From IMG/VR virus record IMGVR_UViG_3300027849_000014, positions 1-59,488 of that record: a stretch of 59,488 bases of DNA. The stretch is one strand, 5' to 3'. This document shows positions 1 to 59,488 of this stretch, piece by piece. Positions within the stretch are counted from its first letter, which is position 1. Each line of letters starts with the position of its first letter. Source of the DNA: a virus (taxonomy: Duplodnaviria; Caudoviricetes). The notes beneath the pieces were generated by a model, which saw nothing but the letters and a program-made list of their open reading frames with translations, had not been told where the DNA came from and did no database searches. A program made the translations under genes and the position numbers.

Positions 1-467
1 CATTAAACTCTATAGGGAATGTTGGTATATTCTCTTGGTTAATATAAAATAATCCTAAATTTGGTCTTGCTATATCAGTTGAATCATCAACCATAGCTCC
101 AAAGTTTAGAGGATTATTTGTATATCCTCCAAATCCATTAAAGTCTACAGCCTCAACATTGGAACGATTACTTGTAAAAAATATATTACCTGCTCCAACC
201 TCAATAGAACCTATAGCAACAACATGAGCTGTAGCTTCAGGAGTTAAGGATGCAATACATTTTAAATTGTAATAATCATATTCTATACCGCCTACATTAA
301 TCGTAGTAGCTAATTTACTTATTCCTGCAAATTGCCCTTCAGCACCTTTTTCCAGAACAGTAGCTCCTGTAACTCCACTCATTATTTCTTCGTATGTATA
401 TATCTGCCTTTGACTATTTGTTACTTGTGAGCCTCTTTCAGTTAAGTCTACTGACGGATTAAATCCT
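1..467. repeat. Terminal overlap, left copy (matches 59022-59488)
   Basis: Ungapped alignment by eye: 12 substitutions within 1-340; 341-467 (127 bp) identical. Confidence 0.95.
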
Positions 468-496
468 ACAAACTGTTCATTGCTTGGTGTTGCCAT
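1..496 (-). CDS. N-terminal part of a hypothetical (probably virion) protein spanning the circular junction; continues in 58915-59488
   Basis: ATG at 496 gives MATPSNEQFVGFNPSVDLTERGSQ...YEEIMSGVTG, in frame with track ORF 58915..59403. Confidence 0.8.
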   Translation of the reverse strand, partial: MATPSNEQFVGFNPSVDLTERGSQVTNSQRQIYTYEEIMSGVTGATVLEKGAEGQFAGISKLATTINVGGIEYDYYNLKCIASLTPEATAHVVAIGSIEVGAGNIFFTSNRSNVEAVDFNGFGGYTNNPLNFGAMVDDSTDIARPNLGLFYINQENIPTFPIEFN

Positions 497-514
497 TATT
501 ATTATTTTATCTTA

Positions 515-694
515 TTATTTATTATCGTAAGGAAACATTCTGTTTAAACTATCTCTTCGTGCTCCACATCCACAGGGTTTTCCTGTTGCCTTGCTTACAG
601 TATCAACTACTTTTTTAATTCCTGTTGCGGTTGTTACTCTTTCTATTGTATCTCCTAGCCCTCTAGATTTAAGTTTTACTGGTGTTGACTTCAT
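515..694 (-). CDS. Small basic hypothetical protein (59 aa, GLGDTIE...CGC motif)
   Basis: Hand-translated MKSTPVKLKSRGLGDTIERVTTATGIKKVVDTVSKATGKPCGCGARRDSLNRMFPYDNK; abuts neighbours; below the ORF-track cutoff. Confidence 0.75.
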   Translation of the reverse strand: MKSTPVKLKSRGLGDTIERVTTATGIKKVVDTVSKATGKPCGCGARRDSLNRMFPYDNK

Positions 695-820
695 TTATTT
701 ACAGTTACATTTTTTACTATCACCCGTACACTTAGTACATGGTTCGTAATTTTTAAACATCAATTTATACATTAATGAGTTCCATTCTTTTTTTAAAAAA
801 AGTAAAAATCTTTTTCTCAT
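695..820 (-). CDS. Small Cys-rich hypothetical protein (41 aa)
   Basis: Hand-translated MRKRFLLFLKKEWNSLMYKLMFKNYEPCTKCTGDSKKCNCK; exactly fills the gap between flanking genes. Confidence 0.6.
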   Translation of the reverse strand: MRKRFLLFLKKEWNSLMYKLMFKNYEPCTKCTGDSKKCNCK

Positions 821-823
821 TAT

Positions 824-1039
824 TTATTTTTTAATTATAGACGAAAGGTGAGAACCTACTTTTTCTTTAGCGATACACTGATGCTCATAGCTCATGCTGT
901 GGTCTCCGCCATAAGAATGACCATAGTCTTTCTTAGACATTGCTTTTGATTCATTTCGTCTAGACTTCATGGACTGAGTCTTCTTTCCATTTTTTGCAGC
1001 CATCGACTCATCGAGTCTTGAGTTGTATCCTTGTTTCAT
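824..1039 (-). CDS. Small basic hypothetical protein
   Basis: ORF track; tightly packed in a - strand cluster. Confidence 0.7.
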   Translation of the reverse strand: MKQGYNSRLDESMAAKNGKKTQSMKSRRNESKAMSKKDYGHSYGGDHSMSYEHQCIAKEKVGSHLSSIIKK

Positions 1040-1042
1040 AAT

Positions 1043-1264
1043 CTATTTTTTTTTATTTTTTAATATTTTCTTTACGCTTCCGTCATTAAAGGTAATTGAA
1101 TCTCTACTTGTTCCATGGCCATAATGCATAGTCCCTGTAATTTGTGAAGCTGCTGTTTTTTTTTGGTGCGCTGCGGTTTCTGAAGCCATGTGCTTTTTGA
1201 GTAGCCCTTGAGCTTCAATACACCTTGCTTTTTTAACTGGGTCTTTAATAGAATTACACGACAT
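1043..1264 (-). CDS. Small basic hypothetical protein
   Basis: ORF track; preceded by a TATCTTTG box at 1283-1290. Confidence 0.7.
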   Translation of the reverse strand: MSCNSIKDPVKKARCIEAQGLLKKHMASETAAHQKKTAASQITGTMHYGHGTSRDSITFNDGSVKKILKNKKK

Positions 1265-1282
1265 AAGTTTATTTTTACTTTA

Positions 1283-1290
1283 CAAAGATA
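1283..1290 (-). promoter_or_regulatory. Bacteroidota housekeeping promoter -7 box TATCTTTG
   Basis: Matches TAnnTTTG, intergenic, 18 nt upstream of the ATG at 1264. Confidence 0.7.
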
Positions 1291-1295
1291 CTAAT

Positions 1296-1550
1296 TTATT
1301 TTTTAGATTTTTCGCCAACACACTTCCATCTCTTACGAGATAAATTGTTTGGAGTGTTAGGGTCGTTTTGTTTTTTCTTACTTAATCTTGTTTTAATCCC
1401 ATAGCTTCTTGCGCAGTAAGAATCACCCTTAGATGTACCAGGCCTTACCCTGGGGCCACCACTCCTGGCACTACCTGCCTGGCCATAGCTAACCTTCTTA
1501 CCTGTTGAGGTAATTTTAACTTTTGCTTTTCCAGCTCTTGGTTTAGCCAC
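1296..1550 (-). CDS. Small basic phage protein (SYCARS...RKRWKC motif)
   Basis: ORF track; motif pattern resembles a widespread family of small basic phage proteins (recognised from memory, not searched). Confidence 0.7.
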   Translation of the reverse strand: MAKPRAGKAKVKITSTGKKVSYGQAGSARSGGPRVRPGTSKGDSYCARSYGIKTRLSKKKQNDPNTPNNLSRKRWKCVGEKSKK

Positions 1551-1578
1551 AACTACCTAGTGTATCCTTCTTTGCCAT

Positions 1579-2322
1579 TTATAATATTTGTTCAAATATT
1601 AAATACGCTTCCATCTCTGCATCATCGGATGCAATATCGCCACCATTAGTTTGCCCACTTATATTAATAATATCTCCTGCTAAAAAAATTGTTGGAGCAC
1701 CAAGGTATGTTTTATTAGGGAAGGTTCCGTTGTCAGGCTGACCTAATGACAATCCTAAGAGCACTGTTGCTGATGCGCTATAATTTGATGTGTCTGTAGC
1801 AGAAGCCTGATTGTTTATCATTGTTCTAACAGATACATCCCATGATGCTCCAGCTGCCGTAATGTTTAAAGGTGTGTCGTGTATCCACTTCATACTAGCA
1901 GAGACAAGCTTACAATCAAAAGGCACTTGAAACACAGAGCTGTTTGCCGCTACAGGAGATGCTGATGCTGCAAACTCTAGCGTATCCCCAAATATTCCTG
2001 GGTCTCCACCAAATAAATTCTTCCATATACCTACTACAGAGAACAATGCGCCTCTTTCTCTGGAGATTGTTATTAGTCCTGCGTCCTCAGTAATTAATAT
2101 TCCGTTATCACCTAGCAATGTAATGTCACTAACTGAGCTATCAGAACCTATTAGTTCTATATCAACCTCGTTAGTTCCAACTTCGTTTGCATCTAAGGTA
2201 TAAAATACACCCACCTTATCTGTAGGTATCTGCATGTTATCTAGGTCTTTGTACCCAACCAGAAAGTCTACATCATCTGGATTTACAGTTGCAATAAACT
2301 GTGAAAATTTTTTATTTGCCAT
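1579..2322 (-). CDS. Putative virion fibre/decoration protein
   Basis: MANKKFSQF N-terminus typical of fibre anchor motifs; beta-rich C-terminal domain. Confidence 0.55.
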   Translation of the reverse strand: MANKKFSQFIATVNPDDVDFLVGYKDLDNMQIPTDKVGVFYTLDANEVGTNEVDIELIGSDSSVSDITLLGDNGILITEDAGLITISRERGALFSVVGIWKNLFGGDPGIFGDTLEFAASASPVAANSSVFQVPFDCKLVSASMKWIHDTPLNITAAGASWDVSVRTMINNQASATDTSNYSASATVLLGLSLGQPDNGTFPNKTYLGAPTIFLAGDIINISGQTNGGDIASDDAEMEAYLIFEQIL

Positions 2323-2341
2323 CTTTAATTATTTATTTTTA

Positions 2342-2500
2342 TTATATGCATAGCTCTGGTTTCATTCTGCTGTCGCCAATTACTAATTCTTGTTCACAGA
2401 AATCATCAGCCTCAGTAATTATAAAGCATATATCTGGAATATTCTCATTACGTTTATCCTGAAATGGTATACCATTTCCGTTTCCTATACCTGTTCCCAT
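2342..2500 (-). CDS. Small hypothetical protein (52 aa, GxGxG N-terminus)
   Basis: Hand-translated MGTGIGNGNGIPFQDKRNENIPDICFIITEADDFCEQELVIGDSRMKPELCI; TAATG overlap with the upstream gene. Confidence 0.65.
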   Translation of the reverse strand: MGTGIGNGNGIPFQDKRNENIPDICFIITEADDFCEQELVIGDSRMKPELCI

Positions 2501-2730
2501 TATGCTGTTCTTGTATTTCTTTTTTTATACGCCTTTTTGTGCTCACCTAATCTACCCAATCCTCTTATTACTGGGGGTCCTTTCTTATTATTTTTCTTTG
2601 TGTCTGTAACTAGGTTGGTTCTATTTTTTTTTCCTTGAAGCTTAGCAAGTATATTGTTTCTAAAGTTCAACGCATCTAGCGCTTCCTTGTCTATAACATC
2701 TTTCGATTTGTCTTTTGGTTCGGTTGGCAT
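2500..2730 (-). CDS. Small basic hypothetical protein
   Basis: ORF track; follows the - strand promoter at 2749-2756. Confidence 0.65.
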   Translation of the reverse strand: MPTEPKDKSKDVIDKEALDALNFRNNILAKLQGKKNRTNLVTDTKKNNKKGPPVIRGLGRLGEHKKAYKKRNTRTA

Positions 2731-2756
2731 AATTTATTATCTTTGTTGCAAAGTTA
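2714..2756. promoter_or_regulatory. Adjacent opposing promoters: + TTTG(2714-17)-N20-TATCTTTG(2738-45) and - TAACTTTG(2749-56)
   Basis: Both match TAnnTTTG and lie in the 39-bp gap between divergent genes. Confidence 0.7.
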
Positions 2757-2769
2757 CAAAATTTAATTT

Positions 2770-3201
2770 ATGTCTATTCAAGGTTCTGATTATCTAAAAT
2801 ACTGGAGGGTTATAAGATATTTTATAAAATCCAAATACGGTTTAACACAGGCTGACCTAGATATTCTTCTGTTCCTGTACTCTGAAAAATATTTTTCTAA
2901 AGATAGATTCGATGAGTTCGATGAGCTACTGTCGTGGGATATAAATAGATTTGATAAGCTGCTTAGAGACAACTGGATTGAAGTATTTAGGAAGGGGTCT
3001 AAAAACAAAAGAGGAATATATCAGCTGTCCTACAAGACTGTAAGAATCATTAGCGGTATATACGATAAGCTAGAAGGGAAAGAAATTCCAACAAGTAGTT
3101 CCTTTAACCCTATGTTCGCTAAGAATGTATCATACACCGACAAGGTGTATCGAAATTTTATAATAGAACTTAATAAAGAAATTCGTGAATCAAAAAAATA
3201 A
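2770..3201 (+). CDS. Putative winged-helix DNA-binding protein
   Basis: YGLTQADLDILLFLY...GIYQLS pattern resembles MarR-type wHTH. Confidence 0.55.
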   Translation: MSIQGSDYLKYWRVIRYFIKSKYGLTQADLDILLFLYSEKYFSKDRFDEFDELLSWDINRFDKLLRDNWIEVFRKGSKNKRGIYQLSYKTVRIISGIYDKLEGKEIPTSSSFNPMFAKNVSYTDKVYRNFIIELNKEIRESKK

Positions 3202-3568
3202 GTTTGACATTCAGCCTGTGCTGGATGCTCTCAACATAACTATAGAAGAGCTCGATGAGTTATCAAACACAGGTCCTGTTATTAGAATGAAATCTCATAC
3301 AGCTTACTGTAAACAATCTGAAGTTCATGGATATGGTATGTTTGCTAAGAAAGATATAGCTAAGGATGAAATAATAGGAATGGCTTCTATGGATAATAAA
3401 TATAAAACATATCTAGGTAGATACACCAACCACTCTAACTATCCCAATATTTGTTTTTTATATAATGAAACAAATGACTTAGTAGCAAAGGCAACGCAAG
3501 CAATAACAAAAGGAGAAGAACTGTTTTTAAATTACTCATTACATATTATATCTCCAGAGAAACTATAG
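3185..3568 (+). CDS. SET-domain protein (putative lysine methyltransferase)
   Basis: HGYGMFA (GxG), GRYTNHSNYPN (RxxNHS..PN) and GEELFLNY (ELxxxY) signature motifs. Confidence 0.85.
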   Translation: MNQKNKFDIQPVLDALNITIEELDELSNTGPVIRMKSHTAYCKQSEVHGYGMFAKKDIAKDEIIGMASMDNKYKTYLGRYTNHSNYPNICFLYNETNDLVAKATQAITKGEELFLNYSLHIISPEKL

Positions 3569-3820
3569 TACCACAACAACAGCAGACTCCTGTATTAGAG
3601 TATACTTCTCATCGTGTATAATCATCTTGTGCCCATTACCTTTATCATAATAAATTTCATCCCCAACATTAATACAGCTAACTTCTGAACCAACATTATC
3701 CACAACGCCTTTACTGTATCTAAATTTAGACACGTCTTCAGACGATAGTAATAATCCTGAAGATGTTTTAATCTCTTCCTTAACTTCTGTTATTAATAAA
3801 TTTCTTCCTATTAGTTTCAT
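3563..3820 (-). CDS. groES: Co-chaperonin GroES (Cpn10)
   Basis: 85 aa; KTSSGLLL mobile loop, GVVDNVG, VGDEIYY; downstream of groEL. Confidence 0.88.
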   Translation of the reverse strand: MKLIGRNLLITEVKEEIKTSSGLLLSSEDVSKFRYSKGVVDNVGSEVSCINVGDEIYYDKGNGHKMIIHDEKYTLIQESAVVVVL

Positions 3821-3969
3821 AATGTTTGATAAATTAAAATTGTTTCTACTGAGCAGTCATCGTTAGGACACGAGTGGTTAGATACTATCCCTTCGTCTTC
3901 CATTCCGTAATCTTCATAGCTATGGTCTCCTCCCCATATTAATTCTTTTTCGCACACACTACATTTCAT
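3817..3969 (-). CDS. Small zinc-ribbon protein (50 aa)
   Basis: Hand-translated MKCSVCEKELIWGGDHSYEDYGMEDEGIVSNHSCPNDDCSVETILIYQTL; CxxC...CxxxxC; ATGA overlap with groES. Confidence 0.75.
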   Translation of the reverse strand: MKCSVCEKELIWGGDHSYEDYGMEDEGIVSNHSCPNDDCSVETILIYQTL

Positions 3970-3971
3970 AT

Positions 3972-5573
3972 CTATTTAGTTTCGTATGAGCGCGCCATTG
4001 TTACAATAGCGTTAGTTGAAAGAATAGTTACAGCAACAGACACAGCGTTTTCAAGTGCGGTCCTGGTTACCTTGAGGGGGTCTATAACTCCCATGTCTAT
4101 TAGGTTTCCATGCTTACAATTCTTTAAGTCATAACCCTCACCAGTAAGTGGTGGCTTCGGATATATAGAATCAAAATCTTTCCCTGAGTTCTCAATGATT
4201 TGTCTAGCTGGTGCCTGAAGTGCATACTTCATTATACTGGCAGCAATCTTTTCTTCAGCTGTCGGTGAACATGGTTCGCAGATTTCATATCCTAATCCAT
4301 ATAAAGTCATCCCACCTCCAGGAAGTATTCCCTCTTCCAAGGCAGAACGTACTGCACATACAGCATCATCTACCCTGTCGAACAACTCCTTCTGTTCAAG
4401 GTCTGTGTTACCACCAACATATATCACACCTATACCTCCAGTTAGCGAAGCTATACGTGACATGATAAAATCTTTTTCAAGTTTTGTTTTTGCAATATCA
4501 CATGAGGCCTTTAGTTGTTTAACTCTTTTATCTATATCCTCATGCTTATCAGAATCATCCTTCAGGATAACTGTTGAGCCACGACCAACTATCACCTTGG
4601 CAGCATGACCCAAATCCTCAGCGGTTATAATGCTAAGGTCATCCCCAGTTTTTTCTGAAAAATATGTAGCGCCCACAGTATAAGCAATGTCCTGCATCAG
4701 CTCGTGCTGCTTGTATCCAAAGTTAGGTGGAGCTATATTACATATCTTTAAATTGTTCTTCATCACATTAGCGGCTAATGTGTTTATTACATTCACAGAT
4801 GTTGGAGCTATGATAAGAAGCTTCTGGTTCTTCTGAATGATTGGCTTAAGTATATTCTCTATCTGAAGTATATTACTTATCTCCGCATCGGATACCATAA
4901 TATAAACATCCTCTAGTATACACTCATCTTTCCTTTGGTCATTAATAAACAGCGGTGATGAATATCCTCTGTCAACCTTTATACCTTCCGTAGTTTCATA
5001 GTAGGTAGAACTTGTTTGTGATTTCTCTACAGTAACCACACCGTCTTTACCAACCTGCTTATATACATTAGCTATCGTAGTACCAAGGTCCTTGTCATTG
5101 TTCGCTGATATAATAGCAACGTCCCTCATCTTCTTCTTTGACAATCTTTTAGATTCATCCTTAAGACCAAGCACTACCTCTTTCGTTAGCTCATTAATAT
5201 GACGCAGTACCTCTGTCCTGTTTACACCATCACCAATAAGTTCCGTACCCTTCTTAACCAAAGCTTCGGTTAATACTATAGCCGTTGTCGTTCCATCTCC
5301 AGCTGAGGTGGCAGTCTTGTCAGCAGCCTCCTTCATCATACGAACCGCTAGGTTCTCGACAGGGTCGATAAGGTTAATAGACCTAGCTACCGTCACGCCA
5401 TCTTTCGTAACAGTAATGCCTCCGATATGTTCTTCTGATTCTATTAGTACAGTATTACCTTGAGGACCAAGTGTGCTCTTAACTGCGTTTGATAATTTTG
5501 TAATTCCCGATATAAGTTTATCCCTACCGTCCTTACCGAAGCGAAGCTCCTTAGGTGAAAATCCTTGATTCAT
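3972..5573 (-). CDS. groEL: Chaperonin GroEL (Cpn60)
   Basis: STLGPQG, VTKDGVTVA, AGDGTTTA, EEGILPGGG and GVIDPLKV motifs; 533 aa; no GGM tail. Confidence 0.97.
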   Translation of the reverse strand: MNQGFSPKELRFGKDGRDKLISGITKLSNAVKSTLGPQGNTVLIESEEHIGGITVTKDGVTVARSINLIDPVENLAVRMMKEAADKTATSAGDGTTTAIVLTEALVKKGTELIGDGVNRTEVLRHINELTKEVVLGLKDESKRLSKKKMRDVAIISANNDKDLGTTIANVYKQVGKDGVVTVEKSQTSSTYYETTEGIKVDRGYSSPLFINDQRKDECILEDVYIMVSDAEISNILQIENILKPIIQKNQKLLIIAPTSVNVINTLAANVMKNNLKICNIAPPNFGYKQHELMQDIAYTVGATYFSEKTGDDLSIITAEDLGHAAKVIVGRGSTVILKDDSDKHEDIDKRVKQLKASCDIAKTKLEKDFIMSRIASLTGGIGVIYVGGNTDLEQKELFDRVDDAVCAVRSALEEGILPGGGMTLYGLGYEICEPCSPTAEEKIAASIMKYALQAPARQIIENSGKDFDSIYPKPPLTGEGYDLKNCKHGNLIDMGVIDPLKVTRTALENAVSVAVTILSTNAIVTMARSYETK

Positions 5574-5597
5574 AATTTAAGTGTATTTAATTTAATG

Positions 5598-5628
5598 CAA
5601 ATATAGTAAATAATTTTATCACACACAA
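5598..5628 (-). promoter_or_regulatory. groEL promoter TTG-N20-TATATTTG
   Basis: -7 box at 5598-5605 and TTG at 5626-5628 on the - strand. Confidence 0.7.
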
Positions 5629-5632
5629 TGTT

Positions 5633-5801
5633 GAGACTAGGTCTCCCTATATATATATATATAATTATATGTTTATTGCGTTAAAAATTTTTGACGTTTT
5701 GGTTTTCTTTTATAACATTCTTAACATTAGTACTGATAATCAAATAGTTAACTAAATAAACTCAACACAAACTCAACACAAACATAACATCGCCTTGACA
5801 C
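5633..5801. repeat. Origin-like module A: hairpin, (TA)n tract, palindrome and 11-bp iterons
   Basis: GAGAC-TAG-GTCTC 5633-45; TA tract 5648-70; CTGATAATCAA 5733-43; AAACTCAACAC x2 (5758-79) plus two degenerate units in the same 11-bp phase to 5801. Confidence 0.6.
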
Positions 5802-5809
5802 TATGGCAC

Positions 5810-5833
5810 AAAAAAAAGAGGGCACAACCCCTC
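5810..5833 (-). terminator. Intrinsic terminator
   Basis: GAGGG-GTTGTG-CCCTC followed by T8 on the - strand. Confidence 0.8.
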
Positions 5834-5879
5834 CTTCTTCTTAGGCTATGCCTAATCATCAAACACTACGCAATCATAG

Positions 5880-6056
5880 TTACTTAAATCTCTTCATTCT
5901 AGCGCTGGCCATTTCGTTACCCTCCGCTATCATGCTAACTTTATCCGCACGCTTTACTTCCTGTCGCAGTCTTGCAGCTTTACTTATTCCGCTTTCTAAT
6001 TCAGGAGCATTGTTTATTAATCTCCCGTTTGCAATTGTATAGTCACTGTACATCAT
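5880..6056 (-). CDS. Hypothetical protein (58 aa)
   Basis: Hand-translated MMYSDYTIANGRLINNAPELESGISKAARLRQEVKRADKVSMIAEGNEMASARMKRFK; variant promoter TATCTTTA at 6071-78 upstream and terminator downstream. Confidence 0.75.
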   Translation of the reverse strand: MMYSDYTIANGRLINNAPELESGISKAARLRQEVKRADKVSMIAEGNEMASARMKRFK

Positions 6057-6428
6057 ATCTGTTTTTTTTGTAAAGATACAAATTTTTTTAGATAGGCATA
6101 ACCAAAGGGTTCTATAGCACTCTACGTCAGCGAGGCCACAGCGGAAAGTGATTTTTTAAAAGCACCCCCCCTGATGATTTCAGGATTTTATCTCTGGTTT
6201 TTTTAGCTTTTTATCTGGAGCCCCTCCCCCATGGCTGCGCTCTAGCGCTGCACGTAAAGAACCCAGCCCGTACAAGCGCGCGCCTCCCTACGTTACACGT
6301 AATCCCTACCCCATACCCCCACATATCCCGTATCCTACCCAACAAAGACTCTCAGGTGCATAGAGATGCGCCTTAACCTCTGCGCTATCTGGTGGAGCTT
6401 AAACAAAGCATAGGGAACAATATGCCCG

Positions 6429-6690
6429 TAAGCCTCTGACTCTAAGCAATTTAACTGCGAAAGCACGCACTCTGACACAATTGTTATTTAGAATGAATAT
6501 AAACAACAAAAATAAGTATCTGAACCTCAGCTAGTTATAAGTTATTTTGCCTTAGGGCTTGTGTAGTACCCTTAAATAGACTATTTTTGAACCAGAGATA
6601 AACGCTCCTTGACATTTTGAGATATAACGCACTGATAATCAGACAGTTAGCTACTTTAAGCTACCTATCTCGCTGATAATCAGGTACTTA
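6429..6690. promoter_or_regulatory. Cluster of four 25-bp palindromic sites TAA-N4-CTGATAATCAG-N4-TTA (consensus)
   Basis: Copies at 6429-53, 6513-37, 6625-49 and 6666-90; further copies at 5726-50 and 15787-811. Confidence 0.75.
6592..6599 (+). promoter_or_regulatory. Probable early promoter -7 box TATTTTTG
   Basis: TAnnTTTG match upstream of the + strand early arm; no well-spaced -33 TTG seen. Confidence 0.55.
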
Positions 6691-6699
6691 TAGCGACCA

Positions 6700-6860
6700 G
6701 CACATGTGAACTCAAGTGCGCCCTATCCATCTAAGCAAAGCCTATCAACGAATAGGATGCCAAGCTAGAGAGCTGTAACAGGCTTTAGGAATAGGGTGAC
6801 GTGGGGTGCAGTGTGCGAGCATGGTGATGCCAGCCCGATAACCAAGGGGGGTATCACCGC
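6700..6860 (+). ncRNA. Unclassified structured leader RNA
   Basis: Nested helices 6700-05/6811-16, 6719-26/6791-98, 6737-43/6780-86 and 6763-66/6771-74, then 6823-31/6850-58; G-U pairs favour the + strand; GC-rich, no ORF. Confidence 0.6.
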
Positions 6861-6867
6861 AAAATAA

Positions 6868-6911
6868 CCAGCATCTGGATGACAGGCTAGTGAGAGCGAC
6901 ACTCATGCTGG
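6868..6911 (+). ncRNA. Mini-tRNA-like three-way junction 1
   Basis: CCAGCA [TCTG gatga CAGG] ctag [TGAG agcgaca CTCA] TGCTGG, then GGACTAAC. Confidence 0.65.
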
Positions 6912-6936
6912 GGACTAACTTTTAAATTAAATAACG

Positions 6937-7314
6937 ATGCAATTAACTACAAAACAAATGGAATGTAAAGATGAGTTTAGAATACTAGCTACAATGCTTA
7001 ATGACGCTGAGGTGAAGATAGATAAGCTTACCGAGGTTGGGACGTACATGGTGAAAGTAAGCACTAAGCATTTCGCCATGACGCTCAGGAAGAACGTAGC
7101 TGTATGCCCCCTGAACGTACTACAGCAAGGTGTTCGTACATGGAGCATGAGGCTAACAAACTCAAACGGCAGACAGGTAATGTACGCCTCAAGTATGCAC
7201 CCATCTGTATCCAGCCACATGGGAGACCTAATCTCAAAGCATGAGGATGCTAATGAGGTTGATTACAGGGCAGATGATTGGTCAGAGCTGGAGGCTTACG
7301 CTGGGCTTAAGTAG
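6937..7314 (+). CDS. Early hypothetical protein
   Basis: ORF track; first gene of the + arm with an A-rich start context. Confidence 0.75.
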   Translation: MQLTTKQMECKDEFRILATMLNDAEVKIDKLTEVGTYMVKVSTKHFAMTLRKNVAVCPLNVLQQGVRTWSMRLTNSNGRQVMYASSMHPSVSSHMGDLISKHEDANEVDYRADDWSELEAYAGLK

Positions 7315-7323
7315 ATTACCACC

Positions 7324-7366
7324 ACAGGGATTGGAACGATAGGGGTGTTCGACTCACCCCCCCTGT
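7324..7366 (+). ncRNA. Mini-tRNA-like three-way junction 2 (canonical T-loop)
   Basis: ACAGGG [ATTG gaa CGAT] a [GGGGTG ttcgact CACCCC] CCCTGT, then ACTAAC; 12-bp stacked acceptor plus T helix as in tRNA, with no anticodon arm. Confidence 0.75.
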
Positions 7367-7391
7367 ACTAACTTAATTAAATTCAATACCT

Positions 7392-7481
7392 ATGGCTTAC
7401 TTTCCTTTACTTATCCTAGCTCTTGTGATAATCACAGCAGCTTTACTTTTTAAAAACCAAATCAAAAATTTCTTAAAATAA
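7392..7481 (+). CDS. Small single-pass membrane peptide (29 aa)
   Basis: Hand-translated MAYFPLLILALVIITAALLFKNQIKNFLK. Confidence 0.6.
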   Translation: MAYFPLLILALVIITAALLFKNQIKNFLK

Positions 7482-7487
7482 ATCACT

Positions 7488-7565
7488 ATGAAAAAAACGC
7501 TAAAAAAACTCAACACAATCCTAATCGAATTTGCTAACGGTGCTGCATTTGCACTAAGAAATTAA
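7488..7565 (+). CDS. Micro-ORF (25 aa)
   Basis: MKKTLKKLNTILIEFANGAAFALRN; start context taaatcactATG shared with the next ORF. Confidence 0.55.
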   Translation: MKKTLKKLNTILIEFANGAAFALRN

Positions 7566-7570
7566 TCACT

Positions 7571-7723
7571 ATGACAAACCTAGAAAAACTAGCTCAGTAC
7601 TACTACAACGAAGACAATTTATCAACCATCAAATTTGACAAGCACGGCAGACCGTACATCCAGAACAACGGACGTATCATGCTCTCCAGAAGAACAGAGT
7701 ACAGCTACAGCTTTGCTCACTAA
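7571..7723 (+). CDS. Small hypothetical protein (50 aa)
   Basis: MTNLEKLAQYYYNEDNLSTIKFDKHGRPYIQNNGRIMLSRRTEYSYSFAH; packed between neighbours. Confidence 0.65.
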   Translation: MTNLEKLAQYYYNEDNLSTIKFDKHGRPYIQNNGRIMLSRRTEYSYSFAH

Positions 7724-7728
7724 AATCA

Positions 7729-7781
7729 GGTTAACTGATGATTGCTAATTGCATGAAAGCCCCGTACAGGGGCTATTAACC
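7729..7781 (+). ncRNA. Type I hammerhead ribozyme HH1 (predicted cleavage after A7775)
   Basis: GGTTAA-CTGATGA-t TGC taatt GCA t-GAAA-GCCCC gtaca GGGGC-TA-TTAACC: complete CUGANGA/GAAA/UH core with stems I-III; intergenic. Confidence 0.87.
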
Positions 7782-7798
7782 AAATAACAACTAGAATT

Positions 7799-8038
7799 AT
7801 GAGTATCAAATCAAACATTTTAACTGAAATCTCTAAGACATTTCAAACAATCGGCTGGGACACAGCAGAGGCAAAGGGAAAGCTTACCAACGACACGGGC
7901 ATGATACCAGCAGCATTTGAGAAGGAGATGACCATAGAGTACATGAAGGCTAACAACGTACTGTACACGCTTGAGTCTATTGAAAACGATGTAAAAAAGA
8001 TAAAAATGCTAATAGAATTACTAAACGATAACAACTAG
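7799..8038 (+). CDS. Early hypothetical protein
   Basis: ORF track. Confidence 0.7.
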   Translation: MSIKSNILTEISKTFQTIGWDTAEAKGKLTNDTGMIPAAFEKEMTIEYMKANNVLYTLESIENDVKKIKMLIELLNDNN

Positions 8039-8042
8039 AGCT

Positions 8043-8255
8043 ATGAAAAGTTTAAACAACATCAAAGAGACGTTTGCTAAAGGAAATCAAAACGGTAAGC
8101 TAGAGCTAGGTCGCGTTACTTATTGGTTTAACCTTAATGAATTGAGAATTAATCAAGACCTTGATGGGTTTGCATCTAATAGAGCACCGCTATACTATGA
8201 TAATGAGGCTAAATTCTATGCGGCTGTAAAGAGAGTATTAAACAAACAAAACTAA
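8043..8255 (+). CDS. Early hypothetical protein
   Basis: ORF track. Confidence 0.7.
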   Translation: MKSLNNIKETFAKGNQNGKLELGRVTYWFNLNELRINQDLDGFASNRAPLYYDNEAKFYAAVKRVLNKQN

Positions 8256-8258
8256 ACT

Positions 8259-8498
8259 ATGACAATGTACAAAGTAGTAACAATAGACCAATTTGGTCTT
8301 AACGTAACACAGGAAGATGGGTTTAAAAACTCATCAGATGCACAGGAAGAGGCTAATGATTGCATCGAAAGATGGGGAGAACAATTTGGTCAGGATTTTT
8401 GGGTAGAGCCTTACGAACCAGAGCCATACAAGAAGCCAAGGGGATACAACAATAACGCAGTCGATGGCTGGGAAGACATTTATCAATTAGAAGAGTAA
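8259..8498 (+). CDS. Early acidic hypothetical protein
   Basis: ORF track; very D/E-rich. Confidence 0.7.
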   Translation: MTMYKVVTIDQFGLNVTQEDGFKNSSDAQEEANDCIERWGEQFGQDFWVEPYEPEPYKKPRGYNNNAVDGWEDIYQLEE

Positions 8499-8499
8499 C

Positions 8500-8583
8500 A
8501 CTACTCACCACTCTAGTGCAGTCAAAATAATGGTGTCCAACCTGACACTCAATCACTTGAGGTACGAAGGAAGTAAGAGTAGT
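8500..8583 (+). ncRNA. Unclassified multi-stem RNA element
   Basis: Closing helix ACTACTC(8500-06)/GAGTAGT(8577-83) encloses CTCAA-tcac-TTGAG and either GTGTC/GACAC or GTCA/TGAC helices; intergenic. Confidence 0.45.
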
Positions 8584-8587
8584 AATC

Positions 8588-8632
8588 ACAGGCGCTGTTG
8601 ACAGCCTTGAGCAGAGCAATACTGCTGCCTGT
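8588..8632 (+). ncRNA. Mini-tRNA-like three-way junction 3
   Basis: ACAGGC [GCTG ttga CAGC] cttg [AGCAG agcaata CTGCT] GCCTGT, then ATCTAAC; all helices Watson-Crick. Confidence 0.7.
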
Positions 8633-8653
8633 ATCTAACCAACACGATTAATT

Positions 8654-8893
8654 ATGAAATTAAAATTTAAAGTATGTGACCTAACGGGAGCAGTAGAGTC
8701 ATCTGGAATTATTGGAGATAACAACTACAATGTAGCACTACATGATGCCTCATTTTTTGGCAGCAACACTTTCATTGATAGGGGGTATAAGTATACTGTT
8801 TTCCAAAATGGATTTAAAACCAAGGAGAGTACTAAGTATCACGACCTAAGTGAATTAATGAACAAAGATATATCATTTTATATAAAATTTTAA
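8654..8893 (+). CDS. Early hypothetical protein
   Basis: ORF track. Confidence 0.7.
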   Translation: MKLKFKVCDLTGAVESSGIIGDNNYNVALHDASFFGSNTFIDRGYKYTVFQNGFKTKESTKYHDLSELMNKDISFYIKF

Positions 8894-8895
8894 CT

Positions 8896-9033
8896 ATGAA
8901 AGCACAAAACAACAGCGATGCTTACCTGAAGCTGCTACTAGACGAAGGTAGGATATCATTTAAAAATTATTTTTTTAGACAGGGCGCAGAGAAGCTGGGC
9001 ATTAAAACTTATGAATTAATTAACAACAGATAA
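8896..9033 (+). CDS. Small hypothetical protein (45 aa)
   Basis: Hand-translated MKAQNNSDAYLKLLLDEGRISFKNYFFRQGAEKLGIKTYELINNR; fills the gap. Confidence 0.65.
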   Translation: MKAQNNSDAYLKLLLDEGRISFKNYFFRQGAEKLGIKTYELINNR

Positions 9034-9037
9034 AACT

Positions 9038-9355
9038 ATGAAAACTAAAATCAAATTGAAAGAAGGATACGGACAGGGCTTTATGCCACTAGGCGCATCA
9101 TACAAAAACTACACAATGCTGGTAGCAATCGCTAACTACTCTGAAAACGGGGTGTGTTACAATGACGCAATGGAGATGCTGGACGAAGACACCAGCATAG
9201 AAAAGTACCACTCCAAAATTAGGCTTCTGGAGGGGCTAGGAGGCTTCATGAGGGCTGTATGCACAGAAGACTTTGCCTTGGCATGGAACAGGGCAGATGG
9301 CAGCAACAGAGACGCTCTTCTGGAGGCTTTAAAAAATAATGAGATAGAGCTATAA
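9038..9355 (+). CDS. Early hypothetical protein
   Basis: ORF track; C-terminal GGFMRAV...AWNRAD..N motif. Confidence 0.75.
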   Translation: MKTKIKLKEGYGQGFMPLGASYKNYTMLVAIANYSENGVCYNDAMEMLDEDTSIEKYHSKIRLLEGLGGFMRAVCTEDFALAWNRADGSNRDALLEALKNNEIEL

Positions 9356-9356
9356 A

Positions 9357-9409
9357 GGTTAACTGATGATTGCTAATTGCATGAAAGCCTCCTCTGGAGG
9401 CTATTAATC
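9357..9409 (+). ncRNA. Type I hammerhead ribozyme HH2 (predicted cleavage after A9403)
   Basis: GGTTAA-CTGATGA-t TGC taatt GCA t-GAAA-GCCTCC tct GGAGGC-TA-TTAATC; compensatory C-G to T-A change in stem III and G-C to G-U in stem I relative to HH1. Confidence 0.87.
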
Positions 9410-9421
9410 AAATCAAATACT

Positions 9422-9904
9422 ATGAAGACTACAATCAAATTATCAAACAAGATGGAAAGATACCAAGCAAGAAATGGGTATCACGTACAGGTTAATCTAA
9501 ACTACACCGCTACGGTCAGAAACCTTAGGGAGTTTGTTGAGTACATCAACAGCCCAGAGTCAGACCTTGACCTAGAGTTTTTTGGGAACATACTAAGCTA
9601 CGACAGTACAGTAGATGATGAGTTTAAGCACGGGCTTAACACAATCATAGCTGAGGTGAAGGGCTTTGCAGTGTTTAACGCACAGTTTAAGCACACTTAC
9701 ATCGAGTGTAAGGAAGAGAAGGAGACCATCAGCATAAAGACCAGCAACGGTAAGCTAATCACCTTCAGCGTGATGTACAATCAGTGCGTAGATGTAAAGT
9801 ACCACAACGGTCAGGATGATTTCAAAATAATTGGGTTTCATGGGGGGCAGACTCCTGTGCCACACACAGCCGTAACACTACAAACAATCTTATTAAACAA
9901 CTAG
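9422..9904 (+). CDS. Early hypothetical protein (start revised from 9377 to ATG 9422)
   Basis: The track start (TTG 9377) lies inside HH2; ATG 9422 has the usual aatactATG context. Confidence 0.7.
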   Translation: MKTTIKLSNKMERYQARNGYHVQVNLNYTATVRNLREFVEYINSPESDLDLEFFGNILSYDSTVDDEFKHGLNTIIAEVKGFAVFNAQFKHTYIECKEEKETISIKTSNGKLITFSVMYNQCVDVKYHNGQDDFKIIGFHGGQTPVPHTAVTLQTILLNN

Positions 9905-9908
9905 AATT

Positions 9909-10427
9909 ATGGAAAGAACTTTAAAATTTAAGACAGACAAAGCAACAGATTGGTACATCACCAAAGAGTTTGCAGACGACAAACACATGCGTAATTTTAT
10001 TGCGTATGTGTGCAGAACAAAGAAGGGATACACCCTTGACGAAGTATTTATTAATCAAACAGAGTATAAAACTTGTGACAGGTGTTGTTATGATATCGTA
10101 GATAATGACGGCGATATTATGGAACACGTTTGCACTGATGAAATTGAATTAAATTCAAGAGAGGACAACAAACTAATTGCAGAATTTATGGGTATGAAAT
10201 ATTCAGATGAAAAAAGTTTCAATAATGGAGAATGGACACATTCAATTAAATCATTGAGTAAATTTGAAACCTCTTGGGATTGGCTGATGCCTGTATGTCA
10301 ACAAATTGACAAATACCTAGAGGATAATATATCGCTGATAGGATACTTTGATGATTGCTTAAGGTCTAATGATATAGACGTAAGGTATCAAGCTGTAGTA
10401 GAATTTATTAATCAATTAGACAACTAA
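9909..10427 (+). CDS. Composite hypothetical protein with CxxC...HxC motif and C-terminal SWDWLMPV domain
   Basis: ORF track; C-terminal half is paralogous to the next gene. Confidence 0.75.
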   Translation: MERTLKFKTDKATDWYITKEFADDKHMRNFIAYVCRTKKGYTLDEVFINQTEYKTCDRCCYDIVDNDGDIMEHVCTDEIELNSREDNKLIAEFMGMKYSDEKSFNNGEWTHSIKSLSKFETSWDWLMPVCQQIDKYLEDNISLIGYFDDCLRSNDIDVRYQAVVEFINQLDN

Positions 10428-10431
10428 AATT

Positions 10432-10731
10432 ATGAAAGACAATAAACTAATAGCAGAATTTATGGGGCTATCAATCAAAGAGGGGGTATGTTACTATACT
10501 GACGCAGATGATATGTTCCCTATGGGTGTCGAGGTTGAAGAACCGCACCTACCCTACGACACCTCTTGGGATTGGCTTATGCCTGTGGTTGAGAAAATAT
10601 CAGATGCAAAATCATGGAGCATAAACGCAACATTAGAATGGTTAAGTGAAAGCCAAGATAGGGATGGTTTTTATGATAGGGATGGCATCTTCCAATCAGT
10701 AGTAGAATTTATTAATCAATTAAACAGATAG
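10432..10731 (+). CDS. Hypothetical protein, SWDWLMPV domain
   Basis: Shares DNKLIAEFMG, TSWDWLMPV and VVEFINQL with the upstream gene. Confidence 0.78.
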   Translation: MKDNKLIAEFMGLSIKEGVCYYTDADDMFPMGVEVEEPHLPYDTSWDWLMPVVEKISDAKSWSINATLEWLSESQDRDGFYDRDGIFQSVVEFINQLNR

Positions 10732-10735
10732 AGTT

Positions 10736-10909
10736 ATGAAAGAAATTGTAATACAAGAGATAGTAAAAAGACTAGAAATAGTACAGGAAGATTTAGAAAT
10801 GTTACAAGACGGGAGCTGGGAGCCAGATGACGAGTCTTGTGAGGCAAGTTTGCATAACCTTAATTATGCTATAAAAGAATTATCTAACAGTTTAAATTTA
10901 AAAAAATAA
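10736..10909 (+). CDS. Small hypothetical protein (57 aa)
   Basis: Hand-translated MKEIVIQEIVKRLEIVQEDLEMLQDGSWEPDDESCEASLHNLNYAIKELSNSLNLKK. Confidence 0.7.
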   Translation: MKEIVIQEIVKRLEIVQEDLEMLQDGSWEPDDESCEASLHNLNYAIKELSNSLNLKK

Positions 10910-10913
10910 AATT

Positions 10914-11993
10914 ATGAGCATCAAACACATCACACCGCTAGATTACAGATACATGGAAAACATTAGCTGGGAGAAAAAAGTATCATACGCAGAGGTAACC
11001 TTTACTGTGAGTACAGGGGCTATTGAGCAAACCATTAAAGCCAATGTAGACACCAACGGGAAAGGGCTTTACGAGGCGCTAGTAGACCAAAGAATAATTG
11101 CTGAGTCAGACCATGTAAGAAAGGAGATTAACAGCATGGTTAAGCGCAATGTTGACAAGTACTGCGAAAGAAAGATAAGGGTATACAAAAGCGGAGTAAG
11201 GATACACAACGAGCTTGTAGACCTTGTAGTAAAGGATAAAAGAACAACTGTCTGGGAGCCTGAGAAAAACAACGGGGCTGTGAAGCCTGAAGAGTTGGTT
11301 GTAAGAGACCGCGTAAGTAACCTAAGCAATGAGGAGTTTTCTGGTAGATTATCTGATGACTCTTACCCCGTATACATTACTGCTTGGGCACACCCATCAA
11401 TTACCAAAGAGCCCTGTAAGTGTTCAATAAATTTCTGGATGAAGGATAAAGACGATGTTACAGACATACCTTACAGCCTACCTGAGTTTACGTTAGGGCT
11501 CAGGTCTCTTGTCACGAATACTAATGACGGTGTGCTACGCAGAAAAGAACATATAATTGACCTTATATACTCTGATGACAGGGGTATGTACCACTCTTAC
11601 GTGATACAGGATACAGGCAGAAGGGTTAAGCTTAACACCTTCATAGCCATGGCTAGACAGTACAACAGAGAAAAGGAAGCCCTGATAAACAAGAGCTTGG
11701 TAGAGAATGTAAACTACAGAGAGGTGCTGGCTAAACTACAGGAGATGTACCCTGGGTTACCGATATCTAAGAAAGAGGTTTATCAGACCAGCTTTAACAG
11801 AGACTTCCATGGATACTGGGGCAGAAGAAGATACCTAAAGTGTATTGTTGTTGAGTTTCCTGACACGAGTCAGTTGTTTTACAACGAAGAGAAAGCATGC
11901 GAAGAGAAAGAGCTGGTAGTTTCAGGGATGCATGATGTTTCCCTTATGACACCTGAGCAAGCAGTAAAAAAATTAATTAATCAAAACAAATAG
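10914..11993 (+). CDS. Hypothetical protein (359 aa)
   Basis: Long ORF; no motif recognised. Confidence 0.8.
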   Translation: MSIKHITPLDYRYMENISWEKKVSYAEVTFTVSTGAIEQTIKANVDTNGKGLYEALVDQRIIAESDHVRKEINSMVKRNVDKYCERKIRVYKSGVRIHNELVDLVVKDKRTTVWEPEKNNGAVKPEELVVRDRVSNLSNEEFSGRLSDDSYPVYITAWAHPSITKEPCKCSINFWMKDKDDVTDIPYSLPEFTLGLRSLVTNTNDGVLRRKEHIIDLIYSDDRGMYHSYVIQDTGRRVKLNTFIAMARQYNREKEALINKSLVENVNYREVLAKLQEMYPGLPISKKEVYQTSFNRDFHGYWGRRRYLKCIVVEFPDTSQLFYNEEKACEEKELVVSGMHDVSLMTPEQAVKKLINQNK

Positions 11994-11996
11994 ACT

Positions 11997-12338
11997 ATGT
12001 TACACACAAGAAAATTTAACGGAAGAGAGTACACCATACAGAACGAGGGGTACAGCAACAGCAGAGGGTGGGGACACATCTCTAAGCTTTACATGAACGG
12101 CATGTACATGGGGCAAAGAAAAGTAAAGTACATCAACAGAACGTGGGAGTCCTACAGGTTTCGCTCATGCATGCAGATACTAATTCATGGCATGCTTGAG
12201 GACAGGATAGACATGCACCTTGCAGACTACAAGGAACAGAACGGCATCAAGAGATTAACAAAAAAACGTAGAGAGGAAGCCATGCAATTTGCAGACGACA
12301 GGATAGACGACTTAACAAATCTTTACAAATCAATATAA
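11997..12338 (+). CDS. Hypothetical protein (YINRTWESY motif)
   Basis: ORF track. Confidence 0.75.
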   Translation: MLHTRKFNGREYTIQNEGYSNSRGWGHISKLYMNGMYMGQRKVKYINRTWESYRFRSCMQILIHGMLEDRIDMHLADYKEQNGIKRLTKKRREEAMQFADDRIDDLTNLYKSI

Positions 12339-12350
12339 AAACAAACAGAT

Positions 12351-12785
12351 ATGAAACACGAAGTAATATGTTACGCAACAGGAGACGTTCTTTTTAAAAG
12401 CGTCTCCAGAAGAGAGTGCGGTCAATGGATAGACGACAACGACCTAGGCTTAGGCGATGTGTCAATAAAAGAAAAGCCTTTCACCTTTAAAGACCTAGTC
12501 TTTAAGAGCCACAAGGTATTCCCTAAGGCTTGGGCATCAAGGATGGAGTTCGACAACGGAACTTTTATATCTGTTGTTGGGGGACATGAGTTTCTTTACG
12601 GCAATGGGTTCTCAAGCTTTGAGGTTATGAGTACGGTGACAGATAGAAGGGGAGAGTTTGGCGGAGTAGATAGCTGGATGTCTGTAGAACAGATAACAAG
12701 AAGGATGAGATACCTTCAGGCGCTGCCTAAAACTATTGATACCAGAAAGAACGAAGGGGGATATCATATAATAACTAACAACTAA
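12351..12785 (+). CDS. Hypothetical protein
   Basis: ORF track; FDNG..ISVVGG...YG motif. Confidence 0.75.
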   Translation: MKHEVICYATGDVLFKSVSRRECGQWIDDNDLGLGDVSIKEKPFTFKDLVFKSHKVFPKAWASRMEFDNGTFISVVGGHEFLYGNGFSSFEVMSTVTDRRGEFGGVDSWMSVEQITRRMRYLQALPKTIDTRKNEGGYHIITNN

Positions 12786-12797
12786 ACACAAGAGACC

Positions 12798-12956
12798 ATG
12801 GTAAAAGACCAGCTATTTAAAGTAAAGCTTTCTAACTCTAAGGACAGTATCCTAGTCAGGACTAGGTACACCTTTGATTTACAGGAGGCAAGGAGATGGA
12901 AGACAGAGGCTCCATACGGTGAGATTATTAACGCTCAAAACAATAAGATACAATGA
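12798..12956 (+). CDS. Small hypothetical protein (52 aa)
   Basis: Hand-translated MVKDQLFKVKLSNSKDSILVRTRYTFDLQEARRWKTEAPYGEIINAQNNKIQ; ATGA overlap with the next ORF. Confidence 0.65.
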   Translation: MVKDQLFKVKLSNSKDSILVRTRYTFDLQEARRWKTEAPYGEIINAQNNKIQ

Positions 12957-13093
12957 AGATAAAACAGCACAAGGTGTTACCCTCAGGGGTACACTCGGTC
13001 ATAGACCAAGACAACGTAGTTCATATATTTACAGAGGAAGAGTTCAGGCAAATACATTGGTGGACAAGAGCCAAGATGTTCTTGGAGTTATGA
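12953..13093 (+). CDS. Small hypothetical protein (46 aa)
   Basis: Hand-translated MKIKQHKVLPSGVHSVIDQDNVVHIFTEEEFRQIHWWTRAKMFLEL. Confidence 0.65.
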   Translation: MKIKQHKVLPSGVHSVIDQDNVVHIFTEEEFRQIHWWTRAKMFLEL

Positions 13094-13111
13094 TAAATTA
13101 ATGTCAATTTG

Positions 13112-13142
13112 TTGTACTATTGATAAACATTCTGTAAATTTG
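13112..13142 (+). promoter_or_regulatory. Promoter TTG-N20-TAAATTTG for the recombination/replication operon
   Basis: Both Bacteroidota boxes at canonical spacing in an intergenic gap. Confidence 0.78.
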
Positions 13143-13178
13143 CAGTTCATTAAATACTAATAAATAAACTAAAATCAA

Positions 13179-13481
13179 ATGCACTATTCAATTTTTAAAG
13201 AGTACCAGTCTCAGGTATCTGAGCTGTATGATGTCAACCAAGACGAGATATTTACCAAGAGCAAGCGAAGAGATATAGTAGACGCAAGGCAGATGCTGTA
13301 CTATCTATGCTCCGAAAGACCTATGCGTGTTAGATATATAAAGCAGTACATGGCAGACCACGGGTATAGCGTAGGTCACTCTACAATTATACATGGAATA
13401 AAATTAATAAGACAAAGAGCTGAGCACGATGAAGACTTGATGTCTATAATTAAAACAATAAAATCATGTGTAATAATTTAG
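13179..13481 (+). CDS. DnaA C-terminal (domain IV)-like HTH protein
   Basis: SKRRDIVDARQMLYYLC...HSTIIHG resembles DnaA R....V..RQ.AMYL...DHTTVLH. Confidence 0.75.
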   Translation: MHYSIFKEYQSQVSELYDVNQDEIFTKSKRRDIVDARQMLYYLCSERPMRVRYIKQYMADHGYSVGHSTIIHGIKLIRQRAEHDEDLMSIIKTIKSCVII

Positions 13482-13870
13482 AGAATGTTTTTCAGGAGGC
13501 AGCGATTGACAGGATGTCTGTCAGTTTAGACGGATATGGATACGACTCATTGCTGTACCTCGGTTGTAAGATAACCAAAGACAAGGAGCTGGGTGATGTA
13601 GTGATACAGAACGTATCTCTTGGTGGAGATTATTATAAGAAAATATCTCACGAAGAGGAGAAGGTCTTCATTGATAAGGGCTGGAGATACGGGGTGTATA
13701 GCCTATGTGTAAATACTTATAAGGCAAAGCTCGACACGATTGAGCTAGGGATTAAGGATGAGATGAACACTAAGCAGAACCCTAAAAGAATTAAGCACCT
13801 AAAAAATCACAGAGAAAGATTATTAAAAAAGTATAATAAAATTAATTTAAAACTAAACAATTATGAGTAA
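13466..13870 (+). CDS. Hypothetical protein
   Basis: ORF track. Confidence 0.7.
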   Translation: MCNNLENVFQEAAIDRMSVSLDGYGYDSLLYLGCKITKDKELGDVVIQNVSLGGDYYKKISHEEEKVFIDKGWRYGVYSLCVNTYKAKLDTIELGIKDEMNTKQNPKRIKHLKNHRERLLKKYNKINLKLNNYE

Positions 13871-14492
13871 AGCAAAATCAGTTTTCGAGACATTGAACTC
13901 TATCAATGTAAATGACAAGGTAGAAAAGAAGAACAACCTAACGTACCTATCATGGGCGTGGGCGTGGGCAGAGGTAAAGAAGAACTACCCTACCGCAACG
14001 TACACTATCTATGAGGATGCAGACGGGATGTTCTACCACTCAGACATCAGGTCTGCATGGGTAAAAACAGGTGTAACTATCGAGGGTATAGAACATATTG
14101 AATACCTACCCGTGATGGACTTCAGAAACAATTCTATTCTTCTGGATAAGCTATCGTCTGTTGACGTAAACAAAACCATACAGCGTAGCTTAACAAAGGC
14201 TATCGCAAGACATGGGTTAGGACTTTATGTGTATGCTGGAGAGGACTTACCTAGCGGTGAGGCAAAGCAAACAACAGGCAGACCAGCAGCTAAGAAGCCA
14301 GCTCAAACTAAGCCTTCTTTACAAACGACAGTGACGCACATAAACCTAGAGATAGGAGATGATAATTGGGATAGAGTTATGAAGTATGTAGTCGACAACA
14401 AAGACAAAGGTCTTAAGGTTATTGGAGAACAGCTGACTAAAAAATATAAAATGTCAACGATAGTTAAAAAAGAAATAGCAAAAGCAATATAG
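13863..14492 (+). CDS. Sak3/DUF1071-like single-strand annealing recombinase
   Basis: LTYLSWAWAW, LPVMDFRN and QRSLTKAIARHGLGLYVYAGEDLP motifs. Confidence 0.85.
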   Translation: MSKAKSVFETLNSINVNDKVEKKNNLTYLSWAWAWAEVKKNYPTATYTIYEDADGMFYHSDIRSAWVKTGVTIEGIEHIEYLPVMDFRNNSILLDKLSSVDVNKTIQRSLTKAIARHGLGLYVYAGEDLPSGEAKQTTGRPAAKKPAQTKPSLQTTVTHINLEIGDDNWDRVMKYVVDNKDKGLKVIGEQLTKKYKMSTIVKKEIAKAI

Positions 14493-14494
14493 AT

Positions 14495-15226
14495 ATGAAA
14501 GACATCATCAAACAATTACAAGACGACAAGGAGTACTACACAGGGGTTGGAAGAAATTATCTTTCCAACTCAGACATAGGAGACCTGATTAAAAATCCTA
14601 AGAACTTTAGGAAACCAAGAGAGGACAACAAAAACTTTCTTGTAGGCAGATACTTTCACCAGCTAATACTGGAACCAGAGAAGGCGGCAGCCACACCACA
14701 CGTAGACTTAGCCTCCAGGAACAGCAAGGCTTACAAAGAATTCATTGCTGAAAACAATCTAGAGATAGCCCTGCTTACAAAGGAGAAGCTAATGATGGAA
14801 GACCTAGTTGAAAGTATGCTCAATGTGAAGGACATCAGGGCTTTGATACAGGAAGAAGGTGTTCAGTATGAGGTGCCTATGATAAAAGAAATACATGGTG
14901 AAATGTGGAAGGGCAAGGCAGATATTGTAGGCTCAGAATATATTTTTGATATCAAAACAACAGGCGCTATAGATAAGTTTAAGTGGAGTGTTCGTGATTA
15001 TAATTACGACAGCCAAGCTTATATATATCAACAGCTTTTTGGAAAGCCCCTTGTGTTTTTAGTTGTGGACAAGACAACTAAGATGATAGGCATGTACTCT
15101 GTAAGTGACGAGAGCTTAGAACGTGGTGAGCAGAAGGTTGCCAAGGCTGTTGCGCAGTACAGAAAATTCTATGGTGATATGCCAGAGGAAGATATAAACC
15201 AATTCTATTTTTATGATGAGGTTTAA
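14495..15226 (+). CDS. PD-(D/E)XK exonuclease (RecE/DUF3799-like)
   Basis: LSNS, GRYFH..ILEP, KGKAD, DIKTT and Y..QAYIY motifs; adjacent to the annealase. Confidence 0.82.
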   Translation: MKDIIKQLQDDKEYYTGVGRNYLSNSDIGDLIKNPKNFRKPREDNKNFLVGRYFHQLILEPEKAAATPHVDLASRNSKAYKEFIAENNLEIALLTKEKLMMEDLVESMLNVKDIRALIQEEGVQYEVPMIKEIHGEMWKGKADIVGSEYIFDIKTTGAIDKFKWSVRDYNYDSQAYIYQQLFGKPLVFLVVDKTTKMIGMYSVSDESLERGEQKVAKAVAQYRKFYGDMPEEDINQFYFYDEV

Positions 15227-15383
15227 AGAGATGCTCCTTAAAAAGTACAAGGAGATATACAGAAGTAAGGATGTGATATGGCTTGAAGTTCCGATGAGCT
15301 GTGTCACACGAAAGGCTAAGGATAATATTATCATAGCCACAATAGAAACATTGGAGCAGAAAATAAATATTTTAAACCATTAA
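15213..15383 (+). CDS. Small hypothetical protein (56 aa)
   Basis: Hand-translated MMRFKEMLLKKYKEIYRSKDVIWLEVPMSCVTRKAKDNIIIATIETLEQKINILNH. Confidence 0.6.
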   Translation: MMRFKEMLLKKYKEIYRSKDVIWLEVPMSCVTRKAKDNIIIATIETLEQKINILNH

Positions 15384-15385
15384 TT

Positions 15386-15658
15386 ATGGCAGTAAACACA
15401 GATGAAATTGTATTCGCAGACGGTTTCAAATTCAGAAAGAAACATCCTAATCAAAAAGATTTTGTACTAGGAAGTTTAAGTATCAAGGTTGATGACGCAA
15501 TCACATTTTTAAAAGCCAACTCAAAAAACGGTTGGGTAAATGTAGGTATCAAGGAAAGTAAGGCAGGAAATCCTTACATGTTTGTTGACAACTTTGAACC
15601 AAAGCAAACAGAGGCGGTAACCAAAACTCATTTAGATGAGAGTGACGTACCCTTCTAA
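15386..15658 (+). CDS. Putative single-stranded DNA-binding protein
   Basis: Small beta-rich protein with an acidic C-terminal tail ending DVPF; recombination context. Confidence 0.65.
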   Translation: MAVNTDEIVFADGFKFRKKHPNQKDFVLGSLSIKVDDAITFLKANSKNGWVNVGIKESKAGNPYMFVDNFEPKQTEAVTKTHLDESDVPF

Positions 15659-15664
15659 AAATAA

Positions 15665-15686
15665 TGGGGTGTGTAACAGCGCCCCA
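15665..15686 (+). terminator. GC-rich hairpin after the SSB-like gene (possible terminator)
   Basis: TGGGGTGT-gtaaca-GCGCCCCA; weak U-tract. Confidence 0.45.
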
Positions 15687-15749
15687 AAATTTTTGTGCTA
15701 ATATATTTTACCATATAGGGTTTATTATTCAATGCTTTTATTTATTTTT

Positions 15750-15843
15750 ATTCCCTATACGAGACCAGAAAGATAACATTATCGACACAGACACTGATAA
15801 TCAGTTACTTAAGCAACACAAACTCGACACAAACTCGACACAA
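15750..15843. repeat. Origin-like module B upstream of the primase-helicase
   Basis: ATAACATT (15773), CTGATAATCAG (15794-804), AAACTCGACAC x2 (15820-41); same spacing as module A. Confidence 0.65.
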
Positions 15844-15859
15844 TTAAATCAAACACAGC

Positions 15860-18277
15860 ATGACAGCAAAAGAAATCACAATTTTTCAGAACATTAAAGA
15901 GACCTCAACCCCTTTCTTTAGGGGCTTGGACTTTATTATTGACAGAATAAAAAGCGGTGCATCAAAAGACCTAGTCAAAAGAATCCGCACAGAGAAGGAC
16001 AAGTCACAAAGGAATGAGCTAAAGAAAAACCTTCCAGCAATATGTTTCTCTGGTACGTTTAACAAACGCAACGACTCATCTATTATTAAGCACTCAGGTT
16101 TTATATGCCTAGACTTTGATGGGTATGAAAACAACAAAGAACTCTTAACAGATAAAGAGAAGCTAACAAAAAGTAATTTTGTATACTCAGTCTTTATATC
16201 TCCATCAGGTAAGGGATTAAAAGCTCTGGTTAAAATACCTCAGGACATTGACAATCATGTAAACTATTTTAATAGTCTTGAGATGCACTTCAACAACCCA
16301 CACTTTGATACTACCTGTAAAAATATATCAAGGGTATGTTACGAGTCATACGACCCGTTGGTATACGTAAACAAAAACTCTAGTGTATGGGAGGAGATTA
16401 AAGAAAAGGAATACACAGAGGTTAATAGTAAGTTGGACATGCCAACCATTCCAATCACTGATGAGAACAAGGTGGTTGAAATACTTGTTAAGTGGTGGGT
16501 AAAGAAGTACCCAATGGTTGAGGGGCAGAGAAACAACAACTGTTTTATACTAGCCTCAGCGTTTAACGACTTCGGTATTAATAAATCTTTAGCTGGATAT
16601 GTGCTGCAGAACTACAGAACAAAAGACTTTACAGAGACAGAGATAAACCAGACAATAAGTTCTGCCTATGCTCAGACACAAAACCATGGGACAAAGTACT
16701 ATGAAGACGAGGAAAGAGTTAACAACATAAGGGTAAAGCTGAGACGAGGAGAGTCTAAAAAGAAAATAAAATCACAGCTTGAAGAGAGCCACATAGAGCC
16801 AAGAGTAATAGAGGCTGTGCTCAACAGGGTAGAGGAGGAGAACGAACAGAAACAATTCTGGACTAAGTCAGACAAGGGTGTAATAAAGATAGTGCATATA
16901 CTATTCAAGCAGTTCCTTGAGGACAATGGCTTTTATAAGTACAGCCCAGAGGGTAGTAAGAACTATGTGTTTGTTAAGGTAACCAACAACCTCGTTGACC
17001 ACACAGATGAGAAGTATATAAAAGACTTTGTATTAAACAGCGTTATAGAGCTGGACGATGCGTCAATATACAATCACTTTGCAGACCAGGTAAGGTACTT
17101 TAGAGAGGATTTCCTGACACTTCTCTCAACGATTGACATCTACTTTGTTGAGGACAATAAGACCACCTCATACCTGTACTATAAGAACTGTGCTATCAAG
17201 GTGACAGAGAAAGATGTAGAGATAATAGACTACATAGACCTCAATGGTTTTGTTTGGAAAGACCACGTTATAGACAGAGCCTTCAACAGGTGTGAGGTAG
17301 GTGACTGCGACTACAAACAATTCATAAAAAATGTATGTGCTTCTGATGATGGTAGAATAAAATCAATGGAGTCTACAATCGGTTTCCTAATGCATGGGTA
17401 CAAGAATTTATCTTACTGCCCTGCAATAATTCTAAACGATGAGGTTATAAGTGACAACCCAGAGGGAGGGACAGGTAAAGGATTGTTTATGAACGCGCTA
17501 CAGAAAATGAAGAAGGTGGTAACGATAGATGGAAAGTCTTTTACTTTTGAAAGAGCATTTGCCTACCAACTTGTGTCAGCTGACACACAGATACTTGTGT
17601 TCGATGATGTAAAAAAGGGGTTTGATTTTGAGAGATTGTTTTCTGTGGTAACAGAAGGACTTACGCTTGAAAAGAAAAACAAGGACGCAATAAAAATTCC
17701 GTTTAGTAAGTCACCTAAGATTGCAATCACAACTAACTACGCCATCAAGGGAGCAGGTAATTCTTTTGCTCGTAGAAAGTGGGAGCTTGAACTACACCAG
17801 CACTACAATAAAAACTATACGCCTATAGATGAGTTCGGTAAGCTAATGTTTGGAGACTGGAACGATGAGGACTGGTGCAAGTTTGACAACTACATGGTGG
17901 GATGTATGATGGGATACCTAAAGACAGGCTTAGTCAAGAGTAAGTTTGTTAACCTTAAGATACGACAGCTGTCTGCGGAGTCTTCACATGATTTCATAGA
18001 GTGGCTAGGGTTAATAGCTGGGAGTGAGATGAGCGCTAATATATATATTGACTCAAGGATACACACCAACACTCTGTACCAGGATTTTATATCAGAGTAC
18101 CCAGACTACGGGCCTAAATCTAGGCTGTCTATAACACAGGTTAGATTTAATAAGTGGCTTACAGCCTATGCTGTCTACAAGACGGGAGCTCAACCTGAAA
18201 AGGGAAGAGATGCTACAGGTAGGTGGATGAGATTAAAAAAAGCAGACGAAGTTAACGTTCAAACCTCACTATTATGA
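15860..18277 (+). CDS. Primase-helicase (VirE-N/BT4734-like primase, PriCT-1-like, P-loop helicase)
   Basis: SGFICLDFD and FISPSGKGLK primase motifs; GQRNN; Walker A GGTGKG, Walker B LVFDD, ITTN sensor. Confidence 0.85.
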   Translation: MTAKEITIFQNIKETSTPFFRGLDFIIDRIKSGASKDLVKRIRTEKDKSQRNELKKNLPAICFSGTFNKRNDSSIIKHSGFICLDFDGYENNKELLTDKEKLTKSNFVYSVFISPSGKGLKALVKIPQDIDNHVNYFNSLEMHFNNPHFDTTCKNISRVCYESYDPLVYVNKNSSVWEEIKEKEYTEVNSKLDMPTIPITDENKVVEILVKWWVKKYPMVEGQRNNNCFILASAFNDFGINKSLAGYVLQNYRTKDFTETEINQTISSAYAQTQNHGTKYYEDEERVNNIRVKLRRGESKKKIKSQLEESHIEPRVIEAVLNRVEEENEQKQFWTKSDKGVIKIVHILFKQFLEDNGFYKYSPEGSKNYVFVKVTNNLVDHTDEKYIKDFVLNSVIELDDASIYNHFADQVRYFREDFLTLLSTIDIYFVEDNKTTSYLYYKNCAIKVTEKDVEIIDYIDLNGFVWKDHVIDRAFNRCEVGDCDYKQFIKNVCASDDGRIKSMESTIGFLMHGYKNLSYCPAIILNDEVISDNPEGGTGKGLFMNALQKMKKVVTIDGKSFTFERAFAYQLVSADTQILVFDDVKKGFDFERLFSVVTEGLTLEKKNKDAIKIPFSKSPKIAITTNYAIKGAGNSFARRKWELELHQHYNKNYTPIDEFGKLMFGDWNDEDWCKFDNYMVGCMMGYLKTGLVKSKFVNLKIRQLSAESSHDFIEWLGLIAGSEMSANIYIDSRIHTNTLYQDFISEYPDYGPKSRLSITQVRFNKWLTAYAVYKTGAQPEKGRDATGRWMRLKKADEVNVQTSLL

Positions 18278-19512
18278 TAGAGTTTAGAGACTACCAACAA
18301 AAAATTATTGATGACGGGGTTAAGATAATATCTGAAAAAGGATTTCTTTATCTAGCAATGGAGGTTAGGACAGGTAAGACCCTGACTAGCCTGGGTATAG
18401 CAGAGAAGATGGGGTACGAAAATGTTTTGTTCCTTACAAAGAAGAAGGCTATCAGTTCTATAACACACGACAACGATATGATGTGCCCCACATCTTTTAT
18501 TTTGTTTGTTATAAACTACGAGAGTATGCACAAGCTACCCAACATAAAGTGGGACTTGATTATTCTGGACGAAGCCCATGGTATGGGTGCGTTTCCCAAG
18601 CCCAACAAGAGAGCTAAAGATGTTAGAACTATTATAAGCAAGACAGGTTGTGATGTCTGTTTGTTGTCAGGAACACCAACACCTGAGTCGTACAGTCAGA
18701 TGTACCACCAGGTGTATGGTATTCCAAAGAATCCTTTCAGACAATACCCTAGTTTCTATAAGTTCTCTCATGACTACGTAGATGTTAAAGAGAAAAAGAT
18801 AAACAGTATGTACATAAGGGACTACACTAGAGGCCACGACTCTATAATTCAGAAGATGAAACCATACACCATATCTTACACACAGAAGGAGGCAGGGTTT
18901 GAGAACGATATTATAGAGGAGGTGCTTGAGGTAGAGATGAGTGATGCAACGTATAACATAACCTCAAAACTTAAAAAGTATTTAGTGGTTGAGGGTAAGG
19001 ACGAGGTTATACTTGCGGACACACCAGTGAAACTTATGATGAAGCTTCATCAGATATACAGCGGAACTGTAAAGTTTGAGAGTGGAAACTCTATGATACT
19101 AGACCTAAGTAAAGCTCAGTTTATATACGATAACTTTTGCTTAATGAAGGTAGGAATATTCTATAAGTTTAAGCAGGAACTAAACGCTTTGAAGGAGGTG
19201 TATGGCGACCAGCTCTGCACAGAGATAGACGAGTTTAATTCTACAGACAAGACCATAGCGCTACAGATAGTAAGCGGAAGGGAGGGAATCAGTTTGCGTA
19301 ATGCAGAGTATCTGGTGTACTACAACATAGACTTCAGCGCAACAAGCTACTGGCAGAGCCGAGATAGGATGACCACTAAGGACAGTAAGCTTAGTAAAAT
19401 ATTCTGGGTGTTCGCTAAGGGAGGTATAGAAAAACAAATATACAAAGCGGTGACAAAGAAAAAGGACTACACCTTGCGTCACTTTAAAAAAGATTTATTA
19501 ACTTTAAATTAA
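18274..19512 (+). CDS. Superfamily 2 (DEAH) helicase
   Basis: FRDYQ Q-motif, RTGKT, ILDEAH, LSGTP, EGISL and QSRDR motifs. Confidence 0.88.
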   Translation: MIEFRDYQQKIIDDGVKIISEKGFLYLAMEVRTGKTLTSLGIAEKMGYENVLFLTKKKAISSITHDNDMMCPTSFILFVINYESMHKLPNIKWDLIILDEAHGMGAFPKPNKRAKDVRTIISKTGCDVCLLSGTPTPESYSQMYHQVYGIPKNPFRQYPSFYKFSHDYVDVKEKKINSMYIRDYTRGHDSIIQKMKPYTISYTQKEAGFENDIIEEVLEVEMSDATYNITSKLKKYLVVEGKDEVILADTPVKLMMKLHQIYSGTVKFESGNSMILDLSKAQFIYDNFCLMKVGIFYKFKQELNALKEVYGDQLCTEIDEFNSTDKTIALQIVSGREGISLRNAEYLVYYNIDFSATSYWQSRDRMTTKDSKLSKIFWVFAKGGIEKQIYKAVTKKKDYTLRHFKKDLLTLN

Positions 19513-19517
19513 ATACA

Positions 19518-19727
19518 ATGGTAGAAGCACTTGGCTGGCTAACTATAGCCTGGATAATAATGTCAGTAGGAAAGTCAATAGGGAAGATGATATGGCCTGA
19601 GGACTGGGGACCTGGAGTCATAAAGGACAGGGAGAAAAACGAATGGCCTTCGGAAGAAAGCCAGGAGGATATGACAAGAAGGATATGGCCTGACAAAGAA
19701 CACAAAGAGAAAGATGAACTTCAATAA
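19518..19727 (+). CDS. Small membrane-anchored hypothetical protein
   Basis: Hydrophobic N-terminus; repeated (I/E)WP motif. Confidence 0.6.
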   Translation: MVEALGWLTIAWIIMSVGKSIGKMIWPEDWGPGVIKDREKNEWPSEESQEDMTRRIWPDKEHKEKDELQ

Positions 19728-20091
19728 TGATTTTAAATACGACCTTGAGATAGGAAAGGAAGGAGAAAGAATTGTTGATTCATTATTCAAAGACAAACTA
19801 ATTGAGGTAAAAAGAGACAGCTGGGTTGGAAGGTCAGGGAATATAGCGATAGAGTACGAGAGTAGAGGCAAGCCATCAGGGATAGCAACAACCCAGGCAG
19901 ACTACTGGATAATAATATTCTCAAAGGAATATCAGGACAAGGTTATGTATGTCTTTGAAACTCAGCTGCTTAAGAAGGTGTCTAGAGAATACTTTAGACA
20001 AGGCAGTGTCAAGGCAATGGGTGACAACAACACGTCCATGGCTGTGCTTATTCCTATAAAAGAAATTAGTAACTTTATAAAACATAAATGA
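19714..20091 (+). CDS. Putative PD-(D/E)XK-fold nuclease
   Basis: GKEGE...IEVKRD...GNIAIE...ADYW pattern. Confidence 0.6.
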   Translation: MNFNNDFKYDLEIGKEGERIVDSLFKDKLIEVKRDSWVGRSGNIAIEYESRGKPSGIATTQADYWIIIFSKEYQDKVMYVFETQLLKKVSREYFRQGSVKAMGDNNTSMAVLIPIKEISNFIKHK

Positions 20092-20327
20092 CAGAACAAC
20101 AGATACAGGCGAAGAGAATTAAACAGCTTGAGGCTGAGGGTTATTATGTTATTAAACTTATTAAGACAAACAAGAACGGCATACCTGACCTTGTTGCTAT
20201 ACCCCCCAACTGTGGTGTTATATTCAGCGAAGTTAAAACCGCTAAGGGAAAGGTGTCTGCGCTACAGGAGTATAGACTAAAAGAATTAAAGAAGCATGGA
20301 GTACAGACTGAGATTTATAGAGGGTGA
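20088..20327 (+). CDS. VRR-NUC domain nuclease (putative junction resolvase)
   Basis: TEQQIQ, GIPDL, FSEVK and GKVSALQ motifs. Confidence 0.82.
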   Translation: MTEQQIQAKRIKQLEAEGYYVIKLIKTNKNGIPDLVAIPPNCGVIFSEVKTAKGKVSALQEYRLKELKKHGVQTEIYRG

Positions 20328-20622
20328 ATACGAGTACGAGGTTGACGAAAACTTTATTGAAATACTAAGAGAGATGCCTGAAGATTTAGCGATGGACATA
20401 GCTTCTCAGATAGAATTTAATTCAGACATACTACCTGCGACTGGATTCAGCACCAAGGTATTTGCTGGTGTAACAAAAGACCTAGACCAACCAGTTTTTT
20501 TCTGTGTTGAGTACGCAAAAGAAGAAGGAGAGAACACTATATACATAGACATAGAAGAGGTAGACTCTGACACGTATTTAGATTTATATTTAATCAAACA
20601 AACATTACAATGGCAAACTTAA
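20296..20622 (+). CDS. Acidic hypothetical protein
   Basis: ORF track. Confidence 0.7.
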   Translation: MEYRLRFIEGEYEYEVDENFIEILREMPEDLAMDIASQIEFNSDILPATGFSTKVFAGVTKDLDQPVFFCVEYAKEEGENTIYIDIEEVDSDTYLDLYLIKQTLQWQT

Positions 20623-21134
20623 CAAGAGAAAATAGACTTAAGAAAATAGTAAACACAGTTTTTGACGTAGACGTTATGGAGAAAACCAGGAAGCGAGAAG
20701 TGGTAGAGGCCAGGATGGTGTACTGCCGCATACTTATGGACGAGGGATATAAAACCCTATCAAGAACAGCCAAGAGCCTGGACAAGCATCACGCCACAGT
20801 TATACATTATAATAATTCCTTTAAGTATGTTATAAAAGCAGACGATAAATTGTATGAATTGTATGAGCGATGTGTTAAAATGTTTACAGAACCACAGCGA
20901 GTAGAAAAAGAATTAACACTGGTTGAATGTAAAAATTTAATATTTACTTTGGAAAACAAAATAAAAAACTTAACTTTGAATTTATCTAGTCTAAATTTAG
21001 AGCATGAAATATTTATAAAAAGACAAAAGGTTTACCATGATATTTATAAAACGATACATGAGAGGGTAAACAAAAAGAACATCAAACAAGTTACACGCAA
21101 ACTTAACACATACCTAAATGGAATACACAGTTAA
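20610..21134 (+). CDS. Second DnaA domain IV-like HTH protein with coiled-coil tail
   Basis: TRKREVVEARMVY...LDKHHATVIH. Confidence 0.72.
   Translation: MANLTRENRLKKIVNTVFDVDVMEKTRKREVVEARMVYCRILMDEGYKTLSRTAKSLDKHHATVIHYNNSFKYVIKADDKLYELYERCVKMFTEPQRVEKELTLVECKNLIFTLENKIKNLTLNLSSLNLEHEIFIKRQKVYHDIYKTIHERVNKKNIKQVTRKLNTYLNGIHS
20948..20978 (+). promoter_or_regulatory. Possible internal promoter TTTG-N19-TAACTTTG
   Basis: Both boxes at canonical spacing, but inside a CDS. Confidence 0.45.
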
Positions 21135-21354
21135 CGACATAGAAAAGATTATAAGCTTTACATCATGGAACACAAGTAAAAAAATTGATGAGCTTTTAAG
21201 GATAGATTGTTATATGTATACAAACCTAGGGCTTGACTCTAGTTCTAAGGAAAGAACTACCGCTAGTAAAAACTCTAGGAAAATATATAGGGCAATAAAA
21301 AATTTAGATTATAAAATCGGTAATGATTTTTTAATTGCAATGGACAGAAGCTAA
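21118..21354 (+). CDS. Hypothetical protein
   Basis: ORF track. Confidence 0.7.
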   Translation: MEYTVNDIEKIISFTSWNTSKKIDELLRIDCYMYTNLGLDSSSKERTTASKNSRKIYRAIKNLDYKIGNDFLIAMDRS

Positions 21355-21545
21355 TGAACCCGAACACCTCGCTGGAGAAAAGAAGAATAGAACACGTTAA
21401 CAACCTAACGAACAGTCTTCACGACTCATGCGATGAAATCTACGAGTCTTTAATAGACCATGATTACAACCATTGTAAAAAAATTTCTAAAGAATTAATC
21501 TTAAAGCTAAAAGATATGATTGATTCTATGGAAGATGATTTATAA
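21354..21545 (+). CDS. Hypothetical protein
   Basis: ORF track; TAATG coupling. Confidence 0.7.
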   Translation: MNPNTSLEKRRIEHVNNLTNSLHDSCDEIYESLIDHDYNHCKKISKELILKLKDMIDSMEDDL

Positions 21546-22590
21546 AACAGCAGTCATGAAAAAAAAATTAAAGACCAATAGGCTTAGGCTAAAGGACGAT
21601 GAGTTAAATATAATAGAAGAGTATAGGGGGCTAAAGAAAGCGGCTGAGGCAAGCGGCATTGACGTAGACACAGTGAAGCACGCCTGGTTAAAGAGTGACA
21701 AGGCAAGCTTGTTCGTTAAGAACCCTAACTTCCAAACACAGAAACAAAAAGATTTTGTTGAGAAGCTAATCAAGGAACTTGACAAGCACTCTCCTCAGTA
21801 TAAAAAAATTAGGAGAAAAAAATCTAAGTCAGGACACCTCATGGTGCTGGACCCAGCCGACATACACATAGGTAAACTCTGCTCAAGGCTAGAGACAGGC
21901 CAGGAATATAATTCACAGATAGCAGTACAAAGAGTCTTGAACGGAGTCAATGGTATATTAAAATCATCTAACGGGTTTGATATAGATATGATTAACTTCA
22001 TAGGCGGCAACGACATACTGCATATTGATTCTCCTAAGAGACAAACAACAGGGGGCACACCTCAGGATACAGATGGGATGTGGTATGAGAATTTTTTAGT
22101 TGCTAAAAAACTTTACGTTGATGTTATTGAATTGTTGTTATCAATATCTGATATTCACTTCACCTTTAACCCAAGCAATCACGATTACATAAGCGGCTTC
22201 ATGTTAGCTCAGACAATCGAAAGCCATTTCAGACACTGTAAAAATATTACGTTTGATAATACTATGGCTCACAGAAAATACTTTAGGTATCATAATAATT
22301 TAATTGGAACCACACATGGAGATGGTGCAAAGTCCGCAGACCTTCCAAGCCTTATGGCTCACGAGAGCAGGGACTGGACTGACTGTACTAAAAGATATTT
22401 CTATACACACCACGTACACCACAAAACAAGTAAAGATTTTATTGGATGTACCGTTGAGAGTCTTAGGAGTCCAAGCACTGCAGACTCCTGGCATCACAAG
22501 AAAGGATACACTGGCGCGGTTGAGGGAGTTGAGGCATTTATACACCACAAAGTACATGGTCAGATAGCAAGGCTAACCCACATATTCTAA
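21520..22590 (+). CDS. Calcineurin-like metallophosphoesterase (probable start ATG 21556)
   Basis: ADIHIG, GNDILH, SNHD, HGD and HVHH metal-binding motifs. Confidence 0.85.
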   Translation: MILWKMIYKTAVMKKKLKTNRLRLKDDELNIIEEYRGLKKAAEASGIDVDTVKHAWLKSDKASLFVKNPNFQTQKQKDFVEKLIKELDKHSPQYKKIRRKKSKSGHLMVLDPADIHIGKLCSRLETGQEYNSQIAVQRVLNGVNGILKSSNGFDIDMINFIGGNDILHIDSPKRQTTGGTPQDTDGMWYENFLVAKKLYVDVIELLLSISDIHFTFNPSNHDYISGFMLAQTIESHFRHCKNITFDNTMAHRKYFRYHNNLIGTTHGDGAKSADLPSLMAHESRDWTDCTKRYFYTHHVHHKTSKDFIGCTVESLRSPSTADSWHHKKGYTGAVEGVEAFIHHKVHGQIARLTHIF

Positions 22591-22964
22591 TGTCTGAAAA
22601 AGATAAAGCAATACTAAAGTTTACTGAAAGGTTTGAGGGCTCGCACAAAAACCTAGGGCCTAGCGATGTAGACTACAGGGTGTATGATAAGCAGGGTAAT
22701 TTAATAGCATTCGCTTTAGTAATACCTACAGATAAAGAAATTAAATCCTGCTATCCCTTGCAGGTTAGCCTAAACAATCTATCAAAGCTATCCCTTAAAA
22801 GATTAAACCCTGTTATAATATGGGCTTGTCTTGATGGTATTATGTACGGTAAAATAAATTCTATATCAGGCACAGTGTCTTGGCAGGGCACATCAGAACT
22901 AAGCTCAGAGCTTGTTGTAATGTACCCAAAACAAAAGACATTTAATTATGCCAGACACTATTAG
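22590..22964 (+). CDS. Hypothetical protein
   Basis: ORF track; last gene of the + arm. Confidence 0.7.
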   Translation: MSEKDKAILKFTERFEGSHKNLGPSDVDYRVYDKQGNLIAFALVIPTDKEIKSCYPLQVSLNNLSKLSLKRLNPVIIWACLDGIMYGKINSISGTVSWQGTSELSSELVVMYPKQKTFNYARHY

Positions 22965-25900
22965 TTAAAAGTCTTCATATATTTCTTTCTTCAAGTCTCT
23001 CTTCATCTTTCTAATATCTGACTTTACTTCTTCTACTTCTTCCATTGTTCCTCCAGGACCATACTTATCCTTATACATTTCAGGAAACATCGCCTTCAGT
23101 TTAGTCTTACTCATTGGTGTATATGTTTCTCCGCCTTCATTCTTTGGTCTGTAAGAAGGAGAGATACCCATCACGTCATACGTAGCGTCATCCATTTCTT
23201 CGTCTTCACCACCAAACAAATTGTACAACCCAATGAAAGGGTCAAGCTGTGCTCCTATAGTTATCTCTGTTATTACTCTAAGCGCGGCCTCTACTTCTCC
23301 GACATCCTTCTTGGTAAGCTTTCTGTACTTAGCTATTACACTAGCTATAGGGTTAACAACATCATCGCTAAACCTAAGCCCTTCCTGTTTATATTCTTCA
23401 CCTTTGATTCCAGCTATTGCTCTACCTGCTACATCAAACCCTTCAACAGCTGAGCCCACAAATGGTAATTGATATATAAGATTCAGTCCCATCATAGCCT
23501 CACCCATTTTTTTAAGAGCAGCCTCCTTGTCTTCGTCATCTCCTTTAACAAACTTAGCAATGTTAGATGCCCCTACAAATAACACGTTGGCTACCATCAT
23601 GTTTAATGCTAAAGCTCTTGTGTCTTTTGAGCGCGGCATTTTACCTTTTGATATACTCCTTGTTATATTGGTTGTGCTAGACATAACCTTATTAATCTGA
23701 AGGAATAATGTACTACCGAACATAGTGAACGCCCTTTGAAATGCGTTGCCATTCATCTGTAAAGGAATCTTATCTGTCCCCCGTCTTGATTGTTGAGTAG
23801 GGTTATAGTTATTAAAAGCCGCAAGAGCTTCAGCCTTAGACATACCATTTTTTATGTTACGCTTATAGTTAATCATGTATCCCATAACCCCAAGCACATC
23901 ACCAATAACAGTAGGTGCAGCAGCAGCTGTTTTAAACTTAGCCTGTATCTTCTTGCGTTGACTTCCCGTCAGCTCCTTCTTCTTAAAGGTTTGAGCCCCA
24001 GACTCTAGCCCGTACACATCACCTTCAAGCCCTTGCTCTATTCTCTTTCTAAATGTAGGAGATATCTCCATGGCTAGTCTTATAGCTCCTTTCTTTCCAA
24101 CCAAGTCTTTACCTAAAGACAGTACGTTAACCGCACCATCAATCATAAACATTGGATAGTCAACAGCCTTCCTAATTACACGAGGAACCTTAGACCCTTC
24201 AGGAAAATAACTATAGTCTTCAAATGCATTTACAAAAGACGTGGCCTGCTTGATTATTTGTACCGCTTTAAAAGCTAGGGCAAATCCTGTAAACTTAGAC
24301 TGCAGCTTGGATATAAATTTTACAGTTCCTGACGCATCTTTACCAGCGTCTGGATTGATAGCAAAGTTTACAGCTCTCTTGACTGCCGAGTCAACCCCAG
24401 TCGAATTGAGTAAAGCTTGAACAGATTTAATCTTAAATAAATTGTTTAACCTCTGTGTTCCTACAGCATACGCCTTGTATTTTTCCATGGTCTCAACATG
24501 GTTGTTAAGAACAGACGTAAACGAACCTGCGTGCAGCTTAACATCGGAGGTTGTGTCTACCCTCTCCTTAAAAGCAGGAGCAGCCTCAGCATTAAAGACT
24601 CCGTTAAAGTCTCCGCCATCTAGTAGCTTCCCCATCTTTTCGCTGTTAACACTAAGTGTAGATGTTGGAAAGTAGTTGTTGACATACCCTAGGTTTACGT
24701 CATTAACATAGGAGTAAACCTCGTTTACACTTTCGTAGTACTCGTTACTTAGAAAGTCTACAGACTTCTCTGTAAACTCTACAGCCTCTATACCTATAAT
24801 GCCTTTGATATTCTCTATAACCTCAGGGGTTATACCTTGAGCCTCAAGCTTCGCTCTCTGTATATCATTTAAACTCAACGCATATATACGCATTAGTTCG
24901 TCTGCACTAAAGATGTCTGTATATTCATTTCCAGTATCACTACGTTTTAATTTTAATTTATGAACGCCAGTGTTTAGTTTAGAATAAATTTCTCTTACCC
25001 CTTTAGTAATTCCAGGGATTGTGTTAGCAATGTTATCAAGCTTCTCTCTTGTTTGGAAAACACCTCCGTTGTTTATGTCATCCATTCGGTTCAAGGCAGC
25101 GTATACATTCTTCGTAAAGAAATCTTTTCCTCTGGTTACCCTATCAAGAGTATTGCTTAAGGTACCAAGGTGCTGTAGCATCAACTTAAAGTTTTTAATA
25201 TACTCACTAGCCGTAGTAAACTTCATGCTTTCAGCTAAGGTAGAAAGCCCTTTGCCTATTTCAAAGTTTCTAAAGTGAGAAAGTATTTCATTCTTTCTAG
25301 CGTCACGCTCATTCTCATTTAGAACATTGCCATCTTTATCAAACAGAATAGGATTGGTATCTTTAATCTGATTGTCTGCCTCCTCTTCCATTTTTCTATT
25401 AGCCTCAGCCCTTGCTAGTCTTCTGGACTTAAACACAGCAATGGACTCAGCTCTAACATCTTTAACCTGTTGCATAAGCTCTTGAACTTCTTCAAGATTC
25501 ATATTAGAAACATCTCCAAAGGTATCAAACGCTAGTGCTAAGTTTAATAGAGCCTGCTCTTTCTGTGTAAGAGTCTCTCCTTTAATCCCACGTTTCTTGC
25601 GCTGCATTTCACGCCTCTGCTTATCTATAATGAGGCTTATTTCTAAAGCTTCTGTCTGAAGCTTCTGTTGTATATCAAGCAGCGTATCAGCATCAGCCAT
25701 AAGCACCTGCTTAACAGCACTGAAATAGCTCTGTCCTTCCTTACTTAATCCTTTAGCCCTACGCTTACCTGACTTCGTAAACGCGGTCATGGCTTTTGAC
25801 TTAACAAGCTTGAGCAAATCCTTAACTAAAGCCTTCTTCATTTTCTGCTGCTGCTTCTCTACAATATTCATAACATACTCGGTGTCTGCCTGGAATGTAT

Positions 25901-28900
25901 CAACTGTAGATTTACCAACCCTAGATATGAGGTTGTTAATTTGAGCCTGAGTATATGTTTTAGATTTAGGTAGTGACTTTCTTATGAAGTTTTTAAGCTG
26001 AGTCTGTGAAGCCTTAAGGTTCTTCTCATTTATCTTACGCTGCCTTAGGTTGTTTTTAATGGCTGCTATTTCTTTTTGTACCGTAACATTAGAGCGACTG
26101 TTTAAAGTCTTGTCAAAGTCTACCAATAGCTCCATCTGAGTTTGTTCTGGTTGCGCCTGGTATATAGGATTAGCTTTCATCAGGTCCATAGCTTTCTGTC
26201 TAACCTCTGCCATCGTCTTACCTTTGGATGCAAAGTTAGACAAGGCTTCTCTAACCTCAGAGAATAACTTGATACCATCCTGTACTCCGCTTTCAACTCT
26301 ACCAAACGCATCTGGTAACTGAGTAAATGCATCTACCTTTACCTCCATAGCAGCAGCTATATCTGCTGCTGGAAACTTTCTTCCCTTAAGTACCGCTTTA
26401 ATAGATGCGTCTGAGAATCCGTTTCTTCTACCAGTTTCTATTATAGAATTCATACTCTGGTCAGACTTAAGCATGGCTTCCTTTAGCTCTGTCGAGAAAG
26501 TTTTTAACTGAGCATCGGTTAGTTTCACAGGTTTACCGCTAAAGATATCTGCCATTGCAGTACCTAGGAACTCATCCATTGTTAGGTCCTGAATCTCCTG
26601 TGTTGTTAGGTCCTTAGACAGTTTAAATTCTTGTCTTACATAATCCCACACCGCAGTAATCCAATCCTTAACCTGCTGCTTTAAACTTGCATCCACTACG
26701 CTCTCACCTCTGTTACCGATGAGTGTTGCCATTGCTTCTTCAGTAGCCTTGTTTACATCACCATCAAAACGCTTGAGTAATTTCTTATACAGCTCAGTCT
26801 GTTGTACAATCTCTGCACCACGCTTATATATCTTCTTACCTTTAGGTGTTAATGACAGATGCTTTACCCACACATGACCCATCTCATGAATAGCTGTGTT
26901 GTAAAGCTCAGACTTTGAATCGTGAACATCTTTATTAATAAAGATGTTACCATCCTTAGTCATACCATACACAACAGTATCTCCTCTTAGGTATGCTGTT
27001 ACGTCAGGGCTCTCTAACAATTGGTTCATAGTAGCCTGGTCGGTAGATATATTAACAAAAGGAAAGCTTCGATTCATAAAATCTAAAAGCCTACCCTCTT
27101 CAGTCACACCAACAATAGTTCCTTGGAACTCTCTGTTAGTCATACCCATTTGAACAGGGATTACCTCTGATAATCTTTTCTTATCTGACCTTTTTCTATT
27201 TTTCCCTGCATTTTCATTAGCCTTACCAAGCACAGCATTATTATATGCAGACGGAAACAATTCAAGAACAGACTGAGGCTGTTCTATAACACCTATTATT
27301 TTTCCTCTGGGACCAACAGGATAGTTAGGGTGATTAGTTTTTTCAATACCAGGATTAAGAACATCAATACCTGTGATTGTAAAGACTGAGCGCACAGGAG
27401 TATTTTTAAGCTGAGGCTCTGTAAGAACATCCGTAATAGAACCAAGGTGTAGCTTAGCTTTGCTTTCTGCTGAAGGGTTTTCACCAAGCAGTGCTTTAGC
27501 AACAGGGTTCGATGGGGTCCCAGGTTTTACCGCCTTACCAGTAGGACTGTTAGGCTTACCATACCCTAGATTACCTGTGATTACATTGACTGATGTAATA
27601 GCCTTTAAATTCTTTAAAGCTTTAGGTGTTAGTAATCCGTCTATTGTTTTTGCCTTAACACTTTTGTCCATTTTTTGAACATCCTCAATAGATTTTATTT
27701 GCTCAGCGTACTGCTTAAGTGTACTAGGTTTTACCGCATTACCAGATAAACCCACTCCATCTTTTATAGCTTGCTGTAGCTTAGTTTTTTTTGTTTCTAA
27801 TCTCTCTCTAAAAACATTCAAAGCCTCTACTCTCTGAGCCTTAGGGAACGAGGATATGTTGTCAGCCATTACACGAACAACAGCTTCATTGCTAAGTATA
27901 GAGTCTGTCTCCATCTTAACAATTGACATAGGAACTAATCCGTTATACTCAGGATTAGCTGCCCACCAATTTTTAAAAAGTTCTTTGTTGTTGTTATATA
28001 TCTTGGTCGCTGTAGAAATCTGACCCTTGACAGTGTTGTTATCGATGCTTGCCCATGCAAGATTCTCATGCCCCTTCACACCGTTAAATCCTAGGCCACC
28101 CTTTAAATTTTTTATAACCTTGCCTGTAGATGGGTTGACTACGTTACCAGTTCTAAGCTGGTCTGATATACTGAACATGGTAGGGATACCATCAATGACA
28201 TCTATTGTAACAATAGGTAAAGGTCTTCCTCCGTTCTCCTTTAGTCTTTCGTTTAGTTCTTGTACATCAATCTTAGGGGCATTAGGGTTTGTCTCGGTTA
28301 TCTCGACAACCGCACCATCCGTATCTTCGGACATTGCCTCAACAATTTCATTCACATCTGTGAATCCTTCTTTACTCTGCTCCTCCTTTAACTTGAAGTC
28401 AACATTGGCATCGTTCTCAAACTCTGATTCTAAGTCTGCCTCTAGGTCTGCAACCTCTTGAGCTGCAGCTGTCTCACTTGCTTTGAGTTCTTCAAACCCT
28501 GAATAGTATTCTTCGGTAGTAACACCCTCAAACTTAGAGTCGTTCTCTATTGCTTTGAGGAGCGTGCTATAAAGGTCTCCCCCAGTTTGTCTGTCTTGGG
28601 ACCGTTTGCTCGCAGACTTTCTAAGAATTTCTTTCCTTTTTCCCTGGTCGACATAGATGGAGTTGACTGGTCGGTAGCTTTGTTTATCATAAGTAATGTT
28701 GTTAGCTTCTAATTCTTCTACAAAGATACCAATTTTATCTTGTAGTTCTGGGTTATCAAATTCAAATATGTTTATGAAACTTACCTCCCCTGTATCTTCA
28801 TTGACACTGAAGTCTGTTATACCTGACTTCTCTAGAGCATTGATAACACCCTGACTATCTGATACGGTAAGAACATACTCATTCCCGTTGTGCTCCTTAG

Positions 28901-31900
28901 AGCCCTCCTCTACGTACTCTGCGGCTATGCTACTCTCCTGAGTTTCAGGAGCTAACGCAGCTGAGATTGCAGCGTACTCTTGAGCCTGCTCTATTGACGC
29001 GTCCTTAAGTACTACCCTTGTTGATATCTCAACTATCTCTTTGCCAGCATCGTTCTTATATCCACCGATACCTTCTTCAATCTCAACCTCAACACCAAGC
29101 TGTTCGCCAATGGCTGTTAAGTTTTCTTTGTACGCCTGGTACTCTTTAGTTTTTCTTAAGGCAACAGCGTCCTCAACTGTTTTAATTGTTGTATCAAAGA
29201 ACGGAGCCACAGCAACTATGGTTTCTGCCTTTGTCTTTGTATCTGTTGTTGTCTTTGTGCTTGCCTTTGATTTAACCATGACAGGTAAATCAATATCAAT
29301 ACTATAGGTATTAGGTTTTCTTGGCACTTTCTTTTCTCCAGGTCTAGGTGGTGGAGAAGGAGGTGATTTCTTTTTCTTTATTGTTGCGGTTATACCTGGG
29401 TAGGCAGCCTCAATCTTAGCCAGCTCGGCCTCAGCCTCAACAAGCTCTGTGGTTGAATAATTATTGTAAGCCGTTTCGGAATTTTCAGCTACAGATTCTT
29501 TTGTTGCATTGTTGTACGCTGTTTTTCTGGTGACAACATTACCATCTGAATCAACTTTAGTATCCATGTTAGATTTGTTGAAGGACCTTAGTCCTCCTGT
29601 AGATATTGAACTGGTCTCAACAACCTCTGCTCCATCTGGTAATGTAGCCTCAGCAGACGTAATCATATTCTTGAACGCGCCTCCTGTAGACTCCATCTTA
29701 GCGGAGAACATATTTGTTGCCTTGCCATCTTCATATACCCTAACGTATCCAACAAAATTATTTTTGTCTGTGCTACTAATTATAGCATCAACAACTCCTG
29801 TGTCTTGATTCACGTATGTGGCTGTCGCAACTCCTTGTTCATCAGCATCTGTGATTTCTTTTATGGCTGCCTTACCAGGAAGTCTTTTGTCTGTGTGTGC
29901 ATCTCCAAAAGTATCTCTTTGCTCTGGAGATATAGCAGCTTCATCAGGGTTTTTAAATACTAACTGTTTCGTTTCGGTGGTCTCAACCCCTGGGGTTTCT
30001 TCGATGGATACTCCTTCTCCCACTCCTGTGCTATCTTCGGTTTGTTCGCGTGCATCCACGCCCTCTGTTTCTGTGATTTGAACGGCATCTAGTTTTTCAT
30101 TTAATATTTTAGTAACTTCTTTATCATTGGCAACCTTACCATTAAACTGGGTAAGCTGACGAGCATTCATTCTACCAAGCTTCTTTAAAAACTCAGTTCT
30201 GCTATAAGTTTTTCCATCTATTACATACTGAGACAGAGCCTCTCTTGTGTCAGTGGTCTCAACCCCTGGAGAAAAGACAGCCTCTATCCTTGCTTTAATC
30301 TCTGCAGGAGCTAATTTTTTGTTCTCTATTAAAAATGCAATCTCTGCATTAATATCTTTTATCTTCTGACCGAATATTTCTTTACGATTGGTGTCTGCAG
30401 AGTACTCCTCTTTAGCGGACAGCAACTGCATAAGCCTTGTCTTCACAAGTTTATTTTTTTCGTTGCTCTTCCCCATACCAAAGTCAAGCATGTTGTCTGC
30501 GTCCTTAGAAAGCCCTAAGTTTTTTTGTATTCGCTGTGCCTGGTCGGCATTAATTTGTCCAAGCTCAAGCATGTTGTTTGTCCACGCAGATACTCTTGTG
30601 TCGCTTTCTTGTGACAATTCCTGAACTATAAAATCCATCTCGGTAAGCTTAGAGGCAAGCTCTATCTTACTCAATCTTTTTATGTCCATCACCTTGTTGA
30701 TTATCATGCTTGATGTGTTGTTTCCAAAACCACCAATACCTTCTGCAGCTATTTCTTTAAAATCTAATTCATCACCAACATTAACTTGAGCAAGTCCCTC
30801 TCCAAGCATTTCTGTAGCAGGGTCAACTATCAATCGCTCTGCTACCTGTGATACAACCTTCTTTGTTCTTGAAGCTGTTTTACCAACTTTAAACACGCGC
30901 CCTGCAGCGCCTGCGGTTATGAAGTCTACAAGAGCAATTGGAACACCACGCTTTATACCTCTTTCTTTTGCTGTTGCCCAAATCTCTGGGTCGTTTATAG
31001 CCTTCACAACATCCTGTGGGTTTAGAACATCTAGGCCTTTATCCTCCATAGCTGCAAAAAACTCATTGGTATACTCCATAGCAAAAGATGTCATCGCCAT
31101 ACCTGTCTTCATACCCTGTCTCGCGCCAAATACAGCTCCTGCTCCTGTAGTTACTACACCACCAGGTCCTGTAACAATCCCTGCCGACCCAATTAAAGCC
31201 CCAGTCCCAGCACCTGTAACCGTACTAGCCGCCACAAGTTCTGCTCCGTAAGGAAGCATCATACCTATAGAGTTTATAGCCATAACAAAAGCTGTTTCAA
31301 ATGGATTAGCGTTAAACGCATCAAGAGATTCTCTAAATCCTGTAGCCCTGTTCCACCTTGATAACTGTCTAGACTGTTTTCTGCCTTGATTTTTTCCTTT
31401 TAATGCAGATATCATTTCAGCCGCCTTCTTAACATCCTCTTCGTTGTTAATGTCTAGATTTTGAAAATCAAAAGGCATACCTGTGCTTAGCTGAAGTATA
31501 ACTTCAGATGCGTTTCCATCGTTTAGCCCAGCGCGGAGCTCTCCGTAAACCGCAGACGCGCCATCTTCCATATCCTGGGTTATTGATTTGTCATACTTAG
31601 CGCTGTAAAAAGTTTTAGAGGTTTCATATAAATCAGCAGCGTGCTGTCTCTCTACGTTTATTGATTTGGCCTGTATCCTAAGGTCGTCTATTAGCTCTGC
31701 CTGTGTTTCATTTGTGGGTACGACATTGTATAGGTCTTTGACAGGTACACCAAATTCTTTTAAAGACAAAACCTCTAGCTCGTCCTGAGCAAACAGTAGC
31801 TGTCTATTTTCTTTGGCTGCTTTCTGGGATAATGCTTCGTATTTTTTGTGTGTCTTAAGGTCAAACTCTTCTCTGAGCTTAATTTTTTCTTCGGTATTAA

Positions 31901-33311
31901 CCTCAAGGTATAGTTCGTTTTCTATTTCTCGCTGCTCTTTTGCAACCTGAGAAGCATCGTCTCTAAGCACTCCGCTTACATAATAACCACCGTACAATTC
32001 TTTTTCTTCTGGAGTCAGCTCACTAATTAAATCCCTGCCCAAATCATCTACCTGTTCGTCTAAAAAAATTCTAGTGTCTCTAGCTTTTAGGTACTGCTGA
32101 TACTTATCATCCTCTGCCGTAAAGTTTAAGCCAGCTTCAGAATATAATTGTTTACCTATTACGTTTGTTGCGTGAGTATCTTTCCAAGAACCTTCAGCAA
32201 ACTTAGCTGCTTCTTCTGCAGTTTTAAACTCAAAGACTTCACCTCTTTCTTCAGCTAACTTTTTAGCTTCTTCAAAATCAAGCTCCATCCAGTCCTTAGG
32301 TTTGCTTCCATAAAAACTAGGGTCCTTAGGAAACAGTGTAGGGATAGCATAAAATCTACCATTAGCCTCGTAGTCAGTCATAAGAACTGTAGACTCAGTT
32401 CCGTCTTCGTTTATTCTTGGAGCTACACGTAGATTCTGTGCCTTGTCTGATTGAAAGGCAAGGTCTTCAAGCTCGCTATCTTGGTACTCTTGCTTAGCGT
32501 TGTTGGTTATAAAGTCTTTTAGTTTCTTAGACTCTAGTACTTCAGACGATAACATAAAGGGCTGTAGGTCTATGGTCTCTGTTGCTGTTCCATTAAAGTT
32601 TGAAACAATAATAGCATCCCCCATGCCTGTCTGTTCAAATGTAAATCCGTATTTTAGAAACCTATCTCTTAGTAAAGCAATTGCAGTCTCTTCATCCTGT
32701 TTTATAAGTTCAGTATTAATAACTGAAAGGTCCTGCTGAAAAGCATCGCCTTCTTGTTGAAGTAACAAGCTGTCTTGCCTCTGCTTTGCTTCAAGATTCT
32801 TTTGCTCTTGTTCTTCAGCCAGGAAATTAGCCATGTCCTCAGGCCTCTGCTGCTGGTAAATCTCATTTTCTGCTCTGAATTCTTCAATTGCAGTACCAGC
32901 ACTGTCAATTTCTTGTTGCCTATAAGCGTCCACCTCACTGCTGTCAGGATACATTCCTATAGGCTCCTGCGCTTGTGTGCTGGGAGCTTGAAGAAGTTCC
33001 TCTAGCTCAGCTTCAGTGGGATTTTGTATTGGTGAACCGTCAGTTTCTGACGAATCCAAAGAACCAGCTTCCCCACTGGATTCCGTAACGACTTTTTTTT
33101 TTACTGTAGCTGGAGGCTTTGCTCCAATCAATTCTGCGTAAGCATCCTTTGAGTCGCGATAGCCTGCCTCTACATAAAGGCCGAACATATCGTTCAATGC
33201 TGCAGGATTATTCTTCATTAGCTCTGAAAACTGTTCAAGGGTTCCATCGTATCCCGTGGACACAAACATTCTGTGTGACTGCTCTAACTGCTCTTTATCT
33301 ATGTTTAACAT
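22965..33311 (-). CDS. Giant (3448 aa) internal virion / polyvalent-type protein with zincin motif
   Basis: Follows two ejection-like genes; Gly/Ala hydrophobic segment ~31100-31300; TAIHEMGHVW (HExxH) at ~26874-26888. Confidence 0.8.
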   Translation of the reverse strand: MLNIDKEQLEQSHRMFVSTGYDGTLEQFSELMKNNPAALNDMFGLYVEAGYRDSKDAYAELIGAKPPATVKKKVVTESSGEAGSLDSSETDGSPIQNPTEAELEELLQAPSTQAQEPIGMYPDSSEVDAYRQQEIDSAGTAIEEFRAENEIYQQQRPEDMANFLAEEQEQKNLEAKQRQDSLLLQQEGDAFQQDLSVINTELIKQDEETAIALLRDRFLKYGFTFEQTGMGDAIIVSNFNGTATETIDLQPFMLSSEVLESKKLKDFITNNAKQEYQDSELEDLAFQSDKAQNLRVAPRINEDGTESTVLMTDYEANGRFYAIPTLFPKDPSFYGSKPKDWMELDFEEAKKLAEERGEVFEFKTAEEAAKFAEGSWKDTHATNVIGKQLYSEAGLNFTAEDDKYQQYLKARDTRIFLDEQVDDLGRDLISELTPEEKELYGGYYVSGVLRDDASQVAKEQREIENELYLEVNTEEKIKLREEFDLKTHKKYEALSQKAAKENRQLLFAQDELEVLSLKEFGVPVKDLYNVVPTNETQAELIDDLRIQAKSINVERQHAADLYETSKTFYSAKYDKSITQDMEDGASAVYGELRAGLNDGNASEVILQLSTGMPFDFQNLDINNEEDVKKAAEMISALKGKNQGRKQSRQLSRWNRATGFRESLDAFNANPFETAFVMAINSIGMMLPYGAELVAASTVTGAGTGALIGSAGIVTGPGGVVTTGAGAVFGARQGMKTGMAMTSFAMEYTNEFFAAMEDKGLDVLNPQDVVKAINDPEIWATAKERGIKRGVPIALVDFITAGAAGRVFKVGKTASRTKKVVSQVAERLIVDPATEMLGEGLAQVNVGDELDFKEIAAEGIGGFGNNTSSMIINKVMDIKRLSKIELASKLTEMDFIVQELSQESDTRVSAWTNNMLELGQINADQAQRIQKNLGLSKDADNMLDFGMGKSNEKNKLVKTRLMQLLSAKEEYSADTNRKEIFGQKIKDINAEIAFLIENKKLAPAEIKARIEAVFSPGVETTDTREALSQYVIDGKTYSRTEFLKKLGRMNARQLTQFNGKVANDKEVTKILNEKLDAVQITETEGVDAREQTEDSTGVGEGVSIEETPGVETTETKQLVFKNPDEAAISPEQRDTFGDAHTDKRLPGKAAIKEITDADEQGVATATYVNQDTGVVDAIISSTDKNNFVGYVRVYEDGKATNMFSAKMESTGGAFKNMITSAEATLPDGAEVVETSSISTGGLRSFNKSNMDTKVDSDGNVVTRKTAYNNATKESVAENSETAYNNYSTTELVEAEAELAKIEAAYPGITATIKKKKSPPSPPPRPGEKKVPRKPNTYSIDIDLPVMVKSKASTKTTTDTKTKAETIVAVAPFFDTTIKTVEDAVALRKTKEYQAYKENLTAIGEQLGVEVEIEEGIGGYKNDAGKEIVEISTRVVLKDASIEQAQEYAAISAALAPETQESSIAAEYVEEGSKEHNGNEYVLTVSDSQGVINALEKSGITDFSVNEDTGEVSFINIFEFDNPELQDKIGIFVEELEANNITYDKQSYRPVNSIYVDQGKRKEILRKSASKRSQDRQTGGDLYSTLLKAIENDSKFEGVTTEEYYSGFEELKASETAAAQEVADLEADLESEFENDANVDFKLKEEQSKEGFTDVNEIVEAMSEDTDGAVVEITETNPNAPKIDVQELNERLKENGGRPLPIVTIDVIDGIPTMFSISDQLRTGNVVNPSTGKVIKNLKGGLGFNGVKGHENLAWASIDNNTVKGQISTATKIYNNNKELFKNWWAANPEYNGLVPMSIVKMETDSILSNEAVVRVMADNISSFPKAQRVEALNVFRERLETKKTKLQQAIKDGVGLSGNAVKPSTLKQYAEQIKSIEDVQKMDKSVKAKTIDGLLTPKALKNLKAITSVNVITGNLGYGKPNSPTGKAVKPGTPSNPVAKALLGENPSAESKAKLHLGSITDVLTEPQLKNTPVRSVFTITGIDVLNPGIEKTNHPNYPVGPRGKIIGVIEQPQSVLELFPSAYNNAVLGKANENAGKNRKRSDKKRLSEVIPVQMGMTNREFQGTIVGVTEEGRLLDFMNRSFPFVNISTDQATMNQLLESPDVTAYLRGDTVVYGMTKDGNIFINKDVHDSKSELYNTAIHEMGHVWVKHLSLTPKGKKIYKRGAEIVQQTELYKKLLKRFDGDVNKATEEAMATLIGNRGESVVDASLKQQVKDWITAVWDYVRQEFKLSKDLTTQEIQDLTMDEFLGTAMADIFSGKPVKLTDAQLKTFSTELKEAMLKSDQSMNSIIETGRRNGFSDASIKAVLKGRKFPAADIAAAMEVKVDAFTQLPDAFGRVESGVQDGIKLFSEVREALSNFASKGKTMAEVRQKAMDLMKANPIYQAQPEQTQMELLVDFDKTLNSRSNVTVQKEIAAIKNNLRQRKINEKNLKASQTQLKNFIRKSLPKSKTYTQAQINNLISRVGKSTVDTFQADTEYVMNIVEKQQQKMKKALVKDLLKLVKSKAMTAFTKSGKRRAKGLSKEGQSYFSAVKQVLMADADTLLDIQQKLQTEALEISLIIDKQRREMQRKKRGIKGETLTQKEQALLNLALAFDTFGDVSNMNLEEVQELMQQVKDVRAESIAVFKSRRLARAEANRKMEEEADNQIKDTNPILFDKDGNVLNENERDARKNEILSHFRNFEIGKGLSTLAESMKFTTASEYIKNFKLMLQHLGTLSNTLDRVTRGKDFFTKNVYAALNRMDDINNGGVFQTREKLDNIANTIPGITKGVREIYSKLNTGVHKLKLKRSDTGNEYTDIFSADELMRIYALSLNDIQRAKLEAQGITPEVIENIKGIIGIEAVEFTEKSVDFLSNEYYESVNEVYSYVNDVNLGYVNNYFPTSTLSVNSEKMGKLLDGGDFNGVFNAEAAPAFKERVDTTSDVKLHAGSFTSVLNNHVETMEKYKAYAVGTQRLNNLFKIKSVQALLNSTGVDSAVKRAVNFAINPDAGKDASGTVKFISKLQSKFTGFALAFKAVQIIKQATSFVNAFEDYSYFPEGSKVPRVIRKAVDYPMFMIDGAVNVLSLGKDLVGKKGAIRLAMEISPTFRKRIEQGLEGDVYGLESGAQTFKKKELTGSQRKKIQAKFKTAAAAPTVIGDVLGVMGYMINYKRNIKNGMSKAEALAAFNNYNPTQQSRRGTDKIPLQMNGNAFQRAFTMFGSTLFLQINKVMSSTTNITRSISKGKMPRSKDTRALALNMMVANVLFVGASNIAKFVKGDDEDKEAALKKMGEAMMGLNLIYQLPFVGSAVEGFDVAGRAIAGIKGEEYKQEGLRFSDDVVNPIASVIAKYRKLTKKDVGEVEAALRVITEITIGAQLDPFIGLYNLFGGEDEEMDDATYDVMGISPSYRPKNEGGETYTPMSKTKLKAMFPEMYKDKYGPGGTMEEVEEVKSDIRKMKRDLKKEIYEDF

Positions 33312-33324
33312 GCTTTAATTTTAA

Positions 33325-35259
33325 TTACTTAGTGTTGTAGGCTGAACCAACTCCTTTTCTATCAAGTCTGGTTGTATATGTTGGTGCACCTGAAGCTTTT
33401 CCTCCGTTGTTCTTAATGTATAACGCCTGCTGCACCATAGACTCCTCAGTTCCACTTTGCTTTGTAATGAAGTCTCTTAGCATTTGCATAGAATTACCAC
33501 CCGTTATGTTAATATCTTCAGAGTAAACCGTTATACCTTTAGGGGTTTTGTATTTAACCCTAACGACCTGACCTCTAGTAGCGCCTGTATTGCTTCGTGT
33601 TTCAAGGTTGAATCCAGCTGGCATACTGTCAGTAAACTTAACCACAAAGTTATCGTTAGCATCATCCGCATCGGTTACAGCAGTACTCTTTATGGCAGCT
33701 TCTGTGGTGGTATCAAACTTCGTTTCTAGTATTCTTTTAAAGGCATCACCCTGGCTTTCTGTTGTTGATTGCCCTTGTCTGTTAGCAAAAACGTTTTTAA
33801 TAACACCCTGCGATAGTCTTCTAACACCATCACCTGTACCTCCACCACGACCCATAACAGTCTCTATATCATCTACGCCATGCACAAAGTTACCTAACCT
33901 CGCCCAATCTTCTAGCGTTATATTCTCTGCGTCATAAGGAATAACTTGGTTAAGAGTTGAGTCTTTATAAGTAACCTCAATTTCACCAGTTTTAGTTATG
34001 TCAATAGCTAGTATACTGTCTGAACCATCATTCCTTTTTCCTTTAGCTAAATCAGAGTTTAGTAGGTTAGTTATGGCAGTCCTTTTTTGTTCGTTAGTTC
34101 CATAGTACAACGTGTTCCATGAGCTTACAATTTCATCTTCAGCCTTCTCAATCTTAGTATTATTTTTTGTCGTATCAGTTTTTCTAGGTTCCGTGTAAAC
34201 GCTCTTTGTTTCTTTGTAGTCTAGTTTATTTCTGAAGTTTGTTTGTGCGGTTTTGAATACAGCTGCATTTTGGTCTGTGGTCATATCAACCGTTATTGTT
34301 CCACTTCCATCATCCTTTACTAGAACGTAGTTTTTACCATCCTTCACCTTACCTTTAAGAGCTGGGTCAAGAGTTGGGTAGTATCTGTTTCTGTCTTTAT
34401 CAAACACTAAGCTGTTTGTAAGTATCGACAACGAATGGTATTCGTTACCAGTATAACTCTCAATCATCTCCTTTTCAAACTTCTCAAAATCACTTATTGC
34501 ATCAGTCAGAGCACCGTCTTCGTCACGTCCTCTCTTTGTAGGGTCTAGGAGTGATTCTATAGTTCCTACATAGTTTTCTCCACCTGCATTCCTTATAGCT
34601 GTTGTAAACTCAGCAACATTATCTGCCTCTAGAGTCATTGTTCCATTCAAATCAAACTTATCGTACTGTTGCTTATACCTGTTTCTCATTTGATTAACAG
34701 TCATGTGGTGTTCTGGGCTATTTGATAGCTTTCTTTCGACCCCTTCTCCTACGTAGGTGCCAATACTTACCTGACCGCTTTCCATATTTATAAAAGTTCC
34801 TGCGTTACTAAGATTAGCAAGCCCTTCTATATTCTCCATAAGCATAGACTCAAGTACTTGATTCTCATCATTTTTAAACCTAAGCATTTTTGTATCGTAC
34901 TCCTTTTGGTATTCTTTACTTAATCCAAAAAGGCTGTTAGTGTCGTCCCTTAAATTTTGACGAGCTACAGTATATTGTCTGTCGGACATTATACCATTTT
35001 TAAAAAGCCTATCCTGAATAAGCCTAGCTCTTGATGCGTCTGTTGCATGATTGAGCGCAAAGGTGTTAGCGGTTTTATAGTCGCCAGAAGGAGCCTCATC
35101 CAGTGTAGTCTGATAGTCTATTGAGTCCTGTTCTATTTCGTCTCTTCTGTCCTGTCTATCTTTACCAGCCTTTAAAAGACCATCACTTAGTTCCTTGCCA
35201 ATAGTCTGCCAATCAAGTGCAGTGCTATTTTCTCTCTCTATATATCCGTAGTAGCTCAT
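33325..35259 (-). CDS. Putative internal virion (ejection) protein
   Basis: Position between tail genes and the giant protein; helical N-terminus. Confidence 0.6.
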   Translation of the reverse strand: MSYYGYIERENSTALDWQTIGKELSDGLLKAGKDRQDRRDEIEQDSIDYQTTLDEAPSGDYKTANTFALNHATDASRARLIQDRLFKNGIMSDRQYTVARQNLRDDTNSLFGLSKEYQKEYDTKMLRFKNDENQVLESMLMENIEGLANLSNAGTFINMESGQVSIGTYVGEGVERKLSNSPEHHMTVNQMRNRYKQQYDKFDLNGTMTLEADNVAEFTTAIRNAGGENYVGTIESLLDPTKRGRDEDGALTDAISDFEKFEKEMIESYTGNEYHSLSILTNSLVFDKDRNRYYPTLDPALKGKVKDGKNYVLVKDDGSGTITVDMTTDQNAAVFKTAQTNFRNKLDYKETKSVYTEPRKTDTTKNNTKIEKAEDEIVSSWNTLYYGTNEQKRTAITNLLNSDLAKGKRNDGSDSILAIDITKTGEIEVTYKDSTLNQVIPYDAENITLEDWARLGNFVHGVDDIETVMGRGGGTGDGVRRLSQGVIKNVFANRQGQSTTESQGDAFKRILETKFDTTTEAAIKSTAVTDADDANDNFVVKFTDSMPAGFNLETRSNTGATRGQVVRVKYKTPKGITVYSEDINITGGNSMQMLRDFITKQSGTEESMVQQALYIKNNGGKASGAPTYTTRLDRKGVGSAYNTK

Positions 35260-35270
35260 ATATTATAATA

Positions 35271-36170
35271 CTAATTTTTTAATTTCAACTGATACAACAC
35301 CGAGTCTCTTTGCTCTGGGGTAAGCTCCAGCATAAAGTTCTGAAACTCCGCCTGACTCATGTCCGCAATGTCGGTTAAATCTGTTCTAACAGCCTCCACT
35401 AATTTCGTTTGTTCCACACCATTTTCATCTTTAAAAGTTTTACTGACTTGCTTAGCAGGAAGGTTCCCTCCTAGCTCCAACTTACTTATTTCAGTTTGGT
35501 ATTGAGTTTGCATCCCTGGAAGTTTCTGTGTGTTAAATTCTTTTCTGCTTAAGTCAGAATCTCTTCTCTGTTGCCTGGTATATTTCTTTTGTTTTCTTCC
35601 AAGCTCTTTTGCTTCAGAAGATTTTCCGTAGGTGCTTGCTGTTGCCATGTTTGCACCCTGCATTGCAGCGCTTGCAACGCCCTGCATTGCTGCGGCATTA
35701 CCTGCAGCAGCAGAATCTGATAAAGCAGCGGCTGCTTGCTGAGCACCTGCCACCTCTCCAAGCTTTAACTGAATTCCTATGTCATTTTTTCTAGTTTCCT
35801 CATCAGCCTTAAGTCTTTCTAAATCCATCAGCTCTTGTCCCATTGCTGTCCTCTGTCCTCCTGCTGCTTCAGTTACTCCAGCCTGTACCCTGCTGCTTCC
35901 AGCTAGTACTCCACGCTGGTCTCCCTCGCGGACACTATCCATTTCTGTTTTGGCCGCTGTCTTTAACGCATCTGACTCTCTTTCATAGGCCTCTGTCTGA
36001 ATCGAAAGTGCAGCCATCTCGTTTTTAGTTAAAGCTTTCTCAACTTCCTTCATTGCGATATCCGCTGTTAGTTCTGCTGCTTCTGCTGCTCTCTTATCTT
36101 TACCAGCCTGAATAAAACCCATGGCGGTGGTTCCTACTGTTATTGCTAATGCTGCTATTGCTCCTGACAT
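35271..36170 (-). CDS. Putative internal virion (ejection) protein
   Basis: Hydrophobic Ala/Gly N-terminus and Ala/Gln-rich helices typical of podovirus ejection proteins. Confidence 0.65.
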   Translation of the reverse strand: MSGAIAALAITVGTTAMGFIQAGKDKRAAEAAELTADIAMKEVEKALTKNEMAALSIQTEAYERESDALKTAAKTEMDSVREGDQRGVLAGSSRVQAGVTEAAGGQRTAMGQELMDLERLKADEETRKNDIGIQLKLGEVAGAQQAAAALSDSAAAGNAAAMQGVASAAMQGANMATASTYGKSSEAKELGRKQKKYTRQQRRDSDLSRKEFNTQKLPGMQTQYQTEISKLELGGNLPAKQVSKTFKDENGVEQTKLVEAVRTDLTDIADMSQAEFQNFMLELTPEQRDSVLYQLKLKN

Positions 36171-36682
36171 AATAATTTTTTATTTAGTATAACGTGCTCA
36201 GGAAGTTCTTTATAGTTTTCTGTATAAACCTCTTTCTCAGCTTCCTCTATTGTTGTTGCGTCTGTTCTATAAACACAAACCCAGGTTGTGTCTTCATGGA
36301 TATAAGCAACTCTTTGTGTACCTATATCGGTCATGACCTTCATGGGTCCCTTTATTCTTTTAACCTCTCCTGTGTCTGACACAATAGACATCTCTCCTTT
36401 TAAAAAAAAAGATGGATGACTTTGCTTATGTATAAAGCTAACCACCAGCATACCCTTAGGCATAAATATTTCTCTAGTGTATAACCCGTCTTTCAAGTGA
36501 TGATTAACTGGCATTACCTCATCCATTTCTGGAGTGTGATGCACAACCGAATCCTCATGGGATATAAGTCCCTCCTTAAACAACCTAATGTTTTCCCAAA
36601 GAACACCTCTATGTTTATGAACATGCTCTAGTATATTTTCTGGCTTATTTTTTTTTCTCTTAAACAAACTTAATATACCCAT
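36155..36682 (-). CDS. Cupin-fold phage protein
   Basis: GLYTREIFMPKG...IHKQSH...LKG...GTQRVAYIHEDTTW pattern. Confidence 0.65.
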   Translation of the reverse strand: MGILSLFKRKKNKPENILEHVHKHRGVLWENIRLFKEGLISHEDSVVHHTPEMDEVMPVNHHLKDGLYTREIFMPKGMLVVSFIHKQSHPSFFLKGEMSIVSDTGEVKRIKGPMKVMTDIGTQRVAYIHEDTTWVCVYRTDATTIEEAEKEVYTENYKELPEHVILNKKLLCQEQ

Positions 36683-36690
36683 AGCTTTTA

Positions 36691-36698
36691 CAAAGATA
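36691..36698 (-). promoter_or_regulatory. -7 box TATCTTTG
   Basis: Intergenic TAnnTTTG upstream of 36682. Confidence 0.65.
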
Positions 36699-36704
36699 TG
36701 AATT

Positions 36705-37511
36705 TTATGGGAAACTTTTAAACACTTGACTTTTTACAGCAAACAATTCTGTGGCATTGGTATTGTTGTTTGTTAAAGTGAATTCACAAAAATGACCCAT
36801 CACACCCTGAGACTCTGCTATAGAGTTTTTAATGTATAAGAAATATTCATTATCTGATGGTATAGGTCCTGCTCCTGGAACAACAGTATTAATTACAACC
36901 TTAGACGTTCCATCGTTTAATAGAACAACAGACGTAACTATACCTGCCAGGCTGGGCTGTAGAACCCCTAGAACCTCAACTCCAAAATAAAACGCATCTC
37001 CAATAGACAGCATAGAGTCTATTATAGTTGGGGGAACAAACGTAATCTCTGTCTCTACAAGTCCAACCTGTATACTGTCACTTACACCTATTCCCGTTAG
37101 TGAGCGTAAAGGATATTGGTCTGCGTTTGCTGGAACACTTCCTTCGTTTCTAATGTAAGAGAACCAGTCTCCTTCCTTCTGTTCAAACTCAGAAGAGTTA
37201 ATAAATCCAGTTGTCTGTAAGTCTGTTACAAAAGTTCCTGCCCAAGAATCATCTCCCTCTAGGGCAATTGTTTTAAATTTTTTGTTTTCCAAGGGACCGT
37301 CATTAAATATACTTGTTAGCGTAGACACCCCTTGCTCTCCGTAAAAATTATTTCTTACATCGTTTGTATTGTGCTCGTAAAGGTTACCACCTTTAAAGCT
37401 ATACATAAACTGATTCATTCCTTTTACAATCTCAGGATAGTAAGAATAAAAAGAAGGCCAACCCTTAGAGGATTCGCTGTATGTTAGTGTGTATAAAAAG
37501 TTTTCTTCCAT
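36705..37511 (-). CDS. Tail protein resembling the C-terminal part of a podovirus nozzle/stabilisation protein
   Basis: TLTYSE...GWPSFYSY, NNFYG, KKFKTIALE and KEGDWF motifs. Confidence 0.6.
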   Translation of the reverse strand: MEENFLYTLTYSESSKGWPSFYSYYPEIVKGMNQFMYSFKGGNLYEHNTNDVRNNFYGEQGVSTLTSIFNDGPLENKKFKTIALEGDDSWAGTFVTDLQTTGFINSSEFEQKEGDWFSYIRNEGSVPANADQYPLRSLTGIGVSDSIQVGLVETEITFVPPTIIDSMLSIGDAFYFGVEVLGVLQPSLAGIVTSVVLLNDGTSKVVINTVVPGAGPIPSDNEYFLYIKNSIAESQGVMGHFCEFTLTNNNTNATELFAVKSQVFKSFP

Positions 37512-37520
37512 ATTTTTAAA

Positions 37521-38006
37521 TTAAACAGTGTCACATGCATATCCTATTCCACATTCTAGAATATTTACAATGAACTGACCTTCCATCTCTAATATTTTAA
37601 AACTAGTTGAAGGGCTGGAGGTATTCCCTACAAACTCTGATACAGCATAAAAACCATCCTGGCCATCAGGGAGCAGCGGTTCAACTATTTCATCTCCAAG
37701 AACTATTTGAGTATAGCTATTACCAGAAACAGTAGTAAACTCTACGTCTATATCATAATTAGCAGCGAGCTGGCAAAAAGTATTGCAGGGGTCTTCCTCT
37801 ATTAGAACCCTAAAGAAGCTAGGCGGAACACACTCCTCTGGACAATTCTGAGCAGGCTGTAAAACACAGTTAATCAGCTCACGCGCAATGTTCTCGTCAG
37901 AATAAAATCCATCAGGGGCACAGGTATCCATTCCAATATCTGTAAAGATGGCAGTTGATGACGCAAGGTCGGGTCCGTTTAGGTAATATGTTTCAAGCTG
38001 TGGCAT
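37521..38006 (-). CDS. Cys-rich virion-associated protein
   Basis: APDGFYSD / DGFYA internal repeat; multiple Cys; tail operon. Confidence 0.6.
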   Translation of the reverse strand: MPQLETYYLNGPDLASSTAIFTDIGMDTCAPDGFYSDENIARELINCVLQPAQNCPEECVPPSFFRVLIEEDPCNTFCQLAANYDIDVEFTTVSGNSYTQIVLGDEIVEPLLPDGQDGFYAVSEFVGNTSSPSTSFKILEMEGQFIVNILECGIGYACDTV

Positions 38007-38017
38007 TATATTTTATT

Positions 38018-41000
38018 TTAAGGTTCTTGACAATCGCAGCAAGCGTTCTGAAGGCTTGATGTTGAATAGCATAAGCTTGCAGGTGTTGACTGCCTGTAGT
38101 CGTATACTAAATATAAATTTCCTCCCGTCACTGGCATTATAAATTCTCCAGAATAAACTGTCGGTGCCTGGCTAACATTCAAAGGAAGCGGAGCTCCTGC
38201 ATCATTTAGTAAGCTTGCTATCCCAGCAGGTGTTGGCGGATAATTTGTGCTTGTGCTTAAGGAGTAAAATGAATCTTGAGCAGGGTCGAACACAAAACTA
38301 TCCGTTGGTCTCTTGTTAGATATAATACTTACCTGAGCTCCGTTAGCAGGAACAACACCTGCCCCTTGTGGAGCTACTATGTTTGTATATTGACTTATAA
38401 CAAAGGTGCCTGTATCGTCTAAAAATGTAACCTGCTCGCTATGAAGCGGTGATACAAACGTGCCGTCTGTCCATCTATATTCATTATGTATATTGTTACC
38501 AGCATCAGGTTTGTTTGTTAAACATATCTGATACACCCTAATGGTTGACGGAGCAGGACAAGCAAGCCTAACTGTTAAAGAAGAGTTTTTCTTACCCTCA
38601 ATAAACACTGTTGCTGTGTTTTGTGAAACACTGTTCTTGTCAAAAATCCATCCAGTTGTTCCGTTACTTAGAACGGTAGTAGGGACAACGTCAACAGAGT
38701 TATATCTAACCCTAATAGAACTAAGCTCAGAACCTGATGGTGTCTGTGCGGTTACGGTCAAAGCCGTATCTCCAACTACTGTACCTAGGTCTAAGCAGTA
38801 CTCAACAGATTTATCATTATTAAAAGTAAACTCTCTATTGATGCCACAGGCAATACACTCCTCTTCTGAAGGCAGCTCTGTTGGATTCATACTAAGAACA
38901 TACTCGTTCATGTACGGGTCAAACCCTCCAATTTTTTGATAATTGATACTTGATATAAACCTGTCTCTAAACCAAGACCTCATTCCTGATTCAGACACAA
39001 CTGTTAATTGTTCATTAGAACCTGAGGACCCTGTTAGTTTTATAACAGCTCCCCTTTTAGCGTCTGTAAAATACTTATCAAACCCCCAGGAACAGAAGCT
39101 CTCAGGGTTTCTAGATATTCCGTACTCTTCAATCCTAGCTATCTGTGTTCCTAGCACCTCTGGTATAGAGGCAACTGTACCTCCTCCAACTGAGTCGCTA
39201 ATCAGGTTCTTACCTGCTAACACATAAGATATCTTATCCTCTTGAAGCACAAGTATATCGGTTTCCCTACCGCTTAATTTTTCAATAGGTCCGTATACAT
39301 CCTCAAGCGGCTTAAAGTTTAGTAGCCCTAGGTTAAATTCATTAAGCTTATTTACATTACTCTCATCATTGTATACGCCACTATATGTTAGGTCTGAAAA
39401 ACGATGTGCCTGTCTAAACTCTACCTCAGATGTAGAGGTAGTTCTTTCGCCTAAAGAAAATTCTTTACCCACAACAGAGTCACGAATCCTATAGCTCTCA
39501 ACCCCGTTACCAAAAGAAAAACAATTAAAGAAATCAGTTTTAATAATAGCTGGCTGAGTCGCTGTCTGATTCTGTATATTACCTTCGTGTGTTCCAGTAT
39601 CTTTATCAATACTATAAACATCAGCTGACTCATACCATAAATCAGGAGTTGCATCCTGTGGTTCTGTTTCAAAAACTAGCGTGGTCTCAGCCCTGAACAC
39701 TTCAATTGTAGCGTCAATACATGCGCGTCTTTTCTGACTATTTGCAGCACCTGCACAGCTATTAGTACCTACAAGGCCTAGGGACAATGAATTTGTAGGG
39801 TCTCCTGCAGTCCCACTTTCATCACCTTCTATAAACTGCCATTGATAAATACATCTATCCGCAGGCATCTGTCCATCCCCTGGAACTCGTAGGACTGGGT
39901 CATAGTAATTAGCAAAGTAAGGAGGAGGACAATCCTGGTCTCCAGCAACTTCAACCCTACCGCCATCAAGTCTTGACGCGATGTTGTCTCCATCAAAAAA
40001 CTCTTTGAAATTATCATAGTCCTGAGAGGCTACCAATTTAAGCTCTAGTATATACGCTCTTTTTTCACACTTTCCGTTAGTACCGTTCCTGTTAAATGTA
40101 ACATTTATATTTACCCTAGACCCCTGAGGTATGTCGTACTGTAAATAGAGTCCAGGATTATCTACATCTGGAATACTTACAGGGTATGACAGTCTTGGGT
40201 GCTCACCTTTTCTTTGTCCACAATTGCTTTTTGCCCCTTCTAATATAAATGGAAGCTCAGCCTCTACTACCGTAAAGTCATTAGGAATAATTTTCATGTA
40301 AGTCCCTGCAGGTATTGGAATCTCTTGACCCCCTGAAAACTGTGGCGCAGGGACTATAAAATTTCTAGTCTCAGCAGTCTTGGTTAATACGGTAGCGTAC
40401 TGACATCTAGATGTTACACCACTTGTATCAGCCTTTACCCTTAGCCTATCTCCTTCCTGAACCTTTCTTGCGTTCTCACCCTCTAATAAAAAGAATACCG
40501 CAGATGTTGTAGTGTCAGCTATAAAAAGATTTGAATACACTGTATTGTAATCTTCAAAGTCAGGCTTCATAACAAACTTATATCTATCAGCCCAAGAAGG
40601 CGCAAGCTGTTCTTGTGGAATAGTTACCTGTACAGAGTTCTGGGTTGCAGATTTTGAGCATCCTACATGAACTGTGTTCTGTGGGCTAACCAAGGCTGTA
40701 CTAGAACGATTAAACTCATCCATATATACTATACCTATCTCATAATCTCTATCGCTATGAAGACTCTTTGGGTTTCCTGTACTTATAAACGTACCGCTTG
40801 ATGAAGATACCTGGTAGTACTCGTATACATTAAATGTTGGATTAGCTAAATCATCAACAAACCTCATAGCAATAGGAACAATACCTATCTCTGTACTTGA
40901 CGGAGAACTTATTATTGTTATTGGTTGTCCTTCTCCACTAATACCACTAGCAAATTTACTTAACGCATCTAGGTTGTTAGGTATCGTACAGTTAAAGTTA

Positions 41001-42475
41001 TCTGTTACGGTGCTACCGTCACAAGAGGTTTCATTCCCTGGCACACTATCATACACAGGTTTTATATTGGCTGCGGTTCCTAGTAAATTAACAAACGATG
41101 GGTCAATAGATAGTTCATAAACACTGTTAAAATCAACAGGAAGGTTAAAAGAAAAGTCTAGCTCTAAGTTACTTGATGTCTGAGTTGGTGCAGGTGTGTC
41201 TCCACTGAAGCCTTGATGCCCATATCTAATCTCAAAAAATAAAGTTGTTCCTGCTTTTAGCTCAACATCAGCAAGGTCAAAAAATGCCGCTGCATTTGGT
41301 GTGCTTCTCTGAACATCAATAGAGTAAATATAAGCAATGCTAAAGTCTGGAAATTCTCCTATCCCAATCTCTTCAGAAATAAGTTCTGTAAAATATTCTA
41401 GTTTTATGGGGTTCAGATTCAAGTCCTCCAGGTCATACCCGTCCACATAGTTTCCGTATATTAAACGGTTACCCATAACTGTCTGAGCCTGAGCCTTTAG
41501 CGGCACATTGTCAAACATTCTAACAAGCTGCGTTGCGTTAAGAACTGTATATATTTTACTATTGTTAAAGCTTAAAATATAGTTAGTGTTGTCTGCGTAT
41601 CCTAAGTTTTGTTTATTAAATAACTCAATTGACTTTATAACATTGCTTGTGGTTTCTTTGAAGACAACCTCTACAGATTTCACCAACCTTCCCCCACTAT
41701 TGAATGTAACATTGGCGCTGTTAAAAGCGTTTACCATTCCTTCATTTAAACCTGAGTCTATAGTATACTCAAAGCTCTTAGGCACAAATGCAGGTTCGCA
41801 AAACTGAGACAATGCAGAGTACTCTCCGTCCTCATATCTATATCTGTATGCAAATGTTATAAATCTTTCTTCTAAAAAATTTTCTTCACCAGAAACATTA
41901 ACCAGCTCAAAAGTTGGTGCCTGTGTAGGCGGCTTTTTAATAACCAACAATTGTTCAGCTAGGTCTGGAGCTACTGAATCATAATTTCTTTTTATGTTTA
42001 TAACCCTAGGCTGGTTGTAGTTGTCTGTCCAGAACAACAGGTCTTCAACTCTGTTAACGCCTGTGATTAAATATCTAGAATTAAAATTAAGAACTGATAT
42101 CTCGTCTGGAACTAAAGGACTTGAAGTTGTTACAACATGATATGTAAGCAGTGTTTGTGTTACGTTAAAAGATACCACTAGGTCAGCTATCCCACCATTA
42201 AAGGATGAGTCATGAATAAACCAGTATATAGTTTCTCTTTGTCCGTCTTCAAAAGCACCTATACACTTAGCCTGTTCGCTTAACGGAGTCCCGTTTATAC
42301 TTAAATTAGTCAGTCTGGTATTTCCTTTTGCGTTTTCAACAGAGCCTACCTCTGAGTCTTCTGTAGAACCAAGCCTTACGTTTAACGCATCAATATACTC
42401 ACCGTTAGGCAATAAGCGTTCATCAACGCTCTTGTTCATTCGACCTGCAATAAAATTTCTAGTAATTTCTGCCAT
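38018..42475 (-). CDS. Tail nozzle/stabilisation protein (1485 aa)
   Basis: GRMNKSVDERL..GEYIDALN, LFWTDNYNQPR, NRLIYGNY and YGISRNPES motifs typical of Bacteroidota podovirus nozzle proteins. Confidence 0.75.
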   Translation of the reverse strand: MAEITRNFIAGRMNKSVDERLLPNGEYIDALNVRLGSTEDSEVGSVENAKGNTRLTNLSINGTPLSEQAKCIGAFEDGQRETIYWFIHDSSFNGGIADLVVSFNVTQTLLTYHVVTTSSPLVPDEISVLNFNSRYLITGVNRVEDLLFWTDNYNQPRVINIKRNYDSVAPDLAEQLLVIKKPPTQAPTFELVNVSGEENFLEERFITFAYRYRYEDGEYSALSQFCEPAFVPKSFEYTIDSGLNEGMVNAFNSANVTFNSGGRLVKSVEVVFKETTSNVIKSIELFNKQNLGYADNTNYILSFNNSKIYTVLNATQLVRMFDNVPLKAQAQTVMGNRLIYGNYVDGYDLEDLNLNPIKLEYFTELISEEIGIGEFPDFSIAYIYSIDVQRSTPNAAAFFDLADVELKAGTTLFFEIRYGHQGFSGDTPAPTQTSSNLELDFSFNLPVDFNSVYELSIDPSFVNLLGTAANIKPVYDSVPGNETSCDGSTVTDNFNCTIPNNLDALSKFASGISGEGQPITIISSPSSTEIGIVPIAMRFVDDLANPTFNVYEYYQVSSSSGTFISTGNPKSLHSDRDYEIGIVYMDEFNRSSTALVSPQNTVHVGCSKSATQNSVQVTIPQEQLAPSWADRYKFVMKPDFEDYNTVYSNLFIADTTTSAVFFLLEGENARKVQEGDRLRVKADTSGVTSRCQYATVLTKTAETRNFIVPAPQFSGGQEIPIPAGTYMKIIPNDFTVVEAELPFILEGAKSNCGQRKGEHPRLSYPVSIPDVDNPGLYLQYDIPQGSRVNINVTFNRNGTNGKCEKRAYILELKLVASQDYDNFKEFFDGDNIASRLDGGRVEVAGDQDCPPPYFANYYDPVLRVPGDGQMPADRCIYQWQFIEGDESGTAGDPTNSLSLGLVGTNSCAGAANSQKRRACIDATIEVFRAETTLVFETEPQDATPDLWYESADVYSIDKDTGTHEGNIQNQTATQPAIIKTDFFNCFSFGNGVESYRIRDSVVGKEFSLGERTTSTSEVEFRQAHRFSDLTYSGVYNDESNVNKLNEFNLGLLNFKPLEDVYGPIEKLSGRETDILVLQEDKISYVLAGKNLISDSVGGGTVASIPEVLGTQIARIEEYGISRNPESFCSWGFDKYFTDAKRGAVIKLTGSSGSNEQLTVVSESGMRSWFRDRFISSINYQKIGGFDPYMNEYVLSMNPTELPSEEECIACGINREFTFNNDKSVEYCLDLGTVVGDTALTVTAQTPSGSELSSIRVRYNSVDVVPTTVLSNGTTGWIFDKNSVSQNTATVFIEGKKNSSLTVRLACPAPSTIRVYQICLTNKPDAGNNIHNEYRWTDGTFVSPLHSEQVTFLDDTGTFVISQYTNIVAPQGAGVVPANGAQVSIISNKRPTDSFVFDPAQDSFYSLSTSTNYPPTPAGIASLLNDAGAPLPLNVSQAPTVYSGEFIMPVTGGNLYLVYDYRQSTPASLCYSTSSLQNACCDCQEP

Positions 42476-42477
42476 GT

Positions 42478-43401
42478 TTATTTAATCCACTTATCCATAC
42501 CTCTGATGTTCTGTAATAAACGACCAGGGTGTATATTGCTAATTCTTAATTTAGCGTTACGTAACAGGGCTGAACTTCTTTTTCTAGCTCTACTCACAAC
42601 GTATTCTGTTACTCCAAACTTTCCATTCAATATAGCAAACTGAATATAAGCGTAAACATATTCTTCAAATAGTTTATTAACACTTATCAAGGTATCATCT
42701 CCGCCCTCCATTCCGTCTGACACATACTCTAGTATACAAAGCTCTCCTGCCATATCAGAGCTAAAGTTTATAACGCCAGCTTTTTTGTTTATTTTAAATG
42801 TTGGATTAGAGTTTGCTGTCTCTGTGTTTAATCCAAACGCTCCTCCAATACCATAATCAAAATACCAGGCTCCATCAATACAGTATCCTTCTCTGTTATT
42901 GTAGGGGCTGCTCTGGTTTAGGTAAATACTTCTTTTAGTTCCTTCTATTCTTTGAAGGTCTATCGTGGACGTAGACGGCTTTAAAATGTTTCCGTCCTCA
43001 TCGAATAATATTCTACAATCATTGTCCTGTAGGTATGCGCTGCTCCAGTTAGTTTGGATGTTCTCAGTTAAAGGCCTAAGAACACCATCTTTATATAAAG
43101 ATATTCTTACCCAGTTTACATAGTCTGAAGGCAGAACATACCTGAGCGTGTCACACACGTCAAGTTCAAGTATCTTTAATTCTTTAAAAGCATCGTAGTT
43201 AAGTTCCTGTACAGCTCTCTTCGCGTGAAACAATACTCTATATCTTTCTTCGTTGTTTATTAAACTATGGTTGCCTGCGTACATTAACATAAAGTTGTTA
43301 ACTATATCGTACAGACTTACGTATTGGTATGACCCCCAGTTAGCATCTTCTGGTGAGTTTCCATTATTTTCATAGTACTGATATTCGCTTAGGTATGACA
43401 T
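42478..43401 (-). CDS. Putative tail ring/adaptor protein
   Basis: LPSDYVNWVRI and LEYVSDG motifs; synteny. Confidence 0.65.
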   Translation of the reverse strand: MSYLSEYQYYENNGNSPEDANWGSYQYVSLYDIVNNFMLMYAGNHSLINNEERYRVLFHAKRAVQELNYDAFKELKILELDVCDTLRYVLPSDYVNWVRISLYKDGVLRPLTENIQTNWSSAYLQDNDCRILFDEDGNILKPSTSTIDLQRIEGTKRSIYLNQSSPYNNREGYCIDGAWYFDYGIGGAFGLNTETANSNPTFKINKKAGVINFSSDMAGELCILEYVSDGMEGGDDTLISVNKLFEEYVYAYIQFAILNGKFGVTEYVVSRARKRSSALLRNAKLRISNIHPGRLLQNIRGMDKWIK

Positions 43402-44432
43402 TATTTTTCGTTTTGATTATCTGTTGTATCTAGAACCTGTCCAAACTGAGCAATTTCAGTTTCTCTAATAGACATTCCTGCATACTGTAGTATCTTATTA
43501 ACTAAAGACGGCTCATCATCAAGGGGTAATTCAAAATCCTGATACAAAGGACTAGAAGGATTAAAAGCAGGTGTGCCTCCAACAAGTGATGCGTATGTCC
43601 ATTTCGGGTCTTTCGGGTATCTTATGTACTGACACAGAATTCTACCTAAAGAAGTCTGACCTTCGTTTACACCAACCTGTAAATCCTGTGGGTAAACTTG
43701 AATCACAGTATTATTATTAGAATATGCAGGAAATAATTCTGTTGGCTTAGTCAGGTTAGACATGTTCAATTGAGTTATCTTTCTATTGGTAACCTTCTCG
43801 CAGTCGTTCACTCCATTTGATAAACTTAATATGCAGTAGCTATCCCCTGTAGCTGAAAAAATATCTGCGTCTAAATACAAAAGGCTAGTGTCTGTTTGGT
43901 CTACGAATAATACGCTTGCAACTTTACTTGTCGTTTTATTAACCACAACATCGCTAGGCTTTACGCCAATGGTTGAAAAATTTAAAGCTGAATCTTTCAT
44001 CGTGTTTACAGCAACTAAAGATAAAGTGTTCGTACTTTGAACAACAAGGTACTTAGTTAAAAGTAAAACCTTATTAATTAAATAATAATCAGAGCCTGTA
44101 GTGGGAGTAGTAGGGACGCTATATGATGCAGATGCAGATGGCAATGTCAATGTTTGAGCAGTCCCGTTTGCATATACAGGAACTAGAAAGTTTTGTTCTG
44201 AAAATATATCTATCGCTTCCTCGTAACCTCTCGTTAAATCAGCTAAGCCAATACCAGACGCTCTGGCGTTCTCCTTCATGAGCTGATAGTTATACTGATA
44301 AAAGTAGTCTTCAAAAATATCTAGCTGCGCTTGCTTAGCGTATAAGTTAAAATCACTAGGCGTAATATAGCCATAGTTATTTTTATTAAGAACCGACAGC
44401 ACCGTTTCTCGTACTGAATTTATTATACTCAT
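43401..44432 (-). CDS. Putative head-tail adaptor/ring protein
   Basis: LNKNNYGYITPSDFN, YIRYPKDPKW and DFELP motifs; synteny. Confidence 0.65.
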   Translation of the reverse strand: MSIINSVRETVLSVLNKNNYGYITPSDFNLYAKQAQLDIFEDYFYQYNYQLMKENARASGIGLADLTRGYEEAIDIFSEQNFLVPVYANGTAQTLTLPSASASYSVPTTPTTGSDYYLINKVLLLTKYLVVQSTNTLSLVAVNTMKDSALNFSTIGVKPSDVVVNKTTSKVASVLFVDQTDTSLLYLDADIFSATGDSYCILSLSNGVNDCEKVTNRKITQLNMSNLTKPTELFPAYSNNNTVIQVYPQDLQVGVNEGQTSLGRILCQYIRYPKDPKWTYASLVGGTPAFNPSSPLYQDFELPLDDEPSLVNKILQYAGMSIRETEIAQFGQVLDTTDNQNEK

Positions 44433-44450
44433 CTGTCTATTTATTTACAG

Positions 44451-44458
44451 CAAAGATA
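44451..44458 (-). promoter_or_regulatory. -7 box TATCTTTG for the tail operon
   Basis: TAnnTTTG directly after a terminator, upstream of 44432. Confidence 0.7.
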
Positions 44459-44461
44459 AGC

Positions 44462-44493
44462 AAAAAAAAAAGAGGCTACATTTCTGCGGCCTC
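44462..44493 (-). terminator. Intrinsic terminator
   Basis: GAGGCCGCA-gaaa-TGTAGCCTC plus T10. Confidence 0.85.
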
Positions 44494-44551
44494 TTCTAAT
44501 TGTAAGGAGTAATCAATTCCTATGCTAAAAAAACTTTTGTAAAGATATACA

Positions 44552-45304
44552 TTATTTTTTGTTTTCAAGATTTTTTTCAAGAAACTTTAATACTTCAATA
44601 CCTTCGTCAGACTGAAGATAACCAGCTACTACGTAGAAAGGGTCTTCTCCAAAAGGAATGTTAACCATTCTTTTTTTATTCTTGTCTGTATTAAAATATA
44701 CATCCTTCTTGTGATTTTTAAATATTAGTACCTTGTGAGAAAAGAACTCTTTTACTTTAGAGTTTAGCTTTAACGTAGGGTCCTTTACTGCTCGTAAAAA
44801 TTCTGCTGGCGCTTGCTCAGCATATATTAATATATCTCTTTTTAATTCTGCTGATGTTGTTCTTGATATATCTGTATTAAAAAGAACTCTAGCTAAAGAT
44901 TCCACTTGGTCTATTTCTAATTGACGAGCCTCTATAAGAGCGTCAACTCTAGAATTTAAAACAGCCATCTCTTCTTGAGCATCTTTCTCTACATCTACTT
45001 CTATGAATTTAGAACCATTCATAGGGTGGTAGTGTAGGAATTCTTGAAGTGATTGATTAGTTCTTGGAACAGATAAAAATCCATCCTCAAACACAATCGG
45101 CTCTACTATAGCGTTTCCATCTTGCTCGTCCTCAAAGGGACTTTTCTGATTTCTAGCATAACGCAGGGCTCTATTGGTACCTGAAGCTTCATCAAAATGC
45201 ATTAAGGGATATCTTCTTGAGTTTCTAGTTGGCAGCATAAAAGAAAGAGGAGCTGCATCTCTTGTTAGTTTGTAAGTCTTGTTGACTAATTGTTTAGTTT
45301 TCAT
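44552..45304 (-). CDS. Conserved hypothetical protein downstream of the capsid gene
   Basis: ORF track. Confidence 0.75.
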   Translation of the reverse strand: MKTKQLVNKTYKLTRDAAPLSFMLPTRNSRRYPLMHFDEASGTNRALRYARNQKSPFEDEQDGNAIVEPIVFEDGFLSVPRTNQSLQEFLHYHPMNGSKFIEVDVEKDAQEEMAVLNSRVDALIEARQLEIDQVESLARVLFNTDISRTTSAELKRDILIYAEQAPAEFLRAVKDPTLKLNSKVKEFFSHKVLIFKNHKKDVYFNTDKNKKRMVNIPFGEDPFYVVAGYLQSDEGIEVLKFLEKNLENKK

Positions 45305-45324
45305 TTGATTATAATTTAATTATT

Positions 45325-45358
45325 AAAAAAAAAAGGAGGGCATATTTATATACCCTCC
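45325..45358 (-). terminator. Intrinsic terminator after the major capsid gene
   Basis: GGAGGG-N12-CCCTCC plus T10. Confidence 0.85.
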
Positions 45359-45373
45359 TATTATTTAAACTAC

Positions 45374-46846
45374 TTAATCTTGGAAGATTACGAAGTTGTT
45401 TGCACCCATAGTACATACACATCTTTCAGATAGGAAATTTACTTCCATCGCATCTAAATCAGATGTCATTGCACCACCAGCTGAACCTGTAATCCAAGTC
45501 TTGTACTTTCTGTCTTCAGTTTCTGAAGCTCTGTAACGTACATGTAAGAAAGGACGCTTAGCATTCTTCCCAAGGATTTGGTCATAAACAGTAGTAGAAC
45601 CTGCTGGTACTAACATTCCGTTTACAGCTCCTACTCCAGTTAAACCACCTCTCATAGTTGGGTCGTTTAAGTATTTCCAGTCAGACTTGTAAAAGTCATA
45701 ACCTCTACGGAATCCTGTGAATCCAAGGTTTAATGCCATCTCCTCGTCATTGTCAAACAATCCGTAAGATGTACCACCTGCTCCGTAAGAGTTTTGTGAC
45801 GCTAACATATCATCAATATCAAATCCAAACTGTCTGTTTAAGAAAAGTACGTTCTCTTCAATCGCACCTTGCTTATCTAAACGAGAGATAATTGCATCAA
45901 AGTCTGCAAGAGCAACGGGGTTTCCACCAGCCCATACATTTCCTCTAGTTTCCACTGCGTGGAAGATACCTTCAGAACCTTTGTTTCCTACATCTCCACC
46001 AGCTGCAATTGCTCCAGAACCTGCTTCTGCTGGCACTGCTTCAATCATTGCTGTCTCTAGGTAGTCATCAAAACGCAAACGAGTTTCATGCTCAGACTTC
46101 AAGTACCATAAGTATCCTGAAGCTCCGTTCTCTGTAGTTACTTCAATCCATCCGATTTGAGCCATATCAGAACCTGATACTGCATACTTATCTTTGATGA
46201 TGATTGGAGAGTTGTCGAAGATTTCATCTTCAGCCTCTAAAGAACCCTGCATTCCGTTACTTCCTTTTTTGAATTCAGAACCATAGATAAAGATAGTTAC
46301 ATCTGCATTACCTGCACCTGTACCACCTGTAAATCCTGCAGCATTATAAAACGCTACTGTGATTTGGTTATCATTTAATCCACCTGCAACACCTACTGCT
46401 GTTACAATTCCTTTGAATTCTCCTGAACCGTCATTGTTAGTAACAACTAAAGTTTGACCTACACGAATAGCAATAGTTCCAGCTGTTAAGCCTGTTGCAG
46501 CTCGGTCTGGTACTAACGCATCGTTAATATCAAATGTTACGTTGTCTCCAGCGATTACTGCGCCAGTTCCACACTGTGTATATTTAGTGTGTAATCTTCC
46601 TTGCTCTGCCCACTTTACTAAGTCTGAGTTACTTGGTAGCTCAGCTCCTACTAAACGTAAGAAAGAAGAAATAGTTCTGTTACCATAACGCTCAAATTCT
46701 TTTTCATAAGTGTCTGGTAAATACTGATTCAAAAAGTTGAAATCAGTAATGTAATTTGTAGCCAACGGCACCTGTTGTGGTGCTGGCTGTAGTTGAAAAC
46801 CTGGTCCTACTGGGGTAGTATTCGGTCCTAATAATTGTCCTGCCAT
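45374..46846 (-). CDS. Major capsid protein
   Basis: 490 aa after portal and scaffold, followed by a terminator; QYLPD..EKEFERYGNR and WAEQGRLH motifs; strong codon bias. Confidence 0.85.
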   Translation of the reverse strand: MAGQLLGPNTTPVGPGFQLQPAPQQVPLATNYITDFNFLNQYLPDTYEKEFERYGNRTISSFLRLVGAELPSNSDLVKWAEQGRLHTKYTQCGTGAVIAGDNVTFDINDALVPDRAATGLTAGTIAIRVGQTLVVTNNDGSGEFKGIVTAVGVAGGLNDNQITVAFYNAAGFTGGTGAGNADVTIFIYGSEFKKGSNGMQGSLEAEDEIFDNSPIIIKDKYAVSGSDMAQIGWIEVTTENGASGYLWYLKSEHETRLRFDDYLETAMIEAVPAEAGSGAIAAGGDVGNKGSEGIFHAVETRGNVWAGGNPVALADFDAIISRLDKQGAIEENVLFLNRQFGFDIDDMLASQNSYGAGGTSYGLFDNDEEMALNLGFTGFRRGYDFYKSDWKYLNDPTMRGGLTGVGAVNGMLVPAGSTTVYDQILGKNAKRPFLHVRYRASETEDRKYKTWITGSAGGAMTSDLDAMEVNFLSERCVCTMGANNFVIFQD

Positions 46847-46868
46847 TTTTTTATTTTTTTAAATGTGG

Positions 46869-47954
46869 TTAATTTCTTTTAATACTCTTAATCTTTAACC
46901 CCTTACCTTCACTTGCATTTACTGCACGATATTGAGTTCCACCTTTTACGGTTGTCTCTGGAGCAGAACGTGTAGTCATATTGATGTTCTTCATCTTTCT
47001 GGTTACGTTATCCGTTGCTGCGGCCATACCTTGCTCATAAAAATACCTAGCGAACTTGTCAGGGTTCATTGCTGCTGATAATGCTTTATGATACTCACCT
47101 GCATTCTTAACTAATCCATCTTCATTTAAGTGTTGGGAAATAAAATTCACCACACTTCCTTGAGATTTTTTAATTTCCTCTGCAGAACCACCTGGATTGT
47201 AAAATAAATTTACATCATCAATAGAAACCTTAAAACCTTTAAAGTCTTGATTCAGTACCTTTTCTGTTTCCTTGTTAAAGAAATCTACTTTCCTGGACTG
47301 TTCTTCTTTTTGAGTATTTGCACTCTCAACATATTGCTTGTACGCCTTGTAGTCTTCGCTGTCCTCAGAAATACCAGTTGCGCTTGACTCAAGCGGCTGG
47401 TGATACATTTCTTTTTGTTCATTGAAAAACTTCTTAGCTTTTACAATAGCCTTTTTCTTTTTTAACTTAGCTCTTTTAACATCAGTCTCGTCATCAATGT
47501 CCTCATCATATTGATAGTCCTCCATTAATAATTCAACGTCATCTTTATCTATACCTTCTTCGGTAGCTAAAAGATACTCGGTTAAAATCTGGTCATCTTC
47601 TAAAGAATCAATGTCTCTGTTTAATTTAACATAGTCCTCAATCCCTCTTCCAGTTTTCTTTTTATATTCAAAATAAGCGGATACATCTTCTGGTAACTCT
47701 TCATTACCTTCTTTCTCTGTAAACAACTGGTCTACAGATGATATATCTTTATCATACCTGTTCTTAATAAAGTCAAGTACATCTTTTTCTTCTAGCTGAG
47801 GACTTGTTGTTTCTTCTGAAACAGTTGTTTCCTCCACAGCTGTTGGCTGTGTTTGCTCTTCGTGCTTCTCTTCAACTTTTTGAATTAAAGATTCCTCTAC
47901 TTGAGCTGCTGATTTTTCTTCTACAGAACCTACTTCTTTTACTGTGTATTCCAT
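46869..47954 (-). CDS. Putative capsid scaffolding protein
   Basis: Very acidic and helical with a basic C-terminus; between portal and capsid. Confidence 0.7.
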   Translation of the reverse strand: MEYTVKEVGSVEEKSAAQVEESLIQKVEEKHEEQTQPTAVEETTVSEETTSPQLEEKDVLDFIKNRYDKDISSVDQLFTEKEGNEELPEDVSAYFEYKKKTGRGIEDYVKLNRDIDSLEDDQILTEYLLATEEGIDKDDVELLMEDYQYDEDIDDETDVKRAKLKKKKAIVKAKKFFNEQKEMYHQPLESSATGISEDSEDYKAYKQYVESANTQKEEQSRKVDFFNKETEKVLNQDFKGFKVSIDDVNLFYNPGGSAEEIKKSQGSVVNFISQHLNEDGLVKNAGEYHKALSAAMNPDKFARYFYEQGMAAATDNVTRKMKNINMTTRSAPETTVKGGTQYRAVNASEGKGLKIKSIKRN

Positions 47955-47971
47955 TTGATTAAATTTTAGTA

Positions 47972-47979
47972 CAAATATA
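47972..47979 (-). promoter_or_regulatory. -7 box TATATTTG for scaffold/capsid
   Basis: Intergenic TAnnTTTG. Confidence 0.72.
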
Positions 47980-48007
47980 GTACAATTAATTATTACATTT
48001 TATTTAC

Positions 48008-50443
48008 TTATCTTGGGTCAAATTCTGCTAAATCAAAACCATCTAGGCTGTCTTCATTAGACTCAAACCTTTGAGGTGGTAAATTATTTTTTCTTTGATT
48101 TATAAGTCTTGACTGTTCGCTGTTCGCCTGACTTATTCTGCCTGACTTGGCCGACTCTCTGCCTGCTTCCCTTGTTGCTAAGGCCTCAGCCTCCATTCCA
48201 TTAAGCTGCTGGTTATAGCTAAACTCTTCAGCCATAAGCATGCTTTTAAGTTGAGCCTGATTCTTCATCTTCTCTATTTCAAAAGCTATCTCCGCTTGTT
48301 TCATTTGCATTTTGGCCTGCATCTCCGCTTGAGATTTCTGCATTGCCATCTGGCCTGCCATCTGCTGAGATTTTAATTGTGAAGCCGCTTGCATCTGCTG
48401 TTGAAGCATAGCCGCTTTCTGGTCTGCGTCTTGCTTCTGCTTTCTTTTTACTTTAAGCAATTGATTAGCAAGCTTTATGTTTTTTATTTCTCTAATATCA
48501 ATTGCATCTTCAAGATTAATATCTCCCTTAGATAAAGCCATCTGAATGTTCTGCTCCAGCTTAGCCTTCTCTTCTTCGTCAGGGGCTACATCTATAAATA
48601 TTCCAAAGTCGTATATGTATAAATCTGAAATATCATTTAATATACTTACGTTATATTTTCCTATCTTATTAATGAAGTCATCTTTAAAATCCGAGTACTC
48701 TAATACATCTGCAATTCTATATGTTAAAGCCTCTGACAATGTTCTATATATATATAAACTACCCTGAAGTATGTGTCTAGTTGCTGTGTTAGAATTTAAA
48801 GCGGCAAGCTTCTGTAATCCTACTAGAGAATTAGGGTCGGGACTAGAGCCATCTCTCGCCTCGTTTAAGCCTGTTACCTGGCGAATCATCCCTAGGTAAT
48901 GGTTATAGTTAGATATAAGCATTTGAGTCTTACTAGCTCCGCTATTGGATGTCAGTTGCTGTATAGGTACACGAGCTTGATTGAAATCTCCGTCTTGTGT
49001 GTAGCTTCTACCAACTACACTACCAGTCTGAAAATATAATCTTAATGCGTCTTCAGGGTTGTAGGCTTGTCCTGTCCCTAGGTCTACTTCACTTAATCCA
49101 TCCGCGTCAATAAACACACCGTCTGGAACAACTCTTGCTATTACCTGCTGTAGTTTTAAATGAGTAAGCTGTATGAGGTCTGTAAACGGAATCATTCTTC
49201 TAACTAAAGATTCAATAACTCCCTTGTACATTCTTGGTGCTACCGCTACGTAATTAGGCATAGCGTGTTGAGAGGCTGACTGAGGTCTTACCATATTCTT
49301 AGCAAGCTCCCATTTTAAAATTATATCCGTACCCATCACCATTACACCGTCATACCAAACGTCAATTGTTTTAGACACCTTTTCAAACTTGCCGTCTTCC
49401 ATCATATCTAAAGGAGGATTAAATCGGTCGTCTTTCTCAATCATTTTTACTCCTCCATTATCAGAAACTTTTTTCTTATAAACCATTTTTTTTGTGGTCT
49501 TATAATTAAAGTATAACAATGTCACTGTGTCTCTAGTAAAAATATCATTCTGCTGCATCTGCGCAACATTATAATAGTCATACCAGCTTTGACTGTACTT
49601 GGATATTTTCTCTAAGTCTTCATTCGTAAGGCTTGGGTCTATCTTTAAGAGCTCTGTGATTGGAACCACTTTTATTTCTCCCCAATAGAAACAGTCTTTA
49701 AAGTGTGGGTCTTCTGTATAGCTGTATACTATATTAGCAGGGTCTACATACGAGACCTGAACCCCTGAACCTGGCAGAAACTCATGCTTTGCACAACCAA
49801 TACCTATAACTGTTAAGTCATAGTCTATTCTTTTTCTTGTATCATCGTAATGGTTCTCCGAAAACATTGTGTCAATCGCCTCTTCCTCAGCTATCTCTAT
49901 AGCTGGCTTATAGTTAAGGGTCATATACAGGGTAAGCTCTTCATCGTTCTCAGGAATACTCTCAGGGTTCATAGTAAACGGGTCTACACCTGTTGCTTTT
50001 TGAATGTCCAGAAGAAGGTCTTTAGCCGCCATCTGCGACTCAACTATATCTTGATACTTACTTCTTTTACCCTGTGACAAAGCGTCCTGAGCATAGGCCT
50101 TAACTTTAAAAAGTCTATCAGACATTCCGTTAACAACTATATCTACAAACTTAGGAAGTATAGGGACGGGTGTCCAGTCAAGGTTTAGGTAAGACAAGTC
50201 TCCGTCTACTGCCAGTTCACTTTTATATTTTGCAACAGACTGTTCGCCTCTTGCATATAAACGAAGTCTATGAAAATCTCTCCACTGACCGTAGTATCTA
50301 CTTCCATTGCCGTCTTTCTTAAACCACTCATACTGTATCGCTTGCCCTATCTGTAAGCCAAACTCATCAGTGGCTTTTTCGGCATCTGATACAAATTGAC
50401 TAGGGAATCCTACAGATGAAATATCTATCTTAACTTCTTTCAT
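48008..50443 (-). CDS. Portal protein
   Basis: 811 aa directly after terminase; PILPKFVDIVVNG motif; Gln/Met-rich C-terminal coiled coil (P22-type barrel). Confidence 0.85.
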   Translation of the reverse strand: MKEVKIDISSVGFPSQFVSDAEKATDEFGLQIGQAIQYEWFKKDGNGSRYYGQWRDFHRLRLYARGEQSVAKYKSELAVDGDLSYLNLDWTPVPILPKFVDIVVNGMSDRLFKVKAYAQDALSQGKRSKYQDIVESQMAAKDLLLDIQKATGVDPFTMNPESIPENDEELTLYMTLNYKPAIEIAEEEAIDTMFSENHYDDTRKRIDYDLTVIGIGCAKHEFLPGSGVQVSYVDPANIVYSYTEDPHFKDCFYWGEIKVVPITELLKIDPSLTNEDLEKISKYSQSWYDYYNVAQMQQNDIFTRDTVTLLYFNYKTTKKMVYKKKVSDNGGVKMIEKDDRFNPPLDMMEDGKFEKVSKTIDVWYDGVMVMGTDIILKWELAKNMVRPQSASQHAMPNYVAVAPRMYKGVIESLVRRMIPFTDLIQLTHLKLQQVIARVVPDGVFIDADGLSEVDLGTGQAYNPEDALRLYFQTGSVVGRSYTQDGDFNQARVPIQQLTSNSGASKTQMLISNYNHYLGMIRQVTGLNEARDGSSPDPNSLVGLQKLAALNSNTATRHILQGSLYIYRTLSEALTYRIADVLEYSDFKDDFINKIGKYNVSILNDISDLYIYDFGIFIDVAPDEEEKAKLEQNIQMALSKGDINLEDAIDIREIKNIKLANQLLKVKRKQKQDADQKAAMLQQQMQAASQLKSQQMAGQMAMQKSQAEMQAKMQMKQAEIAFEIEKMKNQAQLKSMLMAEEFSYNQQLNGMEAEALATREAGRESAKSGRISQANSEQSRLINQRKNNLPPQRFESNEDSLDGFDLAEFDPR

Positions 50444-52693
50444 CTATCTTATTAAATCGCTTGTTAATCCCTTATTGGTATACCTCGCAAAGTTAATGGA
50501 AATTTTCGAGCTTTTCTTTTCAGGTGTATAAAGATGTTTTTGGCAGGCCATTATAGCTAAGCCACTACTAATTGAAGCATCAAACTTGGTTCTATTGGAT
50601 ATGTCAAACTTAGCCCAATCCTCTAGCGTCCTAGTAAAAACCATTGTCCCCATTAGGTCAGAGTCTCTAAATGTTTCCTCTATATCTAAGCCCACATGTT
50701 TTTCAATATATGATTCTATTGCCGCAGCATGAGCCTGCTTTATATCTTCACTTGAGTTAGGTATACCACCCAGCTCTCTTTCTGTTATAGATAGTTTATT
50801 GTACGGCTTGTCAGGTCTATTAATACAGAACCCTCGATAGCCTCTATTCTTAAAATGGTAAAGCAGTCTAGGCTTATTGTTCTCTATAAGTATAGGCATT
50901 CCATAAAAGACACAGGCCATTAGCACTTCTTCAAAAAATATCTCTGCTGTTTGCGGTCTCGCCACATACTCAAGAAAAAACTCATTGCTAGGAGCTTCGT
51001 CCATATTAAACTTAGTTAGCCCATGCAGCGCACCGTTAGATGCTCCGCCACCAACAGTTCCTGAGATGTCATAGCTATCACATCCAAATGCGCCAAGGTG
51101 TTCATTGGCAGGTAATTTTCTTCCATTCCTATTTATAAATCTATTCTGTAAATTTTTGTTTGGAGTCCATGATACTAAAAACCTTCCTCCTCTGTTTGGA
51201 GTCCATATTACTTCTGTATCTTTTATTCCGTTCTTCCATGAAAACGAACCTCTTGTTAAGTGGTGCTCCCTTATAACAGAATCGTTGTAGTCTATCTGCT
51301 GATAAATTCTTGTTAAATTAAATAAAGATTGCTTACTCTCATCTCTGAACGCATGTGATTCTGTTCTAGGAAATTGTCTGTAGAATTCATTCAAAGCATC
51401 AGGGTCACTCTTTAAAGAGTCTACCTCATTCTCCCAATAATCAATTGCACCTTGATTTATTTTTTCTCCATCTACACCAAGCAAGGGTTTAACGGGAGCT
51501 CTGAATACAGGCATGCCATACCTGTCTATAAATCCTTCCATGTTCCACTCCATTGGAATAAACAAACTATATAATCCGCTTTTAGTTTGTCCGTTGGAAT
51601 TTCTTTTTTCTAATGATGAGTCTTCAAATAGCTTTTTAAAGTTAGCCCCTCCTTTGCTCAAGGCATTAGAAGTAGAACCCATCATACATTTACCAATAAC
51701 CCTACTACCTAAACGTAAACAGGTCTTTGTAACTCGCCAGTTATTTAGTATGTTGTTAGGCTTTATCCATTTTCCGCTTTCATCATGAACAAGTAGTAAT
51801 AACTTTTCTCCATCATAAGAGTTGTCGTCAGTGTTTTTCCAGTCAATGGTTGTATCTAACCCTAACAGTTCTTCTGTGTCTGACTTATACATATTCTTTT
51901 TTGTAATCTTAGACGCAGGTATCCTAAACGCTAGTTCTGTTTTAGGCTTATCCATACCGTCCTGAATAGGCTTAAAAAAGAAAGGCAATCTATTTGCTAT
52001 AGGAACAACCTTGTCTGTAAACATTTTCTTTGAATCAGAACCTGTCTTTGATAGAATACCAACCCTCGCATCCTTAGCTAAGGTTCCTGTATTTACACAC
52101 TCCGATGAGCCCATATAAGAAAACCCTGACCTCCTTATCTTAAGGTACGTCATTCCAAAGGACCTAGTGTCTGCCTTGCATGCCTCCCAAAAAATATAAA
52201 ATATTCTATTAGCTTCCCTGTAATCTGGATAACCAACATCAATAGAAGTCCATTGAAGGTACATGTAATGAGCGCCAGTTATATATGTGTGCTCTCCGTT
52301 GTTATAAAACCAATGCCCCAACTCCCTACTGTCAAACTCTTTTTCTATATAGTCTACCCAGTTGTTTTTAAATTCATTAGGCATTTCATTCCATTGAAAT
52401 ATAGATTGAATTTTATTAAGCTGTTTAGGTATGTCAATTCGTTCCCAGTATTGCATAGCCTTAGACTTAGAGCGAGAATGTATTTTCTTAGGAACTTTTG
52501 GTAAAGCAATTATCAGCCCCTGAACATTTAACACCTCTCCTATCTCACCGCTTTTAGATATACATATTAAGTCATACTTTTCATTGTATCCGTAATCCCA
52601 ACTCTTGTTTCTGTTCTTGTTGGAGAGTACTGACTTAGGCACATAATCTTCTAAAGATTTATACAGCGCTTTATTTTGACCTTCTTTCTGCAA
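50444..52693 (-). CDS. terL: Terminase large subunit
   Basis: LKIRRSGFS Walker A variant, LVHDESGK Walker B, MGST coupling motif, FGCDSYD nuclease motif, LIENNK. Confidence 0.9.
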   Translation of the reverse strand: MQKEGQNKALYKSLEDYVPKSVLSNKNRNKSWDYGYNEKYDLICISKSGEIGEVLNVQGLIIALPKVPKKIHSRSKSKAMQYWERIDIPKQLNKIQSIFQWNEMPNEFKNNWVDYIEKEFDSRELGHWFYNNGEHTYITGAHYMYLQWTSIDVGYPDYREANRIFYIFWEACKADTRSFGMTYLKIRRSGFSYMGSSECVNTGTLAKDARVGILSKTGSDSKKMFTDKVVPIANRLPFFFKPIQDGMDKPKTELAFRIPASKITKKNMYKSDTEELLGLDTTIDWKNTDDNSYDGEKLLLLVHDESGKWIKPNNILNNWRVTKTCLRLGSRVIGKCMMGSTSNALSKGGANFKKLFEDSSLEKRNSNGQTKSGLYSLFIPMEWNMEGFIDRYGMPVFRAPVKPLLGVDGEKINQGAIDYWENEVDSLKSDPDALNEFYRQFPRTESHAFRDESKQSLFNLTRIYQQIDYNDSVIREHHLTRGSFSWKNGIKDTEVIWTPNRGGRFLVSWTPNKNLQNRFINRNGRKLPANEHLGAFGCDSYDISGTVGGGASNGALHGLTKFNMDEAPSNEFFLEYVARPQTAEIFFEEVLMACVFYGMPILIENNKPRLLYHFKNRGYRGFCINRPDKPYNKLSITERELGGIPNSSEDIKQAHAAAIESYIEKHVGLDIEETFRDSDLMGTMVFTRTLEDWAKFDISNRTKFDASISSGLAIMACQKHLYTPEKKSSKISINFARYTNKGLTSDLIR
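50488..50495 (-). promoter_or_regulatory. Possible portal promoter -7 box TAACTTTG within the terL 3' end
   Basis: TAnnTTTG 44 nt upstream of the portal start. Confidence 0.5.
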
Positions 52694-52952
52694 ATCCTTG
52701 TTTTGTGTTTACTTTATTATCACTACCATCTAAATCTAAAGCGGCTCTCTCTGCTTCTATTCTGTTTAGTATTTCAAACGCATCGAATATTGCGAGCTTT
52801 TTAGTTGCTGCCGCATTCTTTAATCTGTCTGCTGCTAAGTCGTCTTCGGGGTCGTGCTTTATAATGTCTTCTCTTGCAACTTTTATTAACTGCTCCACCG
52901 CGCTTCTGGCAGCAGATATAATATCTAGTTTTATTTCTGTGTTTGATTTCAT
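52671..52952 (-). CDS. Small helical protein, candidate terminase small subunit
   Basis: Immediately upstream of and overlapping terL; GFAERR C-terminus. Confidence 0.5.
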   Translation of the reverse strand: MKSNTEIKLDIISAARSAVEQLIKVAREDIIKHDPEDDLAADRLKNAAATKKLAIFDAFEILNRIEAERAALDLDGSDNKVNTKQGFAERRSK

Positions 52953-53512
52953 AGTATCATTGTTATTTGATGGTCGAACATACGATAAAGCTTTTCTCCA
53001 TCAACCTCAAACTCATACTCGCTGTCAGGCTTAAAAGAAATTAAATCTCCCTTCTTAACTCCTTGGCTAATTAATTTTTCGTTTGGAATCTCTACTAAAC
53101 CAACCAAAGGTTCTTCCTTTGTGTTCTTAAATATAATAGACTCTTTTGTTTTTACTGGCTTTATGTAGCAGTACCTATCATGGGCATGCCAAACATTATC
53201 TTGTTTGTATGCAAAGTACTGGTCGTGGTCTACTAAGAATAGGTTGTCTTTAAAAAAACTTTTACCGCTTCTCCTTTGTCCCCTGATGTCGTTGTAGAAT
53301 TTAAAAACATTGTGATGAACAAGGAGGGTGTCTCCTTCTTTTATGGGACCAGAATAATTTATAGGCAATGCTTTTACTTCGGCATATCTATTTGAATATC
53401 TTACATCCTCCTCTGAAGAGCTGACTAAAAAGTCTATACCTCCAATGTTTTTAGTATTGGAGTATCTTTTATTTTCTCTGGGGGTTACTATAAAGTCTGT
53501 TGGTGATTTCAA
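52949..53512 (-). CDS. Hypothetical protein with two GroES-like beta repeats
   Basis: IKEGDTLLVHH and VKKGDLISF resemble the GroES VKxGDxV motif. Confidence 0.5.
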   Translation of the reverse strand: MKSPTDFIVTPRENKRYSNTKNIGGIDFLVSSSEEDVRYSNRYAEVKALPINYSGPIKEGDTLLVHHNVFKFYNDIRGQRRSGKSFFKDNLFLVDHDQYFAYKQDNVWHAHDRYCYIKPVKTKESIIFKNTKEEPLVGLVEIPNEKLISQGVKKGDLISFKPDSEYEFEVDGEKLYRMFDHQITMIL

Positions 53513-53733
53513 AAGTTTATGTTGTATTCAATGGACACAGGCATAGCAGGGCTAAACTCTTTCCAAAGAACAATAACATCATCTTCTTCTATGTAAATCT
53601 TGTAGGACTGTAATACAGAGTCGTACTTTATTAAATGAATCTTGTATGCTCCATTCAAAACGTTCTGACCTACCAGGTAATGCATAGCTCCAGACTTATA
53701 ATCTGGACCGACAGATATTTTTCTTATATCCAT
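53509..53733 (-). CDS. Small conserved hypothetical protein
   Basis: IRKISVG.DYK..AMHY.VGQ; ORF track. Confidence 0.7.
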   Translation of the reverse strand: MDIRKISVGPDYKSGAMHYLVGQNVLNGAYKIHLIKYDSVLQSYKIYIEEDDVIVLWKEFSPAMPVSIEYNINF

Positions 53734-53843
53734 TATATTAAATTAAAAATTTATATTATCTTTGTTCAAGTCTCTACAACATCAAGTCAATGGTTTTCGA
53801 TTTCGGTCAATTCTGTTGACTTTTTACTTTAAATAAAATTCAC

Positions 53844-56800
53844 TTAAGCATAAAGCGTAACGCTTGTCATAGCCCCATCGTTTCCAACCAACTGTCCATC
53901 TGCTAATACTCCTGCTGGAGTATATGTTCTAAATAAAAACTCTTTATACTCTTGTAATACTCCTCCTATAGTTTGACTTCCTAGTGTGTAACTGTAAACC
54001 CTAGCTACACTATCCCCAAACTGCAATGCTAGTTTGTTTCTATCTGTAGGTACGGTTGCAGGGGTGTAAGTTACTTTGATTCTAAACTCTCCAGTTCCAT
54101 TCTTTGAAAATTGCAGCTCTCTAAATGTAGTCGGAGTACTTACTGAGTCTCCTACAAACAATGTTGAAGATTGTGTTGTTGCAATTGCTGGAGCACCTGA
54201 TGGAAATAATTCAGTTAGCTGACCTACCCATGATAAAGGCTGACTTGCGTCAGTTTCTATAACCTGACCCTGTGCTGTAACTCCTAATGTTTTAGCTACC
54301 GTTCCTGTAACAGTTCCACTTCCGTAAGAAGGTAAAGAAACAATTCCTGCTTTAGTTATCTCTAATGCGTTAGACTCATTTCCTGCTGTCGCTCCATTAC
54401 CTATAACATAAAGCATATCTGTTGCAACCCACGCGTCTACACTTCCAGGAGTTCCTACTAAGTTGAATGAACCTAAAACAGTTTCACGATAAGATGTAGA
54501 CTCTAGGCTTGTACCTACTGCAAGGCCTTGTTCACCAGCAACCCTACTACCGCTTCCTATTGCCATCCCTTTTGGTGCTGTTAAAAACACTGTGTTTTCA
54601 GAACCAATACTAAATCCTTGTGGAGCATTAACTTGATTCTCGTCCCCCCATGCGTTTGATTTAGTTGCTGTAGTTTCGTTTCCAGTTCCTAAAGATATTG
54701 AATAAGAACCTGATGCTGTATTGTCTTCTGCTCCAAGAGCTATTGAAAAGTTTCCAGATGCTTCATTGTCAGTTCCAAGTGCAAACGAGGAAGTTCCTGA
54801 TGAAACATTGGAGCCACCTATAGCTACAGCATCATCCCCTGATGCTGTTGAGTTTATACCCAAAGCAACACAACCTACTGATAATGAGCTGTTTCCTTCT
54901 CCAACTGCAAATGAGCGTTTCCCTTGAGTCAATGCACCTGCCATAGCTACTGACTCTTGACCTTCTGCTCTTGAAAGAGGATTAACGGCAAAGGCTCCTC
55001 TTTCTACTGCTATACCTGATGACAATGCTGTTGAGTTTTCTCCTATTGCAATACTTTCATTTCCTAGAGCACTAGAGTACTTAGCTCTTGCGTTAGCTTT
55101 ATATCCTGCCGCAAAACCATATCCTTGGTCTTGGCTGGGAGTGATAATAATTCCTATATGAGTTCCAACAGCAACTGTGAAAACACTATCACCTACTATC
55201 TCCCAAATATTAGTAGAAGTTTCTATAGCTGAAAGAACTACAATTGGAGTTAAAGGATATTCAGTCAGAGAAGGTATAAATATTTCGTCACCTGCGGCTA
55301 TTGTTCCGTCAAGTATGGTTGCTTCAACTGAGCTTGTGGTTGGTTGACTTATAACTGTTGCAAGCACCGCACCTGAAACTGATTTTCCAAGCGCAACATC
55401 AGCATCCCAAGCTGCGAAAGATTCATCATTGGCGGCAAACGAAGCCTTACCATAAGAAAGAGTCTTGTTTCCTAAAGATACACTGCCTTCTCCATAAGAA
55501 TAAGCGGCTGCCCCAATGGCTATTGAACTATTACCCTCTGCTTTACTGTCACTACCTACTGCAAAAGAAGTTGCGGCATAAGCATCAGAGCCGTTTCCCA
55601 TCGCTACAGACGAACCGCCTGAAGCTTTAGAGCTTTTACCTACTGCAAATGACCACGCGCCAGATGCGGTAGTGTCTCCACCAAGGGCTACAGCAGCATC
55701 TGCAGAAGCCTCTGTGCTTAATCCTATAGATACAGCACCTTCAGCTGAAGAAATTGTATTAGTTCCTATAGCTATAGACCCTATGCCTGTCGCCAATGAG
55801 TCCTTACCTATAGCTATTGCGTACTGCTCACCAGTCTCTGCTCCGAAACCTACTGCAAAAGAAGCTGCCCCTTGCGATTTAGCCTGCTCCATCAAAGCAA
55901 TAGATGACTCGCTTGAAGCAACAGCTGATGAACCTAATGCAAATGAATAATCTGCTTTAGCCTCTGCTCCTCTTCCAACTGCAAATGAAAAATCTCCATC
56001 CGCTTTACTATCTTGTCCAAAAGAATTAGCTCCCTCTCCATCTGCCTCTCCACTTCCAGTGGTGTCATTGAATATTAAAGAGTTTACTCCTAGTCCATTT
56101 TTTATTTTTGAATCACCTAGTTCATTTGGGCTTGTCCATATTGCAACAGTGCCAGCTGTTCCACTACCTGTAAGAACAGATGAGTTGTCAATCTTATCCC
56201 AGAATACGTTACCTAATAAATCTTCAGATATAATTGCCCAGTCACCAATTTCCCAGTCTGTAATTGTTCCCCCTCCTTGAGTAGGAAGTGGTGTCGTACC
56301 AGCTGTAGAAACTATCCAGTAGTATCCAGTGTTCGCAGGTGAGATTGCAATAAGGGTTAAAGAAGGGAAGTTTGTACTAGCGTTCCAGCCTCCTTGGAAT
56401 TCTAATCCTGAGCCTTGATAGTTCTCCCATCGTACTGTTCCATCAGTTTGTGAAACTAATACCTGCTCTCCGCTACCTACGTTACCTGCTCCATCAGCAA
56501 CCTGACCAAGTAGTACCGCTTCTCCTGAGCTGGTAAATTTTCCTTGTACAGTTAAATATGTTTCCATCATGACCCCGTCTATAAATAAAGACGTGCCTGT
56601 AACTCCAAGTTTACCTCCAACCGAAATATCTTCTGCAACAGTTAAAGAGCCTAAACCAAAACCGTTGTTTAGCGTTACCGTGTTTCCTGCAAAGTCTTGA
56701 AACAGCAGTGAATTAACCAATGTGTTTTGAGTACTAAACATTGCAATTCTAAATGCGTCTCCATCTAAAATTGTTTCTGCAGTAAAATTAGCAATGTCAC

Positions 56801-56924
56801 CTAGCGTAAAAGTTTTTGTCTGCTTTGGAACAGGACTCGAACTTGATGAGGTTCCAATTAAATAGTCTCCACTTTCTATTGGAGATTGATTAGGGTACGA
56901 TAAGGTGTTACTAATTTTAGCCAT
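53844..56924 (-). CDS. Tail fibre with YadA-like head repeats
   Basis: Dozens of ~14-residue (S/A)xA(I/V/L)G repeats; FQGGWNASTN motif; MAKIS N-terminus. Confidence 0.85.
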   Translation of the reverse strand: MAKISNTLSYPNQSPIESGDYLIGTSSSSSPVPKQTKTFTLGDIANFTAETILDGDAFRIAMFSTQNTLVNSLLFQDFAGNTVTLNNGFGLGSLTVAEDISVGGKLGVTGTSLFIDGVMMETYLTVQGKFTSSGEAVLLGQVADGAGNVGSGEQVLVSQTDGTVRWENYQGSGLEFQGGWNASTNFPSLTLIAISPANTGYYWIVSTAGTTPLPTQGGGTITDWEIGDWAIISEDLLGNVFWDKIDNSSVLTGSGTAGTVAIWTSPNELGDSKIKNGLGVNSLIFNDTTGSGEADGEGANSFGQDSKADGDFSFAVGRGAEAKADYSFALGSSAVASSESSIALMEQAKSQGAASFAVGFGAETGEQYAIAIGKDSLATGIGSIAIGTNTISSAEGAVSIGLSTEASADAAVALGGDTTASGAWSFAVGKSSKASGGSSVAMGNGSDAYAATSFAVGSDSKAEGNSSIAIGAAAYSYGEGSVSLGNKTLSYGKASFAANDESFAAWDADVALGKSVSGAVLATVISQPTTSSVEATILDGTIAAGDEIFIPSLTEYPLTPIVVLSAIETSTNIWEIVGDSVFTVAVGTHIGIIITPSQDQGYGFAAGYKANARAKYSSALGNESIAIGENSTALSSGIAVERGAFAVNPLSRAEGQESVAMAGALTQGKRSFAVGEGNSSLSVGCVALGINSTASGDDAVAIGGSNVSSGTSSFALGTDNEASGNFSIALGAEDNTASGSYSISLGTGNETTATKSNAWGDENQVNAPQGFSIGSENTVFLTAPKGMAIGSGSRVAGEQGLAVGTSLESTSYRETVLGSFNLVGTPGSVDAWVATDMLYVIGNGATAGNESNALEITKAGIVSLPSYGSGTVTGTVAKTLGVTAQGQVIETDASQPLSWVGQLTELFPSGAPAIATTQSSTLFVGDSVSTPTTFRELQFSKNGTGEFRIKVTYTPATVPTDRNKLALQFGDSVARVYSYTLGSQTIGGVLQEYKEFLFRTYTPAGVLADGQLVGNDGAMTSVTLYA

Positions 56925-56927
56925 TGT

Positions 56928-57164
56928 TTATTCTTTTTTTTCGGTGACCTCTCCTGTCTGTAAATTAATCACAGATTGGTCTCCGTATTTTTTTATTAGC
57001 TCCTGTTCAAGCTGCACAAACTTACTCTTAATTGATTTTATGTTTGTGATAATACCTTCCTTTTGAATCTCTAATTCTCCAACAGATATTTTAGCTTTCG
57101 TAAAAGCACTTTGTAAATCTTGTAAATTATTTAATTCCTCTTGCGTTAGTTTTTTGCTTTCCAT
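56928..57164 (-). CDS. Small coiled-coil protein, possible fibre chaperone
   Basis: KLTQEEL...KKYG...INLQTGE; immediately upstream of the fibre gene. Confidence 0.55.
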   Translation of the reverse strand: MESKKLTQEELNNLQDLQSAFTKAKISVGELEIQKEGIITNIKSIKSKFVQLEQELIKKYGDQSVINLQTGEVTEKKE

Positions 57165-57192
57165 TTTATTGAATTTAATTTTAATATTTATA

Positions 57193-57200
57193 CAAAGATA
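57193..57200 (-). promoter_or_regulatory. -7 box TATCTTTG
   Basis: Intergenic TAnnTTTG upstream of 57164. Confidence 0.7.
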
Positions 57201-57204
57201 CTAT

Positions 57205-57600
57205 TTATTTTTTTGTGATTTTTATTTTGTCTGCTATCTTCTCAGCACTTCTACCCACAACGTATCCTCCTATACCTATTTGTAGCAGGGTCCAAAACTC
57301 TCCTTCCAATATTGGTATTGGCCATCCAAACAAAGGGGCAGCAAACTTATTGTATATAACAATAAATCCAAAAGACAACATAAGCATTGGCCTCCAACTT
57401 CTTTGCAGCCAGTTTCCTTTAGCTTCAGCTAAGATAATATCAGTTTGCATTTTCTGTAGCTCCAATTGTTTTTGAATAAGAATTTGCTTAATTACATTCT
57501 CTGCTTTTATTTTTTCTTCTTTAGATGTAAACAATTCATCTAGCCCTCCTAGTAGGTCTTTTATTAAAGTTCCACCAAACCAGTCTATTATTTTTTTCAT
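57205..57600 (-). CDS. Holin (3TM, GTA-type family)
   Basis: WLQRSWRP, hydrophobic helices, GGYVVGRSAEK; overlaps the endolysin. Confidence 0.8.
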   Translation of the reverse strand: MKKIIDWFGGTLIKDLLGGLDELFTSKEEKIKAENVIKQILIQKQLELQKMQTDIILAEAKGNWLQRSWRPMLMLSFGFIVIYNKFAAPLFGWPIPILEGEFWTLLQIGIGGYVVGRSAEKIADKIKITKK

Positions 57601-58007
57601 AACTTTTTATATTCATTAGTTGCATCAAAGCTTGGACAAGCCTTGTTTGAGAAATCTCTATGGCCATGTATAATGGCTTCGGGGAAAATATTTTTAAGCA
57701 ATAACAGTAATACTAAAAATGAAGATTTTTGTTCTGTTGTTCTGTTATCTTCAGGGCACATGTCTGCGTCAACTCCTCCAGCATAGCATATTCCTATAGA
57801 AGTTTTGTTGTAGCCTTTTGTGTGTGCGCCAGATTTTTCTAATGGTCTTCCTATTTCTATCTGACCATCTCTTTTAATAAAAAAATGGTAGCCAATACCT
57901 GACCACCCATTCTCTAAATGCCATTCATTTACTCGTTCTGCATCTACATCCATGTGAGGTGGAGTTGCTGAGCAATGAATAATTATTTTATTTATTTTTC
58001 TTTTCAT
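57597..58007 (-). CDS. N-acetylmuramoyl-L-alanine amidase (T7 lysozyme-like endolysin)
   Basis: IIIHCSAT, IGYHF, GAH, SIGICYAGG and GHRD...KACPSFD zinc amidase motifs. Confidence 0.93.
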   Translation of the reverse strand: MKRKINKIIIHCSATPPHMDVDAERVNEWHLENGWSGIGYHFFIKRDGQIEIGRPLEKSGAHTKGYNKTSIGICYAGGVDADMCPEDNRTTEQKSSFLVLLLLLKNIFPEAIIHGHRDFSNKACPSFDATNEYKKL

Positions 58008-58149
58008 TATAATTAATCCATATTCTTTGAGCCGTATACACGATAGAACCTGTTAATAGAATTAATTTTAAAACCATTTCAACGTGTGTGAAAGACACCA
58101 CTAAGCTCAATGAGTTGAGCGTATAAATTTTTATATCCTGCAAGGTCAT
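57988..58149 (-). CDS. Small membrane protein (53 aa), possible second holin/antiholin
   Basis: Hand-translated MTLQDIKIYTLNSLSLVVSFTHVEMVLKLILLTGSIVYTAQRIWINYNEKKNK; hydrophobic with a basic tail. Confidence 0.7.
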   Translation of the reverse strand: MTLQDIKIYTLNSLSLVVSFTHVEMVLKLILLTGSIVYTAQRIWINYNEKKNK

Positions 58150-58220
58150 TATTCTTTTATAAGTGTATACTCTACATTAAGGTCTAACATCATACTGTTT
58201 GTTTGATTACTCTCTACCAT
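58149..58220 (-). CDS. Micro-ORF (23 aa)
   Basis: MVESNQTNSMMLDLNVEYTLIKE; overlaps the upstream stop and is TAATG-coupled downstream. Confidence 0.4.
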   Translation of the reverse strand: MVESNQTNSMMLDLNVEYTLIKE

Positions 58221-58477
58221 AATGCGCGTATTTCTCCAGCTGTTGTTCCTGTATCGTAAACTTGAATTACGTTTACAGGAAAAAATTGTCCTGCATAGCA
58301 CCCAACAAATATTATATCATCACCTCCAGCAGTTTGAACTCTTACATTTCCTGGAAGCCCTATATATAAAGCGCAACCATTATTTATTCCCTCTGGGTTA
58401 GACAGGCTAGGAATCAAAGTGGTATCACTTGGGGTTACCACAGCAGCTCTGTTAGCTGTTAATTTTGTATATGCCAT
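58214..58477 (-). CDS. Putative capsid spike-base protein (RcGTA Rcc01079-like)
   Basis: VTPSD...LYIG..GNV...G.FFPV.V..V..TGTTA..I.AL pattern. Confidence 0.6.
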   Translation of the reverse strand: MAYTKLTANRAAVVTPSDTTLIPSLSNPEGINNGCALYIGLPGNVRVQTAGGDDIIFVGCYAGQFFPVNVIQVYDTGTTAGEIRALW

Positions 58478-58496
58478 TTTTTGTTTTTTTTATAAT

Positions 58497-58910
58497 TTAT
58501 GATTCTTTAGGAGGAAATCTTTTTTGTAGTCTTTCAAGAAGAGATGCTCTTTTTTCTGCCATTGCCAATTGCTTTTCTTCTTTATTCTTAGGTATATTGC
58601 CTTTAAATGGAAGCGGCACAGGTGTTCCCTTTGGAGGTACTCTGCCTGCAAATCTAGAAGTCTTTGATGCATAAGCCAAATTGCCTGGCTCTTCTTTAAC
58701 GTCAATTATAATCTCTGAATACTCTAAATCTTTTGTTGCATCAGCCACAGGAAATTCATCTTTGATTACTGTTCCTCTTTTTACATCTCCTTCCAACACT
58801 ACTTCTGCCTCTGCTTCCCCTTCATATTTATATTCTACTTTGTAGGTTGCCTCTATTGGTCTAAGTAATGTTTCTTTTTCGTCTGTTACTTTTATTAGTG
58901 TATCTTCCAT
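58497..58910 (-). CDS. Hypothetical protein
   Basis: ORF track. Confidence 0.65.
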   Translation of the reverse strand: MEDTLIKVTDEKETLLRPIEATYKVEYKYEGEAEAEVVLEGDVKRGTVIKDEFPVADATKDLEYSEIIIDVKEEPGNLAYASKTSRFAGRVPPKGTPVPLPFKGNIPKNKEEKQLAMAEKRASLLERLQKRFPPKES

Positions 58911-58914
58911 TTTT

Positions 58915-59488
58915 TTAAGCTATTGTAAATTCTACAGTTGTATTTTTTTGAGCAATAAAATCCATATCAACATAAACATCACATTCAAAATTTGCAGCAT
59001 CTGCTGCTACGATGAACATTGCATTAAACTCTATTGGGAATGTTGGGATATTTTCTTGGTTAATATAAAACAATCCTAAATTTGGTCTTGCTATATCAGT
59101 TGAATCATCAACCATAGCTCCAAAGTTTAGGGGATTATTTGTATATCCTCCAAATCCATTGAAGTCTACAGCCTCAATATTGGAACGATTACTTGTAAAA
59201 AATATATTACCTGCTCCAACCTCAATAGAGCCTATAGCAACAACATGAGTTGTGGCTTCAGGAGTTAAGGATGCAATACATTTTAAATTGTAAGAATCAT
59301 ATTCTATACCGCCTACATTAATCGTAGTAGCTAATTTACTTATTCCTGCAAATTGCCCTTGAGCACCTTTTTCCAGAACAGTAGCTCCTGTAACTCCACT
59401 CATTATTTCTTCGTATGTATATATCTGCCTTTGACTATTTGTTACTTGTGAGCCTCTTTCAGTTAAGTCTACTGACGGATTAAATCCT
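58915..59488 (-). CDS. Hypothetical (probably virion) protein; true start at 496 across the junction
   Basis: The frame stays open to the window end and continues through the overlap. Confidence 0.78.
   Translation of the reverse strand, partial: GFNPSVDLTERGSQVTNSQRQIYTYEEIMSGVTGATVLEKGAQGQFAGISKLATTINVGGIEYDSYNLKCIASLTPEATTHVVAIGSIEVGAGNIFFTSNRSNIEAVDFNGFGGYTNNPLNFGAMVDDSTDIARPNLGLFYINQENIPTFPIEFNAMFIVAADAANFECDVYVDMDFIAQKNTTVEFTIA
59022..59488. repeat. Terminal overlap, right copy
   Basis: Matches 1-467 with 12 substitutions. Confidence 0.95.

What the first reader, a model, noticed from the sequence alone, without database searches (positions are those of the whole stretch)
6700..6860. 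~160-nt structured RNA at the very start of the early transcript
Seen: a long nested multi-helix domain (6-8 bp helices with G-U pairs) plus a 9-bp hairpin GGTGATGCC/GGTATCACC. A competing helix CCTAT/ATAGG (6741-45/6752-56) overlaps AAAGCCT/AGGCTTT, hinting at two conformers. Mini-tRNA1 follows 7 nt later. Inference: a first-made ncRNA (anti-defence decoy, antiterminator or switch) whose 3' end could be produced by RNase P cleavage at the mini-tRNA, analogous to MALAT1/mascRNA maturation.
Basis: partly seen in the sequence, partly recalled or inferred. Interest (0 to 1): 0.7.

Follow-up and report, generated by a model that had tools for sequence, protein, structure and literature searches.

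The report
Structured leader RNA in marine phage
A strongly folded, non-coding stretch of RNA sits just after the promoters that head one gene block of an uncultured marine phage and runs into a small tRNA-shaped element; the fold is real, but it is specific to a few near-identical strains and its function is unknown.

Summary
6700-6860 folds to -61.3 kcal/mol (z -3.19, 0 of 200 shuffles). The opposite strand gives z -0.04, and 0 of 149 other windows of this genome scored lower. The stretch has no ORF, 53% G+C in a 39% genome, and no Rfam match.

It is the body of a cassette, 6577-6928, which is 97-98% identical to one relative while both flanks are diverged or replaced. The cassette has promoter-like TGATAATCA motifs at 6632 and 6673. 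The same motif lies 44-79 nt before real tRNA genes in 5 of 5 tRNA-bearing relatives. It ends in a 45-nt tRNA-like junction with strong covariation.

Contigs from four metatranscriptome runs (three studies) cover 6594-6900 and stop at 6884-6900. That is inside the tRNA-like element, not at 6867.

Sister lineages replace the body with other hairpin sets. Only a closing helix, a GUGAA motif and a hairpin with an invariant GAUAACCAA loop are shared. The proposed competing helix has at most 0.7% probability.

Best reading: a stable, processed leader RNA bounded by a tRNA-like element. A trans-acting role is possible but untested. The window is not N4-like.

The parts
6577..6928 (+). Whole cassette: promoter region, structured body, tRNA-like element and the ACTAAC tail. 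It is an island of 97-98% identity to relative L195, and both flanks are diverged.
   Evidence: between 6577 and 6928 there are 6 differences from L195 in 352 nt. There are 9 differences in the 15 nt 6562-6576, and the sequence diverges after 6929; identity per 100 nt is 0.67-0.89 over 5574-6573 and 0.97-0.98 over 6574-6873. GroEL DNA is 87.7% identical.
6582..6589 (+). TATTTTTG, a match to the Bacteroidota-type -7 promoter motif TAnnTTTG (motif recalled). It may be an upstream start signal. The evidence is weak.
   Evidence: the motif is not enriched in the genome (72 matches, 67.8 expected). It is kept in lineages W, B and C, and has a final A in L002. RNA contigs from one sample begin at 6594 and 6613.
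6609..6642 (+). First promoter-like site: TTGACA (6609-6614), a 19-nt spacer, then GATAAT inside CTGATAATCAG (6632-6642), followed by ACAGTTAGC. The inferred start is about 6644-6648.
   Evidence: 3 exact copies and 1 one-mismatch + strand copy of CTGATAATCAG in the genome (the 8 listed matches count the palindrome on both strands). 1.6 were expected, and 0 of 100 shuffles reached 8; the same TGAT(A/T)ATCA + nnAGTTA motif lies 44-79 nt upstream of the tRNA genes in 5 of 5 tRNA-bearing relatives; the contig from run X18 begins at 6644.
6673..6683 (+). Second, tandem copy of CTGATAATCAG, 41 nt after the first. Its -35 region is poor, and in L195 and L003 its -10 reads GATAAC.
   Evidence: T6680C in L195 and L003.
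6700..6816 (+). Multi-helix domain. It has a closing helix GCACAU/GUGUGC (6700-6705 with 6811-6816), an internal loop holding GUGAAC, a long irregular helix, and a three-way junction with the CCUAU/AUAGG hairpin.
   Evidence: Three of the four L195 substitutions fall in paired positions here or in the next hairpin and keep the pair (C6723T gives G-U, A6752G gives U-G, T6852C turns G-U into G-C). G6851A breaks one pair.
6823..6858 (+). A 9-bp hairpin that encloses a 3-bp helix (6834-6836 with 6846-6848) capped by the 9-nt loop GAUAACCAA (6837-6845).
   Evidence: pair probabilities are at least 0.93; across 4 lineages the loop is invariant and the 3 pairs read CCC/GGG, UAU/GUA, CGA/UCG and CAC/GUG. 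12 of 12 cells pair, all 3 pairs change on both sides, and 3 of 500 shuffles reach that.
6868..6912 (+). tRNA-like three-way junction ('mini-tRNA1'). It has an acceptor-like stem, a CUG-N5-CAG hairpin, and a T-arm-like hairpin with loop AGCGACA. There is no anticodon arm and no CCA.
   Evidence: covariation; model R1 scores 75.1 bits. ARAGORN finds 0 tRNA; no Rfam tRNA or tmRNA match.
6914..6936 (+). ACTAACTT followed by an AU-rich 22-nt leader up to the ATG of the first ORF. No Shine-Dalgarno sequence is present.
   Evidence: CUAAC also follows the other two tRNA-like elements, at 7367 and 8635.
6937..7314 (+). First ORF of the rightward block (125 aa, no family match). L195 has a different ORF at this position.
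   Evidence: 0 PHROG families. (no homology after 6929-6942).

Best explanation
6700-6860 is the G+C-rich, tightly folded body of a non-coding leader RNA. This leader heads the rightward (early/replication) gene block of a 59-kb uncultured marine phage.

I infer that transcription starts at tandem -35/-10-like promoters whose core is TGATAATCA, giving starts near 6645 and 6687, and possibly also near 6594. The RNA then runs through the multi-helix domain and the GAUAACCAA hairpin into a conserved tRNA-shaped junction at 6868-6912.

I infer that host tRNA-end nucleases (RNase P and/or an RNase Z- or E-type cut on the 3' side) act at this junction. That would separate a nuclease-resistant structured RNA from the ORF1 message, which would be left with a short AU-rich leader. 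The structured piece, probably still carrying the tRNA-like end, would then accumulate.

Shown here: the stretch is non-coding; the folding is strand-specific; the cassette is a conserved island; the promoter motif is linked to tRNA genes in relatives; the tRNA-like junction covaries; the stretch is present in RNA libraries.

Inferred: the start sites, the cleavage, the stability, and any function of the released RNA.
For: - Fold: z -3.19 with 0 of 200 shuffles. The opposite strand gives z -0.04. 0 of 149 genome windows scored lower. G+C is 53.4% against 38.6% for the genome.
- Coding: no + strand ORF of 30 aa or more in 6690-6936.
- Conservation: the cassette 6577-6928 is 97-98% identical to L195, while the flanks are 67-89% identical or replaced.
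- Promoter motif: it sits before the tRNA genes in 5 of 5 tRNA-bearing relatives.
- tRNA-like junction: 99.2% of cells paired, 7 of 14 pairs changed on both sides, 0 of 500 shuffles. A second copy of the same model lies at 8586-8645, again about 20 nt before an ATG and again preceded by a folded domain. A third tRNA-like element, with a canonical UUCGACU loop, lies at 7322-7372 between two ORFs.
- RNA libraries: metatranscriptome contigs cover 6594-6758, 6613-6884, 6644-6900 and 6728-6896 (4 runs, 3 studies, 3 samples). None lies on 6915-8126, and three of them end within 16 nt of each other with no loose end.
- Precedent: the marine crAss-like phage phi14:2 makes abundant, persistent rightward non-coding RNAs from intergenic spaces at the head of its early region (passages of bioRxiv 10.1101/2020.03.07.982082).
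Against: - The RNA evidence comes from assembled contigs without strand or depth profile, and DNA can be present in RNA libraries.
- The empty ORF1 region is uninformative, because ORF1 differs between strains.
- Contigs from one sample begin at 6594 and 6613, upstream of the inferred starts.
- The contigs cross 6867, so cleavage on the 5' side of the mini-tRNA is at best partial.
- The mini-tRNA1 loop AGCGACA is not a canonical T-loop, and no CCA follows.
- The 160-nt fold itself has no independent comparative support. There are only 4 substitutions against L195, and one of them breaks a pair.
- The bodies in sister lineages are different and not unusually stable: z +0.73, -1.40, -2.05 and -0.60.
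Confidence: 0.4

Rival explanations
1. A trans-acting non-coding RNA gene. On this reading the cassette is a free-standing RNA gene whose structured body plus tRNA-like 3' domain binds a host or phage factor. Candidates are a tRNA- or tmRNA-handling protein or a defence protein. The invariant GAUAACCAA loop and the GUGAA motif would be the contact points.
For: - The cassette keeps 97-98% identity while the ORF downstream is swapped for another, so it is not tied to one gene.
- It uses the promoter type that drives tRNA genes in relatives.
- The body is hypervariable between lineages, while one 9-nt loop is invariant in 4 lineages.
- RNA contigs include the tRNA-like part.
- phi14:2 places a real tmRNA in the same kind of position.
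Against: - No partner is known.
- Lineage D and L206 lack the GAUAACCAA hairpin altogether.
- No complement of the loop was found in the rightward transcripts of the window.
- The high identity could reflect recent recombination rather than selection.
Confidence: 0.25
2. A cis-acting leader that modifies the transcribing polymerase or protects the message, in the manner of the HK022 put RNA (recalled). It would act before or without cleavage.
For: It lies directly downstream of the promoters of a long polycistronic block that contains internal hairpins, for example 7745-7775. The multi-helix fold has conserved single-stranded motifs.
Against: An RNA that binds a conserved polymerase should itself be conserved, but the body is replaced between phages whose GroEL is 87-94% identical. 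A processing-type element separates it from the genes.
Confidence: 0.12
3. No RNA function for the body. On this reading it is a recently exchanged G+C-rich insert, and the conserved promoter and tRNA-like ends serve as recombination linkers for shuffling early genes, like the promoter-stem-loop cassettes of T4-type phages (recalled).
For: - The early region is mosaic. The most conserved islands against L195 are the leader, the second tRNA-like element (96.4% over 56 nt) and a hairpin at 7728-7782 (94.5%), while ORFs are 81-83% identical or absent.
- The bodies differ wholesale between lineages.
- Contigs of many relatives break in this intergenic region.
Against: A strand-specific excess of stability, 16.5 kcal/mol over the other strand, and 6 G-U pairs are not expected of neutral or DNA-level sequence. 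Three of four substitutions keep pairs. The stretch is present in RNA libraries.
Confidence: 0.12
4. A riboswitch or other two-state sensor that uses the overlapping helices CCUAU/AUAGG and AAAGCCU/AGGCUUU.
For: Both helices exist and exclude each other.
Against: - The alternative helix has 0.3-0.7% probability and costs 3.8 kcal/mol.
- No Rfam aptamer matches, even at E up to 10 in a 241-nt search.
- The helices are absent from sister lineages.
- What follows is a tRNA-like element, not a terminator or a start-site sequestering helix.
Confidence: 0.04

Closest known systems
Abundant early-region long non-coding RNAs of Cellulophaga phage phi14:2 (crAss-like). I saw passages of the bioRxiv preprint 10.1101/2020.03.07.982082.
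   Same: Both come from a marine phage with a crAss-type tail part. Both are rightward transcripts from long intergenic spaces at the head of the early block. The phi14:2 RNAs are reported as more abundant than most genes and persistent. One of those spaces holds a tRNA-related RNA, a tmRNA.
   Different: No sequence or model similarity was found. nhmmer of 6577-6928 against the first 9 kb of phi14:2 gave 0 hits at E up to 10, and model R1 gave nothing better than E 0.22. The window has no tmRNA.
MALAT1/mascRNA-type maturation (recalled): a tRNA-like element marks the 3' end of an upstream non-coding RNA through RNase P.
   Same: A structured non-coding RNA is followed at once by a tRNA-shaped element that has an acceptor-like and a T-arm-like helix stack.
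   Different: This is a bacterial virus. There is no CCA, and the loop of the first element is non-canonical. The RNA contigs run 17-33 nt past the expected RNase P site, so the tRNA-like part seems to stay attached in at least some molecules.
tRNA-like domain of tmRNA
   Same: Both have an acceptor stem plus a T-arm without an anticodon arm. The element at 7322-7372 has a UUCGACU loop and aligns to the T-arm and acceptor part of an Rfam tmRNA model.
   Different: That alignment scores 4.1 bits at E 8.8, which is not significant. ARAGORN finds no tmRNA. The acceptor strands are 40 nt apart, not at the two ends of the RNA, and there is no tag reading frame.
tRNA operon of relatives of the same phage group
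   Same: The promoter motif is the same, and so are the position and orientation in the divergent region beside GroEL.
   Different: Relatives carry full tRNA-Arg(TCT), tRNA-Ile(TAT) and tRNA-Leu(TAA). The window has 0 tRNA genes, and the slot after its promoter copy at 5733 is empty. The leader studied here follows two further copies of the promoter, about 900 nt to the right.

Membership tests
Any Rfam 15 family | Covariance-model score at or above the gathering threshold | tested here: not met
   There were 0 matches at gathering over the whole window. With E up to 10 on 5560-7500 and on 6690-6930, only chance-level hits appeared. The only hit inside 6700-6860 scored 11.5 bits at E 7.8. The hits lie outside the target.
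tRNA (for the element that follows the target) | Cloverleaf with an anticodon arm, detectable by ARAGORN or Rfam RF00005 | tested here: not met
   ARAGORN found 0 genes in the window. No tRNA hit appeared at E up to 10.
tRNA-like RNase P/Z substrate (mascRNA-type) | Coaxial acceptor and T-stem stack of about 11-12 bp | tested here: met
   There are 6 + 5 pairs. 99.2% of cells pair, 7 of 14 pairs change on both sides, and 0 of 500 shuffles reach that.
tRNA-like RNase P/Z substrate (mascRNA-type) | Canonical T-loop UUCRANY and a 3' CCA (features recalled) | tested here: not met
   The loop is AGCGACA, AGCAAUA or AGCGAAA, and the tail is GACUAAC. The separate element at 7322-7372 does have UUCGACU.
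tRNA-like RNase P/Z substrate (mascRNA-type) | Actual cleavage at the 5' edge, giving an upstream RNA that ends near 6867 | tested here: inconclusive
   RNA contigs end at 6884, 6896 and 6900, not at 6867. They are assembled contigs and cannot show true ends.
tmRNA | tRNA-like domain formed by the two RNA ends, plus a tag reading frame | tested here: not met
   ARAGORN found none. The best Rfam alignment scored 4.1 bits at E 8.8 on the T-arm only. As a positive control, the same tools find the phi14:2 tmRNA.
Riboswitch or two-state sensor | Conserved ligand pocket across lineages, and two competing folds of similar energy tied to an expression platform | tested here: not met
   The body is not conserved between lineages. 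The alternative helix has at most 0.7% probability and costs 3.8 kcal/mol.
N4/LUZ7-type early hairpin promoter (considered for CTGATAATCAG) | The phage encodes an N4-type virion RNA polymerase, and its promoters are hairpins with a stem of at least 4 bp and a 3-nt loop | tested here: not met
   The 3448-aa ORF has 0 PHROG, 0 Pfam and 0 PDB matches. In lineages B and D the palindrome is degraded to 3 bp while the sequence is kept. The motif carries a -35-like box 16-19 nt upstream and heads tRNA genes.
Leader-RNA family shared with sister lineages A, B and C | Closing helix, GUGAA, a hairpin with GAUAACCAA loop, and a hairpin with UGUA loop | tested here: inconclusive
   The window has the closing helix, GUGAAC and the GAUAACCAA hairpin. 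It lacks the UGUA hairpin and the rest of the 55-nt conserved block.

The most novel reading that the evidence does not exclude
The cassette 6577-6928 is a mobile, self-contained RNA gene. It has tRNA-operon promoters, a fast-evolving structured body and a tRNA/tmRNA-like 3' domain. Its product would act in trans early in infection as a decoy for a host tRNA- or tmRNA-handling factor or for an RNA-sensing defence. The related elements at 7322-7372 and 8499-8645 would be further copies of the same strategy.
Probability: 0.13. Interest if true: 0.8.

Novelty: new variant of a known kind. Interest (0 to 1): 0.45.

Why it matters
Phages of marine Bacteroidota are abundant, and their early programmes are almost unknown. 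The only studied case, phi14:2, makes unexplained abundant non-coding RNAs at the same place in its genome.

This window shows a compact version: tRNA-type promoters, a folded body and a covarying tRNA-shaped end, repeated along the early block. If the tRNA-like elements are cut by host tRNA enzymes, this would be tRNA-style punctuation of a phage message. If the released RNA acts in trans, it would be a new class of early phage RNA.

The part under review, the 160-nt fold, is the least conserved piece of this arrangement.

Tried and rejected
- N4-like reading. I first took the 3448-aa ORF for an N4 virion polymerase and CTGATAATCAG for its hairpin promoter. I dropped this after finding 0 PHROG, Pfam and PDB matches, no D[FYW]DxD motif in any frame over 200 aa, and a crAss muzzle-protein match for the 1485-aa ORF (E 1.4e-13).
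- BLAST of 6300-7400 against 50,697 phage records: no match.
- A search for relatives of ORF1 in viral contigs: none.
- The pattern ATCTGNNNGACAGNCTAG gave 111 stretches. By nhmmer only two were related beyond chance, and both were contigs already held.
- The pattern TGTGAACN{105,135}CGATAACCAAGG, meant to find more W-type bodies, gave 4 stretches, all unrelated. No further W-type variants were obtained.
- The tRNA-like model R1 hit 12 of 160 GroEL-anchored loci, all from the close clade with GroEL identity of 81% or more. It hit none of the more distant relatives.
- TAnnTTTG is not enriched in the genome: 72 matches against 67.8 expected.
- The neighbouring stretch 6190-6500 is not unusually folded on either strand: z -0.17 and +0.83.
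- Longer transcripts fold less distinctively: 6648-6925 gives z -1.50 and 6594-6925 gives z -1.61.
- The stretches 6915-8126 and 6006-6510 have no RNA contig. This is not counted as evidence, because ORF1 varies between strains and contigs drop rare sequence.

Full report
**What the window is.** The window is a whole IMG/VR virus record of 59,488 bp, rated 99% complete. Its ends fall inside one minus-strand reading frame (2..496 and 58915..59487), so the record is probably a circularly permuted assembly.

Genes run rightward from 6937 to about 22590 and leftward elsewhere. The rightward block begins with small ORFs that have no family. It then carries a primase/helicase (phrog_18375, E 1.4e-27) and an SNF2-type helicase. 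The leftward block holds a P22-like portal, a virion protein, and a 1485-aa protein that matches the crAss muzzle protein (E 1.4e-13).

The 3448-aa ORF matched nothing in PHROGs, Pfam or PDB sequences, and it has no D[FYW]DxD motif. My first idea, an N4-like phage, therefore does not hold.

None of about ten start codons that I read has a Shine-Dalgarno sequence. Together with the crAss-type tail part, this suggests a Bacteroidota host. That is an inference.

GroEL (3972..5573, minus strand) has 456 relatives in viral contigs and at least 564 in metagenome contigs. The phage group is therefore common in the sea.

**The observation.**
- 6700-6860 folds to -61.3 kcal/mol, z -3.19, with 0 of 200 shuffles as good.
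- The opposite strand gives -44.8 kcal/mol and z -0.04.
- None of 149 other 161-nt windows of the + strand had a lower z; the minimum was -3.15. The target's borders were chosen to fit the fold, and the others were not.
- The fold has 50 pairs, 6 of them G-U, and most have probabilities above 0.9.
- G+C is 53.4% against 38.6% for the genome.
- There is no + strand ORF of 30 aa or more.
- The competing helix AAAGCCU/AGGCUUU has a probability of 0.3-0.7% and costs 3.8 kcal/mol.

**Transcription signals.** CTGATAATCAG occurs exactly at 6632, 6673 and 15794, and with one mismatch at 5733. All copies are on the + strand, and each is followed by nnA(G/C)TTA.

In five relatives that carry real tRNA genes beside GroEL (L010, L075, L078, L080, L208), the same TGAT(A/T)ATCA + nnAGTTA motif lies 44-79 nt upstream of the tRNA block on the same strand. 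That is 5 of 5. A -35-like box lies 16-19 nt upstream of the motif. I therefore read the motif as a -35/-10-type promoter for RNA genes. The starts would be near 6645 and 6687. This is inferred; no start was mapped.

The phi14:2 study reports middle promoters that resemble sigma-70 -35/-10 elements (passages seen).

The copy at 5733 heads an empty slot that ends at a two-way terminator (5818-5833). The tRNAs of relatives lie in that slot.

**The cassette.** Against the closest full relative, L195 (GroEL 94%), identity per 100 nt is 0.67-0.89 over 5574-6573 and 0.97-0.98 over 6574-6873. It is lost after 6929, where L195 has a different first ORF.

Within 6700-6860 there are four substitutions, all at paired positions. 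C6723T and A6752G give wobble pairs, T6852C turns a wobble pair into G-C, and G6851A breaks a pair. This fits selection on the fold, but the numbers are too small to show it. Recent exchange of the module would give the same picture.

**Sister lineages.** Between the same promoter region and the same tRNA-like element, other lineages carry different bodies:
- A: L002, 127 nt.
- B: L197, L198, L204, L008, L273, about 141 nt plus an extra upstream module.
- C: L007, L199, L201, L203, about 150 nt plus a 230-nt module.
- L206: lacks the core.
- D: L274-L279, yet another body.

What the window shares with A, B and C is a closing helix, a single-stranded (A/U)GUGAA, and a 3-bp hairpin with the invariant loop GAUAACCAA. 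In that hairpin, 12 of 12 cells pair, all 3 pairs change on both sides, and 3 of 500 shuffles reach that.

RNAalifold on A, B and C keeps only the closing helix, this hairpin, and a UGUA-loop hairpin that the window lacks. The bodies of A, B and C are not unusually stable: z +0.73, -1.40, -2.05 and -0.60.

The 160-nt fold is therefore specific to its lineage. Only small motifs are family-wide.

**The element that follows.** 6868-6912 forms a three-way junction with an acceptor-like stem, a CUG-N5-CAG hairpin and a T-arm-like hairpin.
- Nine distinct sequences give 99.2% paired cells, 7 of 14 pairs changed on both sides and 0 of 500 shuffles. The slid controls pair at 26-41%.
- A model built from them finds a second copy at 8586-8645 (E 3.7e-6). 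That copy is preceded by its own folded domain (z -2.37).
- The model hits 12 of 160 GroEL-anchored loci, all from the close clade.
- A different tRNA-like element with a UUCGACU loop lies at 7322-7372.
- All three elements are followed by CUAAC and lie 21-26 nt before an ATG.
- None is called a tRNA or tmRNA by ARAGORN or Rfam.

**RNA evidence.** Of 24 runs listed for 6600-7400, 20 hold part of the stretch and 4 are on record as RNA. I laid four metatranscriptome runs from three studies; two of the runs come from one sample. Their contigs cover 6594-6758, 6613-6884, 6644-6900 and 6728-6896. A fifth contig shares 6609-6651 and then continues as another leader variant.

Three contigs from three studies end at 6884, 6896 and 6900 without loose ends. 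The tool rates that pattern as a weak hint of an RNA end. It places the end inside or just after the tRNA-like element, not at 6867. One contig (X18) crosses 6867 with more than 31 nt on each side.

Caveats: these are contigs, not reads. The strand is unknown. DNA may be present in the libraries. ORF1 varies between strains, so its lack of cover says nothing.

**Reading.** The target is the body of a non-coding leader RNA that is bounded by a tRNA-like element. I favour a stable, processed leader (0.40). Below it I rank a trans-acting RNA gene (0.25), a cis-acting polymerase- or message-directed leader (0.12), a module with no RNA function for the body (0.12) and a switch (0.04).

The closest precedent is the pair of abundant early non-coding RNAs of phi14:2. 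Sequence and model searches find no similarity to the first 9 kb of phi14:2.

Noticed in passing
window 6865-6925 and 8586-8645; loci L002, L007, L195, L197-L201, L203, L204, L206, L273-L279: This is a covarying 45-nt tRNA-shaped three-way junction with no anticodon arm and no CCA. It occurs twice in the early block and in every close relative. Each copy lies about 20 nt before an ATG and is followed by CUAAC.
   Followed up: yes
window 7322-7372: A second kind of tRNA-like element lies directly after the stop of ORF1. It has an acceptor-like stem joined by about 12 nt to a T-arm with the canonical loop UUCGACU, followed by ACUAAC. Its layout resembles the tRNA-like domain of tmRNA, but the Rfam alignment is not significant (4.1 bits).
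   Followed up: partly
window 5733-5840; L075 4455-4800, L080 4634-4800 (minus strand of the loci): The promoter motif at 5733 is followed after about 70 nt by a two-way terminator with nothing between them. In relatives the same promoter and terminator enclose tRNA-Arg(TCT), or Arg, Ile and Leu tRNAs. The window seems to have lost its tRNA genes.
   Followed up: partly
L280 (NC_021806, phi14:2) 4031-4500: ARAGORN calls a tmRNA here (tag GSSVQKLAMVA), and Rfam gives 46 bits against a gathering score of 47. It lies in an intergenic space of the region where the phi14:2 preprint reports abundant non-coding RNAs of unknown function. The passages I read do not name it. The gene numbering differs between the paper and the record.
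   Followed up: partly
window 5842-5987: One metatranscriptome run (X16) has a 156-nt contig here at the highest depth of any piece laid (27.6). It overlaps a 58-aa minus-strand ORF (5880-6056) that is followed by a terminator with a T8 tail.
   Followed up: no
window 22965-33311 (minus strand): This 3448-aa ORF has no PHROG, Pfam or PDB sequence match and no DFDxD-type motif. Its size and place suggest a virion-packed giant protein, but its nature is open.
   Followed up: partly
window 7728-7782: This hairpin-bearing intergenic piece is 94.5% identical to L195, where it occurs twice, while the neighbouring ORFs are 81-83% identical or absent. It may be another conserved RNA or a linker element.
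   Followed up: no
window 5673-6885 (equivalent positions in L003-L009, L193, L194, L202, L205, L207): Contigs of many close relatives end at scattered points inside this intergenic region. This fits strain-level hypervariability that breaks assemblies.
   Followed up: no
window 1-496 and 58915-59488: A minus-strand frame runs off both ends of the record, so the record is probably a permuted circular assembly of a complete genome.
   Followed up: no

What the first reader, a model, noticed from the sequence alone, without database searches (positions are those of the whole stretch)
6868..8632. Family of three anticodon-less mini-tRNA-like elements with conserved fold but divergent sequence
Seen: 6868-6911, 7324-7366 and 8588-8632 all read 6-bp outer stem, abutting 4-bp hairpin, 1-4 nt linker, 4-6 bp hairpin with a 7-nt loop closed by G-C (TTCGACT, AGCGACA, AGCAATA; shared nnCRAnn), then the outer stem with no spacer and a CTAAC trailer within 1-3 nt. 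Stem sequences differ yet all pair, which is within-genome covariation. Copy 2 has a canonical T-loop and a GG in the D-like arm. There is no encoded CCA. Inference: tRNA elbow mimics acting as RNase P/Z sites, 5' stabilisers, or decoys for tRNA-targeting defence proteins.
Basis: partly seen in the sequence, partly recalled or inferred. Interest (0 to 1): 0.85.

Follow-up and report, generated by a model that had tools for sequence, protein, structure and literature searches.

The report
Mini-tRNA-like cut sites in phage operon
Three 43-45-base RNA folds that look like a tRNA without its anticodon arm sit just upstream of early genes of an uncultured 59-kb phage, in the same kind of slot where this phage and its relatives carry self-cutting hammerhead ribozymes, so they most likely recruit host tRNA-processing enzymes to cut the long early transcript into pieces.

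Summary
6868-6911, 7324-7366 and 8588-8632 (+ strand) each form a 6-bp outer stem, a 4-bp hairpin and a 4-6-bp hairpin with a 7-nt loop, followed by CTAAC. Each ends 21-25 nt before an ATG at the head of the rightward early operon.

Fold energy alone is not significant. Comparative evidence carries the case. Orthologues in related phage contigs keep every pair through compensatory changes. A structure-only scan finds such junctions mainly on the sense strand, and only there do they carry T-loop sequences. Outer stem plus T-like stem sum to 10-13 bp, mostly 11.

The new context is two type I hammerhead variants in the same operon (7729-7781, 9357-9409). Relatives carry up to seven hammerheads in equivalent slots, and one related contig has a hammerhead where the window has copy 2.

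Best reading (about 0.55): tRNA-like punctuation signals cut by host RNase P and/or RNase Z, analogous to plant mitochondrial t-elements. No RNA-end data support this yet.

There was no Rfam or ARAGORN match, and my searches found no report of the element. I rate it a new variant of a known kind.

The parts
6868..6911 (+). tRNA-like element w1. It has an acceptor-like 6-bp stem, a D-like 4-bp hairpin and a T-like 4-bp hairpin with loop AGCGACA. It lies in the leader, 25 nt before the first early ATG (6937).
   Evidence: Orthologues in 4 other contigs keep 70 of 70 pair cells, and 12 of 14 pairs show changes on both sides. In a pattern search that left the outer stem unspecified, 9 of 9 stretches had a paired outer stem.
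6915..6919 (+). CTAAC trailer of w1.
   Evidence: CTAA lies within 10 nt of the stem in 13 of 21 family members, against 6 of 65 control hits.
7324..7366 (+). tRNA-like element w2. The T-arm is canonical: a G-C closing pair and loop TTCGACT. It starts 10 nt after the stop of gene 6937-7314 and ends 25 nt before ATG 7392.
   Evidence: -17.2 kcal/mol, joint best in the window. In a related contig a hammerhead stands in this slot (run X1 record 2).
7368..7372 (+). CTAAC trailer of w2.
8588..8632 (+). tRNA-like element w3, with loop AGCAATA. It ends 21 nt before ATG 8654.
   Evidence: (the MFE equals the proposed junction). A model built only from w1-type copies finds it at E=0.003. An element of identical geometry in L004 (2686-2730, minus strand) has different outer-stem and T-like-stem sequences.
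8635..8639 (+). CTAAC trailer of w3.
7729..7781 (+). Type I hammerhead ribozyme variant HH-a. It has the CUGAUGA and GAAA core and three stems, with a U.U at pair 10.1-11.1. The predicted cut is between 7775 and 7776, 23 nt before ATG 7799.
   Evidence: The Rfam searches did not detect it.
9357..9409 (+). Type I hammerhead variant HH-b. Stem II is the same as in HH-a, and stem III differs from it by compensatory changes. The predicted cut is between 9403 and 9404, 18 nt before ATG 9422.
6632..6683 (.). Two copies of the palindrome CTGATAATCAG, about 190-240 nt upstream of w1. This is a candidate operator/promoter region for the rightward early transcript.
   Evidence: 8 matches at up to 1 mismatch, against 1.6 expected. 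A third exact copy lies at 15794, upstream of the primase gene. Its function is inferred.

Best explanation
The three elements are RNA signals on the sense strand of a polycistronic early transcript. Each folds into a minimal tRNA mimic. An acceptor-like stem stacks coaxially on a T-arm-like hairpin, a small D-like hairpin may pack against the T-like loop, and there is no anticodon arm.

Host tRNA-maturation endonucleases would recognise this shape. RNase P would cut at the 5' edge, and/or RNase Z (or another 3' endonuclease) would cut just after the discriminator-like base. That separates the leader and the upstream cistrons from the next open reading frame. The downstream mRNA is left with a short A/U-rich leader of about 21-25 nt that begins at or near CUAAC.

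The elements would do the same job as the hammerhead ribozymes in the neighbouring slots, by borrowing a host enzyme instead of self-cleaving.

Shown here: the fold, its conservation through compensatory change, its strand, its T-loop character, its position, and its interchange with hammerheads. Inferred: that it is cut, by which enzyme, and at which side.
For: 1. Genome context. The window is a whole, roughly 99% complete virus record. All three elements lie at the head of the rightward gene block, 21-25 nt before an ATG.

2. Hammerheads in the same operon. Two type I hammerheads lie in this operon, 18 and 23 nt before an ATG. Across 162 related regions (about 760 kb), 35 hammerheads were found on the sense strand in 18 regions and 0 on the antisense strand. 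Their cut sites lie 18-34 nt before an ATG in 30 of 32 distinct copies (one at 44 nt, one with none found). The close relative L004 has 7 hammerheads plus 2 tRNA-like elements.

3. Slot interchange.
- One contig of run X1 (library labelled RNA-Seq, RNA status only guessed) joins window 7324 directly to 7727-7782, so a hammerhead stands where w2 stands here.
- In L004 a tRNA-like element precedes the homologue (56% identity, E=5e-22) of the window gene 7571-7723.
- In L009 a tRNA-like element is followed by the trailer typical of hammerheads.

4. Covariation. Across w1 and 4 orthologues, 70 of 70 cells pair, and 12 of 14 pairs change on both sides. None of 500 shuffles reached this, and slid controls gave 26-39% paired. 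Those four orthologues were first found by scans that required pairing. In a pattern search that specified neither the outer stem nor the 3' strand of the T-like stem, all 9 of 9 stretches (4 distinct elements) had both helices paired.

5. Structure-only scan with no sequence constraint.
- At <=-12 kcal/mol: 27 distinct sense hits, 9 antisense and 5 shuffled. TTCRANY loops occurred in 10 of 27 sense hits (one of them part of a real tRNA), 0 of 9 antisense and 0 of 5 shuffled.
- At <=-9 kcal/mol: 17 TTCRANY and 6 AGCRANA loops among 52 sense hits, and 0 among 36 antisense hits.

6. Geometry (21 distinct family members).
- Outer stem 5-8 bp and T-like stem 4-7 bp. Their sum is 10 (3 members), 11 (12), 12 (4) or 13 (2).
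- Spearman -0.65 (p=0.0015) and sd 0.83, against sd 1.78 and sums of 9-18 in 65 control hits.
- An ATG lies 10-45 nt downstream in 19 of 21 members against 29 of 65 controls.
- G.U pairs make up 6% of pairs against 19% in controls.

7. Real tRNAs. Bona fide phage tRNA genes without an encoded CCA lie on the same strand of the same region in relatives. These phages therefore already rely on host 3' processing and CCA addition.

8. Precedent. tRNA-like t-elements direct RNase Z and RNase P cuts that make mRNA ends in plant mitochondria (PMC1920247, abstract and passages read). Hammerhead arrays flanking genes in prophages were proposed to cut long phage transcripts into gene-length mRNAs (PMC3088659, passages read).
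Against: - There are no RNA-end data. The only runs that held this sequence are assembled contigs, which cannot show ends. Contigs from the RNA-labelled libraries stop at 6884 and 8626, not at a predicted cut site.
- Fold energies of the single copies are not significant, and the reverse strands fold as well. w1 does not stand out on energy.
- w1 and w3 have A-G in place of the T-loop's first two bases. This departs from the canonical T-loop.
- The coaxial stack is mostly 11 bp, not the 12 bp of a tRNA.
- No CCA is encoded. The first trailer base is often C, which I recall (untested here) to disfavour RNase Z.
- The bases flanking the 5' edge show no clear RNase P preference (by eye).
- The length compensation is partly forced by the energy cut-off, which removes short-plus-short combinations.
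- The host, and hence its RNase Z status, is unknown.
Confidence: 0.55

Rival explanations
1. Structured RNA that is not cut. The fold would act as a 5' or 3' stability element, a translation or ribosome-loading enhancer for the leader that follows, a transcription attenuator or terminator, or a binding site or decoy for a tRNA-binding host or phage protein.
For: The conserved single-stranded trailer and the fixed distance to the ATG suggest a role tied to the downstream leader. Some copies are followed by a T-run (w1; L002, L004, L016 and L127 copies). No cleavage has been shown.
Against: Interchange with hammerheads, whose only known activity is cleavage, in the same slots. The T-loop enrichment and the stem-sum constraint point to enzymes that measure the acceptor/T stack. 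w3 and several relatives lack a T-run. There is no anticodon loop for anticodon nucleases to attack.
Confidence: 0.2
2. A new small self-cleaving ribozyme class built on a T-loop three-way junction, doing the same job as the neighbouring hammerheads without a host enzyme.
For: This genomic setting, next to hammerheads in phage operons, is the kind in which other small ribozyme classes were found (recalled; named in PMC5737381, passages read). About 10 invariant positions are shared by w1-type copies. A conserved single-stranded trailer adjoins a compact fold. Hammerhead products here begin UUAAC or UUAAU, which resembles CUAAC.
Against: The junction has no conserved unpaired nucleotides. The conserved loop is simply a T-loop in many members. 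The CTAAC trailer is absent from 8 of 21 family members. The stem-sum constraint fits protein or RNase P measurement of a tRNA shape. There was no match to any Rfam ribozyme.
Confidence: 0.08
3. A DNA-level element. It could be a structured promoter for a phage-borne RNA polymerase, as with coliphage N4's hairpin promoters. Or it could be a recombination joint that shuffles gene cassettes.
For: Three copies sit at the head of the early region. Cassette boundaries in relatives fall next to the elements: joints at 7324, 7382 and 8647. In the crAss-like phage phi14:2, early transcripts lack any common upstream sequence motif (bioRxiv 10.1101/2020.03.07.982082, passages read).
Against: No virion RNA polymerase could be identified. 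The 3448-aa ORF has no Pfam, PHROG or PDB sequence match, no D-x-D-x-D motif and no similarity to the C-terminal 1577 residues of phi14:2 gp66. The T-loop motif is strand-specific and meaningless for DNA. G.U pairs occur on the sense strand. Hammerheads show that the region is read through as one RNA. No recombinase was seen among the 35 of 49 ORFs of 100 aa or more scanned in at least one library. A secondary role as microhomology for cassette exchange is not excluded.
Confidence: 0.06
4. Chance hairpins or decaying tRNA-gene remnants with no function.
For: Single-copy fold statistics are weak. Loose descriptors give several hits per shuffled window.
Against: Compensatory changes among orthologues. 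Sense-strand and T-loop enrichment. The position before ATGs and the shared trailer across phages whose stems are unrelated in sequence.
Confidence: 0.03

Closest known systems
t-elements of plant mitochondria (tRNA-like processing signals; Forner et al. 2007, PMC1920247, abstract and passages read)
   Same: These are non-canonical tRNA-like folds with a conserved T-arm, embedded in mRNA precursors. mRNA 5' ends are made by RNase Z just downstream of them and 3' ends by RNase P just upstream. No sequence motif is conserved beyond the T-arm.
   Different: t-elements are about 70 nt and cloverleaf-like. They occur in organelles and their ends have been mapped experimentally. The phage elements are 43-45 nt and have no anticodon arm. 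Half of the well-supported copies carry a non-canonical AGCRANA loop, and most carry a conserved CTAAC-type trailer. Their cleavage is untested.
Hammerhead ribozyme arrays flanking genes in prophages (Perreault et al. 2011, PMC3088659, passages read)
   Same: Same position (intergenic, in phage operons) and same presumed outcome (gene-length mRNAs). Here both kinds occur in one operon and swap slots between relatives.
   Different: The three elements lack the CUGAUGA/GAAA core and any conserved junction. They would need a host enzyme to be cut.
Viral and cellular tRNA-like 3'-end or release signals (MALAT1 mascRNA; murine gammaherpesvirus 68 tRNA-miRNA units).
   Same: A tRNA-like fold is used only to recruit RNase P or RNase Z so that a neighbouring RNA is released.
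   Different: Those are eukaryotic and near full cloverleaf size. They are not arrayed between protein-coding cistrons.
tRNA-like domain of tmRNA
   Same: An acceptor stem plus T-arm plus a reduced D region without an anticodon arm. A phage example turned up in phi14:2.
   Different: tmRNA has about 300 nt inserted between the two halves, ends in CCA and is charged with alanine. The elements here are contiguous, lack CCA, and ARAGORN reports no tmRNA in the window.
Hairpin promoters of coliphage N4 virion RNA polymerase. Recalled; PMC4496689 was seen only in a search listing.
   Same: Three structured elements with divergent sequence at the start of an early region.
   Different: As recalled, N4 promoters are single 5-7-bp hairpins with 3-nt loops on the template strand. 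Here there are three-way junctions with a strand-specific T-loop on the sense strand, and no virion polymerase was identified.

Membership tests
Canonical tRNA | Cloverleaf with an anticodon arm, detected by tRNA finders | tested here: not met
   ARAGORN found 0 genes in the window. There was no Rfam tRNA match even at E<=10. None of the related elements was called in the 99 loci scanned, whereas real tRNAs in L003, L012, L077, L080, L082 and L095 were.
Canonical tRNA | T-arm with a G53-C61 closing pair and loop T-T-C-R-A-N-Y | tested here: met
   Met in full by w2 (TTCGACT). w1 and w3 keep G53-C61, C56, R57 and A58 but have A-G at loop positions 1-2.
Canonical tRNA | 7-bp acceptor plus 5-bp T stem (12-bp stack), and a 3' CCA either encoded or added | tested here: inconclusive
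   The stacks are 10, 12 and 11 bp in w1, w2 and w3. Across 21 family members the sum is 10-13 with a mode of 11. No CCA is encoded, and whether one is added cannot be tested here.
tRNA-like processing signal (t-element type) | Acceptor-like stem coaxial with a T-arm-like hairpin inside an mRNA precursor | tested here: met
   The elements are on the sense strand and intergenic within an operon that also holds hammerheads.
tRNA-like processing signal (t-element type) | RNA ends coincide with the element's edges, and RNase P/Z cut it | not testable with these tools
   Only assembled contigs of public runs were available. Contigs cannot show ends.
Hammerhead ribozyme | Core CUGAUGA ... GAAA ... 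with three stems and a cleavage-site triplet | tested here: not met
   The core is absent from w1-w3. It is present in two neighbouring elements, 7729-7781 and 9357-9409. The closest Rfam model for a relative's copy is RAGATH-1-hammerhead at 26 bits, against a gathering score of 56.3.
Any Rfam 15 family | Score at or above the gathering threshold | tested here: not met
   0 matches in the window and 0 in 10 related loci.
N4-type hairpin promoter | Single short hairpin with a 3-nt loop upstream of early start sites, plus a virion RNA polymerase gene | tested here: not met
   The elements are three-way junctions with a 7-nt loop. No polymerase was recognisable. The promoter definition is recalled.
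tmRNA | tRNA-like domain split by a tag reading frame and pseudoknots, with a CCA end | tested here: not met
   ARAGORN and Rfam report none in the window.

The most novel reading that the evidence does not exclude
The 43-45-nt junction is a new class of small self-cleaving ribozyme built on a T-loop scaffold. It would cut within or next to its conserved CUAAC trailer. Phages would swap it freely with hammerheads as an alternative 'scissor cassette' between early genes.
Probability: 0.08. Interest if true: 0.9.

Novelty: new variant of a known kind. Interest (0 to 1): 0.68.

Why it matters
What hammerhead ribozymes do in bacteria and phages is still unsettled. The 2011 survey could only suggest that arrays of them cut long phage transcripts into gene-sized mRNAs (PMC3088659).

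Here a second, unrelated device sits in the same slots and swaps with hammerheads between close relatives. It is a minimal tRNA mimic that would borrow host RNase P or Z. That argues the cut itself is the selected function. It also gives a direct test: replace one device by the other and follow RNA ends and expression.

It would also be the smallest natural tRNA mimic proposed as a processing signal, and a bacterial-virus counterpart of organellar tRNA punctuation. As a compact 45-nt part it could be useful for polycistronic expression in Bacteroidota.

Elements conserved in shape but not in sequence escape motif searches. That may explain why early-region signals were missed in related phages.

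Tried and rejected
- **Rfam and ARAGORN.** Neither gave anything for the elements.
- **Covariance model R1.** It was built from five w1-type copies. With default filters it recovered only its own seeds in 911 kb. With filters off it also found w3 and its L004 counterpart, but not w2 or the two MW202828.1 copies. I therefore used my own descriptors with antisense and shuffled controls. MAFFT alignments of mixed geometries (A1, A2) were not structurally consistent and were not used for counting.
- **Public reads.** Only assembled contigs held the stretch. A run labelled RNA-Seq (RNA status only guessed) and a metatranscriptome held 0.11 and 0.09 of its sampled words. Their contig ends (6884, 8626) say nothing about RNA ends. 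Parts of the stretch without cover are not evidence.
- **Related loci from early genes.** A search with the first early gene found none, and with the 359-aa gene only one. The early genes are too mosaic, so GroEL and primase were used as anchors.
- **Nucleotide search.** blastn of 5500-9500 against GenBank phages found no match.
- **Virion RNA polymerase idea.** It was rejected for lack of any polymerase signature in the 3448-aa ORF.
- **Pairing of CTAAC.** I looked for pairing with an upstream or loop sequence and found none (by eye).
- **phi14:2 and the elemo phage.** No tRNA-like junction or hammerhead of this kind appeared in the first 50 kb of phi14:2 (junction scan and a list of bare core-motif sites). 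None appeared in the first 30 kb of the cultured Flavobacterium phage elemoF.
- **RNA-processing genes.** Pfam on ten further window proteins showed none.
- **Literature.** Searches for an anticodon-less tRNA-like element in phage operons found no report. Supplements of the papers could not be seen. The primer-extension end points of phi14:2 lie in figures and tables I could not read.
Full report
**What the window is.** The window is a complete IMG/VR virus record of 59,488 bases, which CheckV rates at about 99% complete. It encodes:
- GroEL (3972-5573, minus strand);
- a primase/helicase (15860-18277) and a helicase;
- a Sak-type annealing protein and a PDDEXK protein;
- a portal, a large terminase and several virion proteins;
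- a protein whose N-terminus matches the crassvirus muzzle family.

A 3448-aa ORF (22965-33311, minus strand) matches nothing in Pfam, PHROGs or the PDB sequences. It has no D-x-D-x-D motif and no BLASTP similarity to the C-terminal 1577 residues of the phi14:2 virion polymerase. I therefore do not call it a polymerase.

The nearest GenBank record is an uncultured podovirus, MW202828.1, at 69.6% identity over 99% of the primase. Flavobacterium 'elemo' phages follow at 39.8% over 35%. A Bacteroidota host is likely but not shown.

Genes run rightward from 6937 to 22964. They are mostly 2-12 nt apart, apart from a few longer gaps.

**The observation.** All three elements are present as described. 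No tRNA finder or Rfam model reports them.

Thermodynamics alone do not carry the case.
- The z-scores are -0.7 to -2.0, and the opposite strands fold equally well.
- In a structure-only scan of the whole window, w2 and w3 are the two best junctions on either strand (-17.2 kcal/mol each). Shuffles gave 0-3 hits at <=-12.
- w1 (-11.6) is unremarkable on energy.

What sets the trio apart is that all three lie within 1.8 kb on one strand and end 25, 25 and 21 nt before an ATG. All three are followed by CTAAC.

**The neighbours: hammerheads.** Reading a close relative (L004, GroEL 87% identical) showed canonical type I hammerhead cores between its early genes. A descriptor then found two in the window itself, at 7729-7781 and 9357-9409.
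- Both carry CUGAUGA and GAAA and share the same stem II.
- Their stem III sequences differ from each other by compensatory changes.
- Both have a U.U mismatch at the first stem II pair, which is probably why Rfam missed them.

Across 162 related regions (about 760 kb between GroEL and primase), the descriptor found 35 hammerheads in 18 regions, all on the sense strand and none on the antisense strand. Of these, 32 are distinct, and the cut site lies 18-34 nt before an ATG in 30 of them (one at 44 nt, one with none found). L004 alone has seven, plus two tRNA-like elements. The only Rfam signal is a sub-threshold match of one L004 copy to RAGATH-1-hammerhead (26 bits, gathering score 56.3, E=0.11).

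Arrays of hammerheads flanking genes in prophages are in print. They were proposed to cut long phage transcripts into gene-length mRNAs (PMC3088659, passages read).

**The elements form a family.**
- MW202828.1 has two copies with unrelated stem sequences, the same design and the same trailer.
- Descriptor scans of the related loci found further copies. All are on the early-operon strand and mostly 21-38 nt before an ATG.
- For w1 and four orthologues, every one of 70 pair cells is a standard pair, and 12 of 14 pairs show changes on both sides. None of 500 shuffles reached this, and slid controls gave 26-39% paired.
- Those four orthologues were first found by scans that required pairing. I therefore also ran a pattern search that fixed only the D-like hairpin, the linker and the loop. 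All 9 of 9 stretches found (4 distinct elements) have a fully paired 8-bp outer stem and T-like stem, with different sequences.

**The elements are tRNA-like and on the RNA-sense strand.** A scan that imposed structure and energy only, with no sequence constraint, gave these results.
- At <=-12 kcal/mol there were 27 distinct sense hits, 9 antisense and 5 shuffled.
- Ten of the 27 sense hits carry a TTCRANY loop, where chance expects about 1 in 1000 per hit. One of the ten is part of a real tRNA-Leu. None of the 14 control hits carries such a loop.
- At <=-9 kcal/mol, 17 TTCRANY and 6 AGCRANA loops occur among 52 sense hits, and none among 36 antisense hits.

Among 21 distinct family members, after excluding two hits that ARAGORN assigns to real tRNAs:
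- the outer stem varies from 5 to 8 bp and the T-like stem from 4 to 7 bp;
- their sum is 10 (3 members), 11 (12), 12 (4) or 13 (2);
- Spearman is -0.65 (p=0.0015) and sd 0.83, against sd 1.78 and a range of 9-18 in 65 control hits.

Part of this compensation is forced by the energy cut-off, but the upper bound is not. It is the signature expected if the acceptor/T stack is measured, as RNase P, RNase Z and the CCA-adding enzyme do with tRNA. That property is established knowledge that I recall, not something tested here.

A few G.U pairs on the sense strand would be A.C mismatches on the other strand.

Some more distant members (L071, L081) carry an extra central hairpin. A subgroup (L116, L127, L155, L160) replaces the D-like hairpin by a G-rich connector. 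Real tRNA genes without an encoded CCA lie on the same strand of the same region in relatives.

**Interchange with hammerheads.**
- A 1343-nt contig of run X1 (library labelled RNA-Seq, RNA status only guessed) follows the window from 6577 to 7324. That is the first base of w2. It then continues directly with 7727-7782 (the hammerhead), then 40 other letters, then 7575-7666. This relative therefore has a hammerhead where the window has w2.
- In L004 a tRNA-like element precedes the homologue of the window's 50-aa gene 7571-7723 (56% identity). Its sequence most resembles w3.
- The homologue (by my reading) of the window gene 8259-8498, which has no element before it, is preceded by a hammerhead in L004.
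- In L009 a w1-type element is followed by the stem-I-like hexamer and the small GAAA-loop hairpin that normally follow hammerheads.
- Contigs of other runs lack 7383-7478 or 8648-8889. Cassette borders therefore lie just downstream of w2 and w3.

**Mechanism.** The most economical reading is that the early transcript starts upstream of w1. The palindromic pair at 6632-6683 is a candidate operator/promoter, and a metatranscriptome contig spans 6613-6884. The transcript would then be punctuated by two kinds of cutter: self-cleaving hammerheads and tRNA mimics that recruit host enzymes.

Type I hammerheads cut near their 3' side. They stay on the upstream fragment and leave a short unstructured leader. 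An RNase Z-type cut after the discriminator-like base would do the same for the tRNA-like elements, leaving leaders of 21-25 nt that begin at or near CUAAC. An RNase P cut at the 5' edge would instead leave the fold on the 5' end of the downstream mRNA. Both cuts together would release a roughly 45-nt RNA. I cannot tell which applies.

The trailer reads A-C-U-A in many copies, one base away from a tRNA's A-C-C-A. It could in principle still pair with the RNase P RNA loop that binds CCA. This is speculation.

Plant mitochondrial t-elements are the closest precedent (PMC1920247).

**Rivals.**
- An uncut structural or regulatory RNA remains possible (0.2).
- A new self-cleaving class is not excluded (0.08). 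It is disfavoured by the absence of a conserved junction, by the plain T-loop in many members, and by the trailer being absent in 8 of 21.
- A DNA-level promoter or recombination site (0.06) conflicts with the strand-specific T-loop and lacks a polymerase or recombinase. A side role as microhomology for cassette exchange is conceivable.
- Chance is effectively excluded by the comparative data.

**Novelty.** The library searches found no report of anticodon-less tRNA-like elements in phage operons, nor of their interchange with hammerheads. No Rfam family matches. The principle of tRNA-like folds acting as processing signals is known, so I rate this a new variant of a known kind. Supplements and figures of the papers were not visible to me.

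Noticed in passing
window 7729-7781 and 9357-9409 (+): Two type I hammerhead ribozyme variants sit between early genes. Both have a U.U at stem II pair 10.1-11.1, and their stem III sequences differ by compensatory changes. Rfam did not detect them.
   Followed up: yes
L165 (Cellulophaga phage phi14:2, NC_021806.1) 4031-4500 (+): ARAGORN calls a tmRNA here (tag peptide GSSVQKLAMVA). Rfam tmRNA scores 46 bits (gathering score 47, E=7.6e-16). It lies inside the g005-g006 intergenic region, which the 2020 preprint describes as a highly transcribed long non-coding RNA of unknown function. The record carries no such annotation.
   Followed up: partly
window 6632-6642, 6673-6683, 15794-15804 (and 5733-5743 with one mismatch): The palindrome CTGATAATCAG is repeated upstream of the early operon and upstream of the primase gene (8 matches against 1.6 expected). 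Similar sites occur in relatives. It is probably an operator for a phage regulator.
   Followed up: partly
window 8533-8548 and 17573-17586; L002 5745, 6541, 6810, 7144, 7596, 7886; relatives L016, L033, L047, L082, L112: Hairpins with a fixed GTGTC/GACAC stem and a variable loop (2 in the window against 0.13 expected). They lie directly upstream of tRNA-like elements in several relatives. In MW202828.1 a 16-bp perfect palindrome of this type stands before at least six early genes. The fixed stem sequence suggests a protein-binding site.
   Followed up: partly
window 5574-6867: This 1.3-kb ORF-poor stretch between GroEL and the early operon is conserved at 70-81% nucleotide identity in relatives. 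It holds one small conserved frame, 5848-6042 (+) or 5880-6056 (-), with 59-68% amino-acid identity in 5 relatives. A terminator-like hairpin with a T-run lies at 5819-5831 (-). A metatranscriptome contig covers 5842-5987 at the highest depth seen.
   Followed up: partly
window 22965-33311 (-): A 3448-aa ORF lies next to the virion genes. It has no Pfam, PHROG or PDB sequence match and no D-x-D-x-D motif. Its nature is open.
   Followed up: partly
L004 and other relatives, just after many hammerheads: A 3-bp hairpin with a GAAA loop follows the hammerhead's stem I. Its stem covaries (GTC/GAC against GGC/GCC). It lies about 15 nt before the ATG.
   Followed up: no
window 7383-7478 and 8648-8889: Contigs of related phages in public runs lack exactly these stretches: a 29-aa hydrophobic ORF and a 79-aa ORF. 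Single-gene cassettes therefore come and go next to the elements.
   Followed up: no
window about 13135-13142, in the 85-nt gap 13094-13178: TAAATTTG fits the Bacteroidota -7 promoter motif as I recall it. It is a possible host-type promoter for the next gene block.
   Followed up: no
L002 (MW202828.1) 4720-4810 and 4980-5200: Five copies of an ATCGACATA-type iteron and a long CG/CA-rich low-complexity tract lie in the region that corresponds to the window's ORF-poor stretch.
   Followed up: no

Follow-up and report, generated by a model that had tools for sequence, protein, structure and literature searches.

Our analysis identifies two type-I hammerhead (HH) motifs on the + strand of a roughly 60-kb marine Flavobacteriia-type podophage. 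Judged by their sequences, both are genuine HHs that belong to a covarying family, and self-cleavage is predicted for each. Situated in intergenic gaps of the + strand early operon, they probably split one long early transcript into several smaller mRNAs. The circularisation of the RNA between them, which had been suggested in a first-pass annotation, is not supported by our data. The window referred to throughout is the whole stretch of DNA analysed (59,488 nt; IMG/VR record IMGVR_UViG_3300027849_000014, positions 1 to 59,488). The two motifs can be read directly from it and are laid out as follows:

7729–7781, + strand: HH1, type I with open helix I; predicted cut A7775/U7776; U10.1·U11.1 together with A17.
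HH1 layout, + strand: helix I 5' strand at 7729–7734, CUGAUGA at 7735–7741, helix II at 7742–7754, GAA at 7755–7757, helix III at 7758–7774, A17 at 7775, helix I 3' strand at 7776–7781.
9357–9409, + strand: HH2, type I, with the layout of HH1; predicted cut A9403/U9404; A17 at 9403.

Both copies follow the helix order I5'-core-II-GAA-III-H-I3' with helix I open, and in both the core is complete (C3 U4 G5 A6 N7 G8 A9, G12 A13 A14, A15.1-U16.1 and H17, here an A). The helix geometry is the usual one, with 6 bp in helix I and four positions plus a 5-nt loop in helix II. Helix II is the same in HH1 and HH2; helix III differs between the two copies (5 bp with a 5-nt loop vs. 6 bp with a 3-nt loop) by changes that are compensated, and helix I differs at a single position, leaving HH2 with one G·U. 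In both window copies a U·U stands where a G10.1-C11.1 pair normally closes helix II, and this variant without G10.1 may cleave slowly. The HH fold of HH2 is its MFE structure (-14.9 kcal/mol). For HH1 the HH fold has -18.3 kcal/mol vs. an MFE of -20.0 kcal/mol for a competing fold, which is thus 1.7 kcal/mol more stable and sequesters part of the core.

A chance origin of the two motifs is unlikely. The HH descriptor gives two sites in the window vs. a mean of 0.08 in 200 dinucleotide-preserving shuffles, of which 16 contained one site and none contained two. A 24-mer common to both copies occurs twice (0 occurrences expected), and model R1, whose training set includes both copies, scores HH1 at 73.2 bits and HH2 at 69.3 bits. 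Further candidates within the window were rejected: repeat family D13, near 11011, is not a third copy, being a 21-mer that recurs by chance within a coding region and has no core, and the CTGATGA...GAAA occurrences at 16458 and 35788 lack flanking helices and are not among the two descriptor sites.

Rfam returned no hammerhead match, neither in scans of the whole window nor in those of 7700–7810, a 111-nt slice (at gathering thresholds and at E ≤ 10). This counts little against the HH assignment, since the loci of three relatives with canonical G-C copies likewise yield no gathering-level match; the Rfam models thus do not cover this phage subgroup. Taken at face value, the missing match would suit a scenario in which the repeats serve as a phage promoter or terminator hairpin in transcription and resemble HHs by chance, as would the GC-rich hairpin formed by helix III in an intergenic gap and the presence of other repeated promoter-like elements in the genome. 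We find this scenario scarcely credible. It conflicts with the shuffle counts given above and with the conservation of helices I and II and of the full 13-nt core across 20 distinct relatives; moreover, no T-run follows the hairpin, no + strand terminator-like site was found at either element, and the other repeat families of the window are unrelated sequences.

The family itself was recovered from relatives, which were found via the 805-aa primase (best 80 of 154 loci kept). Eight of these best 80 loci contain 18 further HH copies, all of them on the primase strand. In the relatives, one to four canonical copies occupy the corresponding early region, and whole records contain up to four. In the alignment of 20 distinct sequences (fitted to the model, with both window copies in the model training set), 98.6% of the cells are paired and double-sided changes are seen in 12 of 15 pairs. 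None of 500 shuffles reached this level of covariation, slid registers pair at 29-41%, and covariation is strong in all three helices of the family. The 10.1-11.1 position is G-C in the other 18 of the 20 aligned sequences. At least two cultured Flavobacterium phages of Elemovirus (records MT497118 and MT497078) also carry an HH copy. Other searches added nothing to this set: blastn of 7000–10500 against GenBank phages gave no match, the exact 24-mer had no match in IMG/VR, and the 359-aa neighbour gene, used as a probe, retrieved one locus only, which stops short of the HH region. We left out of the HH count two weak model matches, in L075 (587–647, 20.6 bits) and in L012 (2331–2392, 20.0 bits). 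Likewise uncounted were descriptor matches that look spurious, i.e. two in L017 and those with a long helix II in L121, L130, L160 and L169.

The U·U variant is not confined to the window. A scan of IMG/VR for U·U gave 38 loci, 19 of which contain a total of 21 full HHs by the descriptor. Within this subclass the pairs 10.3/11.3 and 10.4/11.4 covary, and A17 is present in all 21 IMG/VR copies as well as in the two window copies. Because U10.2-A11.2 was fixed by the IMG/VR search pattern, only the link to A17 is an observation. According to the available portion of Perreault 2011 (PMC3088659), U10.1-U11.1 is a natural mismatch and the one with the highest activity reported there. As in the copies described here, helix II opens with a U·U that replaces the most conserved G-C pair; the difference is that in our set U·U always comes with A17, a link of which we found no mention in that portion of the paper (PMC3088659). 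Being a published active natural variant that recurs 21 times in IMG/VR, U·U does not exclude membership in the HH family.

Tandem arrangement is common among these elements. In IMG/VR samples, which were chosen by patterns that partly fix helices I and II, same-strand arrays of at least two HHs were present in 34 of the 80 loci examined (of at least 120 matches), and 53 of 55 intervals within arrays measure 179–1730 nt. One locus contains 11 HHs, and some units contain a single 34-aa ORF (down to ~180 nt). For the counts of start-codon spacing and of neighbour pairs, L001 and L002 (duplicates of the window) and L048 (the same as L046) were dropped beforehand; L003 and L005 are the same contig, and L003 was dropped from both counts, L005 from the neighbour-pair count only. 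Across all fetched loci (201 distinct HHs), the distance from the cut to the next ORF start has a median of 22 nt (IQR 21-26). A start lies 15–35 nt past the cut in 89% of the 201 HHs vs. 12% at random positions, and the two window distances are 23 and 18 nt. On the upstream side, stop codons adjoin the HH or fall within the 5' strand of helix I. The 3' strand of this helix forms the start of a leader motif, TTAAYCAA, that is common to many early genes and is also found before early genes without an HH (e.g. those with ATGs at 10432, 10736, 11997 and 20610).

The near-constant distance from cut to start codon points to mRNA processing. In this scenario each ribozyme, placed a few nt past the upstream stop, would cut itself ~20 nt ahead of the next start codon as the polycistronic transcript is made, turning the long message into sub-operon mRNAs. 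Hammerhead cleavage leaves a 5'-OH and a 2',3'-cyclic phosphate. The downstream mRNA would accordingly start exactly where the standard A-rich leader TTAAYCAA starts, its first base bearing a 5'-OH, and the upstream mRNA would end in the folded ribozyme, terminated by a 2',3'-cyclic phosphate. Since every cassette would be given the same 5' end regardless of the upstream sequence, the HHs could serve as RNA-level insulators amid constant cassette swapping, and neighbouring cassettes would no longer be coupled in stability or translation. An engineered insulator of this kind, RiboJ, is reportedly derived from a satellite-RNA HH and placed upstream of the translation initiation region, where it is said to remove variable upstream RNA and so to make expression independent of context. 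RiboJ is an engineered element, and a natural insulator role in the phage would be its counterpart by analogy. The motif, its family membership, the covariation, the fixed start-codon distance and the mosaic boundaries at the HHs are observed; that cleavage takes place in vivo and affects stability and translation is what we infer. A precedent exists in prophages: clustered HHs flanking genes cleave in vitro and, in the portion of Perreault 2011 available (PMC3088659), are proposed to process long phage transcripts. Phage HHs adjoin small non-conserved ORFs according to the accessible part of a 2017 review, and their role is called open in the reviews as far as these were available.

The HHs had been described in the first-pass annotation as bracketing a six-ORF segment of 1628 nt, and its coordinates, the cuts after 7775 and 9403 and the ORF starts (7799, 8043, 8259, 8654, 8896 and 9038) were all confirmed:

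7776–9403, + strand: interval between the predicted cuts; 1628 nt, six ORFs.
7799–8038, + strand: ORF of 79 aa, no known family; no PHROG or Pfam match and no tblastn match in related loci.
8043–8255, + strand: ORF of 70 aa, no known family by PHROG, Pfam and related-loci searches.
8259–8498, + strand: ORF of 79 aa, no known family by PHROG, Pfam and related-loci searches.
8499–8653, + strand: non-coding gap of 155 nt (the 'mini-tRNA3' region); its 3' domain is Y-shaped and modestly stable.
8654–8893, + strand: ORF of 79 aa, no known family by PHROG, Pfam and related-loci searches.
8896–9033, + strand: ORF of 45 aa; weak relatives in two related loci.
9038–9355, + strand: ORF of 105 aa; relatives in two related loci; stop codon 1 nt before HH2.
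9404–9424, + strand: leader of the next cistron (ORF 9422–9904), starting at the HH2 cut with TTAAYCAA; ATG 18 nt past the cut.

ORFs cover 1389 of the 1628 nt (85%). No + strand terminator-like site was found inside 7776–9403, and the interval may contain a promoter of its own. As both motifs belong to the covarying HH family, it is reasonable to expect the proposed excision of 7776–9403 from transcripts that read through both. The excised fragment would be a six-cistron mRNA that starts with a 5'-OH and has HH2 and a 2',3'-cyclic phosphate as its 3' terminus. The 'mini-tRNA3' placed in the 155-nt gap, and with it the suggestion that it might relinearise a circle, gained no such backing: ARAGORN found 0 tRNAs over the window, the Rfam scan of the whole window had no relevant match, Rfam on 8480–8670 at E ≤ 10 gave no tRNA or tmRNA and a single chance snoRNA match, and blastn of the gap (8499–8653) against related loci gave no match. 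The stretch 8496–8656 folds modestly better than its shuffles (z = -1.81, with 7 of 200 shuffles as good). In other phages, tRNAs between closely spaced HHs were absent from 9 of 10 loci checked; L159 has three tRNAs, sited elsewhere in the locus and not between the HHs.

Could the excised RNA become a circle? The 5'-OH end of the 1628-nt fragment would dock on the helix I strand of HH2, and reverse HH ligation or a host RtcB would join the ends into a translatable, exonuclease-resistant circular mRNA. The pairing on which this idea builds is real: the 5' end of the fragment matches the 5' strand of HH2 in 6/6 pairs, an HH is rebuilt across the junction in the MFE fold, and this hybrid (-17.5 kcal/mol) is 2.6 kcal/mol better than HH2 in cis (-14.9 kcal/mol). 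The same docking would be possible in 46 of 80 neighbour pairs from the fetched loci, in which the helix I 3' strands are identical. A 5'-OH and a 2',3'-cyclic phosphate suit both RtcB and HH ligation, which speaks for a circle. RtcB is present in Bacteroidota, Bacteroides thetaiotaomicron being among the matching control genomes, and in animals circRNAs arise from repeats of type-I HHs (Cervera and de la Pena 2020, PMC7229834, available portion).

The junction complementarity put forward for a circle is, however, a by-product of the helix I 3' strand being the start of the shared leader motif TTAAYCAA. It is mostly lost when the helix I of the neighbours differs: among the 34 neighbour pairs with differing helix I 3' strands, the cross-junction match is 6/6 in 5 only, with five pairs in 16, four in 9 and three in 4 (L012 keeps three only). 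In cis all of these 34 show 6/6, to some extent because the descriptor is built that way. At -4.1 kcal/mol the helix I duplex is weak, and neither RtcB nor a PF09414 ligase was found in the phage genome. A viroid- or retrozyme-like unit would be short, mainly non-coding and highly self-complementary; the fragment, with its 1628 nt and 85% coding content, has no rod-like self-complementarity, no repeat unit and no retroelement feature, and is not viroid-like. Units of the retrozyme type are typically highly self-complementary, with a weak helix III that works in dimers. As described in the available portions of PMC7229834 and PMC4209133, retrozymes, viroid-like RNAs and animal satellite transcripts resemble the phage segment in having two same-polarity HHs, ligatable unit ends and an HH that re-forms across the junction; their units are short and non-coding, whereas here 1628 nt are 85% coding, with a long, stable helix III. 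Perreault 2011 (PMC3088659) considered whether tandem phage HHs yield circular or spliced products, which the available text gives as undetected, with data not shown, and our literature search found no report of such circles from DNA phages. Contigs of run X20, putatively an RNA run, list no joint of 9403 back to 7776, although at contig level its absence cannot be shown. All in all, we regard a circular mRNA as very improbable.

Our results also bear on the DNA level, where the HH elements contain a perfect repeat:

7728–7761, no strand assigned: 34-bp DNA repeat, copy 1, identical to 9356–9389.
9356–9389, no strand assigned: 34-bp DNA repeat, copy 2, identical to 7728–7761.

One might suppose that such short conserved islands act mainly as recombination sites for cassette shuffling with the phage annealing protein, RNA cleavage being secondary or, in the U·U copies, lost. 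The phage indeed encodes a Sak SSAP (annealing protein) and a PDDEXK-like nuclease. Homology blocks between the related loci L006, L007, L008 and L009 start at HH starts (e.g. 1368/978, 2348/820, 2895/1831 and 469/1831), with extra ORFs directly upstream of HHs in these comparisons. Contigs of relatives, compared at 85% likeness, carry HHs at other places: in run X20, 7324 is joined to 7727, followed by the HH, 40 other letters and 7575, and in run X11 an additional HH copy precedes 7390. The breaks in homology among relatives thus often coincide with HHs, which fits the idea of cassette exchange and partly supports the earlier suggestion that the repeats could mediate it. The gene content points the same way: four of the six enclosed ORFs have no relatives in the related loci, the 45-aa ORF (weakly) and the 105-aa ORF having relatives in two loci each. 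Unitig-like contigs of other runs break inside the 34-bp repeat; contigs of four runs list no joint of the first to the second repeat, a level at which absence cannot be shown. BLAST blocks, however, tend to begin at conserved islands for trivial reasons, and compensatory changes that preserve three helices around an invariant catalytic core are not to be expected of a site acting purely as DNA; the U·U subclass, too, covaries in helix II. A mainly DNA-level role is therefore unlikely in our view, while exchange at the repeats is compatible with the processing of mRNA by the HHs and does not exclude it. A bolder scenario combines both levels. The HHs would delimit mobile RNA/DNA cassettes, the ~47-nt module could land before any gene with a TTAAYC leader and be functional at once, and reverse HH ligation or host RtcB would convert a fraction of the excised units into circular mRNAs that can be translated. 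We consider this a long shot; if true, no circular mRNA made by ribozymes would have been known before from a DNA phage.

Processing of the early message by the HHs has close parallels in known systems. Published clusters include a triple HH in Agrobacterium tumefaciens and tandem HHs in Clostridium scindens and Azorhizobium caulinodans (PMC3088659, available portion). The clustered prophage and phage HHs treated in that portion of Perreault 2011 (PMC3088659) are similar in lying in the same direction, a few hundred to ~2000 nt apart, and in the proposed role in transcript processing, with circular or spliced products discussed there too. At least two same-strand HHs within a few kb, flanking non-conserved genes, are found in the window and in its relatives. 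What differs from the published clusters (PMC3088659, as far as available) is the setting in marine Flavobacteriia-type podophages, with all HHs of type I, a conserved helix I and ~22 nt to the start codon. In the haloviruses HF1/HF2, the HHphage also belongs to an early polycistronic transcript, in which a start codon follows it closely (at 13 nt), and a mapped transcript 5' end is located ≤ 3 nt from the cut (PMC3088659, same portion). It is a single copy of another structural variant in an archaeal virus, in contrast to the arrays and the ~22-nt spacing seen here. Type-I HHs in the 5' UTRs of RNA viruses share the long helix III and the position upstream of ORFs; the available portion of that study (bioRxiv 10.1101/2024.05.16.594327) proposes that they aid translation initiation and notes their likeness to DNA-encoded type-I HHs of bacteria and phages. 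Those are eukaryotic viruses facing the problem of cap-independent translation, and matches in DNA phages were discarded there as already described (bioRxiv 10.1101/2024.05.16.594327).

The window thus offers no new kind of element and exemplifies, in an ordinary way, what was already described in 2011. The family as a whole, with its many type-I HHs that can be aligned, sharpens the question of what HHs do in phages, namely by the fixed ~22-nt distance from the cut, the helix I 3' strand that doubles as leader and the coincidence with mosaic boundaries. With cultured Elemovirus phages that carry an HH, processing, insulation and circularisation all become testable at the bench, and circles, if found, would be a notable result.

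The window carries two predicted hammerhead ribozymes, HH1 and HH2, which flank six ORFs.

7729-7781, plus strand: HH1, a 53-nt type-I hammerhead, predicted to cut after A7775
9357-9409, plus strand: HH2, a 53-nt type-I hammerhead, predicted to cut after A9403
7776-9403, plus strand: the 1628-nt interval between the predicted cuts, with six ORFs and 85% coding
8499-8653, plus strand: a 155-nt non-coding gap within this interval

Read directly from the sequence, both elements begin with a 6-nt strand and CUGAUGA; next come a hairpin of 13 nt, GAA and a GC-rich hairpin that starts with A and ends with U, and after a further A the element finishes with the complement of the 6-nt strand. Every type-I core nucleotide is present in both, in type-I order. 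The two copies share 34 identical nucleotides; their helix III differences are fully compensated and helix I differs by a single C/U. A loose descriptor finds these two sites and no others in the window, against a mean of 0.08 in 200 dinucleotide-preserving shuffles, none of which contained two. The minimum-energy fold of HH2 is the hammerhead; for HH1 a rival fold lies 1.7 kcal/mol below it. The 5' end of the 1628-nt fragment pairs 6/6 with the 5' strand of HH2, and the junction hybrid folds at minimum energy into a hammerhead. Sequence features, shuffle counts and junction fold therefore confirm, at the sequence level, the first-pass annotation's observation of two hammerhead motifs bounding a six-ORF interval whose 5' end is perfectly complementary to HH2.

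No Rfam hammerhead model matched the window at any threshold tried. This silence counts little, because L007, L142 and L165, fetched loci holding four, six and three canonical phage type-I hammerheads, likewise gave no gathering-level match to the Rfam type-I model; an abundant phage type-I subgroup therefore appears to escape standard annotation. Among related IMG/VR loci fetched via the 805-aa primase (the best 80 of 154 relatives), descriptor scan and covariance model alike recovered 18 further copies in eight loci (L006, L007, L008, L009, L012, L046, L048 and L075), a lower bound because many loci end short on the upstream side. All 18 share the strand of the primase gene and precede it by 4-9.5 kb, and whole records of relatives hold up to four hammerheads each. 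In the model-fitted alignment of the 20 distinct hammerheads, 98.6% of cells are paired and both partners vary at 12 of 15 pairs; this level of covariation is reached by 0 of 500 shuffles, and slid registers pair at 29-41%. Such comparative evidence argues strongly for genuine hammerheads. That the elements are transcription signals merely resembling hammerheads is extremely improbable.

The sole departure from the consensus is that helix II of HH1 and HH2 opens with U.U instead of G10.1-C11.1. A U-U at 10.1/11.1 is described by Perreault et al. (2011, PMC3088659) as a natural variant with activity above any other mismatch. Our IMG/VR pattern scan returned 38 loci, and a subsequent descriptor check confirmed complete U.U hammerheads in 19 of these loci, 21 in all, with covariation at the inner helix II pairs and A at position 17, the nucleotide at the cut, in 21/21. 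In G-C copies sharing loci with U.U copies, position 17 is C nine times and A eight times. Together, the published active variant and the 21 covarying, uniformly A17 recurrences argue that the window's U.U form belongs to a subclass that recurs and is under selection, and did not arise by decay; the rival fold of HH1 is a caveat.

HH1 and HH2 begin 5 nt and 1 nt after the upstream ORF, and in relatives the upstream stop codon often lies within the helix I 5' strand or the first core letters. The next ATG follows the predicted cut by 23 nt (HH1) and 18 nt (HH2). Across 201 distinct hammerheads from all fetched loci, a sample chosen by sequence patterns, the median distance from predicted cut to ORF start is 22 nt (IQR 21-26), and 89% have an ORF start 15-35 nt past the cut versus 12% of random positions. 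The six letters 3' of the cut are the start of a leader motif that also precedes early genes lacking a hammerhead (e.g. the ATGs at 10432, 10736, 11997 and 20610) and, in other phages, genes lying between arrays. Thus a ribozyme module of ~47 nt sits directly 5' of a standard translation leader, and helix I takes its 3' strand from that leader.

Arrays are the rule among the canonical-form loci examined (80 out of at least 120 matches in an IMG/VR scan): 34 of the 80 carry at least two same-strand hammerheads, and spacing is 179-1730 nt in 53 of 55 intervals. One IMG/VR contig holds 11 same-strand copies in 6.3 kb (L218, 2292-8601, plus strand), most with one helix I sequence and four with helix I variants compensated in cis. 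Units of ~180 nt with a single micro-ORF occur on the minus strands of L165 (~1918-2330) and L092 (~8481-8720); one micro-ORF, a conserved 34-aa hydrophobic peptide, is present in two different contigs.

Could the excised fragment close into a circle, as the first-pass annotation proposed? Perreault et al. (2011, PMC3088659) already report prophage genes, singly or in short blocks, that are flanked by multiple hammerheads. They propose transcript processing as the role and mention splicing products or circles as another possibility, which they "were unable to detect" (data not shown). The 6/6 junction complementarity was the sole sequence argument for circles in the window; in addition, 46 of 80 neighbour pairs have identical helix I 3' strands, and a host enzyme could serve as ligase. 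However, the complementarity is explained by the leader motif shared among many early genes. Where helix I 3' strands differ (34/80 neighbour pairs), cross-junction pairing is 5, 4 or 3 of 6 in 29 and 6/6 in five (three pairs are kept in L012, four in L046), whereas cis pairing is kept, a compensation partly built in by the descriptor. This pattern points to selection on self-cleavage, not on a junction-spanning ribozyme. Also, the fragment is an mRNA packed with coding sequence, unlike a rod-like RNA, and of RtcB and PF09414 RNA ligase, both searched for, the phage genome encodes neither. We found no report of such hammerhead circles from DNA phages in the literature after 2011. The circular-mRNA reading, in print since 2011, is not favoured by the comparative data, and circles as a significant product appear very unlikely. 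Relinearisation of a circle by a "mini-tRNA3" in the 155-nt gap had also been suggested. ARAGORN and Rfam found no tRNA or other family there, related loci gave no match, and the two-domain fold has a modest z-score of -1.81; RNase P-type relinearisation is without basis.

Cassette exchange has more in its favour. Four of the six ORFs have no relative in related loci, and PHROG and Pfam assign none of the six to a family. When L006, L007, L008 and L009 were compared, nucleotide homology blocks repeatedly started exactly at hammerhead starts, with extra ORFs directly 5' of the hammerheads. In contigs of related strains from other metagenomes (85% likeness), the same hammerhead is joined to 7324 and has on its other side a different hairpin, then the 7571 gene (X20), or an additional copy lies ahead of 7390 (X11). 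The phage also encodes its own annealing protein (Sak SSAP) and a PDDEXK-like nuclease. These data are suggestive of hammerheads as cassette-exchange boundaries, in line with the earlier idea that the DNA repeats could mediate cassette exchange; they go no further, because blocks starting at conserved islands are partly a BLAST artefact. A mainly DNA-level role in recombination is unlikely, and would be compatible with transcript processing. Over 7727-7782, the X20 and X11 contigs have an extra GC-rich hairpin of ~15 nt directly 3' of the hammerhead, absent from the window; this hairpin may stabilise the downstream mRNA at its 5' end.

The 59,488-nt window is an entire IMG/VR virus record with an estimated completeness of 99%. 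Its portal protein is 46-50% identical to those of Flavobacterium (Elemovirus), Cellulophaga, Tenacibaculum and Maribacter phages and 76% identical to that of an uncultured 60.8-kb podovirus. The leaders ahead of start codons are A-rich and lack a Shine-Dalgarno sequence, a type associated with Bacteroidota, which suits a host from that phylum. Two cultured Elemovirus (Flavobacterium) phages each carry one family type-I hammerhead (L088 and L089, both 1501-1574, minus strand; MT497118.1 and MT497078.1), scoring 44.3 and 35.4 bits, the second (L089) with helix II mismatches.

~6.9-22.6 kb, plus strand: early block by ORF calls and annotation, small ORFs followed by replication/recombination genes (Sak SSAP, PDDEXK-like protein, primase/helicase)
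5731-5798, 6630-6690, 7491-7524, 15792-15849 and 21084-21117: two repeat families, often found side by side

These two repeat families, one of 20 nt that contains a small palindrome around TGATAATCA and the other made of AAACTCRACACAA repeated in tandem, often lie just 5' of gene blocks; the primase gene is one such place. As candidate phage promoters or regulatory sites, they may delimit the hammerhead-carrying transcript. Between a divergent GroEL-like gene and the early plus-strand genes, ~1.3 kb without a long ORF (5574-6936) contains GC-rich stretches (~6160-6480 and ~6690-6920) in an otherwise AT-rich genome; Rfam has no match there, and the region may be a structured RNA or an origin/promoter region. 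A 300-nt direct repeat at the record ends (1-300 and 59022-59321, 96% identical) may reflect a terminal repeat or permuted assembly. Tandem paralogous genes of 172 and 99 aa at 9909-10731 (repeat families D3, D4, D14 and D15) reach four copies in related loci, e.g. L033, and weakly match a goF-like mRNA metabolism modulator in PHROG (E = 0.0019). The 3448-aa ORF at 22965-33311 (minus strand) has no PHROG family at E <= 0.001; its size is reminiscent of the virion-packaged RNA polymerases of N4-like phages. A sub-threshold fluoride riboswitch match at 2390-2488 (minus strand; 23.1 bits versus a gathering score of 34, E = 0.041) is probably chance.

On sequence grounds, we consider it fairly probable that the early polycistronic RNA is cut into pieces by self-cleavage during transcription. 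The downstream piece would start at the standard leader's first base, which would bear a 5'-OH, ~22 nt ahead of the ATG, and the upstream piece would carry a folded ribozyme and a cyclic phosphate at its 3' end. Each cassette would gain an identical 5' end regardless of upstream content, in a region of constant gene turnover, and decay and translation of neighbouring cassettes would become uncoupled. A ribosome terminating at the upstream stop would mask the core and helix I, and a further coupling between cleavage and upstream translation is therefore possible.

The arrangement has been described before and the core variant is known; the phage group is new. Useful by-products are the constant spacing between cut and start codon, the use of the leader as a helix I strand, the link of U.U with A17, and the cultured Elemovirus phages, whose single hammerheads offer an experimental system. 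Engineered ribozyme insulators exist, and the phage hammerheads would be their natural counterpart.
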